Shown here: in pieces, positions 1 through 64,000 of the stretch
How the letters are laid out: every line of letters begins with the position of its first letter
Position numbering within the stretch: position 1 is the first letter of the stretch
Assembly (NCBI RefSeq): GCF_965601775.1
Contig: NZ_OZ271837.1
Coordinates: 2,374,990-2,438,989, forward strand
Reading direction: 5' to 3'
From: Flagellimonas sp.
GTDB lineage: Bacteria; Bacteroidota; Bacteroidia; Flavobacteriales; Flavobacteriaceae
Length of the DNA: 64,000 bases
The notes under the pieces: generated by a model
Told to the model about the DNA's origin: nothing
Databases searched by the model: none
What the model saw: the letters and a program-made list of their open reading frames with translations, nothing else
Position numbers and translations under genes: made by a program

Positions 1-75
1 GTAAAATCCTAATTTTTAGTAGTATGAACAACCATTATCGAGTACCCAGTTCAACGGTAAGAAAGGAAATCGAGC

Positions 76-609
76 TTATTTTGGAATCTCTTCGTGAGAA
101 ATACTAGCTTCCACTTTTTTGATATCCGTAAACTTACCATACTTTTTTAATAACAAGGAAAGCTTGGGGGTAATATAGGTAGTACAAAATGGTTTATTGG
201 AATCCGTATAGTAATAGTTGTGGAACTGTTCCTCGGAAGGCTTAAACCTTTCAAAATGAGACACTCGAGTAATTAGCTTTTCATCGAATACAACATTTAA
301 CTCATCCAATATTTTGTTTGATTTTTCAAAATCGGCAGAGTTGAAGGCGTAAACAGCAGAACGGTATTTACCACGCATGGAGTGATTTGAAGTACTCTTA
401 TGGGTATACAAATGAATCTCTATTAGTTCCTTCAACGAAATTTTAGAGCTGTTGTATGAAACAATAACTGCTTCAGAAAATATGGATTCCTCTTTGGAGC
501 TGATAAATCCCTGTTCCACCTGAATTACATCCTTCAACGATAAAAAAACTGCCTCGGTGCACCAATGACACCCTCCTCCCAATCCAATTTTTTTGATTTC
601 CATTTTCAT
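76..609 (-). CDS. msrA: Peptide methionine sulfoxide reductase MsrA-like protein, divergent (GCHWC motif)
   Basis: GGGCHWCTEAVF resembles GCFWC; KYRSAVY and EEQFHNYY...PFC motifs. Start moved from ORF-track 675 to ATG 609 (or 603) because a terminator lies at 633-665. Confidence 0.8.
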   Translation of the reverse strand: MKMEIKKIGLGGGCHWCTEAVFLSLKDVIQVEQGFISSKEESIFSEAVIVSYNSSKISLKELIEIHLYTHKSTSNHSMRGKYRSAVYAFNSADFEKSNKILDELNVVFDEKLITRVSHFERFKPSEEQFHNYYYTDSNKPFCTTYITPKLSLLLKKYGKFTDIKKVEASISHEEIPK

Positions 610-632
610 TCTGCCTATTGCAAGGTACCCAC

Positions 633-665
633 AAAAAAGATAGAACCGAGAAAATCTCCCGGTTC
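633..665 (-). terminator. Intrinsic terminator just upstream of msrA
   Basis: Minus strand GAACCGGGAG-ATT-TTCTCGGTTC stem (9-10 bp with G-U pairs) followed by TATCTTTTTT. Confidence 0.7.
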
Positions 666-905
666 CATCAAACAAAACAACTTAAAAAGCACGACAACTA
701 AATCGCAACGCAACCTTGAGCATTGGTATCTAGTAGGTTACCGGATTCTTCAACCGATAAACCTATAGATTCCCAGTTGTGTAACCCTACTAGAGCATTT
801 GGCAACTGAGTTAACCAAAACTCTCTTGATCCAACTGGAAAATACAGCTATAGCAGTTGCTATAATTTTGTACGCTGAATACTTAGCTTTCTTACGCCGA
901 GTTTT
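633..905 (-). ncRNA. Candidate structured non-coding RNA or leader, family unrecognised
   Basis: 13-bp stem 729-741/781-794, crossing 9-bp stem 771-779/832-840, hairpin 849-864; ends in the 633-665 terminator; no convincing ORF. Confidence 0.3.
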
Positions 906-1020
906 AAAAGGAAAAAATGAAGTAAAACAAGGTGTTTGTAAATAATTATAAATCAAATAGTTATGTAGTCGTGATTTATTTATTTGATAGAAATGTTATA
1001 AAAATATGATATTTCCAAGC

Positions 1021-1104
1021 AGACTTTGGATATCAGACATCAGACATCAGACATCAGATATAAGATATCAGAACTTTAGACTTTGGACCTTTAGCTTTGG
1101 ACCT
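1021..1104. repeat. Degenerate heptamer tandem array (about 12 units, AGACATC/AGACTTT/GGACCTT type)
   Basis: agacttt ggatatc agacatc x3 agatata agatatc agaactt tagactt tggacct ttagctt tggacct; abuts the nudK stop codon at 1105. Confidence 0.9.
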
Positions 1105-1683
1105 TCAAGAAAAAAGTCCATTCAACTTGGCGTATTGCAGTAACATAATAGTCTTGGCATCACGGATTTCTCCTGTAACCATCATCTGCCATGCTTGAGT
1201 AAAAGGAAGTTCCAGCACTTCAATATTCTCAGTTTCATCCTCAGCGCCACCACCTTCACTCACTTTCATATGGTCTTCATACTCCCCAATAAAAAAGTGT
1301 AAAATCTCGGTTACGGAACCTGGTGACATATAGGATTCAAATACTTTCTGGACCTTGTCTATTTGATAACCGGTCTCCTCTTCCACTTCCATTTTAATGG
1401 TTTCTTCGGCATTGCCCTTTTCCAAGATTCCAGCACAGGCTTCAATCATCATTCCGTCGGTATTCCCATTCAAATAGGTGGGCATTCGAAATTGACGGGT
1501 AAGCACCACGGTTTGCTTTTTGGTATTATACAGCAGGATTACCGCCCCATTGCCCCTATCGTAAGCCTCACGGATTTGGGTTTCCCATTGCCCATCTTTC
1601 CTTTGATACTCAAAGGTTACCTTGTTCAGCGAGTACCAATTATCTGAAAGCAATTCTTTTCGAATATTCCGCACTTTACCCAT
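1105..1683 (-). CDS. nudK: Nudix hydrolase, GDP-mannose pyrophosphatase NudK (YffH/AdpP family)
   Basis: [21 protein letters not shown], Nudix box AGILE...[15 protein letters not shown]. Confidence 0.9.
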
Positions 1684-2038
1684 TTGCTTCAGGTATTTCG
1701 TCCAAGTCGTAATAAATTTTCAATCCTAGTTCCCTTGCAACCTCAACATCTTGGTCTGCACCCTTGGATGCTCCTTCAATACGAAGAATAGCATCGCACT
1801 TAGTCAGCAGCCTATGGGCCGTGGGATATTGCAGTTCTTGAAACACTGCATCCCCTATTTCTTTAGAGCCCGCCAATTTCATCAATGGATTTGCCACCCA
1901 TTCACCAATCATGGGTACATGTCCTTTTCGAAAAATAGGTAGTGCCATCGCCTCCAGGTTATCCATATTTTGCTGAATCAAAACCGGGTCATTCCCCGTT
2001 CCACTTCGATACGGACCGGCAATCATAATTAGCATCAT
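1676..2038 (-). CDS. DUF4406-like protein (nucleoside deoxyribosyltransferase-like fold)
   Basis: [28 protein letters not shown]; overlaps the nudK start by 8 bp. Confidence 0.7.
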
Positions 2039-2047
2039 CGCTTTCGT

Positions 2048-2079
2048 TTTACCAAAGAAACAAATTTGTTTGCGGTAAA
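2048..2079. promoter_or_regulatory. Palindromic putative operator upstream of DUF4406-nudK
   Basis: Perfect 14-bp palindrome AAACAAATTTGTTT (2058-2071) nested in TTTACC...GGTAAA, 10 bp upstream of the start codon. Confidence 0.45.
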
Positions 2080-2092
2080 CTCTTAAGATAGT

Positions 2093-2707
2093 TTAAGACC
2101 CTATCCTGTTTTTGACCGTGCTTAAAAATTCTGGGGTCACCCCCAAATAGGAGGCTATTTGTTTTTGGCTGACCTTTTTCACGATTTTCGGATATTTTTC
2201 CAAAAAACGGAGATATCTTTCTTCCACGGGACAGGAAATGGCATCTAAAACTCGCTGTTGCTCGCGCACATAAGCTCTTTGATACAAAATTCTGAAGTAC
2301 TTCTCCATTTTAGGTAAGGTAAAGAGCATTTTCTCAAGAGCTTCTGAATCAATTTCAAAGAGCAAACTGTCATCCAAAGTTTCTAGGGAAATACTGGCTG
2401 CTTGTTCATTCAAGAAAGCCCCCATATCGGTAATCCACCAATCTTCCACAGCAAACATTATAGTTGATTCCTTGCCTTCTAAATTGGTATGAAAAGCCCT
2501 TACACTGCCTTGCTGCACAAAATAAAATCTTCTGCATAGGTTCCCTTGTTGCAAAAAAAGTGTCTTTCTAGGCCGACGGGTAACATTGAAAAAACCTAAT
2601 ACCAAATTTTCCTCATCAGCACCGAGGTCTACGTGTTTTCGAATATTTGAAAACAACAGATTTTTTGAAGACTTATCTGGAAAATCATTTTTTATGCCAT
2701 CATCCAT
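2093..2707 (-). CDS. Crp/Fnr family transcriptional regulator
   Basis: cNMP-binding core (FVQQGSVRAF...FAVEDWWITD), C-terminal HTH SQKQIASYLGVTPEFLS; start uncertain (2728 or 2707). Confidence 0.85.
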   Translation of the reverse strand: MDDGIKNDFPDKSSKNLLFSNIRKHVDLGADEENLVLGFFNVTRRPRKTLFLQQGNLCRRFYFVQQGSVRAFHTNLEGKESTIMFAVEDWWITDMGAFLNEQAASISLETLDDSLLFEIDSEALEKMLFTLPKMEKYFRILYQRAYVREQQRVLDAISCPVEERYLRFLEKYPKIVKKVSQKQIASYLGVTPEFLSTVKNRIGS

Positions 2708-2738
2708 AGCGGGTGGAAATAATAACATTTATTGGAAA

Positions 2739-3392
2739 TTATAAAAAGACGGCCTGATTCAAGTATCGCCTAAAAGGTAGCATTTCCAAGTATACCTCCT
2801 TTATTTTCTCCTTAAAATCAGGTTGAAGCACCTCTGCTTGGTCCAATTCATGGACGACGGCAAAAGTTTTGTTCTTGAGTAATTCGATATGGGGATGTTC
2901 TTTGGTAAATCCCTTGGGAGGATTTCTTAGTCTTTCGTCTTCGTAAAGTTCACCGAATAGTTCTTTAAACTTTGGCTTATCCAAAATGGCTTGAAATTCT
3001 TCTCCGTCGTAGTCGATCCCATCACGAATGCTTCGCAACACTTTAGGTTCTGGTCTCCAAAAGCCTCCAGCCAAAAGGCATTGCTTTACGCCTACCTCAA
3101 TATAAAAATCAGCAGAACCGGGTGCCTTGTCTAATCCAGCTCCAAAATGGTCCTTATAAATGGGTTTATGGGGATGGAACATAAGGTTGTTGTTGATTCT
3201 ATTTATCCCCTTTTTACCCGGAGTGGGGTAATAATCCTCATCCAATTGGGCCATGGTATAATCCAAATCGTCCAACCAGAGAATAAAATCTTTCCGAAGG
3301 GAGGTATACCATTTTCGATTGGCATCCATCCATTCTTTGGTGTTGTTTTGCTGTAATTGTTCTAGGAAGTCGAAGAGCTCTTTAAAGTTCAT
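2739..3392 (-). CDS. DUF2461 (TIGR02453) family protein
   Basis: FLEQLQQNNTKEWM..NRKWY, INRINNNLMF, PIYKDHF, LKNKTF. Start set to MNFKELF at 3392; the ORF-track extension runs through the repeat array. Confidence 0.85.
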   Translation of the reverse strand: MNFKELFDFLEQLQQNNTKEWMDANRKWYTSLRKDFILWLDDLDYTMAQLDEDYYPTPGKKGINRINNNLMFHPHKPIYKDHFGAGLDKAPGSADFYIEVGVKQCLLAGGFWRPEPKVLRSIRDGIDYDGEEFQAILDKPKFKELFGELYEDERLRNPPKGFTKEHPHIELLKNKTFAVVHELDQAEVLQPDFKEKIKEVYLEMLPFRRYLNQAVFL

Positions 3393-3396
3393 GTTT

Positions 3397-3438
3397 TTGA
3401 ATGCTCGATGTTTGGTGTTTGGTGTTTGGTGTTTGGTG
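3397..3438. repeat. Heptamer array downstream of the four-helix-bundle gene (TTTGGTG x4 plus 2 degenerate units)
   Basis: ttgaatg ctcgatg tttggtg x4; minus strand reads (CACCAAA)4 CATCGAG CATTCAA and fills the gap between the stop at 3445 and the next ATG at 3392. Confidence 0.9.
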
Positions 3439-3444
3439 ATGAAG

Positions 3445-3807
3445 TTATAGTTTATTTCTAAAAGCAATAATCATATTCATCAACTTAAAACAATCATCAT
3501 ACAGTGCTGAAAAACTAGTAGATGAGATATATTTTCTATGATTGGCTGTGTGCAAACAGGTAACTACCTCGGCCAATGACCTAGCAGAATATCCCAAAAA
3601 CCTCCGGAATTCGGGCTTAGATTGTACTATGGAACCTTCTGAGATATTTAATGCCACAGAATCAACCGCCCGACATATTTGAGAGGTCAAGTTAAATCTT
3701 TCTTTGTCAGGAAAGTTATCGGCTATTCCGACCACCGCTTCGCCAAGTTTCATGGCATCCTTCCATATATGCAACTTCTCAAATTTGAATTTGGGTAGGC
3801 CTTCCAT
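3445..3807 (-). CDS. Four-helix-bundle protein (TIGR02436 / 23S rRNA IVS protein / Avd-like fold)
   Basis: FEKLHIWKDAMKL...FPDKERFNLTSQICRAVDSVALNISEGS..QSKPEFRRFLGYSARSLAEVVTCL; 120 aa from ATG 3807. Confidence 0.9.
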   Translation of the reverse strand: MEGLPKFKFEKLHIWKDAMKLGEAVVGIADNFPDKERFNLTSQICRAVDSVALNISEGSIVQSKPEFRRFLGYSARSLAEVVTCLHTANHRKYISSTSFSALYDDCFKLMNMIIAFRNKL

Positions 3808-3829
3808 AAGCAGATAAAGATTTGGAAAG

Positions 3830-3837
3830 CAAACATA
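3830..3837 (-). promoter_or_regulatory. Bacteroidetes housekeeping -7 promoter element for the four-helix gene
   Basis: Minus strand TATGTTTG matches TAnnTTTG, 22 nt before the ATG. Confidence 0.55.
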
Positions 3838-3853
3838 CAATATTCGTAGCTGA

Positions 3854-3981
3854 GCCTCTAGCATCTAGCACCAGACCCCAGACATCGATCATCAGACCTC
3901 AGACTTCGGGCATCAAACTTCAGACATCCGACATCCGACACCCAACTCCCCAACCATCAACTCAAACACCCAATTCATCAA
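3854..3981. repeat. Degenerate heptamer array upstream of the four-helix-bundle gene (about 17-18 units, GACATCA consensus)
   Basis: gcctcta gcatcta gcacca gacccca gacatcg atcatca gacctca gacttcg ggcatca aacttca gacatcc gacatcc gacaccc aactccc ... Confidence 0.9.
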
Positions 3982-4044
3982 TTGCCTACTCCGCTGTAAA
4001 TCAATTCGTAGCATCTTGAAGTTTTAACTATAAACGCTTAAAAA

Positions 4045-6447
4045 ATGAGCTGCAAAAAGATTTTTCATTGTGTACTTTTCCTATTGATTGTCATGTCCTG
4101 CGGCAAGGACGATGAACCTTCCCTTCCCCCTGAACCTGAAAACAATGCCCCTACCATGGAGGCCCAAACCCTGTCCGCAGCAGAGGATGTGGCCCCAGGC
4201 AGCAAGATTGGGGACATCAGTGCATCTGATGAAGATGGAGATGCGCTTTCCTTTGCCCTGAGTGGCGATTCACCATTTGTACTTTCGTCAGATGGCAGTC
4301 TAAGCTTGGCCGAAAACCAAAACTTGGACTTTGAGGCCGCAACAACCTATGCGCTGAGCGTTACCGTGAAAGATACCGAAAATGCAACGGCCTCAGCCAC
4401 GGTGACTGTTAATGTGACCAATGTAAATGAGCCTCCAGTTTTTGAAAAAGAGTCCTTTGAATTTATGCCAGACGAGGATATTCTACCTAATACACCTTTA
4501 GGTGCAGTAACCGCCACCGACCCTGAAAATGATGAAATTGAGTTCAGTATCAGTGCGAATGACAATGATCTCTTTACTATTGATCCCGCTACTGGAACCA
4601 TTAGCCTGGCCGAGAATAAGACCTTGGATTTTGATACCGTACCTGAACATACCATTACCGTGACCGCCGATGACAAAAAAGGGGAAACAGCAGTCGTCAA
4701 TGTAGGTATTGGATTGATTAATGTCAATGAATCTCCTGTATTTGGCCAAGAAGCTTACAATTTCGAAGTGAGCGAAGGCACTCCCGAAGATTCTTTTGGT
4801 TCTGTAAGTGCGGAGGACCCCGACGGCGATTCTGTAATCTACGAGATTATTGTAAATCCCTATGATTTGTTTGTGATCAACCCCGAAACTGGGGGCCTAA
4901 GTTTGGCCGAAGGCCAGAGTTTGGACTTTGAGGCCTTTGAGGGTGCAGAACCAGTGTATACTCTGACCGTACAGGCAAGCGACAGTGAAAACATGCCTCA
5001 AAAGGAGGTGACCATCACCGTATTGGACGTCAACGAAGCTCCTGTATTGACAGGCCCTACTAGTTTCAATGTCAATGAGAACATTCCGGATACTGAAGTT
5101 TTTGCTACGCTTACGGCAGAAGACCCGGAAGGAACCAATGTAACCCTAACACTTACTGACGATGCCGAAGGTGTTTTTGAAATGACAGGGGAAGGAAATA
5201 TCAGTCTAGTCAATGGACAGCTATTAGATTTTGAACAACAACCCAACTCCTACGAGATAATTGTGCGGACAAGCGATGGTACAAATGAATCAGACCATAT
5301 AATTGGAATACAAGTCCAGAATGTGAATGAAACTCCTGTGGTGGAAGACCAACAGATAGACATTGAAGTAGTGGAATCCATTAATCATGTAGTAAATATT
5401 GCTCAAATCGTAGCATCAGACCCTGATGGTGATGAAACCCTAAGTTTCGATATTTTGGGCAACAACACATTATTTGAGGTTGATGGTAACGGAATTGTAA
5501 GCCTCATTGATGGCCAAAACTTGGATTTTGAAATGATGCCTAACCTAGGGGTCACGATTCAGGTAAGTGATGGTGAGTTTGAACTACAAACCCAGATAAA
5601 TCTAACCATAACTGATTCTTTTGCCGATGAACTTACACCTTATGTTACTACTTGGCGAACTACAAATCCTAATGAAGAAATCAGAATTCCTACTACAATC
5701 GGCCTTGATACTTACGATTTTATGATAGACTGGGGGGACGGTACTTTGGAAGCTATTAGTTTTATAGGAAATGATATTGTTCCCCATGTGTTTGAAAATC
5801 CAGGAACCTATACCGTAGCAATAATCGGTGATTTTCCAAGGAGTGAAGCAGCCAGTCTCAATAATGCATTCTCCGAGAAACTAATGAGTATCGAACAATG
5901 GGGGAATATCGAATGGTCAAGTCTTGTGACAGGTTTTCAGGAATGTGTGAACATGGAATATCACGCGACCGATACACCCAATTTAATAAACGTGCAAAAT
6001 ATTGATAATCTATTCTTCGAAGCTCGTTCTTTTAATGGAGATTTGAGTAACTGGGAAACTGAAAACATAACATCAATGAACAATGTATTTAGAGGTGCGG
6101 ATGTGTTTGAGGGAAACGGACTAAGTACTTGGAACACTGAGAGTGTAGATAGCATGAACGGAATGTTCCGTTTTGCATCTTCCTTCGACCAGAATTTAGG
6201 AAATTGGAATATCCAAAATATTACTTCGATGGAGGTGCTGTTCTCAGCATCAGGAATGTCTCCCGAAAATTATTCACAAACTTTGATTGGTTGGGCTGCT
6301 CAAGCCCCAAATATCCAAAACGGCGTAATCCTCGATGCTTCGGGTATCGAATACTGTAATACTCCAGAGGTATTGGCCGCTAGGGATATCTTGGAAAACA
6401 CGTATGGATGGATCATTACCGATGCTGGACCAGTCGATTGCAATTGA
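4045..6447 (+). CDS. Surface lipoprotein with five cadherin-like repeats, a PKD-like segment and a BspA/DUF285 repeat domain
   Basis: Lipobox IVMSC; five ASDxDGD/ATDPE...LDFE...NVNE units; IDWGDGT; FNGDLSNWETENITSM-type DUF285 repeats. Confidence 0.85.
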   Translation: MSCKKIFHCVLFLLIVMSCGKDDEPSLPPEPENNAPTMEAQTLSAAEDVAPGSKIGDISASDEDGDALSFALSGDSPFVLSSDGSLSLAENQNLDFEAATTYALSVTVKDTENATASATVTVNVTNVNEPPVFEKESFEFMPDEDILPNTPLGAVTATDPENDEIEFSISANDNDLFTIDPATGTISLAENKTLDFDTVPEHTITVTADDKKGETAVVNVGIGLINVNESPVFGQEAYNFEVSEGTPEDSFGSVSAEDPDGDSVIYEIIVNPYDLFVINPETGGLSLAEGQSLDFEAFEGAEPVYTLTVQASDSENMPQKEVTITVLDVNEAPVLTGPTSFNVNENIPDTEVFATLTAEDPEGTNVTLTLTDDAEGVFEMTGEGNISLVNGQLLDFEQQPNSYEIIVRTSDGTNESDHIIGIQVQNVNETPVVEDQQIDIEVVESINHVVNIAQIVASDPDGDETLSFDILGNNTLFEVDGNGIVSLIDGQNLDFEMMPNLGVTIQVSDGEFELQTQINLTITDSFADELTPYVTTWRTTNPNEEIRIPTTIGLDTYDFMIDWGDGTLEAISFIGNDIVPHVFENPGTYTVAIIGDFPRSEAASLNNAFSEKLMSIEQWGNIEWSSLVTGFQECVNMEYHATDTPNLINVQNIDNLFFEARSFNGDLSNWETENITSMNNVFRGADVFEGNGLSTWNTESVDSMNGMFRFASSFDQNLGNWNIQNITSMEVLFSASGMSPENYSQTLIGWAAQAPNIQNGVILDASGIEYCNTPEVLAARDILENTYGWIITDAGPVDCN

Positions 6448-6489
6448 TATAGAAAAGCAAGTATTTTGGTTTTAAATTGATTTTGATTT

Positions 6490-6524
6490 AAAGCACCGTC
6501 GGTCTTGACCTATGGTGCTTTTTT
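6490..6524. terminator. Terminator between convergent genes
   Basis: AAAGCACC...GGTGCTTT inverted repeat followed by a T run. Confidence 0.7.
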
Positions 6525-6531
6525 ATGTTTG

Positions 6532-7329
6532 TTAGAAACCATTATCCCCCATGACCATATCGCCTAGGCCACCCAAAATACTTCCTTCCCCTTTATCTTT
6601 TCCACCTCTTGGGACAGCAGCCAAAACTCTTCCAGCCAGTCTGCTAAAGGGTAAGGATTGCACATATACCGTTCCTGGTCCTCGTAGGGTTGCGAAAAAG
6701 AGTCCTTCACCCCCGAAAATAGTATTCTTGATGCCTCCTACAAATTCGATATCGTAATTCACGGTTTGGTCAAAACCTACAATACAACCGGTATCTACCT
6801 TGAGTACTTCGCCGGGAGCTAGTTCTTTTCGCGCCAAGGTGCCTCCTGCATGTACAAAGGCCAAACCATCGCCCTCCAACTTTTGCATGATAAAGCCTTC
6901 ACCTCCAAACAGGCCGCGGCCCAATTTCTTCGAGAATTCAATCCCGACAGAAACACCTTTGGCCGCACAAAGAAAAGCATCTTTCTGGCAAATAAACTTA
7001 CCGCCTATTTCAGATAAATCTATGGGAACTATTTTTCCGGGATAGGGAGAAGCAAAGCTTACTTGCTTTTTTCCTTGGCCCACATTCAAAAAGGCCGTCA
7101 TAAACAAACTTTCCCCTGTGAGCAAACGTTTACCCGCTGAGAACAATTTGCCCAATACTCCAGAATCTTGACCGGAACCATCTCCAAAAATGGTATCCAT
7201 TTTAATGTCGGTGTCCATCATCATAAAGCTTCCCGCTTCGGCTACCACTGCTTCTTGGGGGTCGAGTTCAATCTCGACATATTGCATTTCTTCCCCATAA
7301 ATTTCATAGTCTATTTCGTGTGCGTTCAT
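6532..7329 (-). CDS. TIGR00266 / AIM24 family protein
   Basis: [57 protein letters not shown]. Confidence 0.9.
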
Positions 7330-7412
7330 TTTTTGATTTTTAAGATTCGATATATTGGTGAGCTAATTCGATATTTTGTTACAGTCTTATTGGCTTGCGA
7401 CACCCCTAAAAT

Positions 7413-7434
7413 AAAAAAACAGCCCTTTGGGCTG
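7413..7434 (-). terminator. Intrinsic terminator after the yegP-like gene
   Basis: CAGCCC-AAA-GGGCTG followed by T7 on the minus strand. Confidence 0.6.
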
Positions 7435-7464
7435 CTCTTTTATCTTTTCGGAGTGAATTACATT

Positions 7465-7794
7465 TTAAGAGTTATCCACTACGTCAGCATCAGGAGCGTT
7501 TTTCTTAACAGAGGCTATTCCGTTTTCCATGGCGTCATTTGAAGAATACATTTCACTCTTTCCAATAATTTGACCATTGGTAGCCGTAAGCGTAAAGAAA
7601 GGGCTTCCATCTTTAGCCGTCTTGCGATCAAAACGCGCATCGTCCTGTGAATTCTTTTTTACAGACTCAATACCATTTTTACATCCATCCTTGCTCTCAT
7701 AGCTTTGACTGGTCAATATTACTTGCCCATTACCTGCTTTAAGATTGAACATGGTTTTACCTGAGCTTCCTGTTTTAATTTCGAATTTTCCCAT
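7465..7794 (-). CDS. YegP family (DUF1508) protein
   Basis: Tandem FNLKAGNGQVILTSQSY / FTLTATNGQIIGKSEMY...ENGIASVKKNA repeats. Confidence 0.9.
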   Translation of the reverse strand: MGKFEIKTGSSGKTMFNLKAGNGQVILTSQSYESKDGCKNGIESVKKNSQDDARFDRKTAKDGSPFFTLTATNGQIIGKSEMYSSNDAMENGIASVKKNAPDADVVDNS

Positions 7795-7935
7795 TTTGGT
7801 GTTTAATTTCTAATTAGTGTATAGTTAATGCTGAAATTACTAAAAAAATGGGTTTTCTTATGCTTTGTTCGCTGAAACCCACCATTTTGTTTCTTTTTTT
7901 AAGACACACTTGTTTTTAAAAGGTCACAAGCCAAA

Positions 7936-8391
7936 CTATTTTTTTAGCCGGATAGTCCATTCAAAGTTAAAAGTTGAAACCTCAATACCCTCTTCATTAA
8001 CGCCTACCGATTTCATCCAAAATTTCTGGCCTTCTCCGGTTTCGATGGTTTTTTGGATGGCATCCGCAATCAAATGACCGTCCTCGCAGGTGAAGGTAAT
8101 ACGACCTGTTGCTTTCTTTCCAAAATAGGCGTTGTTATTTTGAACCAACATGGATATTTTCCGTCCACTTTGTTGAATTTGGTCGATGACCATAGCACCC
8201 GTGCTCAGCTCCGCAGCCATGCCTTGAACCGCCCAAAACATACTTTTAAAAGGATTTTGATTCACCCATTTATGCTTTACCGTGGTAACGGCTTTTTTCT
8301 CATCAAGATATTTAAGTCGAACCCCGCACCACCATGCTGATGGCAATTTAAAAAAAGTAAACGTATTGAATTTACTGGGAGTCGCAGCCAT
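7936..8391 (-). CDS. DUF4442 hot-dog-fold thioesterase-like protein
   Basis: KLPSAWWCGVR, NQNPFKSMFWAVQGMAAELSTG, FGKKATGRITFTC. Confidence 0.8.
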   Translation of the reverse strand: MAATPSKFNTFTFFKLPSAWWCGVRLKYLDEKKAVTTVKHKWVNQNPFKSMFWAVQGMAAELSTGAMVIDQIQQSGRKISMLVQNNNAYFGKKATGRITFTCEDGHLIADAIQKTIETGEGQKFWMKSVGVNEEGIEVSTFNFEWTIRLKK

Positions 8392-8464
8392 ATCTTAATT
8401 GTTTGAAGGCTAAAAATAGGGAAAATAATTCGAGATATAAATGTTAATAATATGTTAATTTATA

Positions 8465-8506
8465 GTACTTTGTTTTGCATAGTACCATCTTTTGGATATA
8501 TATTTG
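8465..8506 (+). promoter_or_regulatory. Promoter (-33 TTTG 8474-8477, -7 TATATTTG 8499-8506) with an overlapping GTACT-N11-AGTAC inverted repeat, putative PadR operator
   Basis: Consensus Bacteroidetes spacing of 21 nt; the palindrome straddles the -33 element upstream of an operon containing padR. Confidence 0.55.
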
Positions 8507-8561
8507 CATCGTAAGCTAATGGGTAAACCCATATAATTGTTAAAAATCATCAATCAAAAAC

Positions 8562-9044
8562 ATGGCAGCTACATTAACCAAACATGAGAGAAATTTGTCG
8601 GCAATCATACATGCCTCCACTTTTTCGAAGTACTTTATTCCTTTCGGCAACTTCATATTTCCATTGATTTTATGGACGGCCAATAAGAAAGAATATGAAT
8701 TTGTGGACTATAACGGAAAGCAGGCCCTTAACTTTCAAATTAGCATGTTGTTGTACTCCGTAGTGGTAAGCTTAATCACCATACCATTCTTTATCGGATT
8801 TCTGCCTGACCTTTTCGATTGGAATTTTTTAGGAATTCATCGCCTAAGTGATCTCAATAATCTAAACATCCATATCAGCAGTGACGACTTCAGATTTGGA
8901 CGCTTGTTTTGGCCCGCAGGTATTTCGGGTTTATTGCATGTAGGTTTGGTTATCATTAATGTGGTATATACCATATTGGCAACCATTAGAACCAATGAAG
9001 GGCAAACGTTTAAATATCCGTTGACCATTAAATTCATCAAATAA
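8562..9044 (+). CDS. DUF4870 membrane protein
   Basis: HASTFSKYFIPFGNFIFPLILW, GKQALNFQISMLLY, FKYPLTIKFIK. Confidence 0.85.
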   Translation: MAATLTKHERNLSAIIHASTFSKYFIPFGNFIFPLILWTANKKEYEFVDYNGKQALNFQISMLLYSVVVSLITIPFFIGFLPDLFDWNFLGIHRLSDLNNLNIHISSDDFRFGRLFWPAGISGLLHVGLVIINVVYTILATIRTNEGQTFKYPLTIKFIK

Positions 9045-9165
9045 GTATATAAAGGAGTTTATTTATCAATCAAAAAACGAATCATCAATTAAATCATCAT
9101 CAATCAACAACAAATTGAATCATCAATTAAAAAACGAACAGTTAACAAAATAGAACCATGACGAT

Positions 9166-9495
9166 ATGAACATAGAAAACACAAAAGCGCAAATGCGAAA
9201 AGGGGTTCTAGAGTACTGTATTCTGTCAATATTAAAGGATAGTGATAAATACGCTTCAGAAATTCTGGGAGCGTTAAAAGATGCCAAGATGCTAGTAGTG
9301 GAAGGCACCATTTATCCCTTATTGACCAGACTTAAGAATGCAGGACTACTGAATTATCGCTGGGAAGAGTCCACTTCCGGACCTCCCCGAAAGTATTATG
9401 CACTCACGGAAACGGGACATCTGTTCTTAAACGAACTCAACGGTACCTGGGATGAACTAAGAAATGCAGTAAATCTGGTAACCAACACAAAATAA
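9166..9495 (+). CDS. PadR family transcriptional regulator
   Basis: QMRKGVLEYCIL, VVEGTIYPLLTRL, WEESTSGPPRKYY. Confidence 0.92.
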   Translation: MNIENTKAQMRKGVLEYCILSILKDSDKYASEILGALKDAKMLVVEGTIYPLLTRLKNAGLLNYRWEESTSGPPRKYYALTETGHLFLNELNGTWDELRNAVNLVTNTK

Positions 9496-9503
9496 CATCA
9501 ACA

Positions 9504-11234
9504 ATGAACAAAACAGTAAATATAAATTTAGCGAACACGCTCTTCCACATAGACGACGACGCTTACAACAAGTTGAGGCGCTATTTGGAATCCATAAAAC
9601 GTTCCTTTGACGGAACTGCAGGGAGCGATGAAATCATTGCCGATATAGAGGCAAGGGTTGCCGAGCTTTTCTTGGAAAAAATGGAGAATGAAAGGCAGGT
9701 AATCACACACAAAGAAGTAGATGCGGTAATTGCCGTAATGGGTCAGCCAGAAGACTATATGGTAGACGAAGATATCTTTGAGGACCAACCTAGAAGAAAA
9801 GAAACATCCACCAGACGGACCAAAAAACTGTACCGGGATATTGACCAAAAGTATATTGGTGGGGTATGTGCTGGATTGGAACACTATCTTGGCATAGATG
9901 CCTTGTGGATTCGTTTGATTTTCATCCTATTGGCCGTTTTCACCGGTTTCGGACTTATTGCCTACATCCTGTTGTGGATTTTGGTACCTGAAGCCGCCAC
10001 AACCTCCCAAAAATTGGACATGACGGGGGAGCCCATCAACATCAGCAATATAGAACGCAAAGTTAAAGAGGGGTTTGATGATGTTGCGGACACGGTAAAA
10101 AATGTTGACTACGAACAAGTGGGCAACAAGGTCAAAAGCGGCTCCAAGACCTTTTTCGACACCATAGGTGAAATCATTGTGTTCTTGTTCAAAGTGTTTG
10201 GCAAGTTCATTGGCGTACTTCTTATCATTATTGGTGCATCCACACTAATTGGATTATTTATAGCACTATTTACTGTCGGTATGTTCAATGCGGTGAATTT
10301 CCCAGGAGTGGATTTCTACGAGATTGTGAACACCACGGGAGCTCCAGTATGGTTGGTTTCACTGTTAATGTTCTTTGCCATTGGGATACCTTTCTTTTTC
10401 CTGATGTATTTGGGCTTGAAGATTTTGGTTAACAACCTGAAATCCATAGGTAACATTGCCAAGTTCTCCTTATTGGGACTTTGGCTGATCTCCATCGGAA
10501 CCTTATTTGCCCTTGGGGTTAGACAAGCAGCTGAGTTTGCCAATGTGGGTAGCGTAAATGTTAAGGATGAATTGGTCATGGAAAATCCATCAGACACCTT
10601 GGTCATTAGAATGAATAATTCCGCTTTCGATTACGACCGTGGAGATGTACACTTTGGACGTATGACCTTTGCCTACGATGAGAATGATAAACGTTTCCTG
10701 CTTTCGGATGATGTTCGGTTCAAAATCAGAAAATCAGAAGATAGCCTAGTCAAAATCAACATTAGAAAAGATTCTCATGGAAGCACTACCGTTAAAGCCA
10801 GGGAACGGGCAAAGAATATTAATTACGGATATGAATTGAATCAGGGAGAGGTGGTCTTGAACGACCACCTTACCACTGACCTATCCAACAAAGCACGTGA
10901 TCAAGAAGTTACTACCACCATTTACATTCCTGCTGGAAAAGTAATTCATGTGGATGAATCAACTTACGGACATGTGGGAAGGGGCATTAAAAATGACCAA
11001 AACTATTATCGAAGTGGGGTTGTGGACCATCTTTGGATCATGGGTGAGGACGGTGAACTTAAATGTCAAGACTGTCCAGAAGACGAATCTGTTGATGAAG
11101 ATGAAGAAGGAGGAAAGATTATCATTGACGGAGATGGAGTGGATATTGACATAAAAGACAATTCCGATTCATTCAAAATGAAGATAGACGAAGACGGCAT
11201 CCAAATTAAGGCAGGTGAAAAGAATGACAATTGA
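9504..11234 (+). CDS. PspC domain-containing membrane protein (Bacteroidetes long form)
   Basis: MNKTVNINL...IIADIEARVAELF; PspC core KKLYRDIDQKYIGGVCAGLEHYLGID..WIRL; several TM helices; C-terminal CQDC and acidic tail. Confidence 0.88.
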   Translation: MNKTVNINLANTLFHIDDDAYNKLRRYLESIKRSFDGTAGSDEIIADIEARVAELFLEKMENERQVITHKEVDAVIAVMGQPEDYMVDEDIFEDQPRRKETSTRRTKKLYRDIDQKYIGGVCAGLEHYLGIDALWIRLIFILLAVFTGFGLIAYILLWILVPEAATTSQKLDMTGEPINISNIERKVKEGFDDVADTVKNVDYEQVGNKVKSGSKTFFDTIGEIIVFLFKVFGKFIGVLLIIIGASTLIGLFIALFTVGMFNAVNFPGVDFYEIVNTTGAPVWLVSLLMFFAIGIPFFFLMYLGLKILVNNLKSIGNIAKFSLLGLWLISIGTLFALGVRQAAEFANVGSVNVKDELVMENPSDTLVIRMNNSAFDYDRGDVHFGRMTFAYDENDKRFLLSDDVRFKIRKSEDSLVKINIRKDSHGSTTVKARERAKNINYGYELNQGEVVLNDHLTTDLSNKARDQEVTTTIYIPAGKVIHVDESTYGHVGRGIKNDQNYYRSGVVDHLWIMGEDGELKCQDCPEDESVDEDEEGGKIIIDGDGVDIDIKDNSDSFKMKIDEDGIQIKAGEKNDN

Positions 11235-11321
11235 GCCTATCAATACAACAATTGAGTAAAATCAACTAGCAAAACAAAAAAGAAAACAACAAATTTGATC
11301 AATCATTAAAAGAAAACAATC

Positions 11322-12044
11322 ATGACAACACTAGCAAGAATCGCAATCGCAGTTATACTGGCTATTTTGGCCTCTTCCTGCAATTTTGACATCAACTTCG
11401 GCAACGGAAAGAAAGGAAACGGCGTAGTTGTAGAAGAAACCCGAAATATTTCTGAGGATTTCACTGCGGTTTCCGCCGCGGAAGGCCTAGATGTATTTGT
11501 TACCCAAGACAACGAATTTAGTATTTCGGTTGAAGCGGACGAAAATGTAATCGACCTTATTGCTACGGATATTAGGGATGGAAAACTGCGTATACATACG
11601 ACCGAAAATATAGGAAGGGCGACCAAGAAAATCTATGTTTCTCTACCTCAAATTGATAAATTGAGCACCTCTAGTGGAGCGGACTTAATAGCGCAAAACG
11701 TAATACGTACGGATAAATTGGAACTTGATGCCAGTAGTGGTTCTGATTTACATGTTGAACTCAGTGCTTCTGAAGTGGAAGCGGATGCGAGTAGTGGAGC
11801 AGATATCAAATTGTCGGGAAGAGCGGATATGCTTTATGTAGATGCCAGCAGTGGTGCAGATATTAGAGCTCGAGAGTTGGAGGTTAAAAAATGTAACGCA
11901 GAGGCCAGTAGTGGCTCGGATATCTCAGTTAATGTTTCAGAATCCTTGATTGCGGACGCCAGCAGCGGAGCTGATATTTCCTATACAGGAGAAGCCAGCG
12001 TCCAAAAGAAGAAATCAGTTTCGGGAAGCGTGCATAAATATTAA
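11322..12044 (+). CDS. Head GIN domain (DUF2807) lipoprotein
   Basis: Lipobox LASSC; repeated ASSGADI/ASSGSDL beta-helix motifs. Confidence 0.88.
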   Translation: MTTLARIAIAVILAILASSCNFDINFGNGKKGNGVVVEETRNISEDFTAVSAAEGLDVFVTQDNEFSISVEADENVIDLIATDIRDGKLRIHTTENIGRATKKIYVSLPQIDKLSTSSGADLIAQNVIRTDKLELDASSGSDLHVELSASEVEADASSGADIKLSGRADMLYVDASSGADIRARELEVKKCNAEASSGSDISVNVSESLIADASSGADISYTGEASVQKKKSVSGSVHKY

Positions 12045-12115
12045 AAAGCGTTTTTTAGCAGCGTTTCAGAGCATGGCATTTTAGCGTTATTCAACTAAAC
12101 AAACCAAACCATGCC

Positions 12116-12147
12116 AAAAAGGCCCAGAGGTATTCTGGGCCTTTTTT
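12116..12147 (+). terminator. Intrinsic terminator of the padR-pspC-GIN operon
   Basis: AAAAAGGCCCAGA-GGTAT-TCTGGGCCTTTTTT. Confidence 0.85.
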
Positions 12148-12242
12148 CATATTGTCAATATAATTTCCTGTTTTTTAAACATTTAATAAAAATTATTGTA
12201 CCTTATTAGTGAAATATCACCAATAATCTTAAACACACCACC

Positions 12243-12689
12243 ATGAAGAAAATACTCGGATTGATTTTTTTGATGCTCTTTTTGGTTTCAGCGACGAAAT
12301 GGGCTTCACCTAAACCTGAATCTTTTCACTCCATTGAAGGAACTTGGGAGCTGGAAAGTTTTTATAGTTTTGATGGTCAAGATATCACTGATACCATTCC
12401 CAAAGCGGACGGTTATCGCCAGGTTAAAATGTACTCGAGGGGAAAAATTATGTGGACGCGCTACGTTCCGGATGAACCCAACGGGAGGTTTGGTTACGGT
12501 TCCTATCGGATTACTGAAAATGAGCTCATTGAGACTATTGAATATGGGGATGATGGTATGATGAAAGCTTTGGATACCATGCGAAATTTCACCTTTGAAT
12601 TAATTTTAAAAGAGGACACTTTTAGTCAAATCACTTTGGATGAAGAAGGCAACCGTACCTCTTCCGAGAACTACAAGCGTATAGACTGA
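12243..12689 (+). CDS. Secreted lipocalin-like hypothetical protein
   Basis: Signal peptide, then the IEGTWELES lipocalin-type motif and a beta-rich body. Confidence 0.65.
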   Translation: MKKILGLIFLMLFLVSATKWASPKPESFHSIEGTWELESFYSFDGQDITDTIPKADGYRQVKMYSRGKIMWTRYVPDEPNGRFGYGSYRITENELIETIEYGDDGMMKALDTMRNFTFELILKEDTFSQITLDEEGNRTSSENYKRID

Positions 12690-12714
12690 AAACAAATAAT
12701 AACCAACTAAAATG

Positions 12715-12740
12715 AAAAAGGCACCCTAGGGTGCCTTTTT
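12715..12740. terminator. Bidirectional terminator (perfect 26-bp palindrome)
   Basis: AAAAAGGCACCCTAGGGTGCCTTTTT between convergent genes. Confidence 0.85.
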
Positions 12741-12762
12741 GTCTTTCAAGTTACGCAGTCTG

Positions 12763-13731
12763 TTAAGACACAACAGCCTCTTTTGAATCCACCATAGCTA
12801 AGTATCGCTCGGCATCAAGAGCAGCCATACAACCTGTACCCGCTGCGGTAATGGCCTGTCTATATTCTTTATCTTGAACATCTCCACTTGCAAACACTCC
12901 AGGCTTGCTGGTTTTTGTGGATTTACCCTCGGTAATTACGTAACCGGTTTCATCCATTTCCAACTGTCCTTTAAAAATGTCGGTATTGGGTTTATGTCCG
13001 ATGGCAATGAATAATCCTGTGATTTCAATTTCTTCCTTCTCACCGGTTTGGTTGTTTACCATACGTAAACCCTCTACAACCTGATCACCAATGACCTCAT
13101 CCACTTCTGTATTGTATCGGATTTCAATGTTCTCCAAACTGTTCACCCTATGCTGCATGGCCTTTGAAGCTCGCATGTGATCTTTTCTAACCAACATAGT
13201 CACCTTTTTACAGATATTGGCCAAGTAAGAAGCTTCCTCAGCAGCCGTGTCTCCCCCGCCAACTATCGCTACTTCCTGTCCTTTATAAAAGAAGCCATCA
13301 CAAACGGCACAAGCGGATACTCCTCCACCTCTTAACTTTTGTTCACTCGGAATATTCAAATATTTGGCCGAAGCTCCCGTAGAAATAATAACCGTTTCTG
13401 CCTCAATCACTTTGGAATTATCAATAGTAACTTTATGTATACCACCTGGTTCATCGCTCAAATCCACGGCGGTGGCCATACCTATGCGAACATCGGTCCC
13501 AAATCGTTCAGCCTGTTGCTGAAGCTGTACCATCATGGTTGGTCCATCAATTCCTTCAGGATAGCCAGGGAAATTATCCACTTCGGTTGTGGTAGTTAAT
13601 TGCCCCCCAGGTTCCATCCCTGTATAAAGTACTGGTTTTAAATCGGCTCTTGCCGCATAAATGGCAGCAGTGTAGCCCGCAGGTCCTGAGCCAATTATCA
13701 AAGTTTTCATTCTTTCTATTTCTTCTGACAT
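12763..13731 (-). CDS. trxB: Thioredoxin-disulfide reductase
   Basis: IIGSGPAGYTAAIY, GGQLTTTTEVDNFPG, CAVC redox motif, GGGDTAAEEA, GDVQDKEYRQAITAAGTG. Confidence 0.97.
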   Translation of the reverse strand: MSEEIERMKTLIIGSGPAGYTAAIYAARADLKPVLYTGMEPGGQLTTTTEVDNFPGYPEGIDGPTMMVQLQQQAERFGTDVRIGMATAVDLSDEPGGIHKVTIDNSKVIEAETVIISTGASAKYLNIPSEQKLRGGGVSACAVCDGFFYKGQEVAIVGGGDTAAEEASYLANICKKVTMLVRKDHMRASKAMQHRVNSLENIEIRYNTEVDEVIGDQVVEGLRMVNNQTGEKEEIEITGLFIAIGHKPNTDIFKGQLEMDETGYVITEGKSTKTSKPGVFASGDVQDKEYRQAITAAGTGCMAALDAERYLAMVDSKEAVVS

Positions 13732-13761
13732 AACCTAATCTTCGTGTATAAGTTGTTACTA

Positions 13762-13769
13762 CAAAAGTA
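13762..13769 (-). promoter_or_regulatory. -7 promoter element of trxB
   Basis: Minus strand TACTTTTG, 30 nt before the ATG. Confidence 0.55.
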
Positions 13770-13870
13770 GCTTTTTTGACCAAAAACTTACAGTTGAATG
13801 TGATAGTTTGTCAACATGAGTATTGGATAACCTTAAAGCATATTTTTATTCCAAAAAAGAGTATCCCAAT

Positions 13871-13904
13871 AAAAAAGAGCCACTTTGGGGTGCAGCTCTT
13901 TTTT
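13871..13904. terminator. Terminator-like inverted repeat with U tracts on both strands
   Basis: AAAAAAGAGC-CACTTTGGGGTGCA-GCTCTTTTTT. Confidence 0.7.
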
Positions 13905-14329
13905 AAATAGACACGTAGATTAAGTCAAAAAAATATCGCGGGTTCAAAACCGTTACAACCAAGGAGCTCAACCTCAAAACCCCTTGGTGTAACGTAAATC
14001 TTCATCGATCAGTTATTTAGGTAAAGAACACATATTTGGAGCTCAAATATTACCGCTGATGTATTGACAAAGATTTGATGAACTAATTGTAATTATTGAT
14101 TACTTCGTAAACTTACTGTGCAGGAAAGAGGAATACGGGGGAGAATTAATAGATGACCGTTCTCCTTTAACGAATAGTGGTTTTGGATCAATACAATTTC
14201 AAACCAGAAAATGCTTATTCCATTTCAAGGTTTTATAAAAACATTGTCCTTTAAATGTTGAGATTTTTCATTTTACTTAGACTTCAGTACCGCTTCCTGA
14301 AACCAACGAAATCAGGCAGATTGAATCTA

Positions 14330-14357
14330 ATGAAACCTACTGCTTACTAGGTTTCAT
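14330..14357. terminator. Perfect 10-bp hairpin downstream of the EthD-like gene
   Basis: ATGAAACCTA-CTGCTTAC-TAGGTTTCAT; U tract is weak. Confidence 0.45.
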
Positions 14358-14384
14358 GTTTGAAAGTAGAAGAACTGGAGAGGA

Positions 14385-14792
14385 CTATTGGACTACCTCA
14401 CTGATGAGCACAACGGGCTGAATGTTGGTATAATTTGGAATATCACTTAGAATCTTTTCAGCATTTGGTCCAAAAACATTTTGGTAATCCGCCAGAGTGT
14501 CAAAGTAGAAATAACCGGCAGCCAAACAGGGTGCGGGTTCATCTGGGGTTCTTCCCGATATACCTTTGTCAATCTGCATAAACTTCAGGGCGTCACCAAA
14601 CAAACCTGCGACCATGGGCATGTGCTTGGTTGAATAGTACTCCATATCAAAAGTTTTTCCTTCATCATTCGGGTAAAGTATGGCCACTTTGACCATCCCT
14701 TTTTCAATTTTTGAAATGTTCGAAGTTGTACTCTGCTGAAAACTGGTAAGTGTAGCTACAATAAGAAAAAGAAGGATGACTTTTGTTTTCAA
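14385..14792 (-). CDS. EthD family protein with a signal-peptide-like N-terminus
   Basis: VKVAILYPNDEGKTFDMEYYSTKHMPMV...ILSDIPNYTNIQPVVLISEV. Confidence 0.8.
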   Translation of the reverse strand: MKTKVILLFLIVATLTSFQQSTTSNISKIEKGMVKVAILYPNDEGKTFDMEYYSTKHMPMVAGLFGDALKFMQIDKGISGRTPDEPAPCLAAGYFYFDTLADYQNVFGPNAEKILSDIPNYTNIQPVVLISEVVQ

Positions 14793-14984
14793 TTCGTTAG
14801 GATTTAAGGATTAAGTAAACGGATTTTTGATTGCTTAATTTACAAAAATTAGGGTTTGTTCGATTCAGTCCTTTGTTTGCTGTTAGTGTGTAAAGTAATG
14901 TTTGTATGGCTTTCCGTCTCTTTGTAAGTAACCATAAGGTTAAAATTATAATATCCTTAACATATATTCCCTATCGAAATCTTC

Positions 14985-14992
14985 TAGATTTG
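14985..14992 (+). promoter_or_regulatory. -7 promoter element immediately before the GTG at 15000 (leaderless or near-leaderless transcript)
   Basis: TAGATTTG, 7 nt upstream of the start codon. Confidence 0.55.
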
Positions 14993-14999
14993 TGATATT

Positions 15000-15314
15000 G
15001 TGAACGTTGGAATTAAACATATAGGTACGCTGCTGTTTACAGGCCTGCTTCTTCTAAAGGTTTCTGCGTTCCATGTTTATGAACACCATGACAAACACGA
15101 GGACAAAACCCACGAACATGAAAATGAGTGTGAGCTTTGTTTTCTAACTTTCTTTTTTCAGCAATCGGATATTTTAACCGCTGATTTTGATAGCATCCAG
15201 ACGAAGGTAGTTAGTCCTGTGTTCCAAGACCCAATTATTACCTTAGATTCTTTGGTGTTATCCGGATTATGGGAAACTTATTTCTTGTCTAGGCCGCCAC
15301 CTTCCTTATCGTAA
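15000..15314 (+). CDS. Small His-rich/CxxC membrane-anchored protein ending in RPPP (DUF2946/CruR/CutF-like leader peptide)
   Basis: N-terminal hydrophobic helix, HVYEHHDKHEDKTHEHENECELC, C-terminal LSRPPPSLS. Confidence 0.7.
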   Translation: MNVGIKHIGTLLFTGLLLLKVSAFHVYEHHDKHEDKTHEHENECELCFLTFFFQQSDILTADFDSIQTKVVSPVFQDPIITLDSLVLSGLWETYFLSRPPPSLS

Positions 15315-15479
15315 CCCAAAGTTTAAAAGTATCAGCCTTTCTATTCAAGGCATAGGTCCAAATCACTTTTGATTATCTATTCAAGTGGATTAACCATACA
15401 ACTACTACGCTTGAACTCCATGGTTTTATTTATACCACCATGAAATGAGGATTTCCAAACATAGTTCATATACAAACCG

Positions 15480-16196
15480 ATGATTATAACGAACAATCTT
15501 ACAAAAAAATACGGTGACCAAACGGCACTTGATAAACTGAACATGAACATTAAGGAGGGCGACATTTATTGTCTTCTTGGGGCAAATGGTGCCGGTAAGA
15601 CCACAACCATTAACCTCCTACTTGGGTTTATAGAACCTTCTTCTGGAAGTGCTTTTATCAATCAAATGAATGTCCATGAAAACCTAAAGGCGACAAAGCG
15701 ATTTCTAGCCTATATTCCAGAAAATCTAATGTTGTACCCTAGCCTATCCGCCATGGAAAATTTAGAGTACTTCTCGGGAATCGCGGGTAAAAAGCTTTCA
15801 AAAGAGCAGCTGGGAGCATTTCTGGACGAATCTGGACTGCAATCGGAAGCTTTCCAAAAGCGAATTTCCACTTTTTCCAAAGGAATGCGGCAAAAGGTAG
15901 GTATAGCCATTGCTTTGGCGAAAGATGCCAAAGTGTTGCTGTTGGATGAGCCTACGTCTGGTTTAGACCCCAAAGCCAGCAACGAATTTGGTTTGCTGTT
16001 ACAAAAACTACGCGCCAAAGGAGTAGCCACGCTTATGGCTACTCATGACCTCTTTCGAGCCAAGGAGGTAGCCACCCATATTGGAATCATGAAAGACGGT
16101 CAATTGAAACAGGAAATGGTTGCTGCTGATATTTCACTTCAAGATTTGGAAAAGGCCTACCTCAATACCATGGAATATAAAGAATTGGCGTTATGA
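15480..16196 (+). CDS. ABC transporter ATP-binding protein
   Basis: Walker A GANGAGKTT, signature FSKGMRQKV, Walker B LLLDEPTSGLD. Confidence 0.95.
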   Translation: MIITNNLTKKYGDQTALDKLNMNIKEGDIYCLLGANGAGKTTTINLLLGFIEPSSGSAFINQMNVHENLKATKRFLAYIPENLMLYPSLSAMENLEYFSGIAGKKLSKEQLGAFLDESGLQSEAFQKRISTFSKGMRQKVGIAIALAKDAKVLLLDEPTSGLDPKASNEFGLLLQKLRAKGVATLMATHDLFRAKEVATHIGIMKDGQLKQEMVAADISLQDLEKAYLNTMEYKELAL

Positions 16197-17599
16197 TTTT
16201 CAAGACTTTTCTAAAAGAAACCAAAGAACTTTTTCGAGAGGGTCGAGTGCGTATTTCTCTCATTATTGTCCTCTTTCTGTTGGGTATCGCCGTTTGGATA
16301 AGTACCAAGCAATACCAAAACATAAACGAGCAGTATGCCACAGCAACCAATATTGAGCGTGGATTGTGGGATAACCAAGGAGAAAAAAATCCGCATTCTG
16401 CTGCACATTATGGCACTTATGCTTTTAAACCCAAATACCCTTTGTCCTTAGTGGACCAAGGGGTTGATAAATATGCTGGAACCTCTATTTTTCTGGAAGC
16501 CCACAAGCGAAATGAGGCACAATTCAGTGCTGCTACGGACCAAACCGGACTTGCTCGTTTTGGTGACCTTACTCCAGATTTCATCCTCTTATTTATTATA
16601 CCACTCTTAATAACCTTATTAGGCTATAACAGCTTTTCCAAAGAACGGGAAATGGGAACCCTTACTTTACTCAAGAGCCAGGGAATATCCAATTGGAAAT
16701 GGATGTTGGGCAAATGGCTTGCGCTATTCCTACCCGTTTTGGGCATTACATTCATTTTATTTCTGATAGCGGGGGTTTTGTTGTCCAATCTCAATGACTT
16801 TGGGGTATTTAATTGGGGATCGCTTTTTACGATGTTCCTAGTTTTTGTGGTTTACTATATGATTTTTACCAATATAGTACTACTCATTTCCGCAGTAGCC
16901 AAAAGGTCAGGCATTTCCCTGGTGGTTTCCCTTTGTGTTTGGATTATCGCCTGCTTGGCTGCTCCAAAAGCAGCTAGCAATATTGCTGAAAGCAAACATC
17001 CCTATCCCACCCGACAGGAATTCGCAGCCAATGTATTAAAAGATAAAAAAGAAGGCTTGGACGGTCACAACCCCTGGAGTAAGGAAGCAAAGCTTCTGGA
17101 GCAGCAGGTTTTACAGGAACATGGTGTGGACAGCCTTCATCAATTGCCCTTTAATTTTGATGCCTATCGTATGCAAAAGGGTGAAGAACATGAGGCTGAA
17201 GTTTATTTTAAGCATTACAATCATTTAAAAGACCAATTCGCACAACAATCGAAAGTGTACAGGGGCCTAGCGGCGATATCGCCCTATTTGCCCACTCGTT
17301 TTTTAAGCATGTCCATTGCGCATACAGATTACGCTACCCATTGGGATTTTGCCGATGCCGCAGAAGAATATCGAATTGCCACTCAAAAGTTCCTGAATGA
17401 CAATTTTGCCCAGAATTCTGAGTATGGCAATTGGAGGTATAAAGCTGATGCTAATTTTTGGAAGGATTTGCCTGCTTTTGAATACGACCCTCCGGAATTA
17501 CGTACTATTCTTTCCAGGAATTCTTCTAACCTTGTGATTATGGGAGTATGGTTTGCCGCCTCCTTTGGATTTCTTTTAGTATCAATCAAAAACGTATAA
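16193..17599 (+). CDS. ABC-2 type permease with DUF3526 domain (subunit 1)
   Basis: KNPHSAAHYG, EREMGTLTLLKSQ, multiple TM helices, large periplasmic loops; ATGA overlap with the ATPase. Confidence 0.85.
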   Translation: MIFKTFLKETKELFREGRVRISLIIVLFLLGIAVWISTKQYQNINEQYATATNIERGLWDNQGEKNPHSAAHYGTYAFKPKYPLSLVDQGVDKYAGTSIFLEAHKRNEAQFSAATDQTGLARFGDLTPDFILLFIIPLLITLLGYNSFSKEREMGTLTLLKSQGISNWKWMLGKWLALFLPVLGITFILFLIAGVLLSNLNDFGVFNWGSLFTMFLVFVVYYMIFTNIVLLISAVAKRSGISLVVSLCVWIIACLAAPKAASNIAESKHPYPTRQEFAANVLKDKKEGLDGHNPWSKEAKLLEQQVLQEHGVDSLHQLPFNFDAYRMQKGEEHEAEVYFKHYNHLKDQFAQQSKVYRGLAAISPYLPTRFLSMSIAHTDYATHWDFADAAEEYRIATQKFLNDNFAQNSEYGNWRYKADANFWKDLPAFEYDPPELRTILSRNSSNLVIMGVWFAASFGFLLVSIKNV

Positions 17600-17601
17600 T
17601 C

Positions 17602-19032
17602 ATGTTGTCATATAATTTCAAATACGAGCTGAAACTTCTTTTGCGCAGCAGATGGATTCAACTCTTAAGCATCATTCTATTGGTATTATTTGGATTTTCG
17701 ACTTATAACGGTCTACAAAAAATAGAAAAACGCGAAAAAGATATAGCGGATGCGCATCTCGAAGTTAAAGAGAATGATATAATGATGTTGAAACTACTTG
17801 ATTCGGTGGAACGTGGAATGCAGGTAAGCGCATCCAGATGGACTATTCCCACCAACCCCATGGCTGTAGGAAACTATCGCCCAAGGGTCGCTGCGATGGA
17901 CCCACAACCCATGGCTTTTATTGCCACAGGTCAGGGAGACCTATTCACGCATTATGTAAAACCAAAAGTATCCGGAGACGATTTCGCTTTGAACTTTGCT
18001 GAAATGACTAGTCCAGTGCAATTGCTATTTGGCAGTTTTGATTTGGCGTTTGTGATTGTTTACCTTCTTCCTTTACTTATAATCGCATTCTCTTACAACG
18101 TACTTTCTGCAGAAAAGGAAAGTGGCTCTCTTCGGCTCTTGGCTTCACAACCCATCAGAATTCATAGTTGGGTTTTGCAAAAATTGGGACTTCGTTTCTT
18201 CTGGCTTTCCGTACTTGTTATTGGAACTCTAGTTCTTGTTTTTTTCGCAGTAGGTCTGAATCCATTTTCTGATGTGGCTACCTTTTTGGGACTTATCGCA
18301 CTGGTTTTGGCTTATATGCTGTTTTGGTTTGCTATTACATTCCTAATCAACCTGTGGGTAGGCAGCTCAGCTAAGAACGCTGTAACACTGCTTGGTCTTT
18401 GGGTGGCATTCGTACTTTTAGTACCCTCAATGCTAAACCAATTGGGCAATACACTATACCCAATGCCCTCAAGGACCTTAATGATTAATGAAATGCGGAC
18501 CCTTAAGGCAGAATTGTCTGAGAGACAAGATGAAATATTGGACAACTACTTGCGAGACCACCCAGAATATGCAATTAATGATACTACCCAATCCCGTGGA
18601 TTCTATCATCGCTATATGGCCTCGCAAAAATTGGTTAAGGAAGAATTGTCACCACTTGTCAGCGCGTATGAGGATCAATTGAAAAAACAACAAAAATGGG
18701 TAGGAAACCTAAAATGGGTCTCTCCGGCCATAATTGCACAAGAATCCTTGAATGAGATGGCGGGAACTTCCACAAGGGATTATGAGCACTTTAGAAGACA
18801 AGTAATCGGATTTGCAGGGAAATGGAGAGAACATTTTTTACCGTTCCTATTTAACAACCAAGACTTTTCCCAAAAGGATTACACGAACCTTCCTCAATTT
18901 CAATATGAGCAAAAGTCATATGCTTCTTTTGGGGCCATTCCCATTTTATTGCTGATTTCAATAGTACTATTTGCTGTTGGATTCCTATTTTCTGGACAAA
19001 CAAAAAAAGCAGGTATGCTTAGCTCGAGCTGA
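17602..19032 (+). CDS. ABC-2 type permease with DUF3526 domain (subunit 2)
   Basis: FDLAFVIVYLLPLLIIAFSYNVLSAEKESGSLRLLASQP; start set to MLSYNF at 17602. Confidence 0.85.
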   Translation: MLSYNFKYELKLLLRSRWIQLLSIILLVLFGFSTYNGLQKIEKREKDIADAHLEVKENDIMMLKLLDSVERGMQVSASRWTIPTNPMAVGNYRPRVAAMDPQPMAFIATGQGDLFTHYVKPKVSGDDFALNFAEMTSPVQLLFGSFDLAFVIVYLLPLLIIAFSYNVLSAEKESGSLRLLASQPIRIHSWVLQKLGLRFFWLSVLVIGTLVLVFFAVGLNPFSDVATFLGLIALVLAYMLFWFAITFLINLWVGSSAKNAVTLLGLWVAFVLLVPSMLNQLGNTLYPMPSRTLMINEMRTLKAELSERQDEILDNYLRDHPEYAINDTTQSRGFYHRYMASQKLVKEELSPLVSAYEDQLKKQQKWVGNLKWVSPAIIAQESLNEMAGTSTRDYEHFRRQVIGFAGKWREHFLPFLFNNQDFSQKDYTNLPQFQYEQKSYASFGAIPILLLISIVLFAVGFLFSGQTKKAGMLSSS

Positions 19033-19033
19033 T

Positions 19034-21241
19034 ATGAAAAGATTACTTCTATTGATTCTTTTGTCCAGCTCTTGGATGGGAAAAGCACAGCAGCTTGTTG
19101 ACAACTTTCCCCCACCAGAAAATCCGGTGATTATAACAGCCTCAAGAGCCCAAGGCATGATAACCATCGATGGTCGGTTGGATGAATCCGACTGGAATTT
19201 GGCACAACCCGTTACCGATTTTTTTCGAGTAGAGCCGGTGCAAGGTGGGACAATCAAGAATCCCTCAGAAGTACGTATCCTGTACGATGACAAATACATT
19301 TATTTCGGGGTTTTTGCTTTGGATTCCCTGGGAAAAAAAGGAGTTCGGATGCAGGACCTAAGTAGAGATTTTAATGGGTTGGAGAATGATGTATTCGGCA
19401 TTCAAATTGATGCCCAAAACACCAAACAATATGCTGTTTCCTTTCAAACTACACCCTATGGTAATCAGCAAGACGTTCAAAATTTTAACGACAACAACAG
19501 GGATGAGGATTGGAACGCCCTGTGGCGCGTGCGCACCCAAAGAACAAATAAAGGGTATTTCGCTGAATTTGCCATTCCATTTAAATCCATTCGATATGAT
19601 AACCCTGTGGAAGGTATTCCAGTGGAATGGGGCATCACTTTTTTTAGACTGGCCCGGAAAGACTACGAGAAAACTGTTTTTCCGGCAATTCCCCAGTCTT
19701 TTTCAGAAAATCGTATGACCTATGCTGCCAAACTCACGGGTTTGGAAGTACCTCCCCCTTCTTCCAATATTCGTATTGAACCTTACGCACTCTACCAGTA
19801 TGATGAAAGCAGAGAGGGAGATGTGTTAGTCGATAAATTGAACAATCCCAAAATTGGCGGGGATGTCAAATGGGCCATTAGTCCAAATGCAGTACTGGAT
19901 TTAACCATCAATACGGATTTCGCCCAAGCGGATGTTGACCAAGCCGTAAACAACTTGGAACGGTTCAACATCTTTTTCCCAGAAAGACGACAATTTTTTT
20001 TGGAAAACTCTGGAATTTGGGCAGGGGCTGGCAATTCTTTTGTTCGACCTTTTTTTAGTCGTACCATAGGTCTCTCCAACGCTTTTAACGCTGCTCCGGC
20101 GCCTTTGGATGCTGGTGCGAGGTTTACGGACAGAAATGAAAATCGTACCCTAGCAGCACTCACCGTTCGTCAACGGGATACCGAAGATAGTGCAGGTGCC
20201 ACCTTTGGAGTGGCTCGCTACCTTCAGAACTATGGTAAGGAAAATAACTTTGGTGCCATGGTAACATACAGGAGGGACGATGCACTGGCCGCATTGAATC
20301 AATCCAGTCAAAATAACACCACAATTTCCATAGACGGTTTTATCCGTCCGCAGAGCGAAGTCACATTCTCCTATCTGTTATCTACTTCGATAGACAGCGA
20401 AACTGAAGAAAACGGATATGCGGGAAGATTCTTTGCTGGCAAGCGCACGAACGATTATTATATCGGTTATTTTAACAATTTTGTTAGTGAAAACTACACT
20501 CCAGACATGGGTTTTGTCCGTCAGCGAAACGTCATGCAACACAGCCCTGGAGGGTATCCCATTTTACGTCCTAAATGGTTGCCCTTTGTACGTCGTTGGG
20601 ACCCGGGGGCCTTTTTTAATTATTTCCATGATTTTGAGGACTTTGGAAATTTTCAGCAGTCCAATCTGTATATTTTTCCAATTTATACTTGGTTCAAGGA
20701 CAATAGTTTTCTAGAAGCTTCCCTCACCCCAACATGGCAGAACATCAACTTTAATTTTTCTCCTTTAGGACTAGAAATTGCGGAAGGGCGTTATAGTTAT
20801 ACGCGATACACACTTCGCTATAATTCCGATCGGTCCAAAAAGTTTTCGGGCTCAATACGATATGATTTCGGTAATTTTTATAATGGGGTTCGGAATTCGG
20901 TCATAGCAGGATTGAGGTACGCTCCAGTACCACATATCGCCATGAATATTGACTATGAAAATAACAATATTAATGGGGTAGGGATTCTATCTGAAGATTT
21001 GAATACCGATTTATATACCGGAACATTGCGATTGGCCTTAAACCCAAGAGTCCAGCTTTCTACGTTTTACCAATACAACAGCTTTGATGAACAAGGTAGA
21101 TGGAACGTCCGGTTCAGCTGGGAATACACACCATTATCCTTTATCTATATTGTATTAAATGATACTCAGACGGAAATTTTTGATCCTATACAGCAAAGCA
21201 CCCAATTCATAAGTAAAATCACCCTGTTAAAGCAGTTTTAG
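19034..21241 (+). CDS. DUF5916 protein with an N-terminal CBM9-like domain; probable outer-membrane beta-barrel
   Basis: Signal peptide MKRLLLLILLSSSWMGKAQ; IDGRLDESDW, LTINTDFAQADVD, FFPERRQFFLEN; C-terminal Phe. Confidence 0.8.
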   Translation: MKRLLLLILLSSSWMGKAQQLVDNFPPPENPVIITASRAQGMITIDGRLDESDWNLAQPVTDFFRVEPVQGGTIKNPSEVRILYDDKYIYFGVFALDSLGKKGVRMQDLSRDFNGLENDVFGIQIDAQNTKQYAVSFQTTPYGNQQDVQNFNDNNRDEDWNALWRVRTQRTNKGYFAEFAIPFKSIRYDNPVEGIPVEWGITFFRLARKDYEKTVFPAIPQSFSENRMTYAAKLTGLEVPPPSSNIRIEPYALYQYDESREGDVLVDKLNNPKIGGDVKWAISPNAVLDLTINTDFAQADVDQAVNNLERFNIFFPERRQFFLENSGIWAGAGNSFVRPFFSRTIGLSNAFNAAPAPLDAGARFTDRNENRTLAALTVRQRDTEDSAGATFGVARYLQNYGKENNFGAMVTYRRDDALAALNQSSQNNTTISIDGFIRPQSEVTFSYLLSTSIDSETEENGYAGRFFAGKRTNDYYIGYFNNFVSENYTPDMGFVRQRNVMQHSPGGYPILRPKWLPFVRRWDPGAFFNYFHDFEDFGNFQQSNLYIFPIYTWFKDNSFLEASLTPTWQNINFNFSPLGLEIAEGRYSYTRYTLRYNSDRSKKFSGSIRYDFGNFYNGVRNSVIAGLRYAPVPHIAMNIDYENNNINGVGILSEDLNTDLYTGTLRLALNPRVQLSTFYQYNSFDEQGRWNVRFSWEYTPLSFIYIVLNDTQTEIFDPIQQSTQFISKITLLKQF

Positions 21242-21251
21242 TCTAAAAGTA

Positions 21252-21316
21252 AAAAGGTTTCCTTAAAAAGTATACTCTCTAAGAAAACCTTTAACGCTTT
21301 AACTTGTTGGGATGAC
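21252..21316 (-). repeat. att-like duplicate of the tRNA-Pro 3' end plus its terminator; also a terminator hairpin (21253-21292)
   Basis: Hand alignment to 27555-27620 gives 55/66 identity, with a 23/24 core AACGCTTTAACTTGTYGGGATGAC. Confidence 0.85.
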
Positions 21317-21481
21317 GGACCATCATCCAATATATAAGTCGCTGTCTATCAGATAACAGCACTATTTAATCTTAAATACTCACCTCTTTGCACTTTCAAA
21401 TAGAAAAAAGTGGAGTTTTATGTAAAACCTTGATATAAAACTAAGCAAATCTGACTGAAATAAATTGATTAATCTCAAATC

Positions 21482-21512
21482 AAAAAAAGAGGCTGCCTTT
21501 TCAGACAACCTC
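21482..21512 (-). terminator. Intrinsic terminator of the 21538-21993 lipoprotein gene
   Basis: Minus strand GAGGTTGTCTGAAAAGGCAGCCTC followed by T7. Confidence 0.75.
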
Positions 21513-21537
21513 ATAATTCTTTGTTTCAAACTGATTT

Positions 21538-21993
21538 CTAGTCACCTTCACTTAAAGAGAAACTGCCATCACCATTAAAATCAGTTACAGTTATGGTTAC
21601 CGTCCAGATTCCTGATGTACCCGAAGAGGTGACCCCGTCAAACGAATCAGGTTCAACTGCACCATTTAGGCTTCTGTCCAACACGGTTGCTCCTTCAGAA
21701 TCGCGGACCACCATCTGAAAAGTTCCCTGGGCAGTGGCCGTGATATCAGCGTTGTAGTCAGCGGTGCTAAGATTATTGTTCCAACTGAACACACGAGTTG
21801 CTGTACCACCGTTACCGGTAAAGCTGGCATCAATATCCCCGTTAAAATCGGAACGGTCGCCCACTACAAAATTGGATGGGGTAGCCGTTAATTGGGTTCC
21901 ATTTACGGAAACACTTGCTGTTGGTCCATCGTCATTACTGCAGGATACCAGAACCAGTGAAAAAACCATAGCGAATAAAAGAACATGTTTCAT
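21538..21993 (-). CDS. Hypothetical lipoprotein (beta-rich, Gly/Thr/Asp-rich)
   Basis: Lipobox VLVSC, followed by SNDDG. Confidence 0.8.
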   Translation of the reverse strand: MKHVLLFAMVFSLVLVSCSNDDGPTASVSVNGTQLTATPSNFVVGDRSDFNGDIDASFTGNGGTATRVFSWNNNLSTADYNADITATAQGTFQMVVRDSEGATVLDRSLNGAVEPDSFDGVTSSGTSGIWTVTITVTDFNGDGSFSLSEGD

Positions 21994-22051
21994 AACAAAA
22001 ATTTGGTTTAAGTAGGGATAAAACGTTTAATATCATTGTTTTCGTACATAA

Positions 22052-22077
22052 AACAACCTTGGGTCAAAAACTCCTGA
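22052..22077 (-). promoter_or_regulatory. Putative ECF sigma promoter TCAGGA-N14-GTTGTT
   Basis: Same motif and spacing as 23340-23365 and 23944-23969. Confidence 0.75.
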
Positions 22078-22115
22078 AAATTTTTATTTTTTTCCTAACT
22101 CCTTGTTTTTCAAAT

Positions 22116-22143
22116 AAAAGAGAGCGGATAATCGCTCTCTTTT
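22116..22143 (-). terminator. Intrinsic terminator of the acidic lipoprotein gene
   Basis: AAAAGAGAGCG-GATAAT-CGCTCTCTTTT. Confidence 0.8.
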
Positions 22144-22222
22144 CAGCTAACGGAAAATATGGACCTGTTTTTCCGAAACTCAATACATTAATTTGAATTT
22201 CTCTAGAAGCAACCTTGTCCTC

Positions 22223-23302
22223 TTAGTTTCCTGAACAGTCGCTTTCGAAACTAAGTTCGTCATCTCCCATTCTTAGTTCAACTTCACTTTCACCAACTTC
22301 TTGCTCAATTTCATGAAGGTTCCAACTGGCATTGAAATCACTTAAATCAGGTATGTCTATGACCACGGTAATATCATTGCCGGAACCACTAGTTTCCCAA
22401 GTACCGGAGAAGGACTCTGAGTCGGTCTCCGCGGTTAAAGTTCCATCACCTGCAAAATTAAAGCGGTATGCCTCAAACTGCTCGTCCAAATCTTGATCAT
22501 TGCGTTCCAATTCATCCACGCTCCAATCTGAACAGCTGGTCAAAACATCTGAAAGTTGTTCAGTAGTGCAATTATCGCAATCATCATCATCAAAATCATT
22601 GTCGTCATCCTCATCGCAGTCATCTTCAGCATCCTCCAAAATATCCTCCAATTCATCAAGATTTGTGGCCTCGACCTCAGTACCATCGAACAAGATTACG
22701 GTAACCGGAAAATTCACTTGTACAATATCATCCTCATCAAGGTCATCAATAAACACATAAAGTTCTTGGTCATTGTTGAAGGTAATGGTGTCAATAACCT
22801 CATTGTTGGTGTTGAATACCGAGGCAGTGACTGGATATTTGATGTCTGCACATTCAATGTCATCATCAAATTCATTTTCCCCGTCACAGTCATCTGTAAA
22901 GTCTTCCAATTCATCCACATTGTTGATGACTAATTCAGTAAAATCACTTAGGATGATGGTTATGGGAAATAATATTTCCAGAATATCTTCATCGTCATCA
23001 AACTCATCAAAGATGTCTTCAATTACCTCCAAGTCTTCAGTCGAATCCACAATGATTTCAACACCGTCCACCACAACGGTTACTGGAAGTTGAATGGAAA
23101 TGCAGCTTGCATTGTCAATAATGTTGTCATCGGAACCATCTTTGGAAGCAGTGTTTCGCAATAAATTGGCCACGTTCGAATTCGCTGCCAAGGTCTCTTC
23201 CTGAGGACCTTCAATAAAAACAGACTCTTCCTCACGACAGGAGCCCAAGGAAAGTGTAAGAATCACTAGTAAAAAACTAAGTGCTTTCATGGTATTTTTC
23301 AT
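22223..23302 (-). CDS. Very acidic hypothetical lipoprotein with internal repeats
   Basis: Lipobox SLGSC; four (L/F/Y)P(V/I)T units, paired Cys residues, DDCDEDDDNDFDDDDC tract. Confidence 0.8.
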   Translation of the reverse strand: MKNTMKALSFLLVILTLSLGSCREEESVFIEGPQEETLAANSNVANLLRNTASKDGSDDNIIDNASCISIQLPVTVVVDGVEIIVDSTEDLEVIEDIFDEFDDDEDILEILFPITIILSDFTELVINNVDELEDFTDDCDGENEFDDDIECADIKYPVTASVFNTNNEVIDTITFNNDQELYVFIDDLDEDDIVQVNFPVTVILFDGTEVEATNLDELEDILEDAEDDCDEDDDNDFDDDDCDNCTTEQLSDVLTSCSDWSVDELERNDQDLDEQFEAYRFNFAGDGTLTAETDSESFSGTWETSGSGNDITVVIDIPDLSDFNASWNLHEIEQEVGESEVELRMGDDELSFESDCSGN

Positions 23303-23339
23303 AGGTTTTATATTTTACAATTGCTGTGTTCACTACTAA

Positions 23340-23365
23340 AACAACCCAAACCTAAAAACTCCTGA
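23340..23365 (-). promoter_or_regulatory. Putative ECF sigma promoter TCAGGA-N14-GTTGTT
   Basis: TTTTCAGGAGTTTTT-AGGTTTG-GGTTGTTTTA, 37 nt before the ATG at 23302. Confidence 0.75.
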
Positions 23366-23418
23366 AAAAAATTGAAGAATTTATTTTTTTACTTTTAACC
23401 TGAACCCAGCCGGACATT

Positions 23419-23943
23419 TTGAAGAAAGAGCTGCACAAGGATATATGCGAGGATTCTATATTTAGGGGACTCTATGAGCGTTTGGCCGATAGCCTGCATG
23501 ATTATCTGTATTATAAGTATGGGGAAAGGCTTGACCCAACCGATAAGACGCAAGAGGCGTTTATCAAACTTTGGGAAAATTGCAAAAAAGTAACCCCAGA
23601 TAAGGCCAAGTCATTTTTATTTACAGTGGCCAATAATTTAATGCTAAACGAGGTCAAGCATCAAAAAGTGGTTCTTAAATATCAAAACGACAAGCCCAAA
23701 GATGTAACCCACGAGTCTCCCGAATTTCTTTTGGAGAAAGAGGAGTACTTTAAAAAATATCAAGAAGTGCTGGCTAGTTTGACCGAGGAACAGCGAACAG
23801 CCTTTCTATTAAACAAAGCCGAAGGGAAAAAACATGGAGAAATTGCAGACCTATTGGGCGTTACGAGAAAGGTGGTTGAATACAGGATATATTCAGCATT
23901 CAAGGTATTGAAGACAGAATTAAAGGGTTTTAACATAAAATAA
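23419..23943 (+). CDS. ECF RNA polymerase sigma-70 factor
   Basis: DKTQEAFIKLW (region 2), KSFLFTVANN, LTEEQRTAFLLNKAEGKKHGEIADLLGVT (region 4); TTG start. Confidence 0.92.
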   Translation: MKKELHKDICEDSIFRGLYERLADSLHDYLYYKYGERLDPTDKTQEAFIKLWENCKKVTPDKAKSFLFTVANNLMLNEVKHQKVVLKYQNDKPKDVTHESPEFLLEKEEYFKKYQEVLASLTEEQRTAFLLNKAEGKKHGEIADLLGVTRKVVEYRIYSAFKVLKTELKGFNIK

Positions 23944-23969
23944 TCAGGAAAATGGACAGTTAAGTTGTT
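23944..23969 (+). promoter_or_regulatory. Putative ECF sigma promoter TCAGGA-N14-GTTGTT for fecR-TBDR
   Basis: Starts right after the sigma stop codon, 15 nt before the fecR ATG. Confidence 0.7.
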
Positions 23970-23984
23970 CCATTACAAAGTAAG

Positions 23985-24902
23985 ATGCGTATGGACAAGG
24001 ATTACTTGGTAGAAAAATGGCTGGCAGGAGAGCTCACGGAGAAGGAAGAAAAGGCTTTTGAGGCCCTTGAGGATGCAGCGTTCTTAAAAGGTATCGCAGC
24101 CGATGCCAAGAATTTCCAAGCCTCCCAGTTCTCCCAACCTAAAACCTATGAGGAATTCAAACAAGTCCTCAAACTCCAGAGCACCCCGGTACGAAAGCTC
24201 AACTGGCTAAGGCCGCTTATGCAAATTGCTAGCGTTCTAATTATAGGTTTTACTGCATACTATGCCTTTTTTTATGAAAATCTAACCCATGTGGAAACCC
24301 AATTTGGGCAGAAAATTACCGTAGAGCTTCCTGATGCATCAGTGGTTTCGGTCAATGCGCTATCTGAAATGGCATACAGCAAACATGGGTGGAACGACGA
24401 TAGAACCATTCAACTGGAAGGGGAGGCTTTTTTCGATGTAGCCAAAGGGAAACAGTTTACCGTAAGTACTCCCAAAGGTGAGGTTGCCGTTTTAGGCACT
24501 GAATTCAATGTGAAGCAAAGAGGTGATTTTTTTGAAGTACGATGTTTTGAAGGAACCGTTCGGGTCACAGTAAAAAATCAAAAGAAAATACTAGAAAAGG
24601 GAGATAACGTGCGATGGTTCAATGGGGAGATGGAAGAAGGCAAGAACAGCTATTCCACACCTCAATGGACCAAAAATGTCAGTGATTTCCAGAGGGTTCC
24701 CGTATCCCAAGTATTTGATGAGCTGGAAAGACAATACGGTATAAACATCACTTTGGATAATGTTGATAATCAACGTTTATTTACAGGCGGTTTTGTACAT
24801 GACAACCTGGATAATGCCCTAAAATCGATTGCAGTCCCTTTGGATTTGGACTTTGTTATTTTGGAAAACAAAAAAGTTAGGGTGAAGCCACGTGAAAAAT
24901 AG
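23985..24902 (+). CDS. FecR family anti-sigma / membrane sensor
   Basis: One TM helix, LPDASVVSVNALS, LEGEAFFDVAKG, VLGTEFNV, C-terminal DUF4974-like domain. Confidence 0.92.
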   Translation: MRMDKDYLVEKWLAGELTEKEEKAFEALEDAAFLKGIAADAKNFQASQFSQPKTYEEFKQVLKLQSTPVRKLNWLRPLMQIASVLIIGFTAYYAFFYENLTHVETQFGQKITVELPDASVVSVNALSEMAYSKHGWNDDRTIQLEGEAFFDVAKGKQFTVSTPKGEVAVLGTEFNVKQRGDFFEVRCFEGTVRVTVKNQKKILEKGDNVRWFNGEMEEGKNSYSTPQWTKNVSDFQRVPVSQVFDELERQYGINITLDNVDNQRLFTGGFVHDNLDNALKSIAVPLDLDFVILENKKVRVKPREK

Positions 24903-27405
24903 ATGCTATTCTATACTTTATCTCCTAGCTTTATTGCTCTGCGAGCCGTCACTGGCCCAGGAAACCGCTGAAAAAAGACCACTCATCACCATTTTAGAAG
25001 AGCTTCAAGGCCGCTTTGAGGTACGATTCAATTATGCCTCTGATTTGCTTGAGGAAATCACCGTAGCTATCCCTAACAAAGAATCCAGTTTGCCAGAGAT
25101 TGTCGAACAGCTGAGACAAGATACCGGTTTGGATTTTGTTTTTCTTTCCCAAAATGCCATTTCCATAAAGGCAAGAGCCACTCTTCTCTGCGGTTACGTC
25201 CGTGATAAGGACAGCAATGAACCTTTATCCTATACCACTATTCAATCCAATGGTAAAGGTACCGTGACTGATGAAGAAGGCTTTTTTGAGTTGGCTTTGC
25301 AAGGCATATCTCAAACCATAGTCATCAGGCATATTGGACATAGGACTATCCGCAGGGAAGCTCATTTGTTCGATACTTCCCAATGCGGTACCATCCATAT
25401 GGTGGCTGAACAACAAAAACTACCTGAAATCATCCTTTCCCAATACCTAATCCGTGGCATGGACAAATTGGATAATGGTGCTTTTCAACTCGATTTTGAC
25501 CAATTCTCTATCCTGCCGGGATTGGTCGAAAAGGATGTCCTGCAATCCGTGCAGGCCCTACCTGGAATTCTAAGTATTGACGAAACCGTCTCCAATATCA
25601 ATATCCGAGGTGGGAGCAATGACCAGAATCTCATACTTTGGGACAATATAAAGATGTATCAGTCTGGCCATTTTTTTGGTTTGATTTCTATGTTCAATCC
25701 CCAGATTACACAAAAAGTGGCCCTTCAGAAAAATGGTACCCCTTCCAGCTTTACTGATGGGGTATCGGGTACTATTGCGATGAGCACCGATAAGAACATC
25801 AATCCTGCTTTAAAGGGTAGTCTTGGTATCAATCTTATCGATGCCAACGGTTTTGTTGATGCACCTTTGGGTGAAAATGCCTCCGTTCAAGTTGCAGCGA
25901 GAAAAGCAATCAGTGATTTTTTTGAGACACCCACTTACTCGGAATATTTTAGTCGTATCGCTCAAGACACCGAAATTGAAGTGAACGATGCTTTGGTAAC
26001 CAACTCGGATATCGAGTTTGATTTTTATGATGCTTCCTTGCGATTTTTGTATCGCCCAAGCGATAAGGATTTCTTGCGTCTAAACTTTATACATACTGCC
26101 AATGAAGTGGTTTTTACCGAAAGTGCGGAAGTCGGAAACAATCAGGTGGAGCGGGAAAGTGGACTTGACCAGACCAGCATAGCAGCTGGCTTCTTTTACC
26201 AACGACAATGGAATGACCGTTTTAAGACGGAAATCGATATTTACAATACCGATTACAAGCTTCGGGGGATCAATGCCAATGTCCTACAGGATCAGCGTTT
26301 TTTACAGGAAAACCTAGTATCTGAAACGGGTGCTCGATTCGTGGCCCAAAACGAACTCCAAGAAAACTTCATCTTGCGCAGTGGCTATCAGTTCATTGAA
26401 ACGAAAGTGACCAATCTTGATGATGTAGACAATCCCATTTTTCGCCGGTTGGAAGGGGAGTTATTGAGGACGCATGGGGTTTTCTCTGAGCTGGATTGGT
26501 CAAGTTCCAACCGAAATACATACTTGAATGTAGGAGTGCGTTTTAACTATTTGGACAAGTTCAGAAGGCAACTTTGGGAACCCCGATTGAGCTTCAACCA
26601 TAGGTTTTTGAAGTATTTCAACCTAGAGGTTTTGGGTGAGTTTAAACATCAGAATACCTCACAAATTATTAATTTCCAAAATGATTTTTTAGGCATTGAA
26701 AGAAGGCGATGGCAACTTTCCAACGATATGGACATTCCAGTAATCCAAAGCAAACAGGGGTCTTTGGGATTGAGTTATCAAGAATCGGGTTGGCTGATTA
26801 ATACCGTAGGATTTCTTAAGGAAGTTGATGGAATAACCACCAAGAGCCAAGGCTTTTTGGATAGCTTTGAATTTGTCAGAACCTCAGGAAGATACGATGC
26901 CTTTGGTGTCGATTTTCTACTACGAAAACAATTGCAAAAATGGAATCTATGGCTAAGCTATGGGTACTTGAACAGTGGTTATGATTTTGATGAACTTCCC
27001 GAAACAGAATTCCGAAGTAATTTTGATATTACCCACTCGATAACCTCAGGAATTACCTTTTCCACATCAAAATTGAATTTGGCCATAGGTGGGAATTGGC
27101 GAACAGGAAAGCCGTTTACGCCCCCGTTGTCTAATAACGAAGTTGTTGATGGGGAGATTAATTATGGTATGGCTAACTCAAACGAATTGGACGATTTCAT
27201 ACGTCTGGATTTTTCTGCAATTTATAGCGCCAAAATCGGTAAGAAAACGAGCCTGCGAACCGGTGTTTCAATTTGGAACTTACTCAATCGTGAGAATCCC
27301 ATAAACACTTTTTTTAGGGTCAATCCGCAAAATGAAGCCCAACAAATTCTTCAGCGTTCATTAGGAATTACTCCTAATGCTAGTTTGAAGCTTTTATTTT
27401 TCTGA
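24892..27405 (+). CDS. TonB-dependent receptor with an N-terminal signalling (STN-like) domain
   Basis: N-terminal extension, GYVRDKD..EPL carboxypeptidase-like domain, plug LPGI...IRGGSNDQNLILWD, C-terminal Phe. Confidence 0.9.
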   Translation: MKNRCYSILYLLALLLCEPSLAQETAEKRPLITILEELQGRFEVRFNYASDLLEEITVAIPNKESSLPEIVEQLRQDTGLDFVFLSQNAISIKARATLLCGYVRDKDSNEPLSYTTIQSNGKGTVTDEEGFFELALQGISQTIVIRHIGHRTIRREAHLFDTSQCGTIHMVAEQQKLPEIILSQYLIRGMDKLDNGAFQLDFDQFSILPGLVEKDVLQSVQALPGILSIDETVSNINIRGGSNDQNLILWDNIKMYQSGHFFGLISMFNPQITQKVALQKNGTPSSFTDGVSGTIAMSTDKNINPALKGSLGINLIDANGFVDAPLGENASVQVAARKAISDFFETPTYSEYFSRIAQDTEIEVNDALVTNSDIEFDFYDASLRFLYRPSDKDFLRLNFIHTANEVVFTESAEVGNNQVERESGLDQTSIAAGFFYQRQWNDRFKTEIDIYNTDYKLRGINANVLQDQRFLQENLVSETGARFVAQNELQENFILRSGYQFIETKVTNLDDVDNPIFRRLEGELLRTHGVFSELDWSSSNRNTYLNVGVRFNYLDKFRRQLWEPRLSFNHRFLKYFNLEVLGEFKHQNTSQIINFQNDFLGIERRRWQLSNDMDIPVIQSKQGSLGLSYQESGWLINTVGFLKEVDGITTKSQGFLDSFEFVRTSGRYDAFGVDFLLRKQLQKWNLWLSYGYLNSGYDFDELPETEFRSNFDITHSITSGITFSTSKLNLAIGGNWRTGKPFTPPLSNNEVVDGEINYGMANSNELDDFIRLDFSAIYSAKIGKKTSLRTGVSIWNLLNRENPINTFFRVNPQNEAQQILQRSLGITPNASLKLLFF

Positions 27406-27554
27406 TTTAGATGAGGGAATCCTTTTTGATTTGTATTAGAATCCCAAAACCGTAGTATTGATTAGTTTTCTACCCTCATTTCCGATTTCTTATTCACAAC
27501 TGGTATTAGCAGAAACTATTCATTGCCGCTTTATTCTTAATTGGATTAAAATCG

Positions 27555-27595
27555 AAAAGGCTTCCTGAAGAAAGTGAACTTTCTACGGAAGCCTT
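27555..27595 (-). terminator. tRNA-Pro terminator
   Basis: AAGGCTTCC...GGAAGCCTT with an inner AGAAAG/CTTTCT stem, then TTCGATTTT on the minus strand. Confidence 0.75.
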
Positions 27596-27610
27596 CAACG
27601 CTTTAACTTG

Positions 27611-27684
27611 TCGGGATGACTGGATTCGAACCAGCGACCACACGCACCCCATGCGTGTACGCTACCAGACTGCGCCACATCCCG
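27611..27684 (-). tRNA. tRNA-Pro(GGG)
   Basis: CGGGATG/CATCCCG acceptor stem, D arm GCGCAGTCTGGTAGCGT, anticodon arm CACGC-ATGGGGT-GCGTG, T loop GGTTCGAATCC; CCA not encoded. Confidence 0.97.
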
Positions 27685-27695
27685 AAAATGGATTG

Positions 27696-27703
27696 CAAAA
27701 ATA
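27696..27703 (-). promoter_or_regulatory. -7 promoter element of tRNA-Pro
   Basis: Minus strand TATTTTTG, 11 nt before the tRNA 5' end. Confidence 0.65.
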
Positions 27704-27761
27704 TAAATTTTACCGAACTAGAAGGTCTTTTTTGAAGTCAATCCCCTTCTTCAACCCAAGT

Positions 27762-28058
27762 TTATTTTCCAGACAAAAATTCCCTGATTTCCAAACTTAA
27801 CGCCTCTCTTGCCTCAGGTGAATCATTCATAGGGTTCATAAGAAAATAGCTTACCGTTTGGTCTTGACAAAATTCTTCCAAATTCTTCCCCCCCCACAAA
27901 TAATAGCTGGTCAATACGGTGTGATAATCAATTTTGTAGGGCTTGTAGGCATCTCCAAGACCGTTGAGATAAAGATTTAAACGAAAGATGGAATAATCAA
28001 GATTTAGCGTATCATCGACTAAAAATGAAGAGATTTGGGTACTTAGGTTCTTATTCAT
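27762..28058 (-). CDS. Hypothetical protein, 98 aa
   Basis: Fills the gap between the tRNA and the SprB-like gene; A-rich leader; no family recognised. Confidence 0.55.
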   Translation of the reverse strand: MNKNLSTQISSFLVDDTLNLDYSIFRLNLYLNGLGDAYKPYKIDYHTVLTSYYLWGGKNLEEFCQDQTVSYFLMNPMNDSPEAREALSLEIREFLSGK

Positions 28059-28194
28059 TGGTTTTTTACTGCGCTTTTATCTTTGAATTTTGTTTTATCC
28101 AAAGACTAAAGAATTTAGGTCGTTCCTTTGGGTTCCCAGACATAAATCAAAGAACCCTTATTATTTTCTAAATATAGTAAAAAAGACCTTTTGA

Positions 28195-31100
28195 TTACCT
28201 AAGTAGTGTGAAATGTCCTACGAACTGCTGATTTTCTGAGTCATTTGCATTTACAACATACCAATAGTCTCCAGTCGGGAGTGGACTACCATCATAAGTT
28301 CCATCCCATTTTCTTACTTGATCCAATCGGGCCACTACCCTACCGTAGCGGTCATAGATGATGACATCGATATTGGGGAAGAACTCTCTGTTCTCCGGGT
28401 ACCAAAAATCATTCATATTGTCGCCATCCGGGGTGAAGAAGGGCGGGAAATCTGGCATGCCTTCAAAATTGAAAGGCAATACAAAGTTAGCCACACAACC
28501 ATTTTGGTCCACCACCATGATGTTTACGGTGGCATCCGCAATGATATTGAATACATTATTTTCCCCTGTAGACTCCCCTTGGAAGAAGTATTCATACCCT
28601 CCAAATCCTCCAGAGGCCGTTGCCGTAATTTCGTTAGGACCGGTTTTCATGGCTTCCAAAACCAAAGGTTCATAGGCATCAATTTCAAATTCCACGAAAG
28701 TCACACATCCGTTTTGATGATAGATGTACACTGTATGTTCACCAGGAGTTAAATCTGGGAATATACGTTGGTCCGTAGCCATTTGTATATCTTCTACATC
28801 CAAAGAGAACAGCAAATTGGGTAGCAAAGAACTATCCTGTACCGAAATGGTAGTGGTGCTATTTGGGAAGATTCCCTCACAACCGTACTCAACAATTGGT
28901 TCTGCCATAATTTCGATACCCAAATCAATATCGGCAATCACGTTGGTTTGACATCCATTGGCATCTCGGACGAAGACCACATAAGTTTCTCCTCCAGCAA
29001 GGTTGTCAAAGAACATGGTATCGTTCTGGACAAAATCGGCATCATCTGCTGAGTTAACACTTGTATAATATGGCGCAGTACCTCCGGTAACGGATAAGGT
29101 CATTGTACCATCTTCATCTCCCAAGCAGGTTTCTGGTGTCGTAGAAACCACCCCTGCCAATAGTTCCATAGGTTGTGTAATTTCAACTGTCCGGGTTATG
29201 GTACAACCTAAATCATCCTGAATGATGATATCGTAACTTCTCGGCGCCAAGTCGGTAAATGTTCTTCTATTAGGATGCACAGGGTCATCTCCTACAAAGA
29301 ATTCACTCAGGTTATCAGAAATGGAGTAACGGATAGCTCCGGTACCACCACTAGCTTCTATGATGATTTGACCATTACTATCTCCAGCACATAGTACTGG
29401 TACCGCTTCCAAGTATTCCAATACTAATGGAGGTTTAGGCTCTATGACGATAGGTGTTGAAATCGCCTCACATCCCCCACTCTGGGCATATACAAAATAG
29501 GTGCCTGGAGGTAGATTTCTAAATATTCCTGAGCTTTGAGCGGGTCTTACCGTGTTAACTGCTGTTGGATTTGGCGGGGTATTTGAATTCAACAAGGTAT
29601 ACACGTAACTTCCAATCCCTCCAAATGCTTCGGAACGTATAATTCCTGTAGCTTCTCCAGCACAGTTAATAGTTGCATTGGTCAAGTCCAAGGCAATCAC
29701 AAGTGGTGCTGCTGGGTCCAAGGATATTTGATTGGAACGTTCGAAAGGACAACCATTGGAATTCTGAACATCATATTGGAAAGGTCCAGGGTCTAGCGTA
29801 ATGTCAGCAGAGATTTCGATGCTGGTCATACCAACTCCAAAGGGAGTAAAAGGGTCAGCCGTTCCAGACCTTCTATAAAAATAATCTACACCAACTTCAG
29901 GATTGGTAACGGTGAGTTCCATTCTACCCAAATCCCCACATCCTGGTGGCTGCAATTCGACCAATTCGGCAACTACAATTTCCGGGTCTTGTACGGTAAT
30001 TGGAATTGTGGTAAAGCTACAGTTCCATCCATCAAAAATGGTTATGGTATAGTCCCCGGCAGAAAGGTTGGCAAAAGTAGGAGTCGTTTGAAGACCGCTA
30101 TTAGTCCCATCCGTAATACGATTCAGTTGATAGAGATAGTTGCCTGGTCCTTGCCCACCTGCAATATTGAATGCTTCAATGATTCCATCGTTGTCATTGT
30201 TACAACGGAGTTGTTGTACTATTTGAATATCTGCAGTAATTGGGGTCGGTAGAGGAAGGTTAATAGTATTACCGGTCTCACAACCTTCAGCATCTCTAAT
30301 ATTAACGGTATATGTTCCAGTGGATAGACCTGGGAAAACTGGATTCGTGTTTGGATAGTCAACCAAAACAGTGATTCCATCAGGTGCTATCAACTGATAC
30401 TCATATCCACCCCAACCTCCATCACCGGAAGCGGTAATCTCACCCAAACCAGGAACATTACAGGTTACTTCTCCTGTTTGAACCAAAGGAACGGTTAATG
30501 CCCTATCTGGAGACCGTACGGTAGTTACGTTACTGGTCACATCACAAAATGGAGTATCCAGTGCTTCAACTCTAACCACAAGGTTTCCTGCTGGTAGTCC
30601 CGCAATAATTTCTGGAGTGTTGATAGGAGCGTTTGTATCGAAGCTTCCCGTTACTCCAGTGGATGTTTCAACTCCAGCGCTATCCCGCGTAAATACTTCA
30701 TAGTTATATTGACCGCTATAGTTATTTACTTCTAGGCTGATTTCTCCATCATTTCCATTAAAACAGGTAACGGGTCTAACCTCCGCAATTATCGCCTCAA
30801 TATTATTGTATTCTGGCATGTTAACTGTAGAAGTAAGATAGGTACATCCTCCACTTCCAATATCCGTAACTGCAAAAATGTAGTCCCCAGGAGTGGAAAT
30901 ATCCCAAGTCACCCGATCTGTTCCTCCTGAGTTTCTAGCAGGTTCTGAACCTAGAGGCAGTATTTCAACTTCATAGTTTCCGGGACCTTCATTAATAATA
31001 ATATCGATAGTACCCGGACTCACTCCTGTACCCGAAGCATCACAAGTAATTGGGTTGACATTAAAACTAAAAGTAATATCCGTGGGTGTATTTATGGTTA

Positions 31101-34100
31101 CGGTGGATGTCTCCTCACAACCATTTTGATCTCTTGCGGTAAGAATAATGGTTTGATTAGTACCGTTGTCAATCACCTCGAACGTATTGCTGGTTTGGAA
31201 ATTCGTTCCATCAAACTGAAGGGTCCCATCATTCATGCTATAGGTATACGGCCCTGTACCTGTAGCCGTACCGGTACCGTCCCCATTAGTATCCGTAAAA
31301 ATGGTAATGGTTGCTGTACTAAATTGATTACTGGCAGGATTACAAGTAAAATCGGTATTTATAGCATTTACCTGTAATAAGGTAGGTTCCGTAATCGTAA
31401 CATCCCCTGACCTGTCCGTACATCCTCTATCCGATACAACCTCAACCTGATAAGTTCCAGGTACTAGGTTGTCGAAAATAGCTGTAGGCTGTGGACCAGC
31501 AATTATCGTCGTTGTGGACCCATCGTATAAAATATAACTTAAAGGCGTATCCGTATCACTTCCGGGCTGTAATTCTACAGCAATCGTTCCGTCTCCAGCT
31601 CCATTACAGGTCACATCAGTACTCGGGGTGGCCGTAATTATAGGAGTATTAACTGTTGAAACGTTTACAATAGCCTCATCCGTACACAAAGGTGTTGTGT
31701 TAGAGCTTAAATCGGTTACTAAAATATTATAATCCCCCGGTAACACATTGATAAAAGTGTTTGAGCTTTGAGCTGGACCAATATTGGCCAAAGTACCTGC
31801 ATCCCTTAGTTGGAATTCAAAGTTTCCACTTCCTCCGGTAGTATTGACCGTAATAGTTCCGTCACCTGCATTACAAGTAGGCAATGAAGTAGCATCAGCT
31901 GTAATGGCAAAGAAATCAAACACTTCGGCATTTACTGTTGTGGTACATCCATTACCATCCCTTATGGTGATGACATAATTGCCTGGGTTAGGAACCACGA
32001 AATTTGGACTACTTTGGAATCCACTGCCAATATCATATTGGAATGTCGTTTCCGGTGCGGGACCGGTGGTTAAAGGCGCAGTTACGTTGATTTGATACCC
32101 ACTCGTAGCCGTACACTGATTAATTACATCAATTGTAGGAGTTGGAATACCAGGGTCCTGATCAACGGTTGCGGTGGTAAAAGCAGTACATCCGTTAGCA
32201 TCCCTTACATAAAAATCGTAATCTGTAGGATAGGGTGCACCTATTTCAAAAGTGGTATCCGTCGTAAAAGTGGATGGAGCTGGGTCTCCCGTAGGAACGT
32301 ATGCAAATTCATAAGGACCAGTGCTTCCAAATCCTCTTACCGTTACAAAAGCACCTGCATTACAAGTAGCATTCACATTGCTATCAATCGCGATATTAGG
32401 ATTGCTTATTCCAATAAAAACCAAGGTACTGGCACTACAACCCGAAATATCATCTGTAACGATAATTTGATAGTTGCCTGGTGCCAACCCGGTAAACGTA
32501 TCAGCATAAGGAACCGGTTCGTTCGTCAATGAATTTGTAGAAAGGGTTGCTCCGGTATCCGTATTTTCTAAAGTGATAGTAAAATCTCCTGGACTCGGAG
32601 TAATACCATCAACCGTATAGTCAATAGTTCCGTTCCCCGATGTTCCACAAGAAATTGTGTTTGCTGTCGCCGTTACAGTTACTGGATTTGTAGCGGCTAT
32701 TGGGTCAATACGTTCAATGTAAGTACATCCTAGGGCATCTACTACCTCAACAAAATAAGTAACTCCAAAGGTCACAAGACCGGTAACATCAAAAATATCA
32801 TTACCAGGTCCTGTTCCCGGCTGAAATACTGGGTCACCTACTAATCTGAATTGGTATGGAGCGGTTCCCCCTGTGGCCTGTACCCGATACGTAAATGCTG
32901 AGCCAGAACAAACCGGTGGAGGTGTATCTAAAGGAATTAAATCCAATTGATTTTGGTCGATAATAAAATCATCCCGGTCTTCACAACCTTGGGAATCTCG
33001 AGTAACCACAGTATAATTCCCTAAATCCAAGTTGGGGAAATTTACAGTAGTACTGGCAGTTCCAGTTGAAGCGGCAATCAGGGTTCCGGAACCATCATAT
33101 AACTCATAATCGAAAGGTCCGACCCCGTTGTTAATTGTAGTAGAAACAGAACCCAGCACACTTCCCGCAGAACAAACTGCATTGGTCGGTGTTGCCGTAG
33201 CATCCAAAGGAGAACTATTACCTATTGTAACGTCATATACGGGGCTTACACACCCTCTACTATCGCGTATTACAAATCCCGTTTGCAATCCAGGTCCGTA
33301 TCCCGAAAAGATATTTTGAGTACTGAAAGTGACTCCACCATCGTTACTGTATTCGTATGGAGGTACACCTTGAGTTGTATCCGGAATCAACTCCACGATA
33401 CCACTTGTCAAATCACCACACTGCGTATCTGTTCCGACCACGGAACCAGCAATGGTTTCGGGCGGTGTTATGGTTACCACATTGGTTTCGGTGGTACATC
33501 CTTGGCTATCCGTAACTAAAAATTGATACGTTGTGTCTGAAGTTATGGAACCGTCATTGGGAATACTGTAAATAAAGGAATTCCCAGTTATATTATTGCT
33601 ATCGGATGTATAGGGGGCACCATTAATGCTTACTTCATAAATATCGTAATCACCACCGGAAGTGTATCCATTGCTGATATCCACTTGTATTTGAGCTGGG
33701 GGACCAGCACAGTCCAATTCCTGAATTATACTCGCATTGGCCACTACCTGAGGTTCGATTGTTCGAGTTACAGTATCCCGACAATCATTAGCGTCAACAA
33801 CTTCAATGGTATACGTCCCAGGAGTTAGTCCATTAAACGTGTTGCTAGCCCCTAATGGACCTCCATTGATTCTGTATTGATACGGTGCAGCTCCCAACGA
33901 TGCGGTAACCACCAAAGTAGCCGCATTAAAGTTGTCATAACATAAATCGGATGAACCTAAATCCAAAGTTAAGGTGGGTGCATCCAATCGGGTTAACGTA
34001 AAACTGTCGGTAACGGTACACCCGTTGGCATCTGTCACACTTACTTGATATAGACCATCTTGGGAAAGATTAGAAAATACTGATCCATTTTTTGGTCCTC

Positions 34101-36507
34101 GAGTAGATCCATCGGGTTGGGTAAGGGTATATCGATTACCTCCCCATCCACCAACAGTATTTATTCGAACGGCACCAATATTCCCATTTTGACAGCTCAT
34201 AGCGGTAACATCAAGACTTGAAATCGCAAAAGCTGTAGCAGGTTCTTCAATAACCAAAGTAGCTGTATCCGTACAATTGGTTTCTTCGTCAGTTACAGAA
34301 ATCACATAACTACCTGCAGAAAGTCCAGTCAAAGGAATAATGCTATTCGTTTGGCCAGTGAATACGGTACCACCATCAATACTATAGCTGTAGGTGGTAT
34401 TAAATCCATCCACTAGGTATCTTCCCTCACCATCTGAATCTCCGACACAGGTAACCACCCTAGTTTGTTGGGCTTGAACTCCTATGGAGCTTATATCTGT
34501 AATGGCATAGTTTTCATCATAGGAACATCCTTCAGCATCTGTTACTCGGAAAGTATAGGTCCCTAACCCGAGTCCAATAAAGCTATTGTTCGTTCCATTA
34601 TTTACGGCACTTGCCGCGGGCGCAATAATTTCATAAGTATACGGTGCAGTACCATCGGTTACGGTAACATCAATTGTTGCTGTTGTAGTGATACAATTGA
34701 GACTTGAAACCGCAAAATCCAAATCCGTTGGCTTGTTTAAAGTATTGAAAACGATATCCGGTAGCGGTTGGACACAACCATTGGCATCCCGTACCAAAGG
34801 GGTATAAGTTCCCACTCCTAAATTCGGGAATACTGGATTAGTACCAAATCCAGCTCCAATACTATACTCATAGGGGGCTGTTCCACCAGATACCCCAGAA
34901 ATCGTGATTTGCCCTCCGGTTTCATTTAAACAGCTTGGTGCAGAATCAGGGGTTGCCGTTGCCGAAATGGTTGAAGGTGTGCCAATAGTAGCTACTTGTG
35001 GCGTAGTGGTACAAACGAAGGTATCTTGCTGATATCGCAAGACAACATCATATGTACCAGGCGCCAAGTTGGAGAATACATTACTTATCTGATAGTTTGC
35101 ACCATTATCAATGCTATATTCAATTTCATATCCAAAACCGTTTACGATATTAACGGTAATTCGACCATTGTTTGACCCTCCACAATTAGCATCTTCTTCT
35201 GTGAGCGTATAGGTTGGAGGAGGAATATCCTGCACATCTACCAATGCACTTCGTTGACACCCATTAGCGTCTTCAACCAAAATGGAATAGGTCCCTGGCG
35301 TAGTAACGGCAAAAGAACTGGTCGACGCATAGGTTGGACCGAAAGGACCTCCATCAACACTAAAACGATAAGGTGCGGTACCACCAGAGGTCGTTACATC
35401 AACATCTATGGAAGTTGCACCACAGCCAAAGCTATCAGATGCGGTGGCAGAGACATCCAACGGGCTAATTCCACTCCCTATTTCAATAGGGTCACCATTT
35501 ACATCCAAGGTAATGGTTTCAGAACAGTTGTTTGTATCGACTCGAATACTGTAAACACCAGTACCAATATTGGCAAAAGTGTAGGAATCTGAAGCATCAG
35601 GACCAAATGTATCTACCGTAACACCATTTCTTATCAAACGATAGGTGTAGAATCCTGGAACTCCCGAAACCTGAACATCGATACTACCCAATTCCCCGCT
35701 ACAAAGAATATCATTGGCGGTTACATCCACATTAATATCCAAGTCTTGAACGGTGACTGAGTTGGAAGGAAACACACAAGCACTGGAAGGGGAATTTCTT
35801 AAACGTGCAAAAACCCGGTAATTCCCAGGTGCAGTAATATCAAAAAATGGATCATCTTGATATGGTCCCGCAGCGCTATTCAAACTATACTCGTAACCTG
35901 CCGGTACGTTGGTCACTTCCACCCTACCCGGATTGCCGCAAATAATATCCTCATGAATCAATTGGGGATCTAGTGGATTTAAGGTGGATTTGAAATAAAA
36001 ATACTGTCCTGAATCCACACGAACCCTAAATTCGCCATCAGTTGACAGATTAAATGTAGGTCCCGTCCCAACGGTGTTCCAAGTACAAGACGCATTGATT
36101 GTGGGACAATCTTCAACCACTGTGGGGGCACAGGTATTTGGGTCCAACTGCTGCCATTCATAATTGGAACCGGATTGGGAAAGACTTAAGGTTCTGATAT
36201 CACTGGTTCCACAAAGGAAAAACTTGGATAACGTACTTCCATCATTTGGGCATACCACTTCCTCATCGGCGCCTTGAATGATGGTCATGAACATTGCGCT
36301 TGCTGTAGCGCTCTTACTAGTTTTGGTAAAATTCTTTTGTGCTGACAACGAAGAGGACTCCTTCTCTGTCTTGGACTTTGAAGTTACAGAAGTTGCTTTG
36401 AAAATAAATTCAGCTACATCTGTTTTCGCCAGTACCGTGGTTCCATATACTGAGGCTGATATGAACAACACGGCATAGATGATATGCCTTGTTTTTCGAG
36501 GAAGCAT
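28195..36507 (-). CDS. Large SprB-like adhesin with a type B T9SS C-terminal domain (gliding motility-associated CTD)
   Basis: About 29 units of about 90 aa ending in VxDxxGC (hand count); CTD FFTPDGDNMNDFW...IYDRYG...WDGTYDGSPLPTGDYWY...GHFTLLR. Confidence 0.92.
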   Translation of the reverse strand: MLPRKTRHIIYAVLFISASVYGTTVLAKTDVAEFIFKATSVTSKSKTEKESSSLSAQKNFTKTSKSATASAMFMTIIQGADEEVVCPNDGSTLSKFFLCGTSDIRTLSLSQSGSNYEWQQLDPNTCAPTVVEDCPTINASCTWNTVGTGPTFNLSTDGEFRVRVDSGQYFYFKSTLNPLDPQLIHEDIICGNPGRVEVTNVPAGYEYSLNSAAGPYQDDPFFDITAPGNYRVFARLRNSPSSACVFPSNSVTVQDLDINVDVTANDILCSGELGSIDVQVSGVPGFYTYRLIRNGVTVDTFGPDASDSYTFANIGTGVYSIRVDTNNCSETITLDVNGDPIEIGSGISPLDVSATASDSFGCGATSIDVDVTTSGGTAPYRFSVDGGPFGPTYASTSSFAVTTPGTYSILVEDANGCQRSALVDVQDIPPPTYTLTEEDANCGGSNNGRITVNIVNGFGYEIEYSIDNGANYQISNVFSNLAPGTYDVVLRYQQDTFVCTTTPQVATIGTPSTISATATPDSAPSCLNETGGQITISGVSGGTAPYEYSIGAGFGTNPVFPNLGVGTYTPLVRDANGCVQPLPDIVFNTLNKPTDLDFAVSSLNCITTTATIDVTVTDGTAPYTYEIIAPAASAVNNGTNNSFIGLGLGTYTFRVTDAEGCSYDENYAITDISSIGVQAQQTRVVTCVGDSDGEGRYLVDGFNTTYSYSIDGGTVFTGQTNSIIPLTGLSAGSYVISVTDEETNCTDTATLVIEEPATAFAISSLDVTAMSCQNGNIGAVRINTVGGWGGNRYTLTQPDGSTRGPKNGSVFSNLSQDGLYQVSVTDANGCTVTDSFTLTRLDAPTLTLDLGSSDLCYDNFNAATLVVTASLGAAPYQYRINGGPLGASNTFNGLTPGTYTIEVVDANDCRDTVTRTIEPQVVANASIIQELDCAGPPAQIQVDISNGYTSGGDYDIYEVSINGAPYTSDSNNITGNSFIYSIPNDGSITSDTTYQFLVTDSQGCTTETNVVTITPPETIAGSVVGTDTQCGDLTSGIVELIPDTTQGVPPYEYSNDGGVTFSTQNIFSGYGPGLQTGFVIRDSRGCVSPVYDVTIGNSSPLDATATPTNAVCSAGSVLGSVSTTINNGVGPFDYELYDGSGTLIAASTGTASTTVNFPNLDLGNYTVVTRDSQGCEDRDDFIIDQNQLDLIPLDTPPPVCSGSAFTYRVQATGGTAPYQFRLVGDPVFQPGTGPGNDIFDVTGLVTFGVTYFVEVVDALGCTYIERIDPIAATNPVTVTATANTISCGTSGNGTIDYTVDGITPSPGDFTITLENTDTGATLSTNSLTNEPVPYADTFTGLAPGNYQIIVTDDISGCSASTLVFIGISNPNIAIDSNVNATCNAGAFVTVRGFGSTGPYEFAYVPTGDPAPSTFTTDTTFEIGAPYPTDYDFYVRDANGCTAFTTATVDQDPGIPTPTIDVINQCTATSGYQINVTAPLTTGPAPETTFQYDIGSGFQSSPNFVVPNPGNYVITIRDGNGCTTTVNAEVFDFFAITADATSLPTCNAGDGTITVNTTGGSGNFEFQLRDAGTLANIGPAQSSNTFINVLPGDYNILVTDLSSNTTPLCTDEAIVNVSTVNTPIITATPSTDVTCNGAGDGTIAVELQPGSDTDTPLSYILYDGSTTTIIAGPQPTAIFDNLVPGTYQVEVVSDRGCTDRSGDVTITEPTLLQVNAINTDFTCNPASNQFSTATITIFTDTNGDGTGTATGTGPYTYSMNDGTLQFDGTNFQTSNTFEVIDNGTNQTIILTARDQNGCEETSTVTINTPTDITFSFNVNPITCDASGTGVSPGTIDIIINEGPGNYEVEILPLGSEPARNSGGTDRVTWDISTPGDYIFAVTDIGSGGCTYLTSTVNMPEYNNIEAIIAEVRPVTCFNGNDGEISLEVNNYSGQYNYEVFTRDSAGVETSTGVTGSFDTNAPINTPEIIAGLPAGNLVVRVEALDTPFCDVTSNVTTVRSPDRALTVPLVQTGEVTCNVPGLGEITASGDGGWGGYEYQLIAPDGITVLVDYPNTNPVFPGLSTGTYTVNIRDAEGCETGNTINLPLPTPITADIQIVQQLRCNNDNDGIIEAFNIAGGQGPGNYLYQLNRITDGTNSGLQTTPTFANLSAGDYTITIFDGWNCSFTTIPITVQDPEIVVAELVELQPPGCGDLGRMELTVTNPEVGVDYFYRRSGTADPFTPFGVGMTSIEISADITLDPGPFQYDVQNSNGCPFERSNQISLDPAAPLVIALDLTNATINCAGEATGIIRSEAFGGIGSYVYTLLNSNTPPNPTAVNTVRPAQSSGIFRNLPPGTYFVYAQSGGCEAISTPIVIEPKPPLVLEYLEAVPVLCAGDSNGQIIIEASGGTGAIRYSISDNLSEFFVGDDPVHPNRRTFTDLAPRSYDIIIQDDLGCTITRTVEITQPMELLAGVVSTTPETCLGDEDGTMTLSVTGGTAPYYTSVNSADDADFVQNDTMFFDNLAGGETYVVFVRDANGCQTNVIADIDLGIEIMAEPIVEYGCEGIFPNSTTTISVQDSSLLPNLLFSLDVEDIQMATDQRIFPDLTPGEHTVYIYHQNGCVTFVEFEIDAYEPLVLEAMKTGPNEITATASGGFGGYEYFFQGESTGENNVFNIIADATVNIMVVDQNGCVANFVLPFNFEGMPDFPPFFTPDGDNMNDFWYPENREFFPNIDVIIYDRYGRVVARLDQVRKWDGTYDGSPLPTGDYWYVVNANDSENQQFVGHFTLLR

Positions 36508-36653
36508 AGGTTAAGTCTTGTTATGGCTAGAATATTCAGATTTGGGACCTCAATATTCTACAATTGTAATTTTCTAAACTTATATTAAATCTTTTTCTTC
36601 GGCTGTATTTAACCGTATTTTGTCTAATGTAATCTACTTTTCAACGTAAAACT

Positions 36654-37772
36654 ATGAAAAAAAGTGCGCTCTTACCCTATTTTTTCGTTGTACTGCTCAC
36701 CTCTTCTTGCGCACAAAACGGGGATAAAGGGGTAAATCTACCCGAAAAAAACCTATTTACTTTAGAATCCATAGTAGATGGAGTCCAAAATCCTTGGGGG
36801 ATGGCTTTCCTTTCAGATGGAAGCTTATTATTTACAGAAAAACGAGGGAAATTACTTCTTTTCAAATCCGGAGAACTTACAGAAATAGAAGGCTTACCAG
36901 ATATTTATGTGCGGGGACAAGGTGGCCTAATGGATATTGAATTACATCCGAATTACAATGAAAACGGCTGGCTTTATCTATCATACTCTTCTAAGAAAGG
37001 AGGTGGTACTGGAGGCAATACTGCAATTATGAGAGCTAAACTCAATGGAAATCAACTTATTGAAAAACAATTGCTGTATAAAGGTGTGCCCAATACAACA
37101 AAAGGACAGCATTTTGGAAGTCGCCTTGAATTTGACAAGGATGGTTTTCTCTATTTTTCCATTGGAGATAGGGGAAATCGAAACGTAAATCCTCAAGATA
37201 TCACAAGGGATGGTGGTAAAATCTATAGAATTAAGGACAATGGGGATATTCCATCAGACAATCCTTTTATTGACAAAAAAGGTGCGAAAACCGCTATTTT
37301 CAGTTATGGACATCGAAATCCCCAAGGTCTCATAAAACATCCGGTTACCGGGGAAATCTGGGAACATGAGCATGGACCTCGCGGGGGGGATGAAATCAAT
37401 ATTGTCCAAAAAGGAAAAAACTACGGTTGGCCCGTAATTACCTATGGTATTAATTATATAGGAACAAAAATTACTGATGAAACTGAGAGACCGGGTATGG
37501 AACAACCTATTTACCAGTGGACACCTTCTATTGCGCCTTGCGGGATGACATTCGTTTCTTCTGATAAATATCCTGAGTGGAATGGCAACTTACTGGTGGG
37601 TTCGCTCTCCTTCCAATATTTAGAGCGTTTGGTACTAGATGACAATACAGTAGTATATCGGGAAAAGCTTTTGGATGGTATGGGAAGGTTACGAAATGTA
37701 AAACAAGGACCGGATGGTTATATTTATGTGGGTATAGAAGGAAAAGGAATTTTCAAATTGGTTCCCAAATAA
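36654..37772 (+). CDS. PQQ-dependent glucose/sorbosone dehydrogenase family lipoprotein
   Basis: Lipobox TSSC; PWGMAFL, GQGGLMDIELHP, HFGSRL, SYGHRNPQG, EHGPRGGDEIN. Confidence 0.92.
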   Translation: MKKSALLPYFFVVLLTSSCAQNGDKGVNLPEKNLFTLESIVDGVQNPWGMAFLSDGSLLFTEKRGKLLLFKSGELTEIEGLPDIYVRGQGGLMDIELHPNYNENGWLYLSYSSKKGGGTGGNTAIMRAKLNGNQLIEKQLLYKGVPNTTKGQHFGSRLEFDKDGFLYFSIGDRGNRNVNPQDITRDGGKIYRIKDNGDIPSDNPFIDKKGAKTAIFSYGHRNPQGLIKHPVTGEIWEHEHGPRGGDEINIVQKGKNYGWPVITYGINYIGTKITDETERPGMEQPIYQWTPSIAPCGMTFVSSDKYPEWNGNLLVGSLSFQYLERLVLDDNTVVYREKLLDGMGRLRNVKQGPDGYIYVGIEGKGIFKLVPK

Positions 37773-37774
37773 GT

Positions 37775-38293
37775 TCAAACCAATGCCTCCAAGGTTTTTG
37801 ATGCCCTTTTAGATACCGATTTACGTTCATCTTGGGCTAATCGTTTCAAATGTGGAAGAAGCCACCCTTTCAGGTTTTCGTCTTTTTTTGCCCATTTGCC
37901 CAAGGTCTCTATAGTTTGATTCAATACAATCCAATCAGAATGGGTTGCCAAGTTTTCTTTGAGTATTTTTTTTGCACTGGCTTTTTGGGATTCAGATAAG
38001 TCTTTTTCCAACAGTAAAAAAAGTTGGGCCAATGTCCATTTTGTTGAAGCTTGATCAATTTTGGATATTTCATTTAAAAGCCTGTCAACATAAGGCAAAA
38101 CAATGGACTTATCGGCTTTACAAATACGTTTCATCCCATTAGAAACCCGTAGTCGAACTACTTCATCTTTACTGAAATAGCAATTAAAGAAATCGTCAAA
38201 AAGTTTGGGGTTTTGCAATACTTTCTCAACCACCTCGATGGTATTTCCAAGAGAGTTGGGGTGGCCACCTGAAAGTCGTTCTTCAAAACTCAT
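37775..38293 (-). CDS. Hypothetical helical-repeat (HEAT-like) protein
   Basis: LSGGHPNSLGNT, DEVVRLRVSNGMKRI, DWIVLNQTIETL; ATGA overlap with murQ. Confidence 0.6.
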   Translation of the reverse strand: MSFEERLSGGHPNSLGNTIEVVEKVLQNPKLFDDFFNCYFSKDEVVRLRVSNGMKRICKADKSIVLPYVDRLLNEISKIDQASTKWTLAQLFLLLEKDLSESQKASAKKILKENLATHSDWIVLNQTIETLGKWAKKDENLKGWLLPHLKRLAQDERKSVSKRASKTLEALV

Positions 38294-39117
38294 TGTTGCT
38301 TCAGGGCCTCCATGGCTTTTTTAACTGATCCATATTTGATAAGCGCTTTTTCGGCTTCATCATAGCTTAGTGCCAATTCTTCCACCAAATACCTGGTCCC
38401 TCTGTCTACCAGTTTGGTATTGCTTAGCTGCATGTTTACCATCTTATTGCCTTTCACTCTCCCAATACGAATCATCAATGCAGTAGATATCATATTGAGT
38501 ACCATTTTTTGGCTGGTACCACTTTTCATTCTTGTACTGCCAGTTACAAATTCAGGACCGACTACCACCTCAATCGCAATATCACTATCTAAAGCCAAAG
38601 GTGAACCCGGATTGTTGGTGATACCCGCAGTAAGTATTCCTTTATCCTTAGCATCATGGATACCTCCCAAAACATAAGGCGTGGTCCCAGATGCTGCTAT
38701 TCCAACAAGAACGTCGTTGTGATTAATATCATACGCCTCCAAATCCTTCCAGGCTTGTTTGGTATCGTCCTCTGCAAACTCTACAGCCTTTCGTATGGCG
38801 CTATCTCCCCCAGCAATAAGGCCAATAACACGGTCATGCGGCATTCCAAAGGTTGGAGGGATTTCTGAAGCATCCAAAATGCCCAGCCTACCACTCGTAC
38901 CTGCCCCTATATAAAATAAACGTCCTCCTTGTTCAAATCGCTTCGTAGTTTCATCCACTAACCGAGATATGCTGGGAAGAACTTTTTCAACAGCATCAGC
39001 TACCTTTTTGTCCTCATTGTTTATGCTGGAAATAATATCCAAAGTATCCATCTGTTCCAGCTCATCGTAATGAGAGGACTCTTCGGTTATCTTCACATGT
39101 TTTTCATTCACAATCAC
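38290..39117 (-). CDS. murQ: N-acetylmuramic acid 6-phosphate etherase
   Basis: YIGAGTSGRLGILDASEIPPTFG, GIAASGTTPYV, GPEFVTGSTRMKSGTSQKMVLNMIST. Confidence 0.96.
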   Translation of the reverse strand: MIVNEKHVKITEESSHYDELEQMDTLDIISSINNEDKKVADAVEKVLPSISRLVDETTKRFEQGGRLFYIGAGTSGRLGILDASEIPPTFGMPHDRVIGLIAGGDSAIRKAVEFAEDDTKQAWKDLEAYDINHNDVLVGIAASGTTPYVLGGIHDAKDKGILTAGITNNPGSPLALDSDIAIEVVVGPEFVTGSTRMKSGTSQKMVLNMISTALMIRIGRVKGNKMVNMQLSNTKLVDRGTRYLVEELALSYDEAEKALIKYGSVKKAMEALKQQ

Positions 39118-39863
39118 AGTAATTGTAAGTTCATAGTTTTAAAGGCATCAAGTTTGATGTCCCAAGGTTCCAATTCAGTAATCAATACATCAACATCTTC
39201 GACGCCACAAATTTTGTACCGCTGTAAGGACCCAATTTTTTCCGAAATGCAGGGTGAAACTACTTTTCTGGAACTATGGATCATTGCTTTTTTCATTTGA
39301 ACAATTTCCCAATCGAATTCGGTCAGGCCTTGAACTGGATGTATAGAATTAGTCCCCAAAAAGCAAATATCCACTTTTATTTCAGATAACATGTTAATTG
39401 CACTACCCCCAACTGTAATTTGGGAGTCTTTTGAAAGTCGACCTCCGATAAAAATAACGTCAACGTTCGGCTTAGTTAACAATTGAACGGCAATAGGAAG
39501 ACTTGGTGTGAAGCAAGTAAGTTTTATTTTGGTAGGTAGTCTACGAGCCAACTCCAAATTTGTAGTTCCCCCGCTGAGCAAAATAACCTGTCCTTCCTTA
39601 ATTAGGGTTATTGCTTTTTCTGCTATCTGGGATTTCTTCTCAAGCGAATACACTTTTTTCCCAACGGGAGAGTATGTATTAAATCCAAGGGAAACCGCAC
39701 CTCCATGTACTTTTTTGAGCTGGTCTGAATTGTGAAGTTCCTTGATATCACGTCTTACCGTATCAACTGAAACCTTCAACAAATCTGCTATATCCGTAAG
39801 CAATACCCTATTATGGATTCTCACTTCATTAAGAATGAATTGATGTCTTTCTTCCTTTAGCAT
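39114..39863 (-). CDS. DeoR/GlpR family transcriptional regulator
   Basis: MLKEERHQFIL...VSVDTVRRDIKEL..VHGGA; SGGTTN; DICFLG. Confidence 0.93.
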   Translation of the reverse strand: MLKEERHQFILNEVRIHNRVLLTDIADLLKVSVDTVRRDIKELHNSDQLKKVHGGAVSLGFNTYSPVGKKVYSLEKKSQIAEKAITLIKEGQVILLSGGTTNLELARRLPTKIKLTCFTPSLPIAVQLLTKPNVDVIFIGGRLSKDSQITVGGSAINMLSEIKVDICFLGTNSIHPVQGLTEFDWEIVQMKKAMIHSSRKVVSPCISEKIGSLQRYKICGVEDVDVLITELEPWDIKLDAFKTMNLQLL

Positions 39864-39871
39864 ACGGAGCG

Positions 39872-39998
39872 CAAAGTTAAATAAATCTTAAAACGAACTT
39901 TAATTACAGCAAAATACGGCAATTATGACAGAAAAGTACGTAAAAATCGACAAATATTGCAAATAATCGTATTAATTGCTGTTTTTTGCATACATTTG
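39872..39998. promoter_or_regulatory. Divergent promoters (TAACTTTG minus 39872-39879; TACATTTG plus 39991-39998) with two inverted 17-bp operator-like boxes
   Basis: GCAAAATACGGCAATTA (39909-39925) and the reverse complement of 39973-39989 (GCAAAAAACAGCAATTA) match at 15/17. Confidence 0.6.
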
Positions 39999-40043
39999 AA
40001 AAGAGGATTTCGATTTTTTGCAAGAACACTATAGCACACTTAA

Positions 40044-41960
40044 ATGGATTATAATCTACTCGAGGACCGAAAATTTGAGAAAATCCACACCATAATTCAG
40101 GAAAATTCGAATACTGCCTCCCTTTTTGTGGCCAATGAAATAGCAGGCTTAATTCAACAGAAGCAAAAAGAAGGTAAGAAAGCGGTACTTGGATTAGCTA
40201 CTGGCTCCACTCCGACCAAAGTCTACGATTATTTGGTTCAGTTTCATCAGGAAGGAAGGTTGAGCTTTAAAAATGTAATCACCTTCAATCTTGATGAATA
40301 CTATCCTATGGAGCCGAATTCACTACACAGTTATGTTCGGTTTATGAAGGAACATCTTTTCGACCATGTAGATATCGAACCAGAAAACGTTCATATTCCC
40401 GATGGAAATATTTCCTCTGATGAAATACGGGACTATTGCCAAGACTATGAGAGAAAAATTGAGAATGTCGGCGGAATTGATATTCAAATTTTAGGGATTG
40501 GTCGAACCGGCCATATTGGTTTTAACGAACCGGGGTCTGCACTTAACAGTAAAACGCGGCTAATTCGATTAGACCGAGTAACTATACTAGATGCAGCTAG
40601 TGACTTTTTTGGTCAAGAGAACGTTCCTAAGCGTGCCATTACTATGGGGGTTGGTACCATATTGTCTGCCAAAAAAATAATTCTAATGGCATGGGGGGAA
40701 GGAAAAGCCGATGTCATTAGTCAATCGGTAGAGGGTCCGATAAAGGAGTCTATTCCTGCCACATTTTTGCAACACCATCCCAATTGTGATTTCGTATTGG
40801 ACGATGCTTCCTCTTCCAAACTGACACGAGTACAAACGCCATGGTTGGTCACAGAATGCAAATGGGATGATCAATTGATTAAAAGGGCGACTATCTGGCT
40901 TTCAGAGCGCCTAGAAAAGGCCATTCTCAAACTCACCAATGAGGATTACAACGAGTACGGTATGGGAAACCTTGTCGCTGAAGTAGGTTCTGCGGAACAA
41001 ATCAATCTAAAGGTTTTTAATCAGCTCCAGCGTACAATTACAGGTTGGCCAGGTGGTAAACCAAATGCGGATGACAGCCAACGCCCGGAAAGGGGGAACC
41101 CTCATCCAAAGACTTCGTTGATATTTAGTCCACACCCTGATGATGATGTTATTTCCATGGGGGGAACCCTATTACGTTTGGTAGATCAAGGCCATGATGT
41201 CCACATTGCTTATCAGACCTCAGGTAATATTGCTGTTTTTGACGATGAGGTAATTCGCTTTTTGGATTTTGCCGCCACGGTGCAAAAGGACAATGTGGAA
41301 ATGGATAAAAAACTAAAAGAGGTTAGGGCTTTTTTGTCTTCCAAAAAACCAGGTCAAGTGGACAGTGCGGAAATTCAAAATTTTAAAGGACTGATACGAC
41401 GAGGAGAGGCACTAGCTGCTTGTCGTTATTGTGGAGTGGACGAGAAAAATGCACACTTTTTAAACCTCCCTTTTTATGAAACTGGAACGGTTAAGAAGAA
41501 ACCTCATTCCGAAGAAGACATCAAAATCACTTATGATTTGTTGAATAAACTAAAACCTGAGCAAATATTTGCTGCTGGAGATTTATCCGACCCTCATGGT
41601 ACCCATAGAGTTTGCCTAGAAATTATATATCAGGCCATTGAATTATTGAAAAAGAATCGGGCGGAATGGATAAACAATTGCTATGTGTGGCTGTATAGAG
41701 GCGCTTGGCAAGAATGGGAGGTTGCAGATATGGAAATGACCGTACCCATAGGACCTAAAGATATGGCACGAAAGAAAAATGCCATTTTCAAACATCAATC
41801 CCAGAAAGACAGTGCCATGTTCCCTGGAAACGATGAACGCGAGTTTTGGCAAAGAGCCGAACAGCGAAACAAAGAAACCGCTAACCGTTATAACGCCCTA
41901 GGAATGGCCGAATATGAAGCCATGGAGGGGTTCGTGCGGTATCATTTTAATTTTAACTAA
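40044..41960 (+). CDS. nagB: Glucosamine-6-phosphate deaminase fused to a PIG-L/LmbE deacetylase-like domain
   Basis: LGLATGSTP, FNLDEYY, GIGRTGHIGFNEPG; C-terminal SPHPDDDVISMGGT and DLSDPHGTH. Confidence 0.93.
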   Translation: MDYNLLEDRKFEKIHTIIQENSNTASLFVANEIAGLIQQKQKEGKKAVLGLATGSTPTKVYDYLVQFHQEGRLSFKNVITFNLDEYYPMEPNSLHSYVRFMKEHLFDHVDIEPENVHIPDGNISSDEIRDYCQDYERKIENVGGIDIQILGIGRTGHIGFNEPGSALNSKTRLIRLDRVTILDAASDFFGQENVPKRAITMGVGTILSAKKIILMAWGEGKADVISQSVEGPIKESIPATFLQHHPNCDFVLDDASSSKLTRVQTPWLVTECKWDDQLIKRATIWLSERLEKAILKLTNEDYNEYGMGNLVAEVGSAEQINLKVFNQLQRTITGWPGGKPNADDSQRPERGNPHPKTSLIFSPHPDDDVISMGGTLLRLVDQGHDVHIAYQTSGNIAVFDDEVIRFLDFAATVQKDNVEMDKKLKEVRAFLSSKKPGQVDSAEIQNFKGLIRRGEALAACRYCGVDEKNAHFLNLPFYETGTVKKKPHSEEDIKITYDLLNKLKPEQIFAAGDLSDPHGTHRVCLEIIYQAIELLKKNRAEWINNCYVWLYRGAWQEWEVADMEMTVPIGPKDMARKKNAIFKHQSQKDSAMFPGNDEREFWQRAEQRNKETANRYNALGMAEYEAMEGFVRYHFNFN

Positions 41961-41974
41961 AAACTAACTTCTGT

Positions 41975-44953
41975 ATGCGAAAACTGTATGATTATTTGAA
42001 AAAAACAGGGTTCCTGCTCGCGGTGTGTTGCCTTTTGACCTCATCATCCATTTGGTCACAAAGTCAATACACGTTTAATGGAACCGTAACGGAAAGTGGG
42101 ACAAACCTGCCTTTGTCAGGAGCTTCCGTTTTCATTGAAGGTACCTCATTCGGAACAATTTCCGATTTTGACGGTAATTATAGTTTTACCGCTACCTTGG
42201 AACAAGGTTCGGTAAATCTAAGTATTAGTTCCTTAGGATTTACATCACAAAAAATTGCAATTGACCTAGGTTCAAGTCTGGTCATTACCACAGATGTAGT
42301 CCTAGTAGAGGATTTGCTTAGTTTGGATGAAGTGGTAGTAACCGGTAACCCCGTTGGAGTTAACAAAAGAACCTTGGGTAACGCTATTTCTTCTGTAAAA
42401 TCCGAAGATTTGGTAAACAACGGTGCCATAGCTGTAGATCAGGCTATTTCCGGTAAAATTTCTGGAGCTTTGGTACAACAAAACTCCGGTGACCCTGCGG
42501 GTGGTATCAGTATTCGTCTCAGGGGACCAAGCACCGTTTTAGGGAACTCTGACCCACTGTATATTGTTGATGGTATAATTATTAGCAACTCTAGCAACAG
42601 TAATGATTTGGTGGATTTGGGAGGAACGTCCCAAAACCGTTTAGTGGATTTAAATCCAAACGACATTGAACGTATCGAAATCATAAAAGGTGCGGCAGCA
42701 GCGGCAATTTATGGTTCTCGAGCTAGTAATGGTGTCGTTCAAATTTTTACCAAAAAGGGACGAACGGGAACTCCCAAGTTCAATTTTTCAACCAATGTTC
42801 GGGTAAATGAATTGCGGAAGGAAATTGATTACAACACCGTACCTTTGGCCTGGGTAGACCCCTTTGACCGCACCAATCTGGAAACGGTACCCGTGGAGCG
42901 TTTTAATTTTCAAGACGAATTTTTTGAGTCAGGTTTTGGGATTGAAAATTTCCTATCCGTAAGTGGAGGGAACGAGAAGACTTCTTACTACATTTCTGGT
43001 TCTTTCTTGGACAATGAGGGGATAATCAAAAACACGGATTTCCAACGTGTGGGCTTTAAAACCAACATTACTCAAAAAGCATGGGATTGGTTGGAAATTA
43101 ATGCTGGCTTGAATTATACACGAAGTGTGAGCAATGACGTCCCAAATGGAGGTATCAATGCAGCTTACGGAGCCATCACAGGTTTTGTGTTTAGCGATAA
43201 CTCGATAAATCCTAATCCAGATGAGTCGGGTGTATATCCTGTTACCTCTTTATTGGTACCTCGAACCAATCCTTTGGAAGCAGTTGATCGCTTCGACTTT
43301 GGTCAAAAAGTAAACCGGGTAATAACAAGTATAGGTTTAAATGCCCAGATTACGGATAAGCTCAGCGCCAATTATCTCTTGGGACTGGATTTCTTTAATC
43401 AATCCGCAACAGCTTTTATTCCCATCAACAATACCTCCCCTAACGGTGATGGCTTTGCAAGAAGGGCAGATATCAACAACTTTCAATACAACAGCGATTT
43501 AAATTTGGCGTATCAAACGCCAATCACTGAGGATATTGAATCTACAACTACCTTAGGAGGCTCATGGCAGTACGAAGAGTTTGACAGGGTAGCCATAGAA
43601 GCAGATGGTTTAGCCCCGGTTGTGGAAGTTGCCAGTGATGGAAGTATACTAGCCCAAGGCGAAACACGATCGCAAATTTCATATTGGGGTTCTTTCTTGC
43701 AACAGTCCTTTAGTTTTAAAGATAGATTGTATCTCAATGGTGCCGTTCGTTTGGATGGGGCTTCTACTTTTGGTGAAGATGAACGAAATCAATTATATGC
43801 GAAGGCAAGTTTGTCCTATATCATTTCTGAGGAGGATTTTTGGAAAGACACCTTTGGTAATGCCTTTAGCACCTTTAAACTTAGAGGTTCATGGGGTCAG
43901 GCAGGTAACCTGACCGCCTTGTCAGCTTTCCAGAGATTTACTACACTCAATCCATCATCTATAAATGGAACACCCAGTTTGATTCCTGGGACGCAGCAGG
44001 GAGATCTGGATATCGCGCCTGAACGACAAGAGGAAATCGAATTTGGTTTTGACGCAGGATTGTTGGATAATAGAATCGGTATTGAATTCACATACTACAA
44101 ACAAGACGTGACGGATTTACTTTTGCCTCGTGAGTTAGCCTCTTCTACAGGTTTTGGGTCTCGAATTGAAAACGTTGGGGATTTAGAAAATGAAGGTATA
44201 GAGATTTTACTGCGAGGTGCTCCGATAAAAACCAATGATTTTTCCTGGGATATTACGGCTACCTTCTCTCAAAACGAAAATGTAGTTACCCGGGTTGCCG
44301 GTGGGGGACAATTCGCCTTGGCCGGAAGTTTTGCCACCAGTTTTGTGATTGAAGGTGAACCTTTAGGTGTTTTCTTCAGACAATTCTATGCAAGGGAAGC
44401 GGACGGAAGTATTTCTTTGGATGCCGATGGTTTTCCCTTTAGAGGAACAACAGACGAAGGTGCGAGCTCAAAGGTAATCGGAGACCCTAACCCGGATTGG
44501 TTTGGTTCATTGATCAACGAGTTCGCCTACAAGAACTTTAAACTTCGTATTCAACTGGACGCCGTACAAGGTTTTGATGTCTTTAACTGGAACCGCCGAT
44601 TATTGGACAATGTAATCTTCGGAGGAGGATTCAATGTGGGTCAGGAGTTATTGGGCAATCGCCTTAAAGGTTTTGGTGGTGCCCAAGCAGGTATTTTTGA
44701 GGAATTTGTAGAAGACGGTTCTTTTGTAAAATTGCGGGAACTAGCTTTGAGTTATGATTTTAAACCTCCGTTTGAAGGGGTGGATAACATTCAAATAAGC
44801 TTAGTGGGACGAAATTTAATATCATGGGATGACTATTCAGGATGGGACCCAGAGATAAATACAGCAGGACAGAGCAATGGTGTTAGAGGATTCGATTTTG
44901 CAGGGGTCCCTATACCAAGAACCTATCAGTTAGGAGTCAATGTAAGTTTCTAA
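41975..44953 (+). CDS. SusC/RagA TonB-linked outer membrane protein
   Basis: SDPLYIVDG, LNPNDIERIEIIKGAAAAAIYGSRASNGVVQIFTKKG, PRTYQLGVNVSF. Confidence 0.95.
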   Translation: MRKLYDYLKKTGFLLAVCCLLTSSSIWSQSQYTFNGTVTESGTNLPLSGASVFIEGTSFGTISDFDGNYSFTATLEQGSVNLSISSLGFTSQKIAIDLGSSLVITTDVVLVEDLLSLDEVVVTGNPVGVNKRTLGNAISSVKSEDLVNNGAIAVDQAISGKISGALVQQNSGDPAGGISIRLRGPSTVLGNSDPLYIVDGIIISNSSNSNDLVDLGGTSQNRLVDLNPNDIERIEIIKGAAAAAIYGSRASNGVVQIFTKKGRTGTPKFNFSTNVRVNELRKEIDYNTVPLAWVDPFDRTNLETVPVERFNFQDEFFESGFGIENFLSVSGGNEKTSYYISGSFLDNEGIIKNTDFQRVGFKTNITQKAWDWLEINAGLNYTRSVSNDVPNGGINAAYGAITGFVFSDNSINPNPDESGVYPVTSLLVPRTNPLEAVDRFDFGQKVNRVITSIGLNAQITDKLSANYLLGLDFFNQSATAFIPINNTSPNGDGFARRADINNFQYNSDLNLAYQTPITEDIESTTTLGGSWQYEEFDRVAIEADGLAPVVEVASDGSILAQGETRSQISYWGSFLQQSFSFKDRLYLNGAVRLDGASTFGEDERNQLYAKASLSYIISEEDFWKDTFGNAFSTFKLRGSWGQAGNLTALSAFQRFTTLNPSSINGTPSLIPGTQQGDLDIAPERQEEIEFGFDAGLLDNRIGIEFTYYKQDVTDLLLPRELASSTGFGSRIENVGDLENEGIEILLRGAPIKTNDFSWDITATFSQNENVVTRVAGGGQFALAGSFATSFVIEGEPLGVFFRQFYAREADGSISLDADGFPFRGTTDEGASSKVIGDPNPDWFGSLINEFAYKNFKLRIQLDAVQGFDVFNWNRRLLDNVIFGGGFNVGQELLGNRLKGFGGAQAGIFEEFVEDGSFVKLRELALSYDFKPPFEGVDNIQISLVGRNLISWDDYSGWDPEINTAGQSNGVRGFDFAGVPIPRTYQLGVNVSF

Positions 44954-44969
44954 TTCAAAAACAAAGACG

Positions 44970-46301
44970 ATGAAAAATTCAATAAAATACTTTATCATTT
45001 GTGTTTCACTTACAATAGGACTTTTTTCTTGTGAAACTGATTTTGACAACCCAAATGCAGCCACCGAAGACCAGGTATTTTCTTCGAGGGAAGGAATTTT
45101 TGCGGCCGCAGTCGGTCTACAGCAATTGTATTCTACCACGGGCGTGCGCTGGATTGTGGAGACCCCGGCTATAACAACCCGAGAAGGAGGCATCACTACA
45201 ACCTTTCAAAACATGATTGAGTTGGAAGATGGGGGGACTGCCCTTCCTAATTTTAATTCCAATGTACAGGGATTGTGGGCAACCATGCTACGGGTGGTAA
45301 AAATAGCTGAAGATATAGAGGCGAATGCAGCCAATATTGATTTGGACCCTGGAACCCAAAGTGGTTTAATTGCGCATGCTAAGCTTTTCAAGGCACTAGC
45401 CATAGGGAGTTTAGCCCAGAATTATGAGCAAGTGGTGGTAGAGACCAGCAATGACAACGATGCTACTTTTGTTCCAAGAAACCAAGGGTTTCAAACCGCA
45501 ATCACCTTGCTTACGGAGGCTGCGGCTCAAATATCTGGCACAGCACCCTCTGCAGAGTTTATCAATGGAGTTACTTTGGGGAATATTGACCTTGTAAACA
45601 CCATTGCCGCATACACAGCAAGGTATAACCTGTTTGCAGGGAATTACGATGCTGCCATCGCCGCAGCAAATACAGTGGACTTGACGTCAACTTCAATTTT
45701 TGCTTACGACACCCAAAACCAAAATCCGATTTGGGCCAGAATCATTCAAAATGATGCTCCGAACTTTAAGCCAAGAGATAATTTTGGATTACCCTCAGAA
45801 TTTGTTTTTGATCCTGCGGACGGAAGATTAGCCTTCTATCTCATTCCACTGGACGAGACGAATCAGAATGGTTTGCCTATTGAAGATGTGGCTGGTTTCT
45901 TTAATGAAATAACAGAACCTATTCCAGTGTATTTACCAGATGAGATGAACCTAATTATTGCTGAGGCCAACCTTAGACTAGGTACTCCAAATTTGGGAGC
46001 AGCTACAGCAGCCCTGAACGAGGTGCTTACCGATACGGATGACCCTTTCGAGGTTAACGCCAATGTAGCTGCCTATTCAGGAGCCAACACTGCAGAGGCC
46101 TTGCTTGACGAAGTATATCGCAATAGAAGAGCAGAGCTTCTGTTTACCGGAATGAGTTTGGAGGATAGCCGAAGGTTTGGAAGACCCGAGCCTAGCGGGG
46201 CGTCCATGAATTTTGCCGAGGAAAGGAATCGAAATTTCTATCCTTATCCAGATTTGGAAAGAAATAGTAATCCGAATACACCGGCTGACCCTGCAATTTA
46301 A
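44970..46301 (+). CDS. SusD/RagB nutrient-binding lipoprotein
   Basis: Lipobox LFSC; follows susC; YRNRRAELLFTG..LEDSRRF...PYPDLERNSNPN. Confidence 0.9.
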   Translation: MKNSIKYFIICVSLTIGLFSCETDFDNPNAATEDQVFSSREGIFAAAVGLQQLYSTTGVRWIVETPAITTREGGITTTFQNMIELEDGGTALPNFNSNVQGLWATMLRVVKIAEDIEANAANIDLDPGTQSGLIAHAKLFKALAIGSLAQNYEQVVVETSNDNDATFVPRNQGFQTAITLLTEAAAQISGTAPSAEFINGVTLGNIDLVNTIAAYTARYNLFAGNYDAAIAAANTVDLTSTSIFAYDTQNQNPIWARIIQNDAPNFKPRDNFGLPSEFVFDPADGRLAFYLIPLDETNQNGLPIEDVAGFFNEITEPIPVYLPDEMNLIIAEANLRLGTPNLGAATAALNEVLTDTDDPFEVNANVAAYSGANTAEALLDEVYRNRRAELLFTGMSLEDSRRFGRPEPSGASMNFAEERNRNFYPYPDLERNSNPNTPADPAI

Positions 46302-46343
46302 TTTGAAGCTTTTTGAATTTGTTAGTTTAAGTTAATTAAGCCT

Positions 46344-46379
46344 AAAGGCCTACTTTTAATCTTCAGGTAGGCCTTTTTT
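46344..46379 (+). terminator. Terminator/attenuator hairpin after susD
   Basis: AAAGGCCTAC...GTAGGCCTTTTTT. Confidence 0.75.
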
Positions 46380-46385
46380 ATTCTT

Positions 46386-47900
46386 ATGAAATTCGTTTTT
46401 CAGTACATCCTCTGTCTTTGCTTTTTGGCTTCCTGTGCTTCACATAGGGGTCTAAAAGCTATGCCCGATGAGGAATTCAGAGGGGTATGGATTGCTACTG
46501 TCGTTAATATTGATTGGCCAAAGAATGGAAATGATACAGCTTCCAAAAAAAAGCAAGACTTTCTTGAAATATTGGATTTCTACGAAAACTTAAACTTCAA
46601 TGCGGTAGTTGTACAGGTGAGAACGGCTGGTGATGCCTTCTATCCTAGCCAACAAGCTCCATGGTCAAAATACTTGACCGGCCAACAGGGAAAAGCACCT
46701 AAAGATTTCGAAGACCCTCTAGCCTGGATGATAAATGAAACGCATGATAGGGGAATGGAATTCCATGCCTGGCTAAATCCCTACCGAGCTACTTTTGATA
46801 TGGACACCCTAGGTTTAGACGCTACCCATGATTTCAACCAGCATAGGGATTGGATGATTAAATATGGAAAAAAGTTCTACTACAATCCTGGTTTACCCGA
46901 GGTTAGGGACAAGTTCGCTTTGGTCGTAAAGGAATTGGTGGAGAATCATGATATTGACGCTATCCATTTTGACGATTATTTCTATCCGTATAAAATTACA
47001 GGTGAGGTTTTTAATGATTCCCTTGCCTTCCAATCCAAAAAATTACCGAACCAAAGCTTGGATGAATGGAGAAGAAGTAATGTGGATTCGTTGGTTAGGC
47101 AGGTACACACTACCATAAAAAAAAGCAAACCTTGGGTGCAGTTCGGAATCAGTCCATTTGGAGTTTGGAGAAACAAGAATGTAGACCCCAAAGGTTCCGA
47201 TACCAAGGCCGGGCAAACCAATTATGATGATCTTTATGCCAATCCCTTACTTTGGATGGAGAAAGGATGGATTGATTATATAGCTCCGCAAGCCTATTGG
47301 AGCATGGATTACCCACCTGCTTCCCACCGAAGTGTTTCCGAATGGTGGTCAAAGCAGAAAGGGGCCGTAAACCTATACATGGGCAATGGACCATACAAAA
47401 TCAAAAACAATAGCGATAAGGCCTGGAACAACTGCAATGAAATTCCCAAACAACTTAAATTTTCAAGGTTGTTACCTAAAGTAAATGGCAACATTTTTTT
47501 CAGTGCAAAGTCATTATTGGGTAAGCATCCTAAAGCAGTCAAAAAAATCAGGAAAATTTATGCTGGGCCGGTATCCAATCCAACCTTAAAAAAACCATTT
47601 AAAAGAACATTAGAAAAACCAAAAGTTGACATAAAAAAAATAGCAAATAACAGAATACGTTTAAACCTAAATCATTCCGATAGCATATCTCGATTTGCAT
47701 TATTCTATGTTGACAGGAGGATGAGCAACGACAAATTTCCCTTGTTTAAAAAAAGCTATCTTTCGTCAAAAGAAGATAGCATTCAAGTTGAAATGCCCAT
47801 CACTGGCAAAATGAAAAGACAGGGACTACGAATAGTAATCCAAGATGTCTATGGCAACAGAACCCAACCCCTTATCCTAAATAAGAAACAGCTCCAATGA
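46386..47900 (+). CDS. Family 10-like glycosyl hydrolase (GHL10/DUF187, YngK/DigH-like) lipoprotein
   Basis: Lipobox LASC; EFRGVWIATVVNIDWP, MEFHAWLNPYR, IHFDDYFYP, FGISPFGVWR, DYIAPQAYW. Confidence 0.88.
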   Translation: MKFVFQYILCLCFLASCASHRGLKAMPDEEFRGVWIATVVNIDWPKNGNDTASKKKQDFLEILDFYENLNFNAVVVQVRTAGDAFYPSQQAPWSKYLTGQQGKAPKDFEDPLAWMINETHDRGMEFHAWLNPYRATFDMDTLGLDATHDFNQHRDWMIKYGKKFYYNPGLPEVRDKFALVVKELVENHDIDAIHFDDYFYPYKITGEVFNDSLAFQSKKLPNQSLDEWRRSNVDSLVRQVHTTIKKSKPWVQFGISPFGVWRNKNVDPKGSDTKAGQTNYDDLYANPLLWMEKGWIDYIAPQAYWSMDYPPASHRSVSEWWSKQKGAVNLYMGNGPYKIKNNSDKAWNNCNEIPKQLKFSRLLPKVNGNIFFSAKSLLGKHPKAVKKIRKIYAGPVSNPTLKKPFKRTLEKPKVDIKKIANNRIRLNLNHSDSISRFALFYVDRRMSNDKFPLFKKSYLSSKEDSIQVEMPITGKMKRQGLRIVIQDVYGNRTQPLILNKKQLQ

Positions 47901-48379
47901 AAGATATGCTCGTCCGACTTATGAATCTACCCGATGTAAATGGGGATGCAAATAACCTCTTTACGACAGAGAACATTGTTTTTAGAAAACCCATTGCTGC
48001 GGAAAAAAGTTTGGTTTTAAAATGGGTAGAGAAAAACTTCAGCATGAACTGGAAAGATGAAGTGGATGTAGCATTTTCAAATGTACCTGTCAACTGTTTT
48101 ATTGCACAGCGAGAACAGGAGATTCTAGGTTTTGCCTGTTTTGAATGTTCTGCGAAAAACTTCTTCGGTCCTACTGGGGTTATTCCTTCGGAAAGAGGCA
48201 AGAATGTGGGTAAAATACTTTTGATTAAAGCCTTGGAAGCATTAAAAGAAATGGGATATGCATATGCGATTATCGGGGGCGTTGGACCTGTTGATTATTA
48301 TGAAAAAACAGTGAATGCAAAAGTTATTGAGGGCTCAGAAAAAAGTATCTATCAGAACCTTTTAAAACAGAAGAAGTAA
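47897..48379 (+). CDS. GNAT family N-acetyltransferase
   Basis: FFGPTGVIPSERGKNVGKILLIKAL acetyl-CoA motif A. Confidence 0.85.
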   Translation: MKDMLVRLMNLPDVNGDANNLFTTENIVFRKPIAAEKSLVLKWVEKNFSMNWKDEVDVAFSNVPVNCFIAQREQEILGFACFECSAKNFFGPTGVIPSERGKNVGKILLIKALEALKEMGYAYAIIGGVGPVDYYEKTVNAKVIEGSEKSIYQNLLKQKK

Positions 48380-49660
48380 ATGAAAGTGGCCGAAAAAGAT
48401 AAAGGGGCTTGGGCTTGGATTCCAACCTTATACTTTACGCAAGGAATTCCCTATGTCCTTGTAGTTATGGTCTCTGTTATCATGTACAAACGCTTAGGAA
48501 TCAACAATTCGGATATTGGCCTTTACACCAGTTGGCTGTACTTGCCTTGGGTCATAAAACCCCTTTGGAGCCCCATAGTTGACCTCAACGGAACCAAAAG
48601 AAAATGGTTTTTGGGTATGCAGATGTTGATTGCCCTTTCGTTTCTTGGGATAGGTTTTTTTCTACCCACCAATGCGTTTTTTACCATTACGTTGGCCTTC
48701 TTTTGGATGTCCGCTTTTGCTTCCGCGACCAATGATATTGCCTCTGACGGGTATTACATGATTGGTCTTTCTCAAAAAAAACAAGCTTTTTTTATTGGGC
48801 TCAGAAGTACGTTCTACAGATTGGCCATGGTTACTGCACAGGGGCTTTTGGTGATACTAGCTGGTTTTCTGGAAAAAGAATATGGCGATAACACCAAAGC
48901 CTGGTCCATCACCATGATTTGTACAGCAGGTCTTATGTTTGTGCTTACACTCATCAACTTTTTCGTTACTCCAAAATTTGAAGACCCTAAAAGTGACAAG
49001 AATGAGAGACCCGGGAGTTTTTCAGAAGTTTTTGTGACTTTCTTTCAAAAGAAACAAATTGGTATAGCCATCCTCTTTATTCTTTTGTATAGGCTTGGTG
49101 AATCCCAGTTGGTTAAAATGGCCTCCCCTTTTCTTCTCGATGAAAAACAGCTTGGAGGGCTAAACCTCAGTACCGAAGCGGTTGGGACCATTTATGGAAC
49201 TGTGGGTATTATCATGCTTTCATTGGGTGGTATAATTGGGGGCATTCTAATTTCAAGGGACGGGCTCAAAAAATGGATGCTTCCTATGCTCCTTGCCCTT
49301 AATCTTCCCAACGCTTTATATGCTTTGCTTGCTTTCACAAAAACCCAAAGTTTGATAGCTGTGGTAGGAACAGTGGTCTTGGAACAATTTGGGTATGGAT
49401 TTGGTTTCGCGGCATTCTTGATTTTTCTCATTTATATTGCCGAAGGAGTATCTAAAACTTCACATTATGCAATTGCCACAGGATTTATGGCCCTCGGAAT
49501 GATGTTACCTGGAATGCTTAGTGGTTATATCCAGGAATGGTTGGGGTATCCCGGTTTCTTCACTTGGGTCGTTATTGCTGCTTTGCCAGCGTTCTTGTTG
49601 CTTCCTTTCCTAAAATATCCGCCAGAGTATGGCAAGAAATCAGCAGATTCCAATGAATAA
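48380..49660 (+). CDS. AmpG-like MFS muropeptide permease
   Basis: WAWIPTLYFTQGIP, LPWVIKPLWSPIVD, SATNDIASDGYY, TSHYAIATGFMAL. Confidence 0.85.
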   Translation: MKVAEKDKGAWAWIPTLYFTQGIPYVLVVMVSVIMYKRLGINNSDIGLYTSWLYLPWVIKPLWSPIVDLNGTKRKWFLGMQMLIALSFLGIGFFLPTNAFFTITLAFFWMSAFASATNDIASDGYYMIGLSQKKQAFFIGLRSTFYRLAMVTAQGLLVILAGFLEKEYGDNTKAWSITMICTAGLMFVLTLINFFVTPKFEDPKSDKNERPGSFSEVFVTFFQKKQIGIAILFILLYRLGESQLVKMASPFLLDEKQLGGLNLSTEAVGTIYGTVGIIMLSLGGIIGGILISRDGLKKWMLPMLLALNLPNALYALLAFTKTQSLIAVVGTVVLEQFGYGFGFAAFLIFLIYIAEGVSKTSHYAIATGFMALGMMLPGMLSGYIQEWLGYPGFFTWVVIAALPAFLLLPFLKYPPEYGKKSADSNE

Positions 49661-51272
49661 AGGCCTGAAACAGCATATAAAACTAAGTTCGACCCAAAAT
49701 TTTAGTCTAAAACAAAAGGTAGGGCAATTGTTCATGATTGCGGTTTTCATAAACGATTCTGAAGAAAACGTTCAGGAAACGGAAAACCTGATTAAAGAAA
49801 ACCATATTGGGGCTTTGTGTTTTTTTCACAGCAGAGCAAGTGCAGCCACAAATTTCGAGGGTAAGAAAAAAGTGGTTTACAATGAAAACAGTTACGAACG
49901 ACTTGTCTCATTAATCGATAGATACCAAAAGGCGTCCCCTACTCCACTTTTAATCACTATGGATGCCGAATGGGGACTTGCCATGCGTATTGAAAATACG
50001 CCACAATATCCTTATGCTTTGACCCTTGGGGCCCTTCAGAATAGAGAAGACTTAATACACCAAGTAGGGTACAACATAGGTCAGGATTGTCTTGAGGCTG
50101 GAATTCATTGGAATCTCGCTCCGGTACTTGATATCAACAACAATCCTGAAAATCCGGTTATTGGATACCGGTCGTTTGGAGATGACAAAGAAAAAGTCAC
50201 CCAAAACGCAAAAGCTTTTATAGCAGGAATGCGTGAAGCAGGTGTTCTAAATTCGCTTAAGCATTTTCCCGGTCATGGGGATACTCATACCGACTCGCAT
50301 CTTGCCCTACCAATTATAGATAAATCAAAAGAAAATCTTTTGGAAAATGAGATGTACCCCTTCCAAGAGCTAATGCACGAAGAAGCTGATTCCATCATGA
50401 TAGGACACCTCTCCGTTCCCTCTTTAGACCCCTCAGGAAAGCCCGCTACTCTATCCAAAATCATTTTGACCAGCCTTCTGAGAGAAAAATTAGGCTATAA
50501 TGGGGTAATTATCTCAGATGCCATGAATATGCATGCGGTATCCAAAAGCTTTGAGGAAAAGGGAGCTCTGGAATTAGCCGCGTTTAATGCCGGAATGGAC
50601 ATATTTTGTTTTTCGGAACATCCGAAAGAAGCCATTGACAAAATTGTTTCTGAGAACAAGGTTAAGCGGATTGAATCCAGTTTTGAACGGGTTTGGGAAT
50701 TAAAGAAAAAAACCTTCAACCAGTCGAATGACATTCCTAAAACTAAGAGTACTCTTAAAAAATTGAATACCGAAATAGCAAAAGCCTGTTTAACTGAACT
50801 CTTTGGTAGTGGCAAAAAATTGGTAGAAACATCATCTCAGGATTTGGAACAAATTGTTTTTGGCAAACCAAAATTAAGTGTCTTTCCTCGGTATTTGGAA
50901 CAAGAGTCAAAAGTCCAGCCCTCGCGGATAAATGACATGGAATCGGAGCGAGTTCAAGATTCATTTGAGAACCAAAAAACAAAAGTACTTTCTGTCTTTC
51001 CACCCTCGGTGAAACCTAAAAACGGATTTGGGTTTACAAAAGAAGAGCTGGAGACAATGAATCAAATGCTAAAAAAAGGCAGTTGCATTTTGTATCTATT
51101 TGGCAATCCCCTTTTTCTACATACACTGCATATAAGTGCACAAAACTCATACATCCTAATGTATCAGGACTTTCCTGAATTTCAAGAAGTGGCCTACTCC
51201 CATTTCAAGGGAGAACTTGTAGCTGAGGGCAGGCTTCCCTTTCAACTAAAAACGAATTTGCATGAAAACTGA
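49653..51272 (+). CDS. nagZ: GH3 beta-N-acetylglucosaminidase (NagZ-like), no signal peptide
   Basis: MDAEWG, APVLDIN, RSFG, KHFPGHGDTHTDSH catalytic loop, IISDAM nucleophile; start set to MNKGLK at 49653. Confidence 0.82.
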   Translation: MNKGLKQHIKLSSTQNFSLKQKVGQLFMIAVFINDSEENVQETENLIKENHIGALCFFHSRASAATNFEGKKKVVYNENSYERLVSLIDRYQKASPTPLLITMDAEWGLAMRIENTPQYPYALTLGALQNREDLIHQVGYNIGQDCLEAGIHWNLAPVLDINNNPENPVIGYRSFGDDKEKVTQNAKAFIAGMREAGVLNSLKHFPGHGDTHTDSHLALPIIDKSKENLLENEMYPFQELMHEEADSIMIGHLSVPSLDPSGKPATLSKIILTSLLREKLGYNGVIISDAMNMHAVSKSFEEKGALELAAFNAGMDIFCFSEHPKEAIDKIVSENKVKRIESSFERVWELKKKTFNQSNDIPKTKSTLKKLNTEIAKACLTELFGSGKKLVETSSQDLEQIVFGKPKLSVFPRYLEQESKVQPSRINDMESERVQDSFENQKTKVLSVFPPSVKPKNGFGFTKEELETMNQMLKKGSCILYLFGNPLFLHTLHISAQNSYILMYQDFPEFQEVAYSHFKGELVAEGRLPFQLKTNLHEN

Positions 51273-51930
51273 AATAATAGACTCTTGGGAAAAAAATGCC
51301 AAAGAATGGAGTAAAATTATCCAAAATCACGGTATAGCCTCTAGAAAATTTACAAACAAAGCCATTCTTGATAGCGTGAATCAAATTGAAGCTGCAAAGG
51401 TGGCCGATTTTGGCTGTGGAGAAGGGTGGTTAACCCGAGAAATAAGCAAAATGGGGAGGGATGCCTATGGATTTGATGCGATACAAGCCTTACTTGACGA
51501 TGCTGAACAGAAAGGACACGGGCACTTTCAGCAATTGACCTTTGAGGATATGATTTCGGGAAAACCCATTCCTCATAGCCCATTCGATTTGGGGATTTTT
51601 AACTTCTGCATTTACCTAAAAGATGGTCTTAATGAGTTGATTGAAAATACTCTAAAAGCAATCAATCCGAATGGATGTATCCTTATCCAAACATTACATC
51701 CATTTTTCCTGATTCAAAATGGGATGGAATATAAAGGACAATGGATTTCTGATTCATGGAAAGGACTCCCGGGTAATTTTATTGAAGGCCATTCGTGGTA
51801 TGCAAGAACCTTTGAAGATTGGATTGCAGTTTTATCTTCCTTTAAAGGAGTAGATTTCACCATCAAGGAAATAACAAATGATGAAGGACAGCCTATTTCA
51901 CTTATCATCCAAATTCAGAAGTCCCGATGA
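51262..51930 (+). CDS. Class I SAM-dependent methyltransferase
   Basis: VADFGCGEGWL motif I; overlaps both neighbouring genes. Confidence 0.88.
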   Translation: MKTEIIDSWEKNAKEWSKIIQNHGIASRKFTNKAILDSVNQIEAAKVADFGCGEGWLTREISKMGRDAYGFDAIQALLDDAEQKGHGHFQQLTFEDMISGKPIPHSPFDLGIFNFCIYLKDGLNELIENTLKAINPNGCILIQTLHPFFLIQNGMEYKGQWISDSWKGLPGNFIEGHSWYARTFEDWIAVLSSFKGVDFTIKEITNDEGQPISLIIQIQKSR

Positions 51931-53006
51931 AGGAATACAAAGTCTTGGGTATGATGTCAGGGACCTCATTGGATGGTCTGGATTTGGCTTTTTGCCGCTT
52001 CTCCAAGAGTGACCAGAAATGGAATTTTTCAATAGAAAAGACCACAGCAATTTCCTATGACACGACCTGGAAAAATCGATTAAAACACGCCATTCACTTA
52101 AGTGATAAGGAGCATGATACTCTGGACCACGAATATGGCGTTTGGCTGGGTAAACAAGCCAAACAATTCTTGGAAGATGCCCAGGAAGAAGTGGATTTCA
52201 TAGCCAGTCATGGTCATACTTCCCATCATAGACCTGAGGAAGGTTTTACTTTTCAGTTGGGCAATGGGCAGGAATTGGCCAATGCTTCGGGTCAAAAAGT
52301 AATCTGTGACTTTCGAACAAAAGATGTAAAATTAGGAGGGCAAGGAGCACCTTTGGTACCTATTGGTGACCATTTGCTTTTTGGAAAATATGATTTTTGC
52401 TTGAATCTGGGAGGAATCAGCAATGTTTCCTTTGTAAAAGAGGGTAAAAGAAAAGCCTTGGATATTGGAATGGCCAATATGCCGTTGAACCATATTACAC
52501 AGAAAATTAACCTGGAATATGACGAAAATGGTCAATTGGCGCAAAGTGGAAAACTTCTTCCAGAACTCAAAACAGCCTTGGACAATTTGGAATACTACAC
52601 CCTTCCGCATCCAAAATCCACGGGGTATGAATGGTTTCTAGCCGATGTGGTTCCGTTAATTGAAAACTCGGAAGGAAGTGTGCCGGATTTGCTACATACC
52701 CTGATTCACCACAATTGTGAGCAAATAGCATCGGAAATTGCAAAATTCAGAACTAAATCGAATAATACCATGTTTGTCACCGGTGGTGGCGCATTCAATT
52801 CATTCTTTATGGAAACCCTACAACAGAAACTCGGAAATTCTTTTACATTAAAGATTCCGAACAAAACGCTAATTGCCTTTAAGGAAGCTTTGGTTTTTGC
52901 ATTAATGGGTGTCCTACGGGAAGAAAACCAAACCAACATTTTTGCGTCGGTTACAGGAGCAAGGGAAAATAGCTGTAGCGGAGAAGTTTTTTTTCCTAAC
53001 GTGTAA
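51927..53006 (+). CDS. anmK: Anhydro-N-acetylmuramic acid kinase
   Basis: LGMMSGTSLDGLD, ASHGHT, DFRTKDVKLGGQGAPLVP, NLGGISN, GGGAFN, KEALVFA. Confidence 0.95.
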   Translation: MKEYKVLGMMSGTSLDGLDLAFCRFSKSDQKWNFSIEKTTAISYDTTWKNRLKHAIHLSDKEHDTLDHEYGVWLGKQAKQFLEDAQEEVDFIASHGHTSHHRPEEGFTFQLGNGQELANASGQKVICDFRTKDVKLGGQGAPLVPIGDHLLFGKYDFCLNLGGISNVSFVKEGKRKALDIGMANMPLNHITQKINLEYDENGQLAQSGKLLPELKTALDNLEYYTLPHPKSTGYEWFLADVVPLIENSEGSVPDLLHTLIHHNCEQIASEIAKFRTKSNNTMFVTGGGAFNSFFMETLQQKLGNSFTLKIPNKTLIAFKEALVFALMGVLREENQTNIFASVTGARENSCSGEVFFPNV

Positions 53007-53011
53007 ACATC

Positions 53012-54223
53012 CTATTTTGCTGTCGCAAGTTTCCGGGACCTTTTCGCCATCCAAAAGATAGCTACGGAAATAAGTCCGCAAATGGCCAATCCCAGAAAAA
53101 GGGGAAGTACCTCATCCTCCACATAACTCCCTATGAAGGTTGCTATGGGAATTGCAATTACAGTGGAAATAAACCCGTTAATTGCTGCACCTATTCCCGC
53201 GATATGCCCTATGGGCTGCATCGCAATGGACCGAAAGTTTCCCCACATGAAACCCAAGCAAAAGAATTGAAGGAATAAAAAGACGATAAGCACAAGAACG
53301 CTAGGATTTCCAGTCTGCCAAAAAAGTAAAACGAATAATAAAGCAACCGCGCAAAAAGCGAGTAAAGCCATATAGGAAAGTTTCCACATGCCATAGCGTA
53401 AGACCAAGGTGCCGTTTGAAAATGTTGAAACACCTATAGAAATGGATAGACCCGCAAAAATGTAGGGAAAGGAATCCTTAAGACCATATAAATCCTCAAA
53501 AATATGTTGTGAAGCACTCAAATACACCAAAAAAGCTCCCGTTATAAATCCAGAAGCCAAGGTAAAAGCAACCGTTTCTTTATAGCGCATAAACTCCTTC
53601 AGTCCATCAATAAAAACATGTCTTGTAAATGGAATTTTATATTCAGGTTTCAGGGTTTCAGGTTGACGTCTCCAAAACCATAACCCAACTAGCAATGTGC
53701 ATACCAACTGCACGTAAAAAATAGCCTGCCAATTTGAAACATCCAAGATGATTTTCCCTATAGACGGAGCCACTACGGGCACCAAAATAAAAAAGGCAGT
53801 GACAAAAGACATTACGCGAGCCATGAGATCACCGCTATAAGTATCTCGAATAATGGAAATAGCAATACTTCGGGCAACAGAAAGTCCAATGCCTTGAAGT
53901 ATCCGACCTACAATCATCCATTCCAAATTCGGAGCCCAAAGACATATAAAACTAGCGATGGCAAAAACCACCATCCCCAGATAAACCACTGGCTTCCTTC
54001 CATAGGAATCAGAAAGGGGGCCAAAAAACAACTGGCCCAAGCCCAATCCTAAGAAAATCATGGTTATCAACTTCTGATTCTCCGTTGGGTCAAAACTGTT
54101 TATGGTTTCACCAATATTTGGAATTGCGGGCAATAAAGTATCAATGGACAGCGCTACAATCGACATAAGCGCCGCCATTAAGGCCATGAATTCAAAACTT
54201 GGTTTCTGGTTTTCTTTTTGCAT
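53012..54223 (-). CDS. Bcr/CflA family multidrug efflux MFS transporter
   Basis: ALSIDTLLPA, GPLSDSYGRKP, GRILQGIG, IIRDTYSGDLMARVMS. Confidence 0.9.
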   Translation of the reverse strand: MQKENQKPSFEFMALMAALMSIVALSIDTLLPAIPNIGETINSFDPTENQKLITMIFLGLGLGQLFFGPLSDSYGRKPVVYLGMVVFAIASFICLWAPNLEWMIVGRILQGIGLSVARSIAISIIRDTYSGDLMARVMSFVTAFFILVPVVAPSIGKIILDVSNWQAIFYVQLVCTLLVGLWFWRRQPETLKPEYKIPFTRHVFIDGLKEFMRYKETVAFTLASGFITGAFLVYLSASQHIFEDLYGLKDSFPYIFAGLSISIGVSTFSNGTLVLRYGMWKLSYMALLAFCAVALLFVLLFWQTGNPSVLVLIVFLFLQFFCLGFMWGNFRSIAMQPIGHIAGIGAAINGFISTVIAIPIATFIGSYVEDEVLPLFLGLAICGLISVAIFWMAKRSRKLATAK

Positions 54224-54310
54224 TGGGCAAAATTAGTCAACCTTGAAAGACCATGTATCCTTTCTAGTAAGTATTTAACTTAAGTTAATAACAACTTTCC
54301 ACTTATCGGA

Positions 54311-55852
54311 TTATAGCGGAATATTCCCGTGCTTTTTCTTAGGAGTTTGCACTTCTTTTTTCTCCAACATAGCAAATGCTTTTAACAGCTTTCTACGCGT
54401 ATTTTTGGGAAGGATTACCTCATCAATAAAACCTCTTCTTGCCGCACGGTAGGGATTGGCAAACTTATCCGCATACTCGGCTTCTTTTTCCTTCAATTTC
54501 GCCTCTGGGTTATCTGCCGCGGCAATCTCTCGCCTAAATATGATTTCACTGGCACCTTTTGCACCCATTACGGCAATTTCTGCGGTGGGCCATGCAAAAT
54601 TAAAATCAGCACCAATGTGCTTGGAGTTCATCACATCGTAGGCACCGCCATATGCCTTTCTGGTAATGACGGTTACACGAGGCACGGTTGCCTCGCTAAG
54701 GGCATATAAGAGTTTTGCTCCATGCATAATAATTCCATTCCATTCTTGGTCAGTTCCCGGAAGGAATCCTGGCACATCAACCAAAACCAATAAAGGGATA
54801 TTGAATGCATCACAGAACCTAGTAAATCGAGCCGCTTTTTGGGAGCTCTTTACCCCAAGTACACCTGCTAAAAACATGGGTTGATTGGCAATGATTCCTA
54901 CACTTCTACCTCCCAACCGGGCAAAACCAACTATGATATTTTCCGCATAATCCTTGTGAATTTCATAAAAGGAATCCTCGTCTATGATACCATTTATGAT
55001 ATCATGCATGTCGTATGGTTTGTTCGGATTATCTGGAACAATTTTGGAGAGTTCCTCACGTATTTCATCCCCTAACTCATAGGGCTTGTGCTTGGGAATC
55101 TCCTTATTGCTCTGTGGAAGGTAATCCAATAGTTTTTTGATATCATCCAAGCAAGCGGCATCATTACTGGAAGTCTTATGTGCCACGCCGGACTTCACCG
55201 CATGGGTGCTGGCGCCACCTAACTCTTCTGAACTCACTTCCTCATTGGTAACGGTTTTTACAACATTGGGTCCCGTCACAAACATATAGCTGGTCTCTTC
55301 TACCATGATGATAAAATCCGTCATAGCCGGGGAGTACACCGCTCCACCAGCACAAGGTCCCATAATAGCAGAAATTTGAGGAATTACTCCGGAAGCCTGA
55401 ACGTTTCGATAAAAGATATCGGCGTACCCCCCCAAAGATTTCACTCCTTCCTGAATTCGTGCACCTCCGGAATCGTTCAATCCAATGACCGGTGCTCCTA
55501 CCTTCATGGCCAAATCCATCACCTTGCAGATTTTCTCCGCATGGGTTTCCGACAATGCGCCACCAAATACGGTAAAATCTTGAGCATAGACATAGACCAA
55601 TCTTCCATTTATAGTACCATACCCAGTTACCACCCCATCTCCAAAGTAGATTTCCTTATCCATTCCAAAATCCGTGGTTCTATGGGTTACCAAAATACCC
55701 ATCTCTTCAAAAGAACCTTCATCCAATAAGTATTGGATTCGTTCCCTGGCCGTTAATTTTTTCTTGGCATGTTGTTTTTCTATACGCTTCTCACCACCTC
55801 CTAAATGGGCTTGGTCAATTCGTTCTTTAAGGGTCCTTAATTTGGAATCCAT
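54311..55852 (-). CDS. pccB: Acyl-CoA (propionyl-CoA) carboxylase beta subunit
   Basis: GKLTARER-like start, [46 protein letters not shown]. Confidence 0.92.
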
Positions 55853-55857
55853 AGGTT

Positions 55858-57300
55858 TTAGTTTGTTGGAAGTTGGACTGTTTTTTGGTCTTCGAAATAT
55901 AATTTTAGAGCAATCATGGCCGCAACTTCGGCCTCGTCTGCGCTTTTTTCTTTTATTGCCTCTGGGGAATAATAGTTTTTCACAAAATGGGTATCAAAGT
56001 TCCCCGACCGGAAGGCTTCATGCTCAAAAACGAAGGTCCCGAAAGGTAAAGTGGTCTGTACTCCCTTTATTTTATAGTCTTCAATAGCTTTTAAAATCAA
56101 CTCGATAGATTCTTCCCGGGTTTTACCATAGGTAATCAATTTGGAAAGCATGGGGTCATAATAAATCGGCACATCCATACCTTCTTCAAACCCATTATCC
56201 ACACGAACTCCCTCTCCTTCGGGCAATCTGTAGGTTTCCAACTGTCCAACGCTAGGCAGAAAGTCATTCAATGGGTCCTCAGCATACACCCGGAGTTCCA
56301 TAGCATGTCCCGTAATGGATAAATCGCTTTGTTTTAAAGGCAACTCTTCACCTCGAGCAACTTTAATTTGAAGTTCCACCAAGTCTACTCCTGTAATCAA
56401 TTCCGTTACTGGATGCTCCACCTGTAAACGGGTATTCATTTCCAGGAAGTAGAAATTCATATCGGCATCCATTAAAAACTCAACCGTACCCGCTCCTACA
56501 TAATCACAGGCCTTGGCAACCTTGGTTGCTGCTTCCCCCACGGCATTCCGCAATTCTGGAGTCAATAGCGATGAAGGGGCTTCTTCCACCACCTTTTGGT
56601 GCCTTCGTTGGATACTACATTCCCTCTCAAAGAAATGAAGCACGTTTCCATGTGTATCTGCCATCACCTGGATTTCAATATGCCTTGGCGAGGTCACATA
56701 TTTCTCCAAAAACACGGAACCATCCCCAAAAGCCGAGGTTGCTTCACTAATGGCCCTTTCCATTTGCGATTCGAAATTCGCTTCGTCATCCACAATCCGC
56801 ATTCCTTTTCCTCCTCCTCCAGCGGAAGCTTTAATCAAAATCGGATATCCGATTTCGGAAGCAATTTTCTTGGCTTCTTTCACATCTGTAATCGCCTCAT
56901 CAATACCAGGGACCATGGGAATATTATAATCCTTAACTGCTTCCTTCGCTTCTAGCTTACTCCCCATAATGCGGATGGCTTTGGATTTAGGTCCAATGAA
57001 TGTGATACCGTTCTTTTCTACCGCTTCCGCAAAGTCTGCATTTTCACTCAAAAAACCGTATCCGGGATGGATGCCATCAACGTTAAGTTTTTTGGCCACC
57101 TCAATAATTTTATCCCCGACTAAATAGGATTGATTGGAAGGTGCCGGCCCTATGCATACCGCTTCATCAGCAAAACGCACATGTGGCGCGTTGCGATCTA
57201 CTTCAGAAAATACCGCCACAGTTCTGATTCCCATTTTCTTCGCAGTTCGCATTACCCGCAAGGCAATTTCTCCGCGATTGGCTACCAATATTTTTTTCAT
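55858..57300 (-). CDS. accC: Biotin carboxylase subunit of acyl-CoA carboxylase
   Basis: [54 protein letters not shown]. Confidence 0.93.
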
Positions 57301-57306
57301 GGAATC

Positions 57307-57792
57307 TTATTCGAAGGTTAATAATATTTGTTTCTTATCGACTGCCTCCCCTTGGTTCACCGATATTTTTTTGACCACGCCGTTTCTAGGAGATGCAATG
57401 CTATTCTCCATTTTCATTGCTTCCAAAATGAGAAGTGGGTCGTTTTCATTCACTTCCTGTCCCTCTTTTACCATGATATCCAAAATAAGTCCCGGCATTG
57501 GGGCTTCAATTGAGGATATATTTTTCGCCCCATTGGCAGCGAATCCCATTTTGTCTATTAAGTGAAGTAAAGGCGTTTTGACCGACGTCGTATATTCAGC
57601 ACCGTTTACCTTCACTATATATTGTAAATCATTAAAATTGCGGTTTATCAATTCGATATGATAGGACTGCCCATTCTTTAAAATATGGAAAGTGTTTTTT
57701 GAAGTCTGTAAAACATCTAATTGGACAATATCTTCTTGGGTGAGCTGAAATTCATGGTCTTCATTTACCATGATGGAATAGGATTCTTCCAT
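57307..57792 (-). CDS. Biotin carboxyl carrier protein subunit
   Basis: APMPGLI, EAMKMEN biotinylation motif. Confidence 0.93.
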   Translation of the reverse strand: MEESYSIMVNEDHEFQLTQEDIVQLDVLQTSKNTFHILKNGQSYHIELINRNFNDLQYIVKVNGAEYTTSVKTPLLHLIDKMGFAANGAKNISSIEAPMPGLILDIMVKEGQEVNENDPLLILEAMKMENSIASPRNGVVKKISVNQGEAVDKKQILLTFE

Positions 57793-57985
57793 GAAATAGA
57801 TGGCCTTTTGTTATTTAGTTAAAGATACGGTTTAAGGGGTAATCCAATGCAAATCTAAGTGCACATTCTTTTCCATTCTATGACAGGTGTCATGTGTTTG
57901 TTCAAAAACAAATCCTACCTATGCAAAGCGTATCGATGGATGAAAAACATATCAAATGTTTACTTTTGATATCAAAATTTTATCA

Positions 57986-58594
57986 ATGCTCATTATAGGA
58001 ATTGCCGGAGGTACTGGGAGTGGAAAAACCACCGTGGTCAATCAAATTGTGGAAGAACTACCCGAAAATGAAGTGGGTGTCATTTCCCAAGATTCGTATT
58101 ACAATGACCTATCCGATTTGAGCAAAGAAGAAAGGGGACAGGTAAATTTTGACCATCCCAATTCCATCGACTTTGATTTATTGATTAAGCATTTGGAACT
58201 GCTTCGACAGGGGGAAACCATTGAAAAGCCTATTTATTCCTTTGTAGAGGAAACCCGTTTGGAAGAAACAATTTCCGTCCATCCAAGAAAGGTGATGATT
58301 GTTGAAGGCATTTTGGTCTTGAGCAATCCCAAATTGCGGGAGATGTTCGATATAAAGATTTATGTGCATGCAGATTCGGATGAAAGATTGATTCGAAGAT
58401 TACAACGGGATATACGAGAGCGAGGTCATGATTTGGAAAAGGTACTCTACAGGTACCAAAATGCGGTAAAGCCTATGCATGAGCAGTTCATTGAGCCCTC
58501 AAAAGAATTTGCAGACCTTATCATACCCAACAACCATTACAACACCGTTGCGGTCGATATGGTACGAACCATTATTAATGATAAGTTGCACTAA
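57986..58594 (+). CDS. udk: Uridine kinase
   Basis: IGIAGGTGSGKTT, SQDSYY, NFDHP, IVEGIL; start moved to MLIIG because TACTTTTG (57961-57968) lies in the ORF-track extension. Confidence 0.95.
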   Translation: MLIIGIAGGTGSGKTTVVNQIVEELPENEVGVISQDSYYNDLSDLSKEERGQVNFDHPNSIDFDLLIKHLELLRQGETIEKPIYSFVEETRLEETISVHPRKVMIVEGILVLSNPKLREMFDIKIYVHADSDERLIRRLQRDIRERGHDLEKVLYRYQNAVKPMHEQFIEPSKEFADLIIPNNHYNTVAVDMVRTIINDKLH

Positions 58595-58927
58595 ATGGGA
58601 CTCAAGGAACTTAGACAAAAAAAATGGTTCAAAATAATGACCAACATGTATGTCTTGGTCTTGACCATTTTTGTGATTTGGATGGCTTTTTTTGATACCA
58701 ACTCTTTGTTGATTCATTTGGAGTTAAGAAAAGAAATCAAAAAGCTGGAAAAACAGAAGGAGTTTTTGAAAGGGGAAATTGCCAAGGACCAAGAGGTACT
58801 TGAAAAACTCTCGGACTCCAGCGAATTGGAAAAGTTTGCTAGAGAGAAATACTATATGAAAAAGGAAAACGAGGAGATTTTTTTAATTGAATATGAGGAC
58901 AGCCTAAAGATCAAGAAAAATGAGTAA
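58595..58927 (+). CDS. FtsB/DivIC family septum formation initiator
   Basis: One TM helix, coiled coil, LEKFAREKYYMKKENEEIF. Confidence 0.88.
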   Translation: MGLKELRQKKWFKIMTNMYVLVLTIFVIWMAFFDTNSLLIHLELRKEIKKLEKQKEFLKGEIAKDQEVLEKLSDSSELEKFAREKYYMKKENEEIFLIEYEDSLKIKKNE

Positions 58928-60290
58928 ATCCGGTTTGTTTGATGAATTTCCACAAGTTTCCGCTAAGCAATGGAAACAAAAAATACAGTATGATCTTAAG
59001 GGAGCAGATTACAACGAAACCTTGGTATGGGAATCTCCTGAAGGCATTAAAGTAAAGCCCTTTTATCATGCTGAGGATTTGGATAAAACTATTCCCAGCT
59101 ATGGACAAAAAAAATGGTGTGTTGCGCAAATCATTTATGCTGGTGATGTTTCAAAAGCCAACTTAAAAGCTCACGACATTTTGAAAAAGGGAGTGGAAAC
59201 TCTGATTTTCACCATCCCCGACCCCAAAATTGACCTTGTTGGTTTATTGAAGGGAATTGATTTAGCCACGGTTCCAGTCCATTTCAACTTTGAGTTTTTA
59301 GCCATTGAGCCTCTTAAAACTTTATTTTCCTTTGTAAAGGATAAGGAAGCCCAAGTGTACTTTCATATAGACCCAATCGGAAATTTAGTTAGAACTGGCA
59401 ATTGGCACCACTCCCAAAAAGAAGATGAAGCAATTCTGGGGGAACTTGTAAAACAAACATCAACAGGAAGCAATATAGCCACTTTAGTAGTTGATATATC
59501 CTTGTATCAAAATGCTGGTGCCGATATGGTACAACAATTGGCGTACGGCCTTGCACATGCCAACGAATATTTGAACAAATTCCAATCCAATTTTCCAAAA
59601 CCTATTTTTAAAGTGGCCGTTGGCGGCAACTATTTCTTTGAAATAGCTAAAATCAAAGCTTTGCGTTGGCTTTGGTCAACCTTAGCATCTGCCTATGGAA
59701 TAGACAAAATGTGCCATATACTTGCCATTCCCTCAAAAAGGAATAAAACCCTATATGACTATAATGTCAATATGCTGAGAAGCACTTCTGAATCTATGTC
59801 GGCTATATTGGGGGGAGCTGATACGGTTTGCAATGTACCCTACGATGCACTTTATCACAAAGACAATGAGTTTGCCGAGCGAATTGCCAGAAATCAATTG
59901 GTACTGCTGAAGGAGGAAAGCTATTTTGAGGAAGCTTCCCGAGCCACGGAAGGAGCATACTACATCGAATCGCTCACCCAACAATTGGCTGAAAAGGCAC
60001 TGGCCTTATTCAAACAAATTGAGGCCTCAGGAGGTTTTTTGGACTCACTATATAAAGGGAAAATTCAACAGAAAATAAAAGAAAGTGCGGCAAAGGAGCA
60101 AGACCTTTTCGATGAAGGTAAAACCACTTTGGTTGGCACCAACAAATATCAAAATCCGAAAGACCGAATGAAAGATGATCTGGAACTCTATCCTTTCATG
60201 AAAAAGCGGTCGGAAAAAACCCAAATAGTTCCCATCATTGAAAAAAGATGGGCAGAGGAATTGGAACAAAAAAGATTGGATGATGAGTAG
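58920..60290 (+). CDS. mutA: Methylmalonyl-CoA mutase small (beta) subunit
   Basis: [38 protein letters not shown]; lacks the B12-binding DxHxxG motif. Confidence 0.9.
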
Positions 60291-62352
60291 AAAAGACCTT
60301 CAACAGCTAGCCCTTAATAAAAAAACTGCTTCTAACTCTCAGGAACTCTATCATCAGAATTTCGCTGCGGGTATGCCGCCCTTTTTACGTGGCCCCTACT
60401 CCACCATGTATGTGAGGCGACCCTGGACCATTCGACAGTATGCAGGATTTTCTACAGCAGAAGAAAGCAATGCTTTTTACCGAAGAAACTTGAAGGCCGG
60501 TCAAAAAGGACTTTCGGTAGCTTTTGACCTTCCTACCCACCGCGGTTATGATAGTGACAACGAACGGGTGGTTGGCGATGTTGGAAAAGCGGGTGTGGCC
60601 ATTGACTCCGTAGAGGATATGAAAATACTATTTGATGGCATTCCTTTGGATAAGATGTCAGTATCCATGACCATGAACGGAGCTGTTTTACCCGTTATGG
60701 CGTTCTACATTGTGGCTGCTGAAGAACAAGGGGTATCCATGGAAAAACTGGCTGGGACCATTCAGAATGATATTTTGAAAGAGTTTATGGTACGAAATAC
60801 CTATATCTACCCTCCCATGCCATCCATGCAAATTGTTGCTGATATTTTTGAGTTCACCAGCCAACATATGCCCAAGTTCAACAGTATTAGTATTTCAGGA
60901 TATCACATGCACGAGGCTGGTGCGCCTGCGGCCATGGAGTTGGCCTATACGTTAGCTGATGGAATTGAATACATTAAAACTGGTATTAAAGCTGGACTCA
61001 AAATTGATGACTTTGCTCCCAGACTATCTTTCTTCTGGGGAATTGGCATGAATCATTTTACTGAGATTGCCAAAATGAGGGCGGGTCGCATGCTTTGGGC
61101 CAAACTGGTAAAAGAATTTAAACCTGAAAACCCGAAGTCTTTGATGCTTCGTACCCATAGCCAAACAAGTGGATGGAGCTTAACAGAACAAGACCCTTTC
61201 AATAATGTGGCACGAACCACCATTGAGGCTATGGCAGCGGTATTTGGAGGCACCCAAAGCCTGCATACCAATGCTTTGGATGAAGCCATAGCGCTTCCTA
61301 CGGATTTTTCTGCACGAATCGCGCGAAATACACAGATTTACCTACAACAGGAAACCCATATTACCAAAACGGTAGACCCTTGGGCTGGAAGCCATTTGGT
61401 TGAAAAATTAACCCAGGAGATTGCCGATGAAGCCTGGGAATTGATTCAAGAGGTTGAAAAATTGGGAGGAATGACCCAAGCCATTGAGGCTGGCATTCCC
61501 AAAAAACGCATTGAGGAAGCCGCAGCCAAAAAGCAGGCTAGAATTGATAGCGGTCAAGATACCATTCTCGGGGTAAACAAATACCAATTGGAAGACGAGG
61601 ATGACCTTCAGATATTGGAGGTGGACAATGCCATGGTTCGTAAACAGCAAATTGAACGCTTGGAACAAATAAAATCGACCCGAGATAATTCCTCGGTCCA
61701 AAAAATTCTTGAAAAAATTACAATAGCGTCCAAAAAAGCAATGAACCAAGATTCTGAGCGTGATAATTTATTAGCTTTAGCGGTTGAAGCTGCTCGAAGT
61801 AGGGCTTCCCTTGGCGAAATAAGTGACGCCATGGAAGCAGCTTACGGAAGGTATCGAGCAAAAATACAATCTTTTACAGGCGTGTACTCTAAGGAAATCA
61901 AGAACGATGCAAGTTTTGAAAAAGCCAAAACTATGGCTGATGCATTCGCTGAAAGAGAAGGTAGGCGGCCTCGTATCATGATTGCAAAAATGGGCCAGGA
62001 TGGTCATGATAGAGGGGCCAAAGTGGTGGCAACCGGATATGCCGACTTAGGTTTTGATGTGGATATTGGACCTCTTTTCCAAACCCCGGCGGAAGTTGCC
62101 AAACAAGCGGTTGAAAACGATGTCCATATTTTAGGTGTTTCTTCCTTGGCAGGTGGGCATAAAACCTTGGTTCCTGCCGTGATTAAGGAATTGGCCAATT
62201 ATGGACGCGAAGATATTGCCGTAATAGTTGGTGGAGTTATTCCGAAACAGGATTATAACAGTTTGTTTGAAAGTGGTGCGGTAGCGGTTTTTGGGCCAGG
62301 AACGAAAATCAGCGAAGCAGCCATAGAAATCTTAAATATTTTGATGGATTAA
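60283..62352 (+). CDS. scpA: Methylmalonyl-CoA mutase, catalytic subunit
   Basis: [31 protein letters not shown]12 motif QDGHDRGAK; start 60280 or 60283. Confidence 0.96.
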
Positions 62353-62487
62353 ATCCACTTAACCATCTTATAATTAAAACTTTAACTTTCTTTAACCTCT
62401 AATGTTAAGGTTATCCACGCTCTGTTAACAAAATACATTTTTTGGCATCGCAAATAATCGTATTTTTAGCCCCTAACTTACTATGAA

Positions 62488-63261
62488 ATGGGCAAAATCA
62501 TTGCTATTGCCAACCAGAAAGGTGGCGTAGGCAAAACCACTACTACGGTAAATTTGGCCGCGTCCCTAGGTGTACTTGAAAAGAAAGTGTTGTTGATTGA
62601 TGCAGACCCTCAAGCCAACGCAACCTCTGGATTAGGGATTGATGTGGATAGTGTGGAGAAAGGAACCTATCAGCTTTTGGAACATACTTTGGGTGTGAAT
62701 GACGTGATTATTGAAACGGACTCTCCCAATGTGGACCTTATTCCCGCTCACATCGATTTGGTTGCGATTGAAATCGAATTGGTTGATAAGGACAATCGGG
62801 AATACATGCTGAAGGAGGCTCTCAAAAGTCTTGGAGACCGATATGACTATATTCTCATTGACTGTGCTCCTTCCCTAGGACTTCTTACTTTAAATGCATT
62901 GACCGCGGCTGATTCAGTCATGATACCAATTCAATGTGAATATTTTGCTTTGGAAGGTCTGGGCAAACTATTGAATACGGTCAAAAGTGTTCAAAAAATA
63001 CATAACAACGATTTGGATATTGAAGGTATGTTGTTGACCATGTATGATTCCAGATTGCGGTTGTCCAATCAAGTTGTTGAGGAGGTTAAAAAGCACTTTG
63101 CGGACATGGTCTTTGATACCATAATACAAAGAAATGTCAGGTTGAGCGAAGCACCCAGTTATGGTGAAAGTATTATTAAGTATGACGCCAGTAGCAAAGG
63201 GGCCACCAATTACCTCAACTTGGCCAACGAAATTTTAAAGAAAAACAAGGAAAAAGTTTAG
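62488..63261 (+). CDS. parA: ParA/Soj chromosome partitioning ATPase
   Basis: NQKGGVGKTTT, DADPQANAT, DCAPSLG, PIQCEYFALEG, RLSEAPSYG. Confidence 0.96.
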   Translation: MGKIIAIANQKGGVGKTTTTVNLAASLGVLEKKVLLIDADPQANATSGLGIDVDSVEKGTYQLLEHTLGVNDVIIETDSPNVDLIPAHIDLVAIEIELVDKDNREYMLKEALKSLGDRYDYILIDCAPSLGLLTLNALTAADSVMIPIQCEYFALEGLGKLLNTVKSVQKIHNNDLDIEGMLLTMYDSRLRLSNQVVEEVKKHFADMVFDTIIQRNVRLSEAPSYGESIIKYDASSKGATNYLNLANEILKKNKEKV

Positions 63262-64000
63262 ATGGCGAAAGCAACCAAAAAACAGGCTTTGGGTAGAGGC
63301 CTGTCCGCTCTTTTAAAAGACCCTGAAAATGACATCCAGTCGGTTTCGGATAAAAATGCGGACAAGGTTATTGGCAATGTTGTAGAGCTAGACCTAGAAG
63401 CTATAGAGGTTAATCCATTTCAACCTCGTTCCAACTTTAATGATGAAGCACTCGAGGAACTGGCTAGTTCCATTAGGGAGTTGGGTATAATTCAACCTAT
63501 TACAGTTCGAAAGCTGGATTTCAACAAATATCAGTTGGTTTCCGGAGAAAGGCGTTTTCGTGCTTCCAAGACGGTGGGATTAAAAACTATTCCAGCTTAT
63601 ATCCGGATTGCCAATGACCAGGAATCCTTGGAAATGGCCTTGGTGGAAAATATTCAACGTCAGGATTTAGACCCCATTGAAATTGCGCTTTCCTATCAGC
63701 GTTTGATTGACGAAATTCAAGTCACCCAAGAAAAACTGAGTGATCGTGTGGGTAAAAAACGTTCCACGATAACCAACTACCTTAGACTTTTAAAACTGCA
63801 TCCCATTATCCAAACAGGAATGCGGGACGGTTTTATCAGTATGGGACACGGTAGGGCTTTGATAAATATCGAAAAGAAAAAGGACCAAATCGAACTGTAC
63901 GAACGTGTGGTTTCCTCTGGGCTTTCTGTTCGGGAAACGGAACAATTGGTCAAATCGTACCAAGAGTCCAAGAACGATGGTGCGCTAAATAAAAAGTCCA
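63262..64000 (+). CDS. parB: ParB/Spo0J partition protein, truncated by the window end (absent from the ORF track)
   Basis: ATG directly after the parA stop; MAKATKKQALGRGLSALL, NPFQPRSNF, IIQPITVR, SGERRFRAS, ALVENIQRQDL. Confidence 0.95.
   Translation, partial: MAKATKKQALGRGLSALLKDPENDIQSVSDKNADKVIGNVVELDLEAIEVNPFQPRSNFNDEALEELASSIRELGIIQPITVRKLDFNKYQLVSGERRFRASKTVGLKTIPAYIRIANDQESLEMALVENIQRQDLDPIEIALSYQRLIDEIQVTQEKLSDRVGKKRSTITNYLRLLKLHPIIQTGMRDGFISMGHGRALINIEKKKDQIELYERVVSSGLSVRETEQLVKSYQESKNDGALNKKS

Follow-up and report, generated by a model that had tools for sequence, protein, structure and literature searches.

A PF05635 gene between inverted heptamer arrays in Flagellimonas: a candidate intervening sequence-like cassette of operon junctions

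Introduction

What is a small four-helix-bundle gene doing in the gap between two unrelated bacterial genes, enclosed by two arrays of degenerate heptamers that face in opposite directions? The question was raised by a sequence-only reading of a 64,000-nucleotide stretch of Flagellimonas DNA (here called the window), in which the gene and its arrays were proposed to form a discrete cassette inserted between genes. Two known systems were brought into the comparison. Classical intervening sequences (IVSs) are inserts in 23S rRNA helices. Avd of diversity-generating retroelements (DGRs) belongs to the four-helix-bundle superfamily and is a small basic protein that binds nucleic acids. DGRs are reviewed in PMC10053308.

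Three open questions could share one answer at such a locus. The first is the origin and mobility of rRNA IVSs, which has been unresolved for ~30 years. The second is what the very large PF05635/TIGR02436 family does, its database label being just "four helix bundle protein." The third concerns the significance of the heptamer repeats that abound between genes in Bacteroidota, cyanobacteria, and xanthomonads.

Results

Gene and protein of the cassette

The gene occupies positions 3445-3807 of the window on the minus strand. Its 120-aa product matches PF05635 (23S_rRNA_IVP) over the whole length with an E value of 3e-30 (104.9 bits, cut-off 33.8) and TIGR02436 ("four helix bundle protein"), also over the whole length, with an E value of 2.5e-28 (98.5 bits, cut-off 24). 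Both scores lie above the curated cut-offs, in agreement with the four-helix-bundle assignment made from the sequence alone. The family motif Q..R...S...N..EG is carried as TSQICRAVDSVALNISEG, and the closest solved relative by sequence is XCC0516 (PDB 2GSC, E 4e-15), a four-helix bundle; PDB 2RLD was matched as well. A PDB sequence search gave no sequence-level match of the 120-aa protein to Avd structures.

The protein is under strong purifying selection. Among orthologues at the window site dN/dS is 0.17, and the genus median of 0.09 indicates that the cassette protein is functional. Six PF05635 copies are present in the genome, and the other copies share 17-35% identity with the window copy. 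No recent intragenomic movement was seen, and each copy has different arm repeats.

The two heptamer arms in the window

Upstream of the gene, positions 3853-3978 (minus strand; the 5' arm) consist of 18 degenerate heptamers that keep a single 7-nt register without a break; 17-18 had been counted before. The lag-7 identity of this arm was 0.61 compared with 0.30 in 5000 shuffles (z 7.8), none of which reached the observed value, and TRF assigned it a period of 7/21 with 71-78% matches. The consensus on the plus strand is R-A-C-N-Y-C-N. On the gene strand the arm is G-rich and C-poor and reads GGGTGTT..GGATGTC GGATGTC..TGGTGCT AGATGCT.

The downstream (3') arm at positions 3399-3444 (minus strand), delimited by TRF and from the sequence, combines a repeat core with degenerate units. 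The core at 3409-3438 is (TGTTTGG)x4.3 with 100% identity in TRF, which corresponds to AACACCA on the gene strand, and beyond it the repeat degenerates into one or two further units (AACATCG, AGCATTC). On the gene strand this arm is G-poor and C-rich. The AACACCA repeats are present as previously described, and the arm occupies most of the 52-nt gap (3393-3444) from the stop codon (3445-3447) to the ATG of the DUF2461 gene (3390-3392).

RACAYC is common to both arrays and stands on opposite strands, so the arrays are inverted, as the sequence-only reading had it. When the upstream flank of the window copy was locally aligned with the reverse complement of its downstream flank, the pair ranked 13th of 3531 genes. 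The best pairing between the two arms was that of ATGATCGATGTCTGGGGTCTGGTG against ATGCTCGATGTTTGGTGTTTGGTG. As in an IVS, the ORF lies within complementary termini that can form a stem; the stem at the window copy is degenerate, and the RNA duplex between the arms was not better than that of dinucleotide shuffles (z -1.3). What makes the pairing in the window significant is its rank in the flank alignment together with the pattern across the family, not duplex energy.

The 3' array of the window is suggested to vary in length in the culture. The heptamer copy number also differs between orthologues, and with tandem 7-nt units, an intergenic position, and a variable copy number, the arrays have the hallmarks of a microsatellite. 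Four sequencing runs of the same organism (X1-X4), judged to be DNA from their uniform depth, all contained pure-repeat contigs of 31-34 nt at higher depth.

Surroundings of the window copy

The downstream neighbour, identified by profile matches, is a DUF2461/TIGR02453 gene (2739-3392, minus strand), which serves as a junction anchor conserved across the genus. Upstream lies a divergent gene for an 800-aa cadherin/DUF285 lipoprotein (4045-6447, plus strand), and beyond it a TIGR00266-family gene (6532-7329, minus strand), which is the upstream neighbour in relatives. In four relatives with the orthologous cassette (G012, G024, G021, and G002), the 5' arm follows immediately after the stop codon of the TIGR00266-family gene. 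In the window, the lipoprotein gene on the opposite strand separates the cassette from the TIGR00266-family gene, which is followed by an ordinary terminator hairpin. With this interposed gene the window copy is atypical among the cassettes. Nothing like template or variable repeats was apparent in the flanking ORFs that were read.

A Bacteroidota-type -7 box, TAtgTTTG (3837-3830, minus strand), matches the consensus and lies between the upstream array and the ATG, where a TAnnTTTG promoter had been placed. The box is conserved in orthologues (G044, L037, and L039), and the stretch ATATT(G)TATGTTTG is conserved upstream of the closest ones (L156/G044, L037, and L039). The box is predicted to act as the promoter of the window gene. 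Given the interposed lipoprotein gene and this box, the 5' array of the window has probably dropped out of co-transcription and is probably a relic; the earlier proposal that the gene's own promoter leaves the upstream array outside the mRNA thus applies to the window locus. In the likely course of events, the lipoprotein gene would have been interposed upstream at a later time and would have severed the 5' arm from operon transcription. The window gene would now be driven by its own TAtgTTTG promoter, with the long degenerate 5' array left stranded.

A 9-bp direct repeat, ATTCGTAGC, brackets the upstream array at 3842-3850 and 4004-4012. The positions were confirmed, but significance as a target duplication was not: because chance would produce an estimated ~0.1 such 9-mer repeats in a stretch of ~250 nt, the repeat alone is not significant, it finds no support in the orthologues, and it was rejected as a target duplication and is probably due to chance.

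Inverted pairing of flanks in the whole genome

TRF was run over the 3.94-Mb genome. Period-7 arrays with a score of at least 50 numbered 19, and arrays of period 6 or 8 with such a score numbered none. Nearly all of the 19 are intergenic; most are solo, and many abut a start codon. TAACTGA-class arrays are also present in the genome, and perfect arrays of AGACATC, the unit of the window 5' arm, occur with up to 17 copies at five other sites that have no PF05635 gene. One period-7 array falls within the rRNA spacer, where it separates tRNA-Ile from tRNA-Ala.

At all six PF05635 copies of the genome, low-complexity repeats stand just upstream and their reverse complement just downstream. The repeat unit differs per copy, for example GAAAATG/TTTTCCA, GAGTTAA/AACTCAT, and AAGGTAAAAG/CTTTTACCTT. 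Each of 3531 crudely called genes was scored by aligning its upstream flank with the reverse-complemented downstream flank. In this ranking for inverted flank complementarity, the five PF05635 copies among the called genes took places 4, 13, 20, 32, and 118, and the other top-ranked pairs were plain operator-like palindromes. RNAduplex energy was also tried as a genome-wide statistic of flank pairing. Base composition and long loops dominated this statistic, which gave no discrimination, and local alignment ranks were used instead.

Among the 83 arrays of period 7/14/21, four had an inverted partner within 700 nt, and three of these four pairs enclosed PF05635 genes. It is the inverted pairing, not heptamer arrays as such, that is special to PF05635 genes in this genome. 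The cassette had no PADLOC defence-system match and no phage match.

Arms and orientation across the genus and beyond

The survey of the genus covered 120 loci from 40 relatives, which together with the six own copies makes 126. Copy number ranged from 0 to 11 per genome in the 41 genus genomes, two of which were without any copy. In the 120 loci, flank complementarity had a median of 23 for cognate and 15 for non-cognate pairs, and a score of at least 22, the 95th percentile of the controls, was reached by 60% of the cognate flank pairs compared with 5% of the controls. Of the 120 upstream flanks, 65 had lag 7 as their best lag, and of the 120 downstream flanks, 75 did, compared with ~11% of control spacers. 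Homologues thus show heptamer enrichment and a consistent inverted orientation, contrary to what the sequence-only reading had named as its refutation.

Copies are co-oriented with both neighbours in 121 of 126 cases. Median spacers are 43 and 39 nt, and the whole unit measures ~440 nt. Overall, the 5' arm is rich in G (25%) and poor in C (8%), with the opposite bias in the 3' arm, and 26 of 29 lineage-site groups conform. This polarity is identical when read on either strand and so cannot tell RNA from DNA.

Cognate arms beat arms from different orthologues 63 to 36 (p 0.002; within clade). Since cognate arms pair better within lineages, the complementarity is maintained and not merely inherited, and the two arms of the cassette co-evolve. 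Across sites, the relation of arm sequence to protein clade was faint, with a mean arm score of 29 rising to 33.5 and a rho of 0.04, which weakly disfavours binding of the protein to the heptamer lattice.

For the wider homologue search, a single-protein query was run against genome contigs. It yielded 19 homologues with 60-79% identity from Flavobacteriia, Cytophagia (Reichenbachiella), and Bacteroidia (Prolixibacteraceae, Tenuifilaceae, and Perlabentimonas). In most of the 19, the gene is preceded by a (GGAAGNN)n or (GATGNNN)n array and followed by the complementary one.

Turnover of cassettes at three junctions

The junction of the window copy, between the TIGR00266-family gene and the DUF2461 gene, was readable in 22 genus genomes. 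The gene is present in 5 of them, in one case with an internal stop. Spacers of 3-42 nt were found in 3 of the 22 genomes. Most of the others, some dozen genomes, carry inverted heptamer hairpins that lack the gene, in part with REP-like inserts in the loop. This is the behaviour of a discrete cassette that is gained and lost between genes, as had been proposed; filled and empty states of the DUF2461 locus both exist in relatives, and the gene is not vertically fixed there.

At the fadB-fadA junction (site S2), the thiolase is 93-97% identical in most genomes, with two outliers at 77%. The spacer is only 1-3 nt in seven genomes, the source genome included. Twelve genomes have a gene-less heptamer hairpin of 50-85 nt, of which there are two kinds, one genome has a REP-like element, and the remainder have cassettes with three protein types and arms distinct for each. 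Comparison of the filled sites with the 1-3-nt empty sites gave no sign of a target duplication. On a fadA tree of 30 genomes, the states of the junction need 15 changes, and well-supported sister genomes differ in state. One kind of gene-less hairpin has the 13-mer CAAGAATCAAGAC and the 3'-arm motif in common with the cassette that occupies the adjacent junction of those genomes (G016 and G052).

At the thyA junction, the last ~20 nt of the ORF and the 3' arm persist where the gene is absent, and some filled loci hold a cassette beside such a remnant. The remnants and the cassettes beside them indicate decay followed by re-colonisation. In the protein tree, the copies at most sites form a single clade, as expected if a cassette is inherited vertically once inserted. 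At least three label changes are required for the fadB-fadA site on this tree, which amounts to at least two, and probably three, unrelated cassette lineages at that junction. Several sister protein clades occupy different sites. Changes among the empty, hairpin-only, remnant, and filled states of a junction thus outpace the divergence of species.

Signals of RNA-level and DNA-level action

G.U wobble on the sense strand was tried as a signature of selection on RNA. Arm mismatches were not enriched for G.U in sense RNA (62 G.U-type versus 107 A.C-type, expected ratio ~0.9), and in 86 of 126 loci duplex stability was higher for the antisense strand. The result was opposite to that signature and gave it no support. 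A search for transcripts with the locus of a relative returned only metatranscriptomes, which held 6-8% of the sampled words.

With regard to DNA, no match to the reverse transcriptase profile RVT_1 was present anywhere in the genome, no recombinase or other factor acting in trans was found, and no candidate enzyme was linked to the cassettes. Neither of the marks of a DNA transposon or MITE, target-site duplication and shared end sequences, was observed. A classical transposon with terminal inverted repeats therefore fails, as there is no target duplication and the arms differ between copies.

The same design inside a 23S rRNA gene

A tblastn match on a plasmid of Azospirillum lipoferum lies inside a 23S rRNA gene, as identified by an Rfam LSU match. 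The ORF is flanked by CAGAGGA CGGATGA CAGAGGA upstream and by TCCGTCC TCTGTCT TCTGTCA downstream. As ORF and arms are located inside the 23S rRNA gene, a genuine rRNA IVS has the cassette design. The suggested connection to 23S rRNA IVSs is thereby substantiated by a true IVS with a PF05635-family gene and arms.

Discussion

The unit described here consists of a G-rich heptamer 5' arm, a PF05635 gene, and a complementary C-rich 3' arm between co-oriented genes. With slightly better than even confidence, we regard it as an IVS-like, hairpin-armed cassette of operon junctions, the operon-borne counterpart of the ORF-bearing 23S rRNA IVSs. By analogy with these, the arms would pair in the polycistronic read-through transcript and loop out the ORF. 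RNase III would then cut the stem and probably remove the ORF, as in rRNA IVSs, so that the insert would do little harm to the host operon. The A-rich 3' end of the 3' arm may supply a fresh initiation region for the downstream gene. The protein would be the element's own maintenance or propagation factor, and the gene-less hairpins would be derivatives that lack the gene. Gains could take place via homologous recombination of the flanks rather than by transposition.

A broader form of this proposal is tentative, and we would not expect it to hold in full. It states that PF05635 genes with inverted heptamer arms are widespread self-propagating hairpin cassettes that colonise transcribed junctions. 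Classical IVSs would then be the copies that landed in rRNA helices, gene-less hairpins would be non-autonomous, and the protein would help host enzymes to insert or retain the hairpin.

Action at the level of DNA is the next explanation to be considered. Here the arms would be terminal inverted repeats, or ssDNA or cruciform hairpins, for a recombinase encoded elsewhere, and the gene-less hairpins would be MITE-like and non-autonomous. Strict co-orientation with host transcription is unexpected for a DNA transposon, no target-site duplication accompanies the inserts, and no candidate enzyme goes with the cassettes. The arms also differ between lineages within one genome, which would leave a single enzyme acting in trans without a common end sequence. 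We therefore consider this explanation unlikely, even though the orientation is TIR-like, in that each strand is G-rich when read inward, and one junction has been colonised repeatedly. It would also accommodate the 13-mer and 3'-arm motif that gene-less hairpins share with the cassette of the neighbouring junction, as well as the lack of a sense-RNA wobble signal, the opposite strand pairing better if anything.

More doubtful is the view that replication slippage produced the arrays as commonplace heptamer microsatellites of intergenic DNA, of the STRR/TAACTGA type; the gene would merely reside in such spacers, and the inversion would have no function. Period-7 arrays are indeed over-represented genome-wide, mostly solo and beside start codons, perfect AGACATC arrays stand at five gene-less sites, the duplex energy in the window is not significant, and such repeats are in print (PMC4679880 and PMC4692102). 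Slippage, however, does not account for an inverted pairing that is almost exclusive to the PF05635 family and highly enriched at its flanks, or for arms that co-evolve within lineages with the G-rich arm consistently 5'. The arms also appear and vanish together with the gene at junctions that otherwise measure 1-3 nt, and an rRNA IVS has a matching design.

A host regulator, that is, a protein that binds the arrays as DNA or RNA operators and controls translation or stability of the neighbouring cistrons, is improbable in our judgement, for although the strong purifying selection, the position of the arrays against the neighbours' stop and start codons, and the binding of nucleic acids by Avd members of the fold would suit it, close species differ in whether the gene occupies a given housekeeping junction, its copy number per genome ranges down to zero in two genus genomes, arm sequence follows protein clade only weakly across sites, and solo AGACATC arrays occur without it.

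The operon-borne cassette is amenable to work at the bench, because the genus supplies natural filled, empty, hairpin-only, and remnant alleles at one and the same housekeeping junctions. Should the arms insulate operons against an insert of 440 nt, they would constitute a useful natural design for intercistronic cargo.

Comparison with known systems

The proposed connection to Avd and DGRs did not survive. An Avd of a DGR has a reverse transcriptase adjacent to it; because the genome contains no reverse transcriptase, the window protein is not an Avd of a DGR, and the PF05635 gene has housekeeping genes as its only company.

REPIN/RAYT and IS/MITE systems resemble the cassettes in that hairpins occur with and without a small gene and gene-less copies share arm motifs. 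They differ in that the cassette protein is without a known catalytic fold, the arms are not common to the copies within a genome, and there are no multicopy identical elements.

Heptamer intergenic repeats have been described as TAACTGA (MacGregor 2015, PMC4679880) and, in Xanthomonas, as GGGAATC, including 70-75 convergent pairs (Rehm 2015, PMC4692102). TAACTGA, cyanobacterial STRR, and GGGAATC repeats are like the arms described here in being 7-nt arrays between co-oriented genes that often abut start or stop codons and vary in copy number. The arms moreover obey the strand rule of Xanthomonas, by which the sense strand is G-rich after the stop codon and C-rich before the start codon (PMC4692102). 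The two papers link the arrays to no gene family (PMC4679880 and PMC4692102), whereas the inverted pairs here specifically enclose PF05635 genes, and unlike the published heptamer repeats, the cassette arms are gained and lost together with the gene. Solo heptamer arrays are thus already known; the link of a PF05635 gene with arms outside rRNA is apparently undescribed, as no description of such a unit was found in the full-text literature searched.

The closest likeness is that to rRNA IVSs. The IVS of Coxiella burnetii contains heptamers and a PF05635-family gene and is excised by RNase III (PMC4990558). The rRNA IVSs, such as those of Leptospira and the S23p IVS of Coxiella burnetii, share with the cassettes a PF05635 ORF whose complementary termini pair into a long stem, a 5' part with tandem heptamers whose copy number varies between strains, and a size of ~430-450 nt (PMC4990558). 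In the Azospirillum lipoferum IVS, the 5' arm is G-rich and the 3' arm C-rich, as in the cassettes. The host differs, being an rRNA helix for an IVS and a protein-coding operon junction for a cassette. As the window copy lies outside 23S rRNA, between the DUF2461 gene and the lipoprotein gene, it is IVS-like and not an IVS. Excision by RNase III is shown for rRNA IVSs and would extend to the cassettes by analogy only. Unlike rRNA IVSs, the cassettes have arms built almost wholly of degenerate heptamers. Finally, the Coxiella ORF is decaying and apparently untranslated (PMC4990558), whereas the cassette genes are kept under strong purifying selection.

Read coverage and array length

Reads at the PF05635 four-helix-bundle cassette were taken from four DNA sequencing runs of the same organism (X1-X4). 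Run X4 had a DNA-like depth of 15-36x across positions 1-12000 of the window. Its contigs left a gap at 3613-4038, with flank depths of 29x and 37x and no joint reported. For the array at 3409-3438, contigs of pure (TGTTTGG)n, 31-34 nt long, were present in all four runs at a depth far exceeding that of the flanks. These observations point to heterogeneity in array length or to an unassembled source.

The window holds a second site of this kind at 1031-1105, with no four-helix-bundle gene in the spacer of its repeats. Here an (ATCAGAC)x5.9 array (about 1032-1072), of the same unit class as the upstream arm of the cassette, is immediately followed by an (CTTTAGACTTTGGAC)x2.2 repeat. Additional pure-repeat contigs were observed at this array site as well.

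Heptamer arms with damaged genes or without a gene

Arms were retained around two damaged genes. The sixth PF05635 copy of the genome lies outside the window between atpA-like and atpG-like genes (C1:13790-14071) and carries an in-frame TGA; GAGTTAA/AACTCAT arms still stand on both sides. The orthologue of the window's gene in relative G012 (L015, C5:77046-77360) is interrupted by a TAA stop and has kept both arms. Strong expansion of one arm was seen in two further relatives: in G006 (L013), (TCTGAAC)x17 faces just three 5' units, and in G003 (L078) the 3' arm comprises at least eight CATCAAC units, continuing past the stretch read.

The only gene-less inverted heptamer hairpin of the own genome was located outside the window at C1:3368996-3369070, directly upstream of an argininosuccinate-lyase-like gene. 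It consists of (CAATNNN)x5, a 17-nt loop and (NNNATTG)x4, with a fold of -20 kcal/mol. At the window's junction, between the TIGR00266-family and DUF2461 genes, six loci from relatives (L014, L017, L019, L020, L022 and L028) have REP-like palindromic elements of the GTCATTTCGAGCGCAGTCGAGAAATC and GTCATTCTGAACGAAGTGAAGAATC types within the loops of gene-less heptamer hairpins. In the own genome, the spacer of the rRNA operon carries heptamers of the series ACTGTTA ACTGATG ACTGACA ... in the stretch that separates tRNA-Ile from tRNA-Ala (C1:1174844-1174879 and 2942284-2942319).

Left border and comparison with a cyanobacterial homologue

At the fadB-fadA junction, the upstream gene in the loci with cassettes of protein types P16 and P4 (L176, L180, L182, L185 and L194) terminates with cgcaacTAG; TTGCG comes next, and the two create the 14-nt palindrome CGCAACTAGTTGCG. 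In other genomes the end of this gene reads agaaatTAG. Judged from this sequence difference, the left border may extend over the final codons of the upstream gene.

A cyanobacterial homologue was found on plasmid gamma of Nostoc sp. PCC 7120 (L237, 580-930), adjoining an ISL3 transposase gene. Its downstream heptamer array is C-rich (CTTCTGC CCTCTGC ...). The upstream ACTTCAA repeat, however, runs in direct rather than inverted orientation.

Follow-up and report, generated by a model that had tools for sequence, protein, structure and literature searches.

Does the short reading frame at the head of an ABC transporter operon in Flagellimonas sp. encode a protein that works after its release, or is it a leader whose translation sets the expression of the genes behind it? 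The question was addressed in a window of 64,000 nucleotides, by which we mean the whole stretch of DNA that was analyzed, and the frame in question runs from 15000 to 15314. The comparative analysis makes it probable that this ORF is a metal-sensing arrest leader of the type represented by CruR and CutF, with control falling most likely on transcription read-through. Its anatomy, its family, the fixed spacing or “ruler” within it, its place in the operon and the spacing of its promoter are directly observed; what the ribosome would do on it is argued further below. The parts of the leader are as follows.

15000..15314, + strand: leader ORF, GTG start, TAA stop, 104 aa
15000..15068, + strand: signal peptide, residues 1-23, from sequence inspection (n-region MNVGIKH, h-region IGTLLFTGLLLL, c-region KVSA)
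15072..15140, + strand: putative metal-binding region, residues 25-47 (H25, H29, H30, H33, H38, H40, acidic residues, C44ELC47)
15141..15290, + strand: fixed-length linker (“ruler”), residues 48-97, ending in a conserved FLS just before RPPP
15291..15302, + strand: RPPP, putative ribosome-arrest motif, residues 98-101 (codons AGG CCG CCA CCT)
15303..15314, + strand: tail SLS and stop TAA

Judged by its sequence the ORF is real, the frame and its motifs being far beyond chance and part of a conserved family, and the gene calls made for the public collection include the identical 104-aa protein (P0001). Upstream, the frame is closed by an in-frame TAG at 14985-14987, which also forms the first three bases of the -7 box, so that the GTG at 15000 is the only common start. 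The n-, h- and c-regions of the signal peptide are conserved in our alignments, KVSAFH is kept across the family with VSA as a cleavage-type site, and the leader would thus appear to carry an export signal of the kind seen in CruR and CutF. AlphaFold2 places a helix over residues 3-31 (pLDDT 85-93) and predicts no globular fold (pTM 0.29), with coil past residue 60.

The six His residues, the CELC at 44-47, the C-terminal RPPP and the length of 104 aa on which the earlier note had built its reading were all confirmed at the positions it gave. H25, C44 and C47 do not vary across the 23-sequence alignment (A2) and H29 hardly varies; CxxC is present in all of the 154 best family members. That note had further read the leader as a version with an added His tract; the part of the claim that stands is a four-residue HEDK insert (residues 33-36), found only in the window's copy and falling in columns that are empty in the other 153 members. 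The distance from H to C is 19 residues in the window's leader and 15 in 22 of 27 members.

Searching outward from this protein recovered an unannotated family of 544 clusters at 50% identity (E<=1e-3), distributed nearly exclusively in Flavobacteriaceae, with a conserved FHVYxH box and a His/acidic tract; Pfam scans assigned neither this protein nor 23 relatives to a family, and none of the 23 gave a meaningful match to NCBIfam at E<=10. RPPP is found in 154/154 best members of the 544-cluster family, and the codons that spell it vary between members, which indicates selection on the peptide. It is followed by a tail of 1-8 residues, mostly 2-4. The stretch between CxxC and RPPP is 49-52 residues long in the same 154/154 members (49-51 in 27/27 of a smaller set) and exactly 50 in the window's leader; its sequence is hardly conserved, residues 58-92 having 0.67 bits per column, yet these residues align without gaps across the 154 members. 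In the genome of the window itself, three of the five RPPP motifs and the only RAPP are located no more than 10 residues from the ends of small ORFs.

The leader is the first gene of its operon, a position which the family occupies ahead of TonB receptors or of ABC-2/DUF3526 modules. The genes that follow it in the window are these.

15480..16196, + strand: ABC transporter ATPase (PF00005, E = 7.7e-30)
16193..17599, + strand: ABC-2 permease with a DUF3526 domain (PF12040, 5.9e-29; PF12679)
17602..19032, + strand: second ABC-2/DUF3526 permease, start set at the ATG giving 476 aa, the length of the orthologue in locus L001
19034..21241, + strand: CBM9-like/DUF5916 protein with signal peptide, start set at the ATG giving 735 aa

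Directly downstream of the family's leaders lies an ABC ATPase at about 9 loci and a TonB receptor at about 24, and the CBM9-like/DUF5916 gene is also the last gene of one further locus (L051). Of the 21 genomes of the genus that have pairs of DUF3526 genes, at least 17 have them at a distance of 2-7.5 kb downstream from a family leader; among 14 control genomes DUF3526 was found in Caulobacter only. Sister species have the ABC-DUF3526-DUF5916 module headed by a different leader built to the same plan (CxxC, 44 aa, RGPP), and leaders ending in RPPP, RAPP and RGPP make up three unrelated-looking classes at equivalent operon positions. A reading of the ORF as the precursor of a RiPP or metallophore was rejected, as the operon is without modification enzymes and a C-terminal R-x-P-P with a fixed ruler suits an arrest peptide better.

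Could the product instead act as a small protein in its own right, serving the transporter as a metal-binding accessory or chaperone in the periplasm or anchored in the membrane, with RPPP as a structural or interaction motif and no regulatory stall? The export signal and the conserved His and Cys ligands would fit such a role, as would the co-occurrence of the family with metal-type TonB receptors bearing His-rich tracts, and acting as a leader does not preclude a role after release. Yet half of the mature chain is free in sequence while fixed in length, no fold is predicted for it, and its most conserved element is an R-x-P-P with 2-4 residues behind it, the feature by which arrest peptides are known; the three leader classes that replace one another in the same operon positions likewise speak against a dedicated protein. 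We regard this explanation as unlikely.

The arrest-leader reading gains from what lies immediately upstream.

14985..14992, + strand: -7 promoter box TAGATTTG (Bacteroidota consensus TAnnTTTG), conserved across the family
14997..14998, + strand: predicted transcription start with a leader of 2-3 nt, placed from the position of the box

Seven nucleotides (tgatatt) separate the -7 box from the GTG at 15000, as had been noticed from the window alone, and this spacing proves to be a family trait: about 17 of 23 members have precisely these 7 nt, and in other genera the distance is 6-9 nt. The TAGATTTG variant stands upstream of 31 other ORFs in the same genome, and in only 18 cases genome-wide does the box, with its spacing, precede an ORF of 80 aa or more. 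Transcription in Flavobacterium begins 4-5 nt past the G of the -7 box (PMC6847099), and the 7-nt spacing predicts a near-leaderless mRNA with a leader of 2-3 nt.

How close is this family to the arrest leaders already described? CruR (Bp2923 of Bordetella pertussis) is characterized by CXXC and, at a constant distance of 45 residues, a RAPP close to the C terminus; an export signal, an extended intergenic region and termination that depends on Rho complete its defining features (PMC9426467). As with CruR, the leader in the window would be a small exported product, first in a transport operon, with CxxC and an R-x-P-P about three residues from its end; both have a fixed spacing over a variable linker, both are predicted to be poorly structured, and the intergenic region is 162 nt in CruR (PMC9426467) and 165 nt here. 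The principle of the spacing is common and its value differs, RAPP at 45 +/- 2 residues in the DUF2946 proteins as against RPPP at 49-52. CruR is proteobacterial with a TonB receptor and a PepSY protein downstream, whereas the leader described here belongs to Flavobacteriaceae and precedes an ABC-2/DUF3526 module; the FHVYxH box with its His/acidic tract and the near-leaderless promoter are traits of the flavobacterial family which CruR lacks.

CutF of Rhodobacter capsulatus stalls at GPPPRL and melts a stem-loop over the ribosome-binding site (bioRxiv 10.1101/2025.02.05.636593). The window's leader resembles it in its Sec signal peptide, in a Cys motif that would be outside the cytoplasm during synthesis, in the probable control of the next gene, and in a C-terminal PPP stall site, which in CutF is EF-P sensitive. 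CutF, however, has CxxxC, GPPPRL and a stem-loop over the Shine-Dalgarno site, upon which its control is based, whereas in our family we find CxxC and an invariant Arg before PPP, with no use of Shine-Dalgarno sequences (as in Bacteroidota), no conserved stem-loop and a far longer spacer.

The motif itself is that of ApdA, ApdP and SecM, in which R-x-P-P likewise lies close to the C-terminal end of a small protein, secreted or of the membrane, whose gene precedes the regulated one; in sequence the leader has the core, the Arg and the C-terminal placement expected of such an arrest peptide. In R-x-P-P the Arg is irreplaceable, and Pro as x is partly active in ApdA and keeps reporter activity low in ApdP (PMC12992588). 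In that work RPPP appears solely in mutants of partial activity, A121P of ApdA and A132P of ApdP (PMC12992588); here RPPP is the invariant natural motif of a family. Upstream ORFs ahead of TonB receptors are reported to be widespread, and their survey was restricted to RAPP and RGPP (PMC12992588, PMC10951233).

The invariant motifs, the ruler, the operon position, the near-leaderless promoter, the missing globular fold and the RGPP leader of the sister species together lend comparative support to an exported His/Cys leader like CruR and CutF that ends in R-x-P-P and heads a transport operon. Membership in DUF2946, which the earlier note had implied, did not bear out: PF11162 has no match to the window's protein at E<=1 and matches 1 of 23 members at E=0.17, and a search of the leader's own genome with this profile found nothing. 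Comparing alignment A2 with seven DUF2946-like proteins of the phylum, a small and poorly aligned set, hhalign gave a probability of 17.8% over 7 columns at CxxC; the family HMM scored about 0 bits on DUF2946-like proteins of the phylum, and a homologue search with L035, a DUF2946-like protein that might have bridged the two, returned near-identical sequences only. The likeness to CruR and CutF without detectable homology could reflect convergence.

On these comparisons we propose the following course of events. With transcription starting 2-3 nt before the GTG, the first ribosome would load at the very 5' end and track RNA polymerase closely. The nascent chain would present a Sec signal peptide and then a His/Asp/Glu-rich stretch with CELC, and 50 residues on the ribosome would meet RPPP, a variant of R-x-P-P, and pause. 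During the pause 54-76 residues would separate the Cys/His cluster from the peptidyl-transferase centre, enough to bring it just past the mouth of the exit tunnel and to or beyond the translocon, where metal on the cluster may alter the pulling force on the chain and, through it, the length of the pause; pause length would in turn set expression of the ABC/DUF3526/DUF5916 operon. Control would be exerted at read-through of a weakly structured, C-over-G spacer, Rho-dependent as in CruR. We infer the stalling, the sensing of metal, the direction in which control works and the involvement of Rho; as for which metal, zinc would be favoured, with copper possible. A comparable arrangement is found in Caulobacter crescentus, where znuK-znuGHI, in the Zur regulon of Zur-repressed zinc genes (PMC4176598), sets a TonB receptor beside an ABC-2 system of one ATPase and two permeases, and where ZnuHI are presumably DUF3526 proteins; the control shown for znuGHI is Zur repression, and no leader peptide has been described there (PMC4176598).

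The spacer is the probable site of control, and its elements are these.

15315..15479, + strand: untranslated spacer, 165 nt, 36 C against 21 G, without a -7 box of its own
15335..15351, + strand: small hairpin GCCTT-N7-AAGGC, 21 nt past the stop, holding the first TCTATTCAAG copy
15458..15479, + strand: conserved A-rich stretch before the ABC start, the only block that is conserved when six orthologous spacers are aligned, and probably the translation-initiation region

Spacers of the ABC type are 137-188 nt long, and a -7 box is absent from all six that were searched. The C-over-G skew is 0.26 in the window's spacer against 0.065 in control intergenic regions; across family spacers this proxy for rut sites is marginally above control (p = 0.046), and a rut site or pause site cannot be defined from the spacer sequence. 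A terminator scan returned no + strand terminator, an Rfam scan of 14700-15700 gave a chance-level match only, and both rho and efp are present in the genome. A conserved riboswitch-like element was ruled out, since RNAalifold found no consensus structure, that is, 0 consensus pairs, in six orthologous spacers.

An alternative after the manner of CutF would have the RPPP stall reshuffle helices in the spacer, TCTATTCAAG against CTTGAA, and so free or hide the ABC start. The 165-nt spacer does hold two TCTATTCAAG copies (15340-15349 and 15376-15385) and CTTGAA (15410-15415), as the earlier note had reported, and in the predicted fold the second copy pairs with CTTGAA while the first lies in the hairpin; small hairpins at a short distance past the stop are seen repeatedly in the family, where the 50 nt beyond it have slightly more structure than shuffles do (mean z -0.78 over 27 loci, judged against shuffles alone), and the melting of a stem-loop over the ribosome-binding site in CutF sets the precedent. 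The alternative folds drawn from these elements did not survive comparison, however. The spacer folds with z = -0.68, equalled by 43 of 200 shuffles, and beyond the A-rich block the six orthologous spacers share neither sequence nor structure. The 10-nt direct repeat is missing from those spacers and found only in the window, where it is mildly unusual at about 2-3% (67 of 3000 dinucleotide shuffles; 12 of 387 window tiles of 165 nt). None of the predicted folds pairs the 20 nt that precede the ABC start, and a ribosome stalled at RPPP covers about 15 nt downstream and cannot reach helices at +60 to +100. Such a switch is distinctly unlikely, and unmasking of the start site is ranked as less likely than control of read-through.

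Upstream of the promoter lies one further conserved feature.

14942..14962, + strand: upstream element AAAATTATAATATCCTTAACA, a candidate operator or upstream promoter element

It is almost unchanged in L001, L004, L012 and L029, which are orthologues of the ABC type, and many paralogues of the TonB-receptor type have a related AAATTATG-N8-TTAACAT element. Searched for genome-wide, AAAATTATAATATCCTTAACA has no other clear copies and marks no regulon; a reading as a Zur or Fur box is neither supported nor excluded by that search. That the ORF is translated and merely rides along under purely transcriptional control, with a repressor or activator at this 21-nt element, as the Zur-repressed ABC-2 and TonB-receptor zinc genes of Caulobacter (PMC4176598) might suggest, is very improbable: it leaves the invariant RPPP, the ruler and the long promoter-less spacers unexplained, the element is missing from the paralogue L028 in the same genome, no regulon goes with it, and a transcriptional layer can coexist with a leader.

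Some further points count against the arrest-leader reading itself. Stalls at PPP are normally relieved by EF-P, whose gene this genome has; RPPP was only partly active in ApdA (PMC12992588); and translation may begin inefficiently on a near-leaderless mRNA whose start codon is GTG.

A wider proposal, which we offer tentatively and hold to be rather doubtful, is that Flavobacteriaceae built a leaderless attenuator for a phylum free of Shine-Dalgarno sequences. The pioneer ribosome would be locked behind RNA polymerase, a stall at RPPP 50 residues past a His/Cys sensor exposed at the translocon would turn the metal status outside the cytoplasm into either read-through or termination, and three swappable leader classes (RPPP 50, RAPP 45, RGPP 44), sometimes two in tandem per operon, would allow the outer-membrane receptor and the ABC module to be controlled separately.

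Metal-sensing arrest leaders, CruR and CutF, are a recent subject studied in two proteobacteria. The family described here escapes both RAPP/RGPP motif surveys and the DUF2946 profile, yet numbers hundreds of clusters in marine and other Flavobacteriaceae. It would add a natural RPPP arrest core to those known, its ruler of 50 rather than 45 residues could test models of ribosome-translocon force sensing, and its near-leaderless design belongs to a phylum without Shine-Dalgarno initiation. The family would also tie arrest leaders to ABC-2/DUF3526 modules, which may be zinc-related, and would be of use in the annotation of small ORFs and in predictions of how Bacteroidota regulate their metal uptake.

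The RPPP leader, a 104-residue ORF with His and Cys clusters, heads an operon in the window:

14985-14992, + strand: -7 box TAGATTTG, which fits the Bacteroidota consensus TAnnTTTG
15000, + strand: GTG start, 7 bases after the -7 box TAGATTTG
15000-15314, + strand: leader ORF of 104 residues, MNVGIKHIGTLLFTGLLLLKVSAFHVYEHHDKHEDKTHEHENECELCFLTFFFQQSDILTADFDSIQTKVVSPVFQDPIITLDSLVLSGLWETYFLSRPPPSLS
15315-15479, + strand: 165-nt spacer between leader and ABC ATPase
15335-15351, + strand: predicted small hairpin GCCTT-N7-AAGGC, of 5-6 bp type
15340-15349 and 15376-15385, + strand: two copies of the decamer TCTATTCAAG, in the spacer
15410-15415, + strand: single copy of CTTGAA, in the spacer
3' of the spacer, + strand: ABC ATPase, two ABC-2/DUF3526 permeases and a CBM9/DUF5916 protein

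Each of the elements listed in the earlier note was confirmed at its coordinates. The reading frame upstream of the leader is closed by a TAG within the -7 box, and a public gene call (P0001) gives the identical 104-residue protein. The longest-ORF starts of the second permease (window 17548-17602) and of the DUF5916 gene (18971-19034) overlap the preceding genes; orthologue lengths of 476 and 735 aa point to ATG 17602 and ATG 19034, respectively, as the likely starts.

No Pfam or NCBIfam model matches the leader protein. A word-based homologue search recovered four relatives at 40-55% identity, one of them from a Bacteroidota MAG in which the locus is syntenic (leader, ABC, two DUF3526 genes, DUF5916). 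When 1.84 billion representative proteins were searched with a profile, 544 clusters reached E<=1e-3 and 251 reached E<=1e-10; all have a length of about 100 residues. At genome level, a profile search detected the family in 24 of 37 same-genus genomes, with one to three copies in each. Given that only seven of the 401 sampled genomes of the phylum have the family, six from the same family-level taxon and one from the same class, it is essentially confined to Flavobacteriaceae. The genome of the window carries a second copy (G000:C1:1726586-1726882, minus strand; locus L028/L040), lying in the order DUF6146, DUF6787, leader, TonB receptor with a SESEHEHHHDHG tract, and then an acidic lipoprotein; the upstream DUF6787 gene, ending KRMGLGFLIP, is common to many members of the genus.

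The invariant residues are K20, H25 (within KVSAFHVY), C44, C47 and R98-P-P-P, the last motif being present in 154/154 best representatives of the family. In these sequences the distance from CxxC to RPPP is 49 (27 members), 50 (93), 51 (30) or 52 (4) residues, and the tail past RPPP has one to eight residues, mostly two to four. The Arg and Pro codons of the motif vary among members (AGG, AGA, CGA; CCT, CCC, CCA, CCG), and selection is therefore on the peptide, not the RNA. Columns of the H box, of the CxxC and of the nine residues directly preceding the tail are rich in information (2.7-2.9 bits); the linker (residues 58-92) has near-zero information, at 0.67 bits per column, and despite this is essentially gapless in the 154-sequence alignment. 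AlphaFold2 with the family alignment gave a confident N-terminal helix (3-31), a weaker helix (45-59) and coil beyond (pTM 0.29). A chain of fixed length and free sequence ending in a conserved motif is what would be expected of the ruler of a nascent-chain sensor, not of a folded domain. The His tract had been read as an addition to the leader; this holds for HEDK, a four-residue insert (residues 33-36) private to the window's copy, which explains only part of the tract.

The arrangement described earlier as leaderless is a family trait by its box-to-start spacing, the transcription start itself being predicted. Of the 23 members with a recognisable box, about 17 have TAnnTTTG preceding the first in-frame start codon (ATG, GTG or TTG) by exactly 7 nt; spacings of 4, 6 or 9 nt are found in others, and a few members from other genera lack the box. 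The Flavobacterium johnsoniae box occupies positions -12 to -5, with transcription beginning 4-5 nt past its G (PMC6847099), which predicts a leader of 2-3 nt here. Only a minority of flavobacterial mRNAs are leaderless (5.5% in F. psychrophilum; PMC9723704), and an ORF of 80 aa or more is preceded by box-N7-start only 18 times in the genome of the window, where TAGATTTG is an unremarkable variant of the upstream box. Upstream of the promoter, AAAATTATAATATCCTTAACA (window 14942-14962) is conserved in ABC-type orthologues, and receptor-type paralogues carry a related AAATTATG-N8-TTAACAT element; the former may be a candidate operator, and no other copies defining a regulon were found for it in the same genome.

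The family gene is always the first in its gene group. The gene directly downstream encodes an ABC ATPase at about 9 loci (with two ABC subtypes) and a TonB-dependent receptor at about 24, some of these receptors bearing His-rich tracts (SESEHEHHHDHG, for example). Of 41 genus genomes, 21 have DUF3526 permease pairs; in at least 17 of the 21 the pair is on the same strand as a family leader, 2-7.5 kb downstream of it.

CruR, a DUF2946 leader, has an export signal, a CXXC, RAPP three residues from its end and a spacing of 45 +/- 2 residues; it heads operons with TonB transporters, is followed by a long intergenic region, and copper relieves its stalling, leading to Rho-dependent termination (PMC9426467). 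The RPPP family shares this entire architecture with two changes, namely RPPP for RAPP and 50 residues for 45. In RAPP-type arrest peptides Arg is irreplaceable, Ala can be replaced by Gly and in part by Ser, Asp or Pro, and the published upstream-ORF survey was restricted to RAPP and RGPP (PMC12992588). The earlier note had read the leader as probably CruR/CutF-like, and in architecture it is; the sequence tests do not place it in DUF2946. The HMM search against DUF2946 that was to check this reading gave no PF11162 match to the leader, the family members or the genome of the window, DUF2946-like proteins from the phylum scored about 0 bits with the family HMM, and hhalign gave 17.8% probability against a small, poorly aligned set of such proteins. 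In these DUF2946-like proteins the motifs do follow one another in the same order (in locus L035: ISAFHTH, CQVC, about 46 residues, SRAPPQQA), and distant common descent with the RPPP family seems likely. Because the sequence tests fail, we do not class the leader as a member of DUF2946, but as a peptide that probably works like one.

An alternative-fold switch between the decamer copies and CTTGAA, as first proposed, finds no support: the window spacer folds no better than its shuffles (z = -0.68), RNAalifold predicts no common pair in six orthologous ABC-type spacers, and the repeat is private to one genome and only mildly unusual (about 2-3% by two controls). The only sequence that these six spacers (137-188 nt) have in common is an A-rich stretch of about 20 nt that precedes the ABC start. 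The window spacer matches no Rfam family and has no + strand terminator; the -7 box is absent from all six ABC-type spacers, which suggests co-transcription with the leader. C exceeds G in the window spacer (36 vs 21, skew 0.26), and the family mean skew of 0.115 vs 0.065 in control intergenic regions (p = 0.046) is weakly suggestive of a Rho-loading region. Small hairpins recur 14-21 nt past the leader stop in the window and at loci L008, L010, L011, L014, L015 and L030, with differing stems (GUUUC/GAAAC vs GGACU/AGUCC) at the same position and often a CCCAA-like word before them; slightly more structure than in shuffled sequence is predicted for the first 50 nt past the stop (mean z -0.78; 27 non-independent loci, no control set). 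At several short-spacer loci (L008, L011, L014, L015, L030) the start codon of the TonB receptor gene lies, within its first 20 nt, in a self-complementary ATGAAAA...TTTTCAT hairpin, which could be a by-product of conserved MK..FFI signal-peptide codons.

The leader's anatomy is in keeping with a nascent-chain sensor. With the ribosome at RPPP, 54-57 residues separate the CxxC, and 61-76 the His cluster, from the peptidyl-transferase centre; given these distances and the signal peptide, both would be out of the tunnel, in or beyond the translocon. Through the predicted near-leaderless start, the first ribosome would trail the polymerase at a short distance, and metal would control read-through in a CruR-like, Rho-dependent manner; the genome has both rho and efp. 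The other model is CutF, in which an exported CxxxC binding copper causes a stall at GPPPRL that melts a stem-loop covering the next gene's ribosome-binding site (bioRxiv 10.1101/2025.02.05.636593). Read-through control is favoured over such start-site unmasking, since the spacer has no conserved structure and the ABC start region is predicted to be unpaired. It is favoured also because Bacteroidota are not known to use Shine-Dalgarno pairing.

As the sensed metal, zinc is the favoured candidate, given the His/Asp/Glu-rich ligand set and the His-rich partner receptors, and given that Caulobacter znuK-znuGHI, a Zur-repressed set of TonB receptor, ABC-2 ATPase and two permeases (PMC4176598), belongs to the one genome, among 14 controls, that has DUF3526. 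Copper is possible by analogy with CruR and CutF.

Leaders of other classes occupy comparable positions. Sister species have longer versions of the operon (DUF6787, RPPP leader, TonB receptor, lipoprotein, second leader, ABC, two DUF3526 genes, DUF5916), whose second leader belongs to a distinct class of 109-residue peptides built alike: a membrane helix, then FHVLTSH or YHILYSH, CxxC, 44 residues, RGPP and a three-residue tail. This class is found in 7-8 genus genomes, mostly between receptor and ABC genes, and a third class occurs in the genome of the window:

L051 4158-4487 and L052 4978-5307, minus strand: tandem-leader operons, RPPP before the TonB receptor and RGPP before ABC-DUF3526-DUF5916
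G000:C1:3065385-3065741, minus strand: third leader class, a 109-aa ORF 39 nt before a TonB-dependent receptor

The third-class leader has a membrane helix, FFHMFEGHEH, CEIC, 45 residues and LRAPPFFC, with no -7 box at N7; neither the RGPP nor the RAPP class matches Pfam. Two small membrane or secreted ORFs, ending LPPPIS (near G000:C1:2883432, + strand, 116 nt before an ECF-sigma-like gene) and LPPPRIS (near G000:C1:3684662, + strand, 82 nt before a SulP-like transporter), may be further candidate proline-stall leaders.

What distinguishes the RPPP family is its invariant RPPP core, its 50-residue ruler, its predicted near-leaderless promoter and its ABC-2/DUF3526 target. A single genus harbours three leader classes, two of which occur in tandem within one operon, and every version of the ABC module examined has an R-x-P-P leader in front, of differing classes, which argues that what selection retains is the leader function itself.

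Follow-up and report, generated by a model that had tools for sequence, protein, structure and literature searches.

An integrase-less, probably decayed islet with a surface signalling operon at the tRNA-Pro(GGG) gene of a Flagellimonas genome

CIMEs, and the tandem accretion and deletion of islands related to ICESt1 and ICESt3, have been described in Streptococcus thermophilus (Pavlovic et al. 2004; Bellanger et al. 2011; PMC5704250). As summarized in PMC5704250, CIMEs keep attL- and attR-type repeats without integrase or transfer genes. They arise by integration, decay and accretion, and occur in tandem arrays, together with further att-bounded units, at the 3' end of a target gene. Islands linked to tRNA genes by tyrosine recombinases follow the P4-like paradigm, of which the asparagine tDNA hot spots of Klebsiella are an example (PMC4891358). 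Such islands are bordered by an intact tRNA on one side and by a displaced 3' fragment of it on the other, they carry variable cargo, and several families share one hot spot. Tycheposons and integrase-less satellites of Prochlorococcus reportedly form variable islands close to tRNA genes, in which partial tRNA repeats make up arrays and the cargo serves nutrient uptake.

A window of 64,000 nucleotides (the whole stretch of DNA that was analysed) from a Flagellimonas genome contains a comparable structure. The segment 21306-27609 is read here, with a probability of roughly 0.7, as a decayed, integrase-less, CIME-like islet, one unit of a tandem array at the tRNA-Pro(GGG) 3' end. It resembles CIMEs in its direct repeats of the attL/attR type, in the absence of integration and transfer genes and in its tandem arrangement with other att-bounded units. 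It differs from the S. thermophilus CIMEs in several respects: there is no adjacent integrase-bearing partner, so that the islet could not be mobilized in cis now; its distal core is mutated; and its host is a marine flavobacterium with integrases of the Bacteroidetes type (Arm-DNA-bind_5). With the tRNA-linked islands it shares the intact tRNA and displaced fragment, the variable presence and cargo, and a multi-family hot spot, but it has no integrase of its own, it is only 6.2 kb long, and its GC content (0.38-0.46, the genome's being 0.403) is not atypical and says nothing about a foreign origin. The analogy with tycheposons would extend to a marine bacterium as host, whereas the recombinase families and the hosts themselves appear to differ. 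The islet is an ordinary, well-resolved case of a known phenomenon.

The intact tRNA-Pro(GGG) gene, the integration target, lies on the minus strand at 27610/27611-27684 (ARAGORN; Rfam RF00005, 58.7 bits). Its 3' tail, GTCATCCCGAC (27610-27620), is the tRNA-proximal core, an 11-18-nt segment that recurs as an internal or distal repeat in the islands of relatives. The C-type arm beside the tRNA (27538-27609, minus strand) consists of AAGTTAAAGCG, an extended hairpin (~27556-27596) and an interrupted T-run. A spacer (27406-27537), which has no match in the 100 other genomes of the genus and thus belongs to this genome only, separates the arm from the stop codon of the receptor gene. At the far end of the islet, a displaced degenerate core, GTCATCCCAAC (21306-21316, minus strand), aligns with the tRNA tail at 10 of 11 positions, the difference being one G-to-A change, and adjoins the distal, P-type arm of the islet (21317-21425, minus strand). 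On the other side of this core, a second C-type arm (21252-21305, minus strand; hairpin 21253-21292) abuts the stop codon of a DUF5916 gene. This gene belongs to a block on the plus strand (13732-21241) in which Pfam recognizes ethD, an ABC ATPase, two permeases and DUF5916-CBM9, with a 104-aa ORF among them. The variable zone is bounded on the left by a 322-aa backbone gene (12763-13731, minus strand), 89-94% identical in 12 of 12 relatives, and on the right by genes conserved beside tRNA-Pro (27762-36507, minus strand), namely r98 (27762-28058) and r2770, which encodes a 2770-aa protein (28195-36507).

The repeat that draws attention to this locus pairs 21252-21316 with 27555-27620. Global alignment matches 55 of 66 columns, as the earlier note had stated, and the local score is 46, where shuffles (n=200, 13.7 kb left of the tRNA) average 14.6 and reach at most 21. 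BLAST finds exactly two copies in the whole 3,936,817-bp genome (the best 29-nt segment alone has E = 6e-5), and the repeat is thus not dispersed. The tRNA contributes its final 11 nt, one more than first counted; the remainder, 56 nt as originally described, is sequence beyond the tRNA on its downstream side. Each copy folds as an extended, stable hairpin, with -26.8 kcal/mol (z = -5.9) on the tRNA side and -23.6 kcal/mol (z = -5.2) on the left. In a comparison of the two copies, C-G is exchanged for T-A at one pair and for T-G at another. Across ten copies of the hairpin family, compensatory change is seen at 7 of 16 pairs. An Rfam search places the hairpin in no known RNA family, its sole match being the tRNA. 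The arm adjacent to the tRNA is probably the working terminator of the tRNA. The compensatory changes support the proposal of selection for the hairpin family as a whole; for the left copy in particular it lacks support, since c151, the nearest islet gene, has its own intrinsic terminator, a 10-bp stem followed by T7 (21489-21512, minus strand; terminator scan). That the hairpin is the 3' end of the islet's operon was also considered and rejected: copies of the operon lose their homology at the receptor stop codon.

The site was compared with the genomes of 100 other species of Flagellimonas/Muricauda, about 22 of which were examined at tRNA-Pro. In this genus islands with tyrosine integrases insert repeatedly at tRNA-Pro(GGG), a hot spot. 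This bears out the earlier view that an intact tRNA with a displaced fragment records site-specific integration into the 3' end of a tRNA gene. An integrase gene follows the tRNA after ~217-220 nt in 10 of the approximately 22 relatives. In G076, G015, G010, G005, G007 and G011 it encodes 407-419 residues with the domains Arm-DNA-bind_5, Phage_int_SAM_5 and Phage_integrase, and related integrases are found at tRNA-Pro in G058, G018, G014 and G070. Tandem units divided by internal copies of the core (11-18 nt of tRNA tail) are present in seven relatives (G058, G081, G092, G014, G070, G055, G101). The tRNA adjoins r98 and r2770 across the genus: r2770 is on its backbone side in all 15 relatives with a stretch that reaches there, and r98 is detected in six of these. 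In every species the zone that separates the 322-aa backbone gene from the tRNA shows rearrangement. The distance from that gene to the tRNA-Pro/att array is 13.9 kb here, and 23-157 kb in relatives in which both are on one contig.

Each island family at tRNA-Pro has a hairpin and T-run of its own, placed directly behind the core. As every family thus brings its own terminator, a long repeat that comprises tRNA tail and terminator marks tandem arms and not a long att site. The window contains two C-type arms in tandem, and it is because they belong to one family that the repeat spans the tRNA tail and the whole terminator. The claim that an att duplicate covers the entire terminator therefore calls for correction: the 56 nt downstream of the tRNA are an element arm, as the mini-elements of relatives indicate. 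In eight of them (G047, G043, G060, G076, G081, G091, G055, G101) the hairpin arm lies within a ~120-nt unit between two 18-nt tRNA tails, and a canonical terminator follows the second tail; in G045 and G104 the C-type arm occurs alone. The arm beside the tRNA has homologues in G047 (88-93%), G043, G045 and G060, either downstream of the tRNA or in the mini-element. The two arms of the window match the single copy of G047 at 55/67 and 50/67 positions and each other at only 45/67; each is nearer to the G047 copy than to its partner, and the pair is therefore not a fresh target duplication. A complete mini-element occupies the place in G076 that corresponds to the left C-type arm of the window, and this arm is probably the remnant of an older mini-element.

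The same arms might be explained by a single element that integrated once by means of an integrase supplied in trans, and whose att site comprised the tRNA tail and a captured native terminator; the left copy would then be native and the right copy that of the element. A C-like hairpin in G062 and G005 has a shared chromosomal neighbor gene immediately after it, without a second core. Since it is contiguous with that gene, it could be an ancestral native terminator that was captured by elements. Moreover, the right copy is most similar to that of another species, G047, as imported DNA would be. We nevertheless consider this explanation unlikely, because tRNA tails flank the hairpin on both sides and a separate canonical terminator is present in eight genomes, because a complete mini-element stands in G076 where the window has its left copy, and because the genome has no integrase for the tRNA-Pro site.

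At the left junction, a segment of ~110 nt, arm and core together (21306-21415), aligns with the terminal arm of an integrase-less polyamine islet of 5.6 kb in G092. The cargo of the two islets is different, and their sequences part exactly after the core. To judge by this alignment, the islet ends on the left in a genuine recombination joint. The possibility that no site-specific step took place, the block having entered by homologous recombination or illegitimate insertion and the repeat being a by-product of a duplicated or converted native terminator region, appears distinctly improbable. It would accord with the rearranged state of the whole variable zone, and with the ABC-DUF5916 cassette, which moves without visible att scars. 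It does not account for an arm and core at the left joint that are homologous to the end of another islet and diverge exactly after the core, nor for the inclusion of the tRNA tail, which a terminator duplication does not need, nor for two copies that differ more from each other than from the copy of a relative.

The absence of an integrase, already pointed out in the earlier note, extends to remnants of the gene. Pfam and NCBIfam scans of all five islet ORFs detect no integrase domain, and tblastn with three integrases from relatives finds no trace of one in the islet, even at E = 10. The genome contains no cognate integrase; the only related enzyme, with 40% identity, is encoded at the tmRNA gene. 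Mobilization of the islet in trans, which had been offered as an option, is thus unlikely in this genome, whereas the other part of that proposal stands in the form of an old, decayed and now probably immobile remnant. The mutated core and the lack of a cognate integrase make it probable that the islet is now fixed. Among the genomes examined, no integrase-bearing element has C-type arms or the arm of the G092 type, and the two arms of the islet together match no single known element.

By combining these observations, the history of the islet may be outlined as follows. Several families of tyrosine-integrase islands recombine with the last 11-18 nt of tRNA-Pro(GGG), and the arm of each family, its hairpin and T-run after the core, replaces the terminator of the tRNA. 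The C-type arm on the tRNA side would be that of the islet, and the arm behind the displaced core would have been left by the older mini-element that abuts DUF5916. The far end of the islet is a standard joint of arm and core, common to an islet of another species. The integrase might have been lost in one of two ways: 1) by deletion, as appears to have been caught in G058; 2) together with an integrase-bearing island that was later excised, the islet having arrived or stayed as its passive partner.

In relatives, where a search for an empty tRNA-Pro site had been suggested, the site is variably occupied. The cargo is syntenic at tRNA-Pro in none of the 100 other species; a strictly empty DUF5916-hairpin-tRNA arrangement is likewise found in no genome examined, and the DUF5916 orthologues of nine relatives are all away from tRNA-Pro. 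G076 is the only relative that shares both flanks; its collinearity with the window extends over 1105-21249 and resumes at 27736. The difference is confined to the interval from DUF5916 to the tRNA, which in G076 is filled by a 20.8-kb integrase island and, after it, a core and the mini-element. It is the nearest case to an empty site, with identical flanks and a different insert. An exact look-up of r98 for conspecific assemblies returned nothing on record. The ABC-DUF5916 block occurs at this locus only in this genome and in G076, and at other loci in G015, G006, G022 and G020; its position in the variable zone and its varied placement agree with the idea that it is an earlier accretion. A search for a further att scar left of the ABC block, within 1-21000 at <=2 mismatches in 12 nt, gave none.

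Cell-surface signalling of the FecIRA type comprises an ECF sigma factor, a FecR anti-sigma factor and a TonB-dependent transducer with an N-terminal STN signalling domain. The 6.2-kb cargo, an iron-type gene set, contains the corresponding genes in one co-directional cluster on the plus strand, in line with the signalling module that had been proposed: an ECF sigma factor of 174 aa (23419-23943; Pfam Sigma70_r2 and r4_2, NCBIfam sigma70-ECF), a FecR-type anti-sigma factor of 305 aa (23985-24902; Pfam FecR, FecR_C) whose end overlaps the start of the receptor gene, and a TonB-dependent receptor of 837 aa (24892-27405). The receptor has an N-terminal extension before the plug, as in FecIRA systems. 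In contrast to these, it is of the Bacteroidetes type with a CarboxypepD_reg domain (Pfam CarbopepD_reg_2 and Plug are above threshold), and the matches of residues 28-94 to signalling domains are below the gathering score (FecR_C, a fragment, E = 9e-4; STN, E = 0.097). A further difference is the gene of a very acidic lipoprotein, c359 (22223-23302, minus strand; lipobox LSLGSC), which diverges from the sigma gene and accompanies sigma, FecR and receptor in nearly all sufficiently long loci of many Flavobacteriaceae genera. From this linkage, c359 appears to be a constant fourth member of the operon.

The operon is widespread across the Flavobacteriaceae, and receptor orthologues occur in 18 of 101 species of the genus at different loci. 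The best receptor homologues are from Croceitalea (84%), another genus, and Flagellimonas myxillae (81%). The proposed check for the cargo beside a recombinase elsewhere gives two cases: one copy adjoins an integrase (G098b), and another lies behind a truncated integrase in the tRNA-Pro array of G058. Within the tRNA-Pro variable zone the operon is present in G058, ~29 kb from the tRNA, and in G081, ~14 kb from the nearest att core (the tRNA was not located). These two occurrences would suit an islet that is ancestral at the site and was lost from other species by deletion between the repeats. This is very improbable, as the operon is adjacent to the tRNA in 0 of 100 other species, its closest orthologues (77-84%) are at unrelated loci or in other genera, and in G058 the truncated integrase links the operon to a different arm family. 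Chance similarity or a dispersed repeat is refuted by the two copies in 3.94 Mb, the score of 46 against a shuffle maximum of 21 and the homologues at the same site in relatives.

The CIME-like islet provides a clean, well-bounded example of how a marine flavobacterium acquired, at a tRNA hot spot, a complete operon for uptake and signalling at the outer membrane, and it illustrates the decay of an island into fixed chromosomal DNA. Two details are of wider use, the terminator that every island family has behind its core and the recurrence in the genus of a ~120-nt att-bounded mini-element with a covarying hairpin, although neither alters the present understanding of island biology. It is conceivable, if doubtful, that the C-type arm, the mini-element and the arm shared with G092 mark a family of integrase-less cassettes that are moved in trans or in cis by co-resident tRNA-Pro integrases. 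Such cassettes would shuttle nutrient-uptake and metabolic operons among Flagellimonas and neighboring genera, and the hairpin would double as a replacement tRNA terminator and a recombination arm site.

The remaining islet gene, c151 (21538-21993, minus strand), encodes a small lipoprotein (lipobox LVSC). Its homologues in 18 other species are 64-77% identical; some are inside the tRNA-Pro islands of G018, G014, G070, G063 and G020, others are at a backbone site, and elsewhere c151 is found outside the operon. No ECF-like motif precedes the c151 homologues of other islands; in the window such a motif lies upstream of c151, at 22052-22077.

The islet at 21306-27609 is probably a CIME-like remnant in a tandem array, a reading to which we give a probability of about 0.7. 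It lies between the tail of tRNA-Pro(GGG) (27610-27684, minus strand), which is the single tRNA gene of the window, and a displaced copy of that tail. The repeat described by the earlier note is confirmed: 21252-21316 and 27555-27620 are identical at 55 of 66 alignment columns, and BLAST detected no third copy in the complete 3,936,817-bp genome. Chance similarity is excluded, as the local score of the two copies is 46 and 200 shuffles of the 13.7 kb left of the tRNA scored 14.6 on average and 21 at most. The tRNA contributes its last 11 nt to the repeat (GTCATCCCGAC beside the tRNA and GTCATCCCAAC, with one G-to-A change, in the displaced copy), and the remaining ~55 nt are sequence downstream of it. 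The longest identical run is 15 nt. On folding, an extended hairpin is found in both copies (-26.8 and -23.6 kcal/mol, z about -5 to -6).

The islet encodes a 151-aa lipoprotein (c151; 21538-21993, minus strand), a very acidic 359-aa lipoprotein (c359; 22223-23302, minus strand), an ECF sigma factor (23419-23943), a FecR-type anti-sigma factor (23985-24902) and a TonB-dependent receptor (24892-27405). The left flank consists of an EthD-domain gene followed by genes for an ABC ATPase, two permeases and a DUF5916/CBM9 protein, and the right flank of a 98-aa ORF (r98) and the gene of a 2770-aa protein (r2770). The cargo had been described as lacking an integrase, and this is borne out: no integrase domain is present in any islet ORF, and three integrases from relatives, used as tblastn queries, had no match in the islet at an E value as high as 10.

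tRNA-Pro(GGG) is an integrase hot spot in the genus Flagellimonas/Muricauda, which was surveyed with one genome per species (101 genomes). The pairing of r2770 with the tRNA is kept in every relative whose fetched stretch covers that side; r98 is found in some relatives only, and an exact look-up of it returned no further assembly on record. Past the 3' end of the tRNA, each species has different content. A 407-419-aa ORF begins ~217 nt past the tRNA in G076, G015, G010, G005, G007 and G011, the one in G015 having Arm-DNA-bind_5, Phage_int_SAM_5 and Phage_integrase domains, and related integrases occupy the same position in G058, G018, G014 and G070. Tandem arrays are common at this site, because extra tRNA-tail copies of 11-18 nt separate successive units in seven relatives (G058, G081, G092, G014, G070, G055 and G101). 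On the left, a 322-aa backbone gene (12763-13731) is conserved in 12 of 12 relatives at 89-94% identity. Its distance to the tRNA is 13.9 kb in the source genome, compared with 23 to 157 kb to the tRNA or att array in relatives with both on one contig. Thus, 13732-27609 is a local variable zone, and the shortest seen.

The genome of G076 is collinear with the window at 1105-21249 and then again from 27736 onward. The gap between the DUF5916 gene and the tRNA is 20.8 kb in G076 against 6.5 kb in the window. Starting from the tRNA, this gap holds an integrase island, an 18-nt tRNA tail, a ~120-nt unit with the same hairpin at its start and a degenerate second tail at its end, and a small ORF before DUF5916. 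Two species thus have different inserts between the same two flanks. Of the empty tRNA-Pro site sought among relatives no strict example was found, and the G076 comparison is the nearest available approach to an empty-site test. The otherwise collinear region of G076 also misses the 800-aa ORF at 4045-6447 with its surroundings (3808-6531), a further backbone indel.

At this tRNA, each element carries a copy of the tRNA tail (the core), which is abutted by element sequence (the arm) of C-type, A-type or other families. The order of elements in eight relatives places the hairpin within a small tRNA-tail-bounded unit, mini-C, of ~120 nt between two 18-nt tail copies (L012:10016-10160 in G047; further loci L014, L016, L017, L035, L128, L129 and L130). 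It consists of a core, AAGYTAAAGC, the hairpin, AATTAAAGC..GCTTTAATTTGCAAC..CTCTGGATG.. and a second core, which is followed either by another element's arm or by a canonical GC-rich terminator. This order comes straight after the tRNA in G047, G043, G060 and G101, and distal to another island in G076, G081, G091 and G055. Of the 101 genomes, 8 have mini-C complete and 12 have its hairpin arm. A comparison of ten C-type copies shows compensatory change in the lower stem at 7 of its 16 pairs, and the apical stem-loop GTAGAAAGTTYACTTTCTTAA is kept in sequence. All other arm families at tRNA-Pro (L019, L021, L037, L036, L038) have a hairpin and a T-run straight after the core, as does the tmRNA-linked island of the source genome, outside the window (G000:C1:2733300-2733560). 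Each element seems to supply a replacement terminator for the RNA gene that it has split from its own terminator. The proposal that both window copies are kept as terminators stands in part only. The tRNA-proximal hairpin is well positioned for termination of the tRNA transcript, but c151 has a strong terminator of its own (21489-21512), and toward DUF5916 the T-run of the left hairpin is poor.

The single copy of G047 matches the window copies at 55/67 and 50/67 positions, and these match each other at 45/67. As both are nearer to the G047 copy than to each other, they are not a fresh target duplication, and the comparison identifies them as two arms with separate histories. The duplicate spans ~11 nt of the tRNA and a whole terminator because a core with a C-type arm occurs twice in tandem. 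The long att core of the earlier note is therefore replaced by two tandem element arms, with the hairpin inside the tRNA-tail-bounded mini-C. A single-step integration in the sense of that note, with a captured native terminator, finds some support in G062 and G005, where a C-like hairpin directly adjoins a shared neighbor gene; overall, we consider it unlikely.

Just inside the displaced core, ~110 nt (21306-21415) align to the terminal arm of a 5.6-kb unit of G092 (L036:5022-10665), and the shared stretch takes in the variant tail TCCGTCATCCC. The two sequences part exactly after the core, continuing into a C-type arm in the window and an A-type arm in G092. The G092 unit is core-bounded, has no integrase, and carries genes for arginine decarboxylase, agmatinase, a deoxyhypusine-synthase-like protein, a NUDIX protein and a glyoxalase. 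One distal arm is thus common to two integrase-less islets with unlike cargo, and the left junction is a recombination joint. Import without any site-specific step fits this joint poorly and is improbable.

The CIME model is that of Pavlovic et al. and Bellanger et al., summarized in PMC5704250. For a CIME-like remnant at tRNA-Pro, islands would insert at the tRNA tail, build up by accretion and then decay. The integrase may have been lost by deletion of the integrase end or by later excision of an integrase-bearing partner. The residue would be an arm-cargo-arm unit ahead of an older mini-element remnant. The earlier interpretation of the islet as integrated was correct in essence.

The c359 gene divergent from the sigma-FecR-receptor genes is a conserved operon of Flavobacteriaceae, present in Croceitalea, Muriicola, Eudoraea, Robiginitalea, Maribacter, Cellulophaga, Olleya, Kordia, Aequorivita and others. 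It often includes two further genes, for a 296-aa paralogue of the c359 C-terminus and a Crp-family regulator, both absent from the islet operon. Receptor orthologues occur in 18 of the 101 species, at differing loci, the closest receptors being those of Croceitalea (84%) and F. myxillae (81%). Ancestral presence of the islet with loss in the other species fits this distribution poorly and is very improbable. The homology between operon copies ends at the receptor stop codon, and the 132-nt spacer from the receptor gene to the arm is confined to the source genome. The cargo was also found beside a tyrosine recombinase elsewhere. In G098b a tyrosine integrase directly follows the receptor gene. 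The tRNA-Pro array of G058 includes the operon, on the far side of a 29-kb integrase island. There the operon is joined to a core and A-type arm (L029:12233-12580), of which 252 nt are homologous to an intact element, reaching ~12 codons into the integrase, which is truncated at that point; the homology breaks ~80 nt from the receptor stop. G058 is a direct in-genus example of integrase deletion beside this operon. Outside the window (G000:C1:2806352-2811524, about +431 to +437 kb), the source genome has a second, paralogous group of genes (c359-like, sigma, FecR and receptor) at 37-48% identity, and nearly all relatives have the receptor of this group. The islet thus carries an extra, second copy of a genus-wide type of system.

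A single related integrase is present in the source genome, 40% identical to the tRNA-Pro ones and located beside the tmRNA gene ~358 kb away. The islet is most likely fixed at present.

The ethD-ABC-DUF5916 block lies within the variable zone. Its cassette at 15480-21241 (ABC ATPase, two DUF3526 permeases and DUF5916/CBM9) occupies three or more loci in the genus, with neither repeats nor a recombinase at its ends. The block stands beside unrelated backbone genes in G015, G006 and G022, and in G020 it is found as an insertion between two genes that lie side by side in the source genome. This variable position makes its earlier acquisition plausible, as had been suggested, although no att scar marks the block.

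The motif TCAGGA-N14-GTTGTT, for which 0.44 chance matches are expected in the whole window, occurs at three islet sites, upstream of c151 (22052-22077, minus strand), c359 (23340-23365, minus strand) and fecR (23944-23969, plus strand). The c359 and fecR sites are kept in the F. myxillae operon. In other genomes c151 lies outside the operon, with homologues in the tRNA-Pro islands of G018, G014, G070, G063 and G020 and at a backbone site in G020. The motif is absent upstream of the c151 homologues in other islands, and c151 thus seems to have been recruited into the ECF regulon of the islet in the source genome. The window has no c151-family gene at 7329-7465; at the counterpart in G020, such a gene, 72% identical over 158 residues by tblastn, is singly inserted between the orthologues of 6532-7329 and 7465-7794.

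What the first reader, a model, noticed from the sequence alone, without database searches (positions are those of the whole stretch)
22052..23969. A complete ECF regulon readable from sequence: TCAGGA-N14-GTTGTT occurs three times inside the islet
Seen in sequence: the same bipartite motif with exact 14-nt spacing lies upstream of lipoprotein 21993 (22052-22077, minus), acidic lipoprotein 23302 (23340-23365, minus) and fecR-TBDR (23944-23969, plus). The two minus copies share TTTTCAGGAGTTTTT-N7-GGTTGTTTTA. Each lipoprotein gene has its own terminator, so each is a separate unit. I did not notice the motif elsewhere in the window. Established: FecI/FecR/TBDR cell-surface signalling activates ECF sigma promoters with -35/-10 boxes. 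Inference: this is the cognate promoter of sigma 23419-23943, and the circuit's output is two uncharacterised lipoproteins plus positive feedback on receptor and anti-sigma. No SusD or enzymes are present, so it is a signalling circuit of unknown ligand and not a typical PUL.
Basis: partly seen in the sequence, partly recalled or inferred. Interest (0 to 1): 0.7.

Follow-up and report, generated by a model that had tools for sequence, protein, structure and literature searches.

The report
Self-contained ECF sigma regulon islet
A five-gene unit in a marine flavobacterium encodes an outer-membrane sensor, its membrane relay and a dedicated sigma factor, and comparative evidence indicates that the three copies of the sigma factor's own promoter switch on the sensor genes and two probably surface-exposed lipoproteins; it is an ordinary kind of circuit, but its wiring can be read unusually completely from sequence.

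Summary
TCAGGA-N14-GTTGTT occurs exactly three times in the window (0.01 expected). These are the only three copies in the whole 3.94 Mb genome. Each lies just upstream of, and points towards, a gene: small lipoprotein lipoS, acidic lipoprotein lipoAc, and fecR-TBDR.

- The module lipoAc <- -> sigma-fecR-TBDR recurs in about 20 other genera. The two boxes are conserved at both orthologous positions while the spacer varies.
- A weight matrix built only from other genomes ranks the three own sites first (39, 36 and 32.5 bits). The next site scores 22 bits, which is the chance level.
- Across 37 sigma/fecR gaps, the -35 hexamer changes together with the sigma's region 4.2 helix. KVVEYRIYS goes with TCAGGA, KAVEKRIYG with GTAGGA, and RVVDSRVYN with TACGCA.
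- Two metagenomic relatives keep all three promoters, including the lipoS one.

The sigma gene itself sits behind a conserved housekeeping -7 box and is not autoregulated.

The five genes are bracketed by a 66-nt direct repeat at tRNA-Pro and are patchy within the genus.

This is a new member of FecI/FecR/FecA-type cell-surface signalling. The ligand is unknown. No transcription start site or expression data were available.

The parts
21251..21316 (.). Left copy of the 66-nt direct repeat that brackets the five genes
   Evidence: It is 77% identical to 27555-27620.
21489..21512 (-). Intrinsic terminator after lipoS
   Evidence: A 10-bp stem followed by TTTTTTT. Folding energy is -16.2 kcal/mol, z -4.0.
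21538..21993 (-). lipoS: 151-aa lipoprotein with a beta-sandwich fold and no Pfam family
   Evidence: The lipobox is LVSC followed by SNDDG. It has no Pfam family. The AF2 model is a beta-sandwich with weak CBM-like matches. A family of more than 700 hypothetical proteins exists.
22052..22077 (-). ECF promoter P_lipoS (-35 TCAGGA, -10 GTTGTT); its -10 ends 58 nt before the ATG
   Evidence: It scores 36.3 bits with the matrix built from other genomes. It is conserved in L082 and L085 with a different spacer.
22116..22143 (-). Intrinsic terminator after lipoAc
   Evidence: An 11-bp stem followed by a U-run; -16.3 kcal/mol, z -2.95.
22223..23302 (-). lipoAc: 359-aa very acidic lipoprotein with three Cys-bracketed alpha/beta repeats and a C-terminal lipocalin-like barrel
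   Evidence: The lipobox is LGSC followed by REEES. The alignment shows invariant Cys residues and the block DDCDEDDD.D..DDDC..C. The AF2 model has pLDDT above 90 for residues 250-350. The best fold match is DUF4847 (PDB 4zgf) and lipocalins. The gene is conserved divergently from the sigma in 18 of 20 loci.
23340..23365 (-). ECF promoter P_lipoAc; its -10 ends 37 nt before the ATG
   Evidence: It scores 39.0 bits. The boxes are invariant in the 13-genus alignment.
23390..23397 (+). Housekeeping (sigma-A type) -7 box TACTTTTA for the sigma gene
   Evidence: TA..TTT is invariant or nearly so in the 13-genus alignment. It matches the Bacteroidetes consensus TAnnTTTG (PMC7366714). Its function is inferred.
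23419..23943 (+). ECF sigma factor, 174 aa, TTG start
   Evidence: Sigma70_r2 and Sigma70_r4_2 domains. TIGR02937 scores 66.9, above its 42.9 cut-off; TIGR02985 is the best hit but below cut-off. The start position is shared with orthologues that use ATG.
23944..23969 (+). Internal ECF promoter P_fecR, starting on the base after the sigma stop codon
   Evidence: It scores 32.5 bits. It is conserved in the sigma/fecR gap of 27 loci.
23985..24902 (+). FecR-like anti-sigma factor (orthologues start at the second ATG, 23991)
   Evidence: FecR at 1.3e-19 and FecR_C at 3.1e-9. One hydrophobic span is read by eye in the sequence. The start is aligned.
24892..27405 (+). TonB-dependent receptor/transducer, 837 aa, overlapping the fecR stop
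   Evidence: CarbopepD_reg_2 and Plug domains. The 76-aa N-terminal extension is weakly like STN and FecR_C. There is no PDB relative by sequence.
27555..27620 (.). Right copy of the 66-nt direct repeat, overlapping the 3' end of tRNA-Pro(GGG) at 27610-27684 (-)

Best explanation
This is a FecI/FecR/FecA-type cell-surface signalling unit of a marine Flavobacteriaceae genome. TCAGGA-N14-GTTGTT is the cognate promoter of its ECF sigma factor (23419-23943).

Proposed working:
1. The sigma gene is transcribed from a conserved housekeeping -7 box. With no terminator in the 41-bp gap, read-through gives basal fecR and receptor.
2. The membrane FecR-like anti-sigma holds the sigma inactive.
3. When the receptor binds its unknown ligand, its N-terminal extension signals to FecR and the sigma is released.
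4. Sigma-RNA polymerase then starts transcription at three local promoters.
   - One is internal, in front of fecR-TBDR. It gives more sensor and more anti-sigma but no sigma autoregulation.
   - One is divergent, for the acidic repeat lipoprotein lipoAc.
   - One serves the small lipoprotein lipoS. Each lipoprotein unit ends at its own terminator.
5. Both lipoproteins carry acidic residues just after the lipid-modified Cys. They are probably exported to the cell surface, where I infer they help the receptor capture its ligand.

Shown here: the motif, its uniqueness in the genome, its conservation, and its co-variation with sigma region 4.2.

Inferred: transcription start sites, induction, signalling, surface location and the role of the lipoproteins.
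For: - The motif occurs 3 times in the window against 0.01 expected. These are the only 3 in 3.94 Mb.
- All three copies are intergenic, 15-58 nt upstream of a start codon, and oriented towards it.
- The four-gene module is present in 19-20 other genera.
- Both boxes are invariant at both orthologous positions, while the spacer and flanks drift.
- A matrix made from 29 sites of other genomes scores the own sites 39.0, 36.3 and 32.5 bits. The next site scores 22.2 bits and lies antisense inside an ORF.
- The -35 hexamer, at a fixed 15 nt from (T/C)TGTT, follows the class of the sigma 4.2 helix in 37 loci. It changes in both promoters of a genome at once.
- Two other sigma-fecR-TBDR modules in this genome have the same two-promoter layout with their own -35 hexamer.
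- Close metagenomic relatives keep all three sites.
- TGTT at about -10 is a feature of the non-canonical promoter class of B. thetaiotaomicron (PMC12596196, PMC7366714).
- The residues after the lipobox Cys (REEES in lipoAc; SNDDG in lipoS, family consensus SKDDD) resemble the Bacteroidetes lipoprotein export signal C-X-K-(D/E)2 / SDDDD (PMC5080379).
Against: - There is no transcript evidence. The public runs that hold this DNA are genome assemblies or fragmentary contigs.
- The STN signalling domain of the receptor is only weakly detectable (E 0.045).
- The paralogous sigmas share the -10 box, and two of them share GTAGGG, so some cross-talk cannot be excluded.
- The sigma falls below the curated cut-off of its best subfamily model (98.3 against 126.4 bits).
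- lipoS homologues in other genomes usually sit behind a GTAGGG-type promoter. Its membership of this regulon is therefore recent and lineage-specific.
- The roles of the lipoproteins are guesses. The fold matches are weak.
Confidence: 0.82

Rival explanations
1. The motif is an ECF-type promoter, but a different, unlinked ECF sigma of the genome reads it (about 30 are encoded), or several paralogues share it. The local sigma would then not be its specific reader.
For: The genome encodes about 30 ECF sigmas and 5 FecR proteins. All FecR-linked modules share the -10 element (T/C)TGTT. lipoS homologues elsewhere are driven by a GTAGGG-type promoter, which shows that targets move between regulons.
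Against: The -35 hexamer tracks the region 4.2 helix of the adjacent sigma across 37 loci and 4-5 helix classes. In the subclade with a changed helix, both promoters changed together. The own paralogues have different hexamers beside their own genes.
Confidence: 0.08
2. The bipartite motif is the operator of a DNA-binding regulator (a repressor or activator) and not a promoter. Transcription would then start from ordinary housekeeping promoters nearby.
For: No transcription start data exist. A conserved bipartite site upstream of genes is also what a transcription factor site looks like.
Against: The two halves are unrelated and not palindromic. The orientation always points to the gene. The spacing is fixed and falls in the ECF range: 16 nt from TCAGGA to TGTT. 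No housekeeping TAnnTTTG box lies between the motif and the lipoAc or fecR starts, which are only 15-37 nt away. No regulator other than the sigma is conserved in the module. The motif co-varies with sigma region 4.2.
Confidence: 0.05
3. The three copies are leftovers of local DNA duplication or chance, with no function.
For: The two minus-strand copies share extra flanking bases (TTTTCAGGAGTTTTT, GGTTGTTTTA), as a duplicated segment would.
Against: Only the boxes match; the spacers differ. The same boxes are kept across genera at 45-85% protein identity while neighbouring bases diverge. The chance expectation is about 0.01 per window.
Confidence: 0.02

Closest known systems
FecI/FecR/FecA cell-surface signalling of E. 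coli and the Pseudomonas systems (FpvI/FpvR/FpvA, PupI/PupR/PupB, FoxI/FoxR/FoxA)
   Same: The three components are an ECF sigma, a FecR-domain anti-sigma with a FecR_C domain, and a TonB-dependent receptor with an N-terminal extension. A sigma-specific promoter lies in front of the receptor gene. The sigma gene itself is not under that promoter, as with fecIR in E. coli.
   Different: - The sigma-dependent promoter sits between the sigma and anti-sigma genes, so the anti-sigma belongs to the regulon.
- The outputs are two lipoproteins and not an inner-membrane transport operon.
- No iron-related genes are present.
- The STN domain is barely detectable.
- The promoter boxes are TCAGGA and GTTGTT.
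Bacteroidota ECF-sigma/anti-sigma/SusC-like trans-envelope signalling in polysaccharide utilization loci; ECF240 (former ECF10) in the ECF classification (PMC2709373, PMC7826278)
   Same: Same phylum, a FecR-like anti-sigma, an adjacent CarboxypepD_reg-Plug receptor, and several paralogous modules per genome. PMC7826278 states that no member of ECF240 has been addressed experimentally.
   Different: There is no SusD partner, no glycoside hydrolases, and no match to the SusC/RagA model. The conserved partner is a family of acidic, Cys-bracketed repeat lipoproteins with a lipocalin-like end. Assignment to the ECF240 group could not be tested here.
TonB-dependent transporters of Bacteroidota paired with non-SusD surface lipoproteins, such as BtuB-BtuG and BtuH (PMC6143338, PMC8941943)
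   Same: A receptor gene lies next to genes for lipoproteins that carry the acidic export signal after the lipid-modified Cys. The suggested role is ligand capture at the surface.
   Different: No sequence or fold relationship to BtuG or BtuH was found. Physical association with the receptor is only inferred here.
Non-canonical promoter class PM2 of B. thetaiotaomicron, with TGTT near -10 (PMC7366714, PMC12596196)
   Same: A two-box promoter with TGTT in the -10 element and a second box near -30/-35.
   Different: In B. thetaiotaomicron the responsible sigma is not settled, and the class is linked to stress and stationary-phase genes.

Membership tests
FecI/FecR/FecA-type cell-surface signalling | ECF sigma factor with only regions 2 and 4 | tested here: met
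   Sigma70_r2 at 4.5e-10 and Sigma70_r4_2 at 6.5e-12. TIGR02937 sigma70-ECF scores 66.9, above its 42.9 cut-off.
FecI/FecR/FecA-type cell-surface signalling | Adjacent membrane anti-sigma factor with a periplasmic FecR domain and a FecR C-terminal domain | tested here: met
   PF04773 at 1.3e-19 and PF16344 at 3.1e-9, both above cut-off. One hydrophobic span is read by eye.
FecI/FecR/FecA-type cell-surface signalling | TonB-dependent receptor with an N-terminal signalling (STN) extension ahead of the plug | tested here: inconclusive
   The Plug domain scores 24.1, just above its 23.9 cut-off. A 76-aa extension precedes the CarboxypepD_reg domain. It matches STN only at E 0.045 and FecR_C at 3.2e-4, both below cut-off.
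FecI/FecR/FecA-type cell-surface signalling | Sigma-dependent promoter in front of the receptor gene | tested here: met
   Tested by sequence only. A conserved two-box motif lies in the sigma/fecR gap of 27 loci, and its -35 box co-varies with sigma region 4.2. It was not tested by transcript mapping.
FecI/FecR/FecA-type cell-surface signalling | Ligand-dependent induction through the receptor | not testable with these tools
   There is no expression data for this organism, and the ligand is unknown.
ECF240 (former ECF10), Bacteroidetes FecI-like group | Assignment by the group's own HMM (ECF Hub) | not testable with these tools
   Those models are not available here. The context fits: Bacteroidota, a FecR-like anti-sigma and a neighbouring receptor (PMC7826278).
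NCBIfam TIGR02985 (Sig70_bacteroi1 subfamily) | Score at or above the curated cut-off of 126.4 bits | tested here: not met
   It is the best-scoring family, but at only 98.3 bits.
Polysaccharide utilization locus (SusC/SusD) | A SusD-family lipoprotein next to a SusC-type transporter, usually with glycan-active enzymes | tested here: not met
   No SusD and no enzyme family was found among the five genes. The receptor has no SusC/RagA hit in NCBIfam at E<=0.01.
Surface-exposed lipoproteins of Bacteroidota (lipoprotein export signal) | A lipobox Cys followed within about 5 residues by a polar or basic residue and then two or more acidic residues | tested here: met
   lipoAc has C-REEES. lipoS has C-SNDDG, with family consensus C-SKDDD, compared with PMC5080379. 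Surface location itself was not tested.

The most novel reading that the evidence does not exclude
The acidic, Cys-bracketed repeat lipoprotein with a lipocalin-like end may be a new class of surface partner for TonB-dependent transporters. Its invariant DDCDEDDD...DDDC block might capture a cationic or metal-bound ligand. Sensor, regulator, promoters and outputs may travel together as a self-contained unit that moves between flavobacterial genomes at tRNA-Pro. The family-wide pairing of the sigma 4.2 helix with the -35 hexamer would give a readable specificity code for an ECF group that has never been studied experimentally.
Probability: 0.25. Interest if true: 0.6.

Novelty: new member of a known kind. 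Interest (0 to 1): 0.45.

Why it matters
Bacteroidota carry dozens of ECF sigma factors per genome. The literature I read reports very few recognition sequences for them. A 2020 paper says none was known for any B. thetaiotaomicron ECF sigma, and a 2021 classification says no ECF240 member had been studied experimentally.

In this case the promoter, its reader and the whole target set can be assigned from sequence alone. The natural co-variation between sigma helix and -35 box across genera is ready to be tested by helix or box swaps.

The result also points to a widespread and unnamed family of lipoproteins in marine Flavobacteriaceae as the conserved output of such a sensor. That gives a concrete route to their function and to the unknown ligand.

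If the unit really moves as a block, it shows how a regulon can be transferred without rewiring the host.

Tried and rejected
- **RNA evidence.** Two searches for sequencing runs found only four runs of the same organism. Three give contigs of 100-320 kb at flat depth, so they are genomic. One gives fragmentary contigs. No transcript ends could be read.
- **A fourth regulon member.** The best extra site (C1:710270-710307, 22.2 bits, GTTGTC) lies antisense inside the 3' end of a 200-aa ORF, with no gene downstream. About two sites of that score are expected by chance. I rejected it as a target.
- **One-mismatch matches.** Eighty-six matches with one mismatch or 13-15 nt spacing were listed across the genome. 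None besides that site had the extended context.
- **lipoS in the other-genus loci.** tblastn found no lipoS homologue in the 20 orthologous loci of other genera.
- **lipoS elsewhere.** Where lipoS homologues were found (7 of 151 genera, 14 of 61 congeners), they are unlinked to the module and mostly sit behind GTAGGG-type promoters.
- **Published ECF240 promoter logos.** The supplementary files of the ECF classification paper are not held.
- **Rfam.** The scan of the region found only the tRNA.
- **PDB sequence search with the receptor.** Nothing was found.
- **Fold searches.** lipoS gave only generic beta-sandwich (CBM-like) matches at TM 0.4-0.5. lipoAc gave only lipocalin/DUF4847 matches for its C-terminal domain. 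Neither is enough to name a ligand.
- **A -33 TTG for the sigma's housekeeping promoter.** It lies only 15 nt from the -7 box, so I do not claim it.
Full report
**The observation**

The pattern TCAGGA-N14-GTTGTT occurs at 22052-22077 (-), 23340-23365 (-) and 23944-23969 (+). That is three matches against 0.01 expected from dinucleotide-preserving shuffles of the window. A scan of the complete genome (one contig, 3,936,817 bp; the window is C1:2374990-2438989) finds the same three and no others. Base composition predicts about 0.5 chance matches per genome (my arithmetic). Ten related genomes gave 0-1 for the reversed-pattern control.

Each copy is intergenic and points at the gene that follows.
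- The first ends 58 nt before the ATG of a 151-aa lipoprotein (lipoS, 21538-21993, -).
- The second ends 37 nt before the ATG of a 359-aa acidic lipoprotein (lipoAc, 22223-23302, -).
- The third begins on the base after the sigma stop codon and ends 15-21 nt before the fecR start.

Both lipoprotein genes are followed by their own hairpin and T-run, at 21489-21512 and 22116-22143.
- an ECF sigma with regions 2 and 4;
- a FecR plus FecR_C anti-sigma;
- a receptor with CarboxypepD_reg and Plug domains;
- two products with lipobox signal peptides.

No SusD or enzyme gene is present.

**Conservation**

I searched one genome from each of 150 other genera of the family with the FecR protein. This gave a graded series of orthologues. 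I fetched 15 kb around the best twenty. In 18 of the 20 loci a lipoAc homologue lies beside sigma-fecR-TBDR, in nearly all of them directly divergent from the sigma.

In the main clade the two boxes are present at both orthologous positions: the sigma/fecR gap and the region upstream of lipoAc. The 14-nt spacer and the flanks differ from genus to genus. In a 13-genus alignment of the divergent intergenic region, four islands are conserved:
- the two start codons;
- TTTCAGGAG;
- GTTGTT.TA;
- the reverse complement of TA..TTT.

The last of these matches the -7 box of the Bacteroidetes housekeeping sigma, TAnnTTTG (PMC7366714). In this genome it is TACTTTTA at 23390-23397. So the sigma gene appears to have an ordinary promoter of its own. 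It starts with TTG at 23419, and several orthologues have ATG at that same position.

**Is the regulon complete?**

I built a weight matrix from 29 sites of other genomes only and scanned both strands of this genome. The three sites score 39.0, 36.3 and 32.5 bits. The next best scores 22.2 bits, and everything else scores 16 or less.

The 22-bit site lies antisense inside the 3' end of a 200-aa ORF with no gene downstream. About two sites of that score are expected by chance. At this sensitivity the regulon is therefore the three local units.

Three orthologous loci (L044, L051, L053) lack TCAGGA. At exactly the same distance (15 nt) from TTGTT they have TACGCA, TACGTA or TATGAA instead, in both promoters of the same genome. 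Their sigma proteins differ from the rest in the region 4.2 helix. They have GVTRRVVDSRVYNAS where the main clade has GVT(K/R/Q)KVVEYRIYSAF.

I extended this to 37 sigma/fecR gaps, including more distant paralogues and congeners. The rule holds:

| Region 4.2 helix | -35 hexamer | Loci |
|---|---|---|
| KVVEYRIYS | TCAGGA or a one-base variant | about 27 |
| KAVEKRIYG | GTAGGA | 7 |
| RVVDSRVYN | TACGCA / TATGAA | 2-3 |
| RVVESRIFN | CGCGTA | 1 |

This genome's own second module is at C1:2805530-2811521. Its helix is KAIEKRMHL. It carries GTAGGG-N15-TTGTT both in its sigma/fecR gap and divergently before a 599-aa lipoprotein. A third module (C1:523290-529067) has GGGGTAGGGT-N14-CTGTTC in the same two places.

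The layout of one internal promoter before fecR and one divergent promoter before a neighbouring envelope gene is thus a recurrent design. The -35 box is the variable, sigma-specific part, and (T/C)TGTT is the shared -10 part. TGTT near -10 has been described for the non-canonical promoter class of B. thetaiotaomicron (PMC12596196, PMC7366714). Counted from TCAGGA to TGTT the spacer is 16 nt, which I know to be the usual ECF range.

**The third site**

lipoS has no homologue in the twenty loci of other genera. Its family is patchy: it is present in 7 of 151 genera and 14 of 61 congeners. In those genomes it is unlinked to the module and mostly preceded by a GTAGGG-type promoter.

Two close metagenomic relatives (lipoS 86% and 92% identical) do carry TBDR-fecR-sigma <-> lipoAc, a 296-aa lipocalin-domain gene, and lipoS. 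Both have all three TCAGGA-type promoters at the corresponding places and a terminator hairpin before the lipoS promoter. Their spacers differ from the one here.

So the lipoS promoter is under selection in this lineage. The gene seems to have been recruited from another sigma's regulon. The 296-aa gene is missing in this genome.

**What the parts may do**

The lipoAc alignment shows eight invariant cysteines, repeated FP.T...DG.E units, and an invariant acidic block DDCDEDDD.D..DDDC..C. The predicted structure has three alpha/beta repeats of moderate confidence and a confident C-terminal beta-barrel. The best structural matches of that barrel are a DUF4847 protein and lipocalins. Database homologues carry the same names.

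lipoS is predicted as a beta-sandwich with weak resemblance to carbohydrate-binding modules.

Both proteins have acidic residues right after the lipid-modified Cys (C-REEES; C-SNDDG, family consensus C-SKDDD). This resembles the Bacteroidetes lipoprotein export signal (PMC5080379), so surface exposure is likely. Acting as capture partners of the receptor is my inference. The ligand is unknown.

The receptor has a 76-aa extension before its CarboxypepD_reg domain. The extension is only weakly like STN or FecR_C, so the signalling-domain criterion is not firmly met.

**Context**

A 66-nt direct repeat (21251-21316 and 27555-27620, 77% identical) brackets exactly the five genes. The right copy overlaps the 3' end of tRNA-Pro(GGG).

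Only 8 of 61 congeners have a fecR orthologue, the best at 62% identity, whereas a genome of another genus has 70%. This fits horizontal movement of the whole unit. It also fits a regulon that is entirely local.

**Limits**

No RNA data exist for this organism in the runs served. Start sites, induction and sigma dependence therefore remain inferred. ECF group assignment could not be made. The best NCBIfam subfamily (TIGR02985) is below its cut-off.

**Verdict**

- Observation: confirmed.
- Kind of system: a new member of FecI/FecR/FecA-type signalling, in the Bacteroidota group that the literature says has not been studied experimentally (PMC7826278).
- Earlier notes: two notes of this scan on other genomes describe the same kind of module. 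They agree with this reading but are not independent evidence.

Noticed in passing
genome C1:2805530-2811521 (outside the window): A paralogous module with the same layout: a 599-aa lipoprotein divergent from sigma-fecR-TBDR. GTAGGG-N15-TTGTT lies before the lipoprotein (C1:2807390, -) and before fecR (C1:2808018, +). Further GTAGGG-type sites occur at C1:1196287, 1795335, 2557657 and 2601525.
   Followed up: partly
genome C1:523290-529067 (outside the window): A third sigma-fecR-TBDR module. GGGGTAGGGT-N14-CTGTTC lies in the sigma/fecR gap and divergently before a 525-aa gene.
   Followed up: partly
window 21251-21316 and 27555-27620: A 66-nt direct repeat (77% identical) brackets exactly the five genes. 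The right copy overlaps the 3' end of tRNA-Pro(GGG) at 27610-27684 (-). The module is patchy in the genus (8 of 61 species), and its closest relative is in another genus.
   Followed up: partly
loci L061-L081 (lipoS homologues in other genomes): Most lipoS homologues elsewhere sit behind a GTAGGG-type promoter and are unlinked to the module. The copy here, and those in L082 and L085, are behind TCAGGA. This looks like a gene that changed regulon by a change of its -35 box.
   Followed up: partly
L082 4744-5634 and L085 4871-5761: Close metagenomic relatives have a 296-aa gene between lipoAc and lipoS. It carries lipocalin-like domains related to the lipoAc C-terminus. The gene is absent in this genome.
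   Followed up: no
genome C1:710270-710307 (-): This is the best extra match to the promoter matrix (22.2 bits, GTTGTC). It lies antisense inside the 3' end of a 200-aa ORF. It is probably chance, but could be an antisense start.
   Followed up: partly
window 23419: The sigma gene starts with TTG, as do most orthologues across genera. A minority use ATG at the same position.
   Followed up: partly
window 28195-36507 (-): A 2770-aa open reading frame lies just beyond the tRNA-Pro. I did not examine it.
   Followed up: no
L041, L042, L045-L048, L050, L052: In a subset of genera the module sits in a larger conserved neighbourhood. Gene clusters of about 127, 282, 121 and 181 aa lie beyond lipoAc, and clusters of 179 and 439 aa lie beyond the receptor. 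Their functions were not examined.
   Followed up: no
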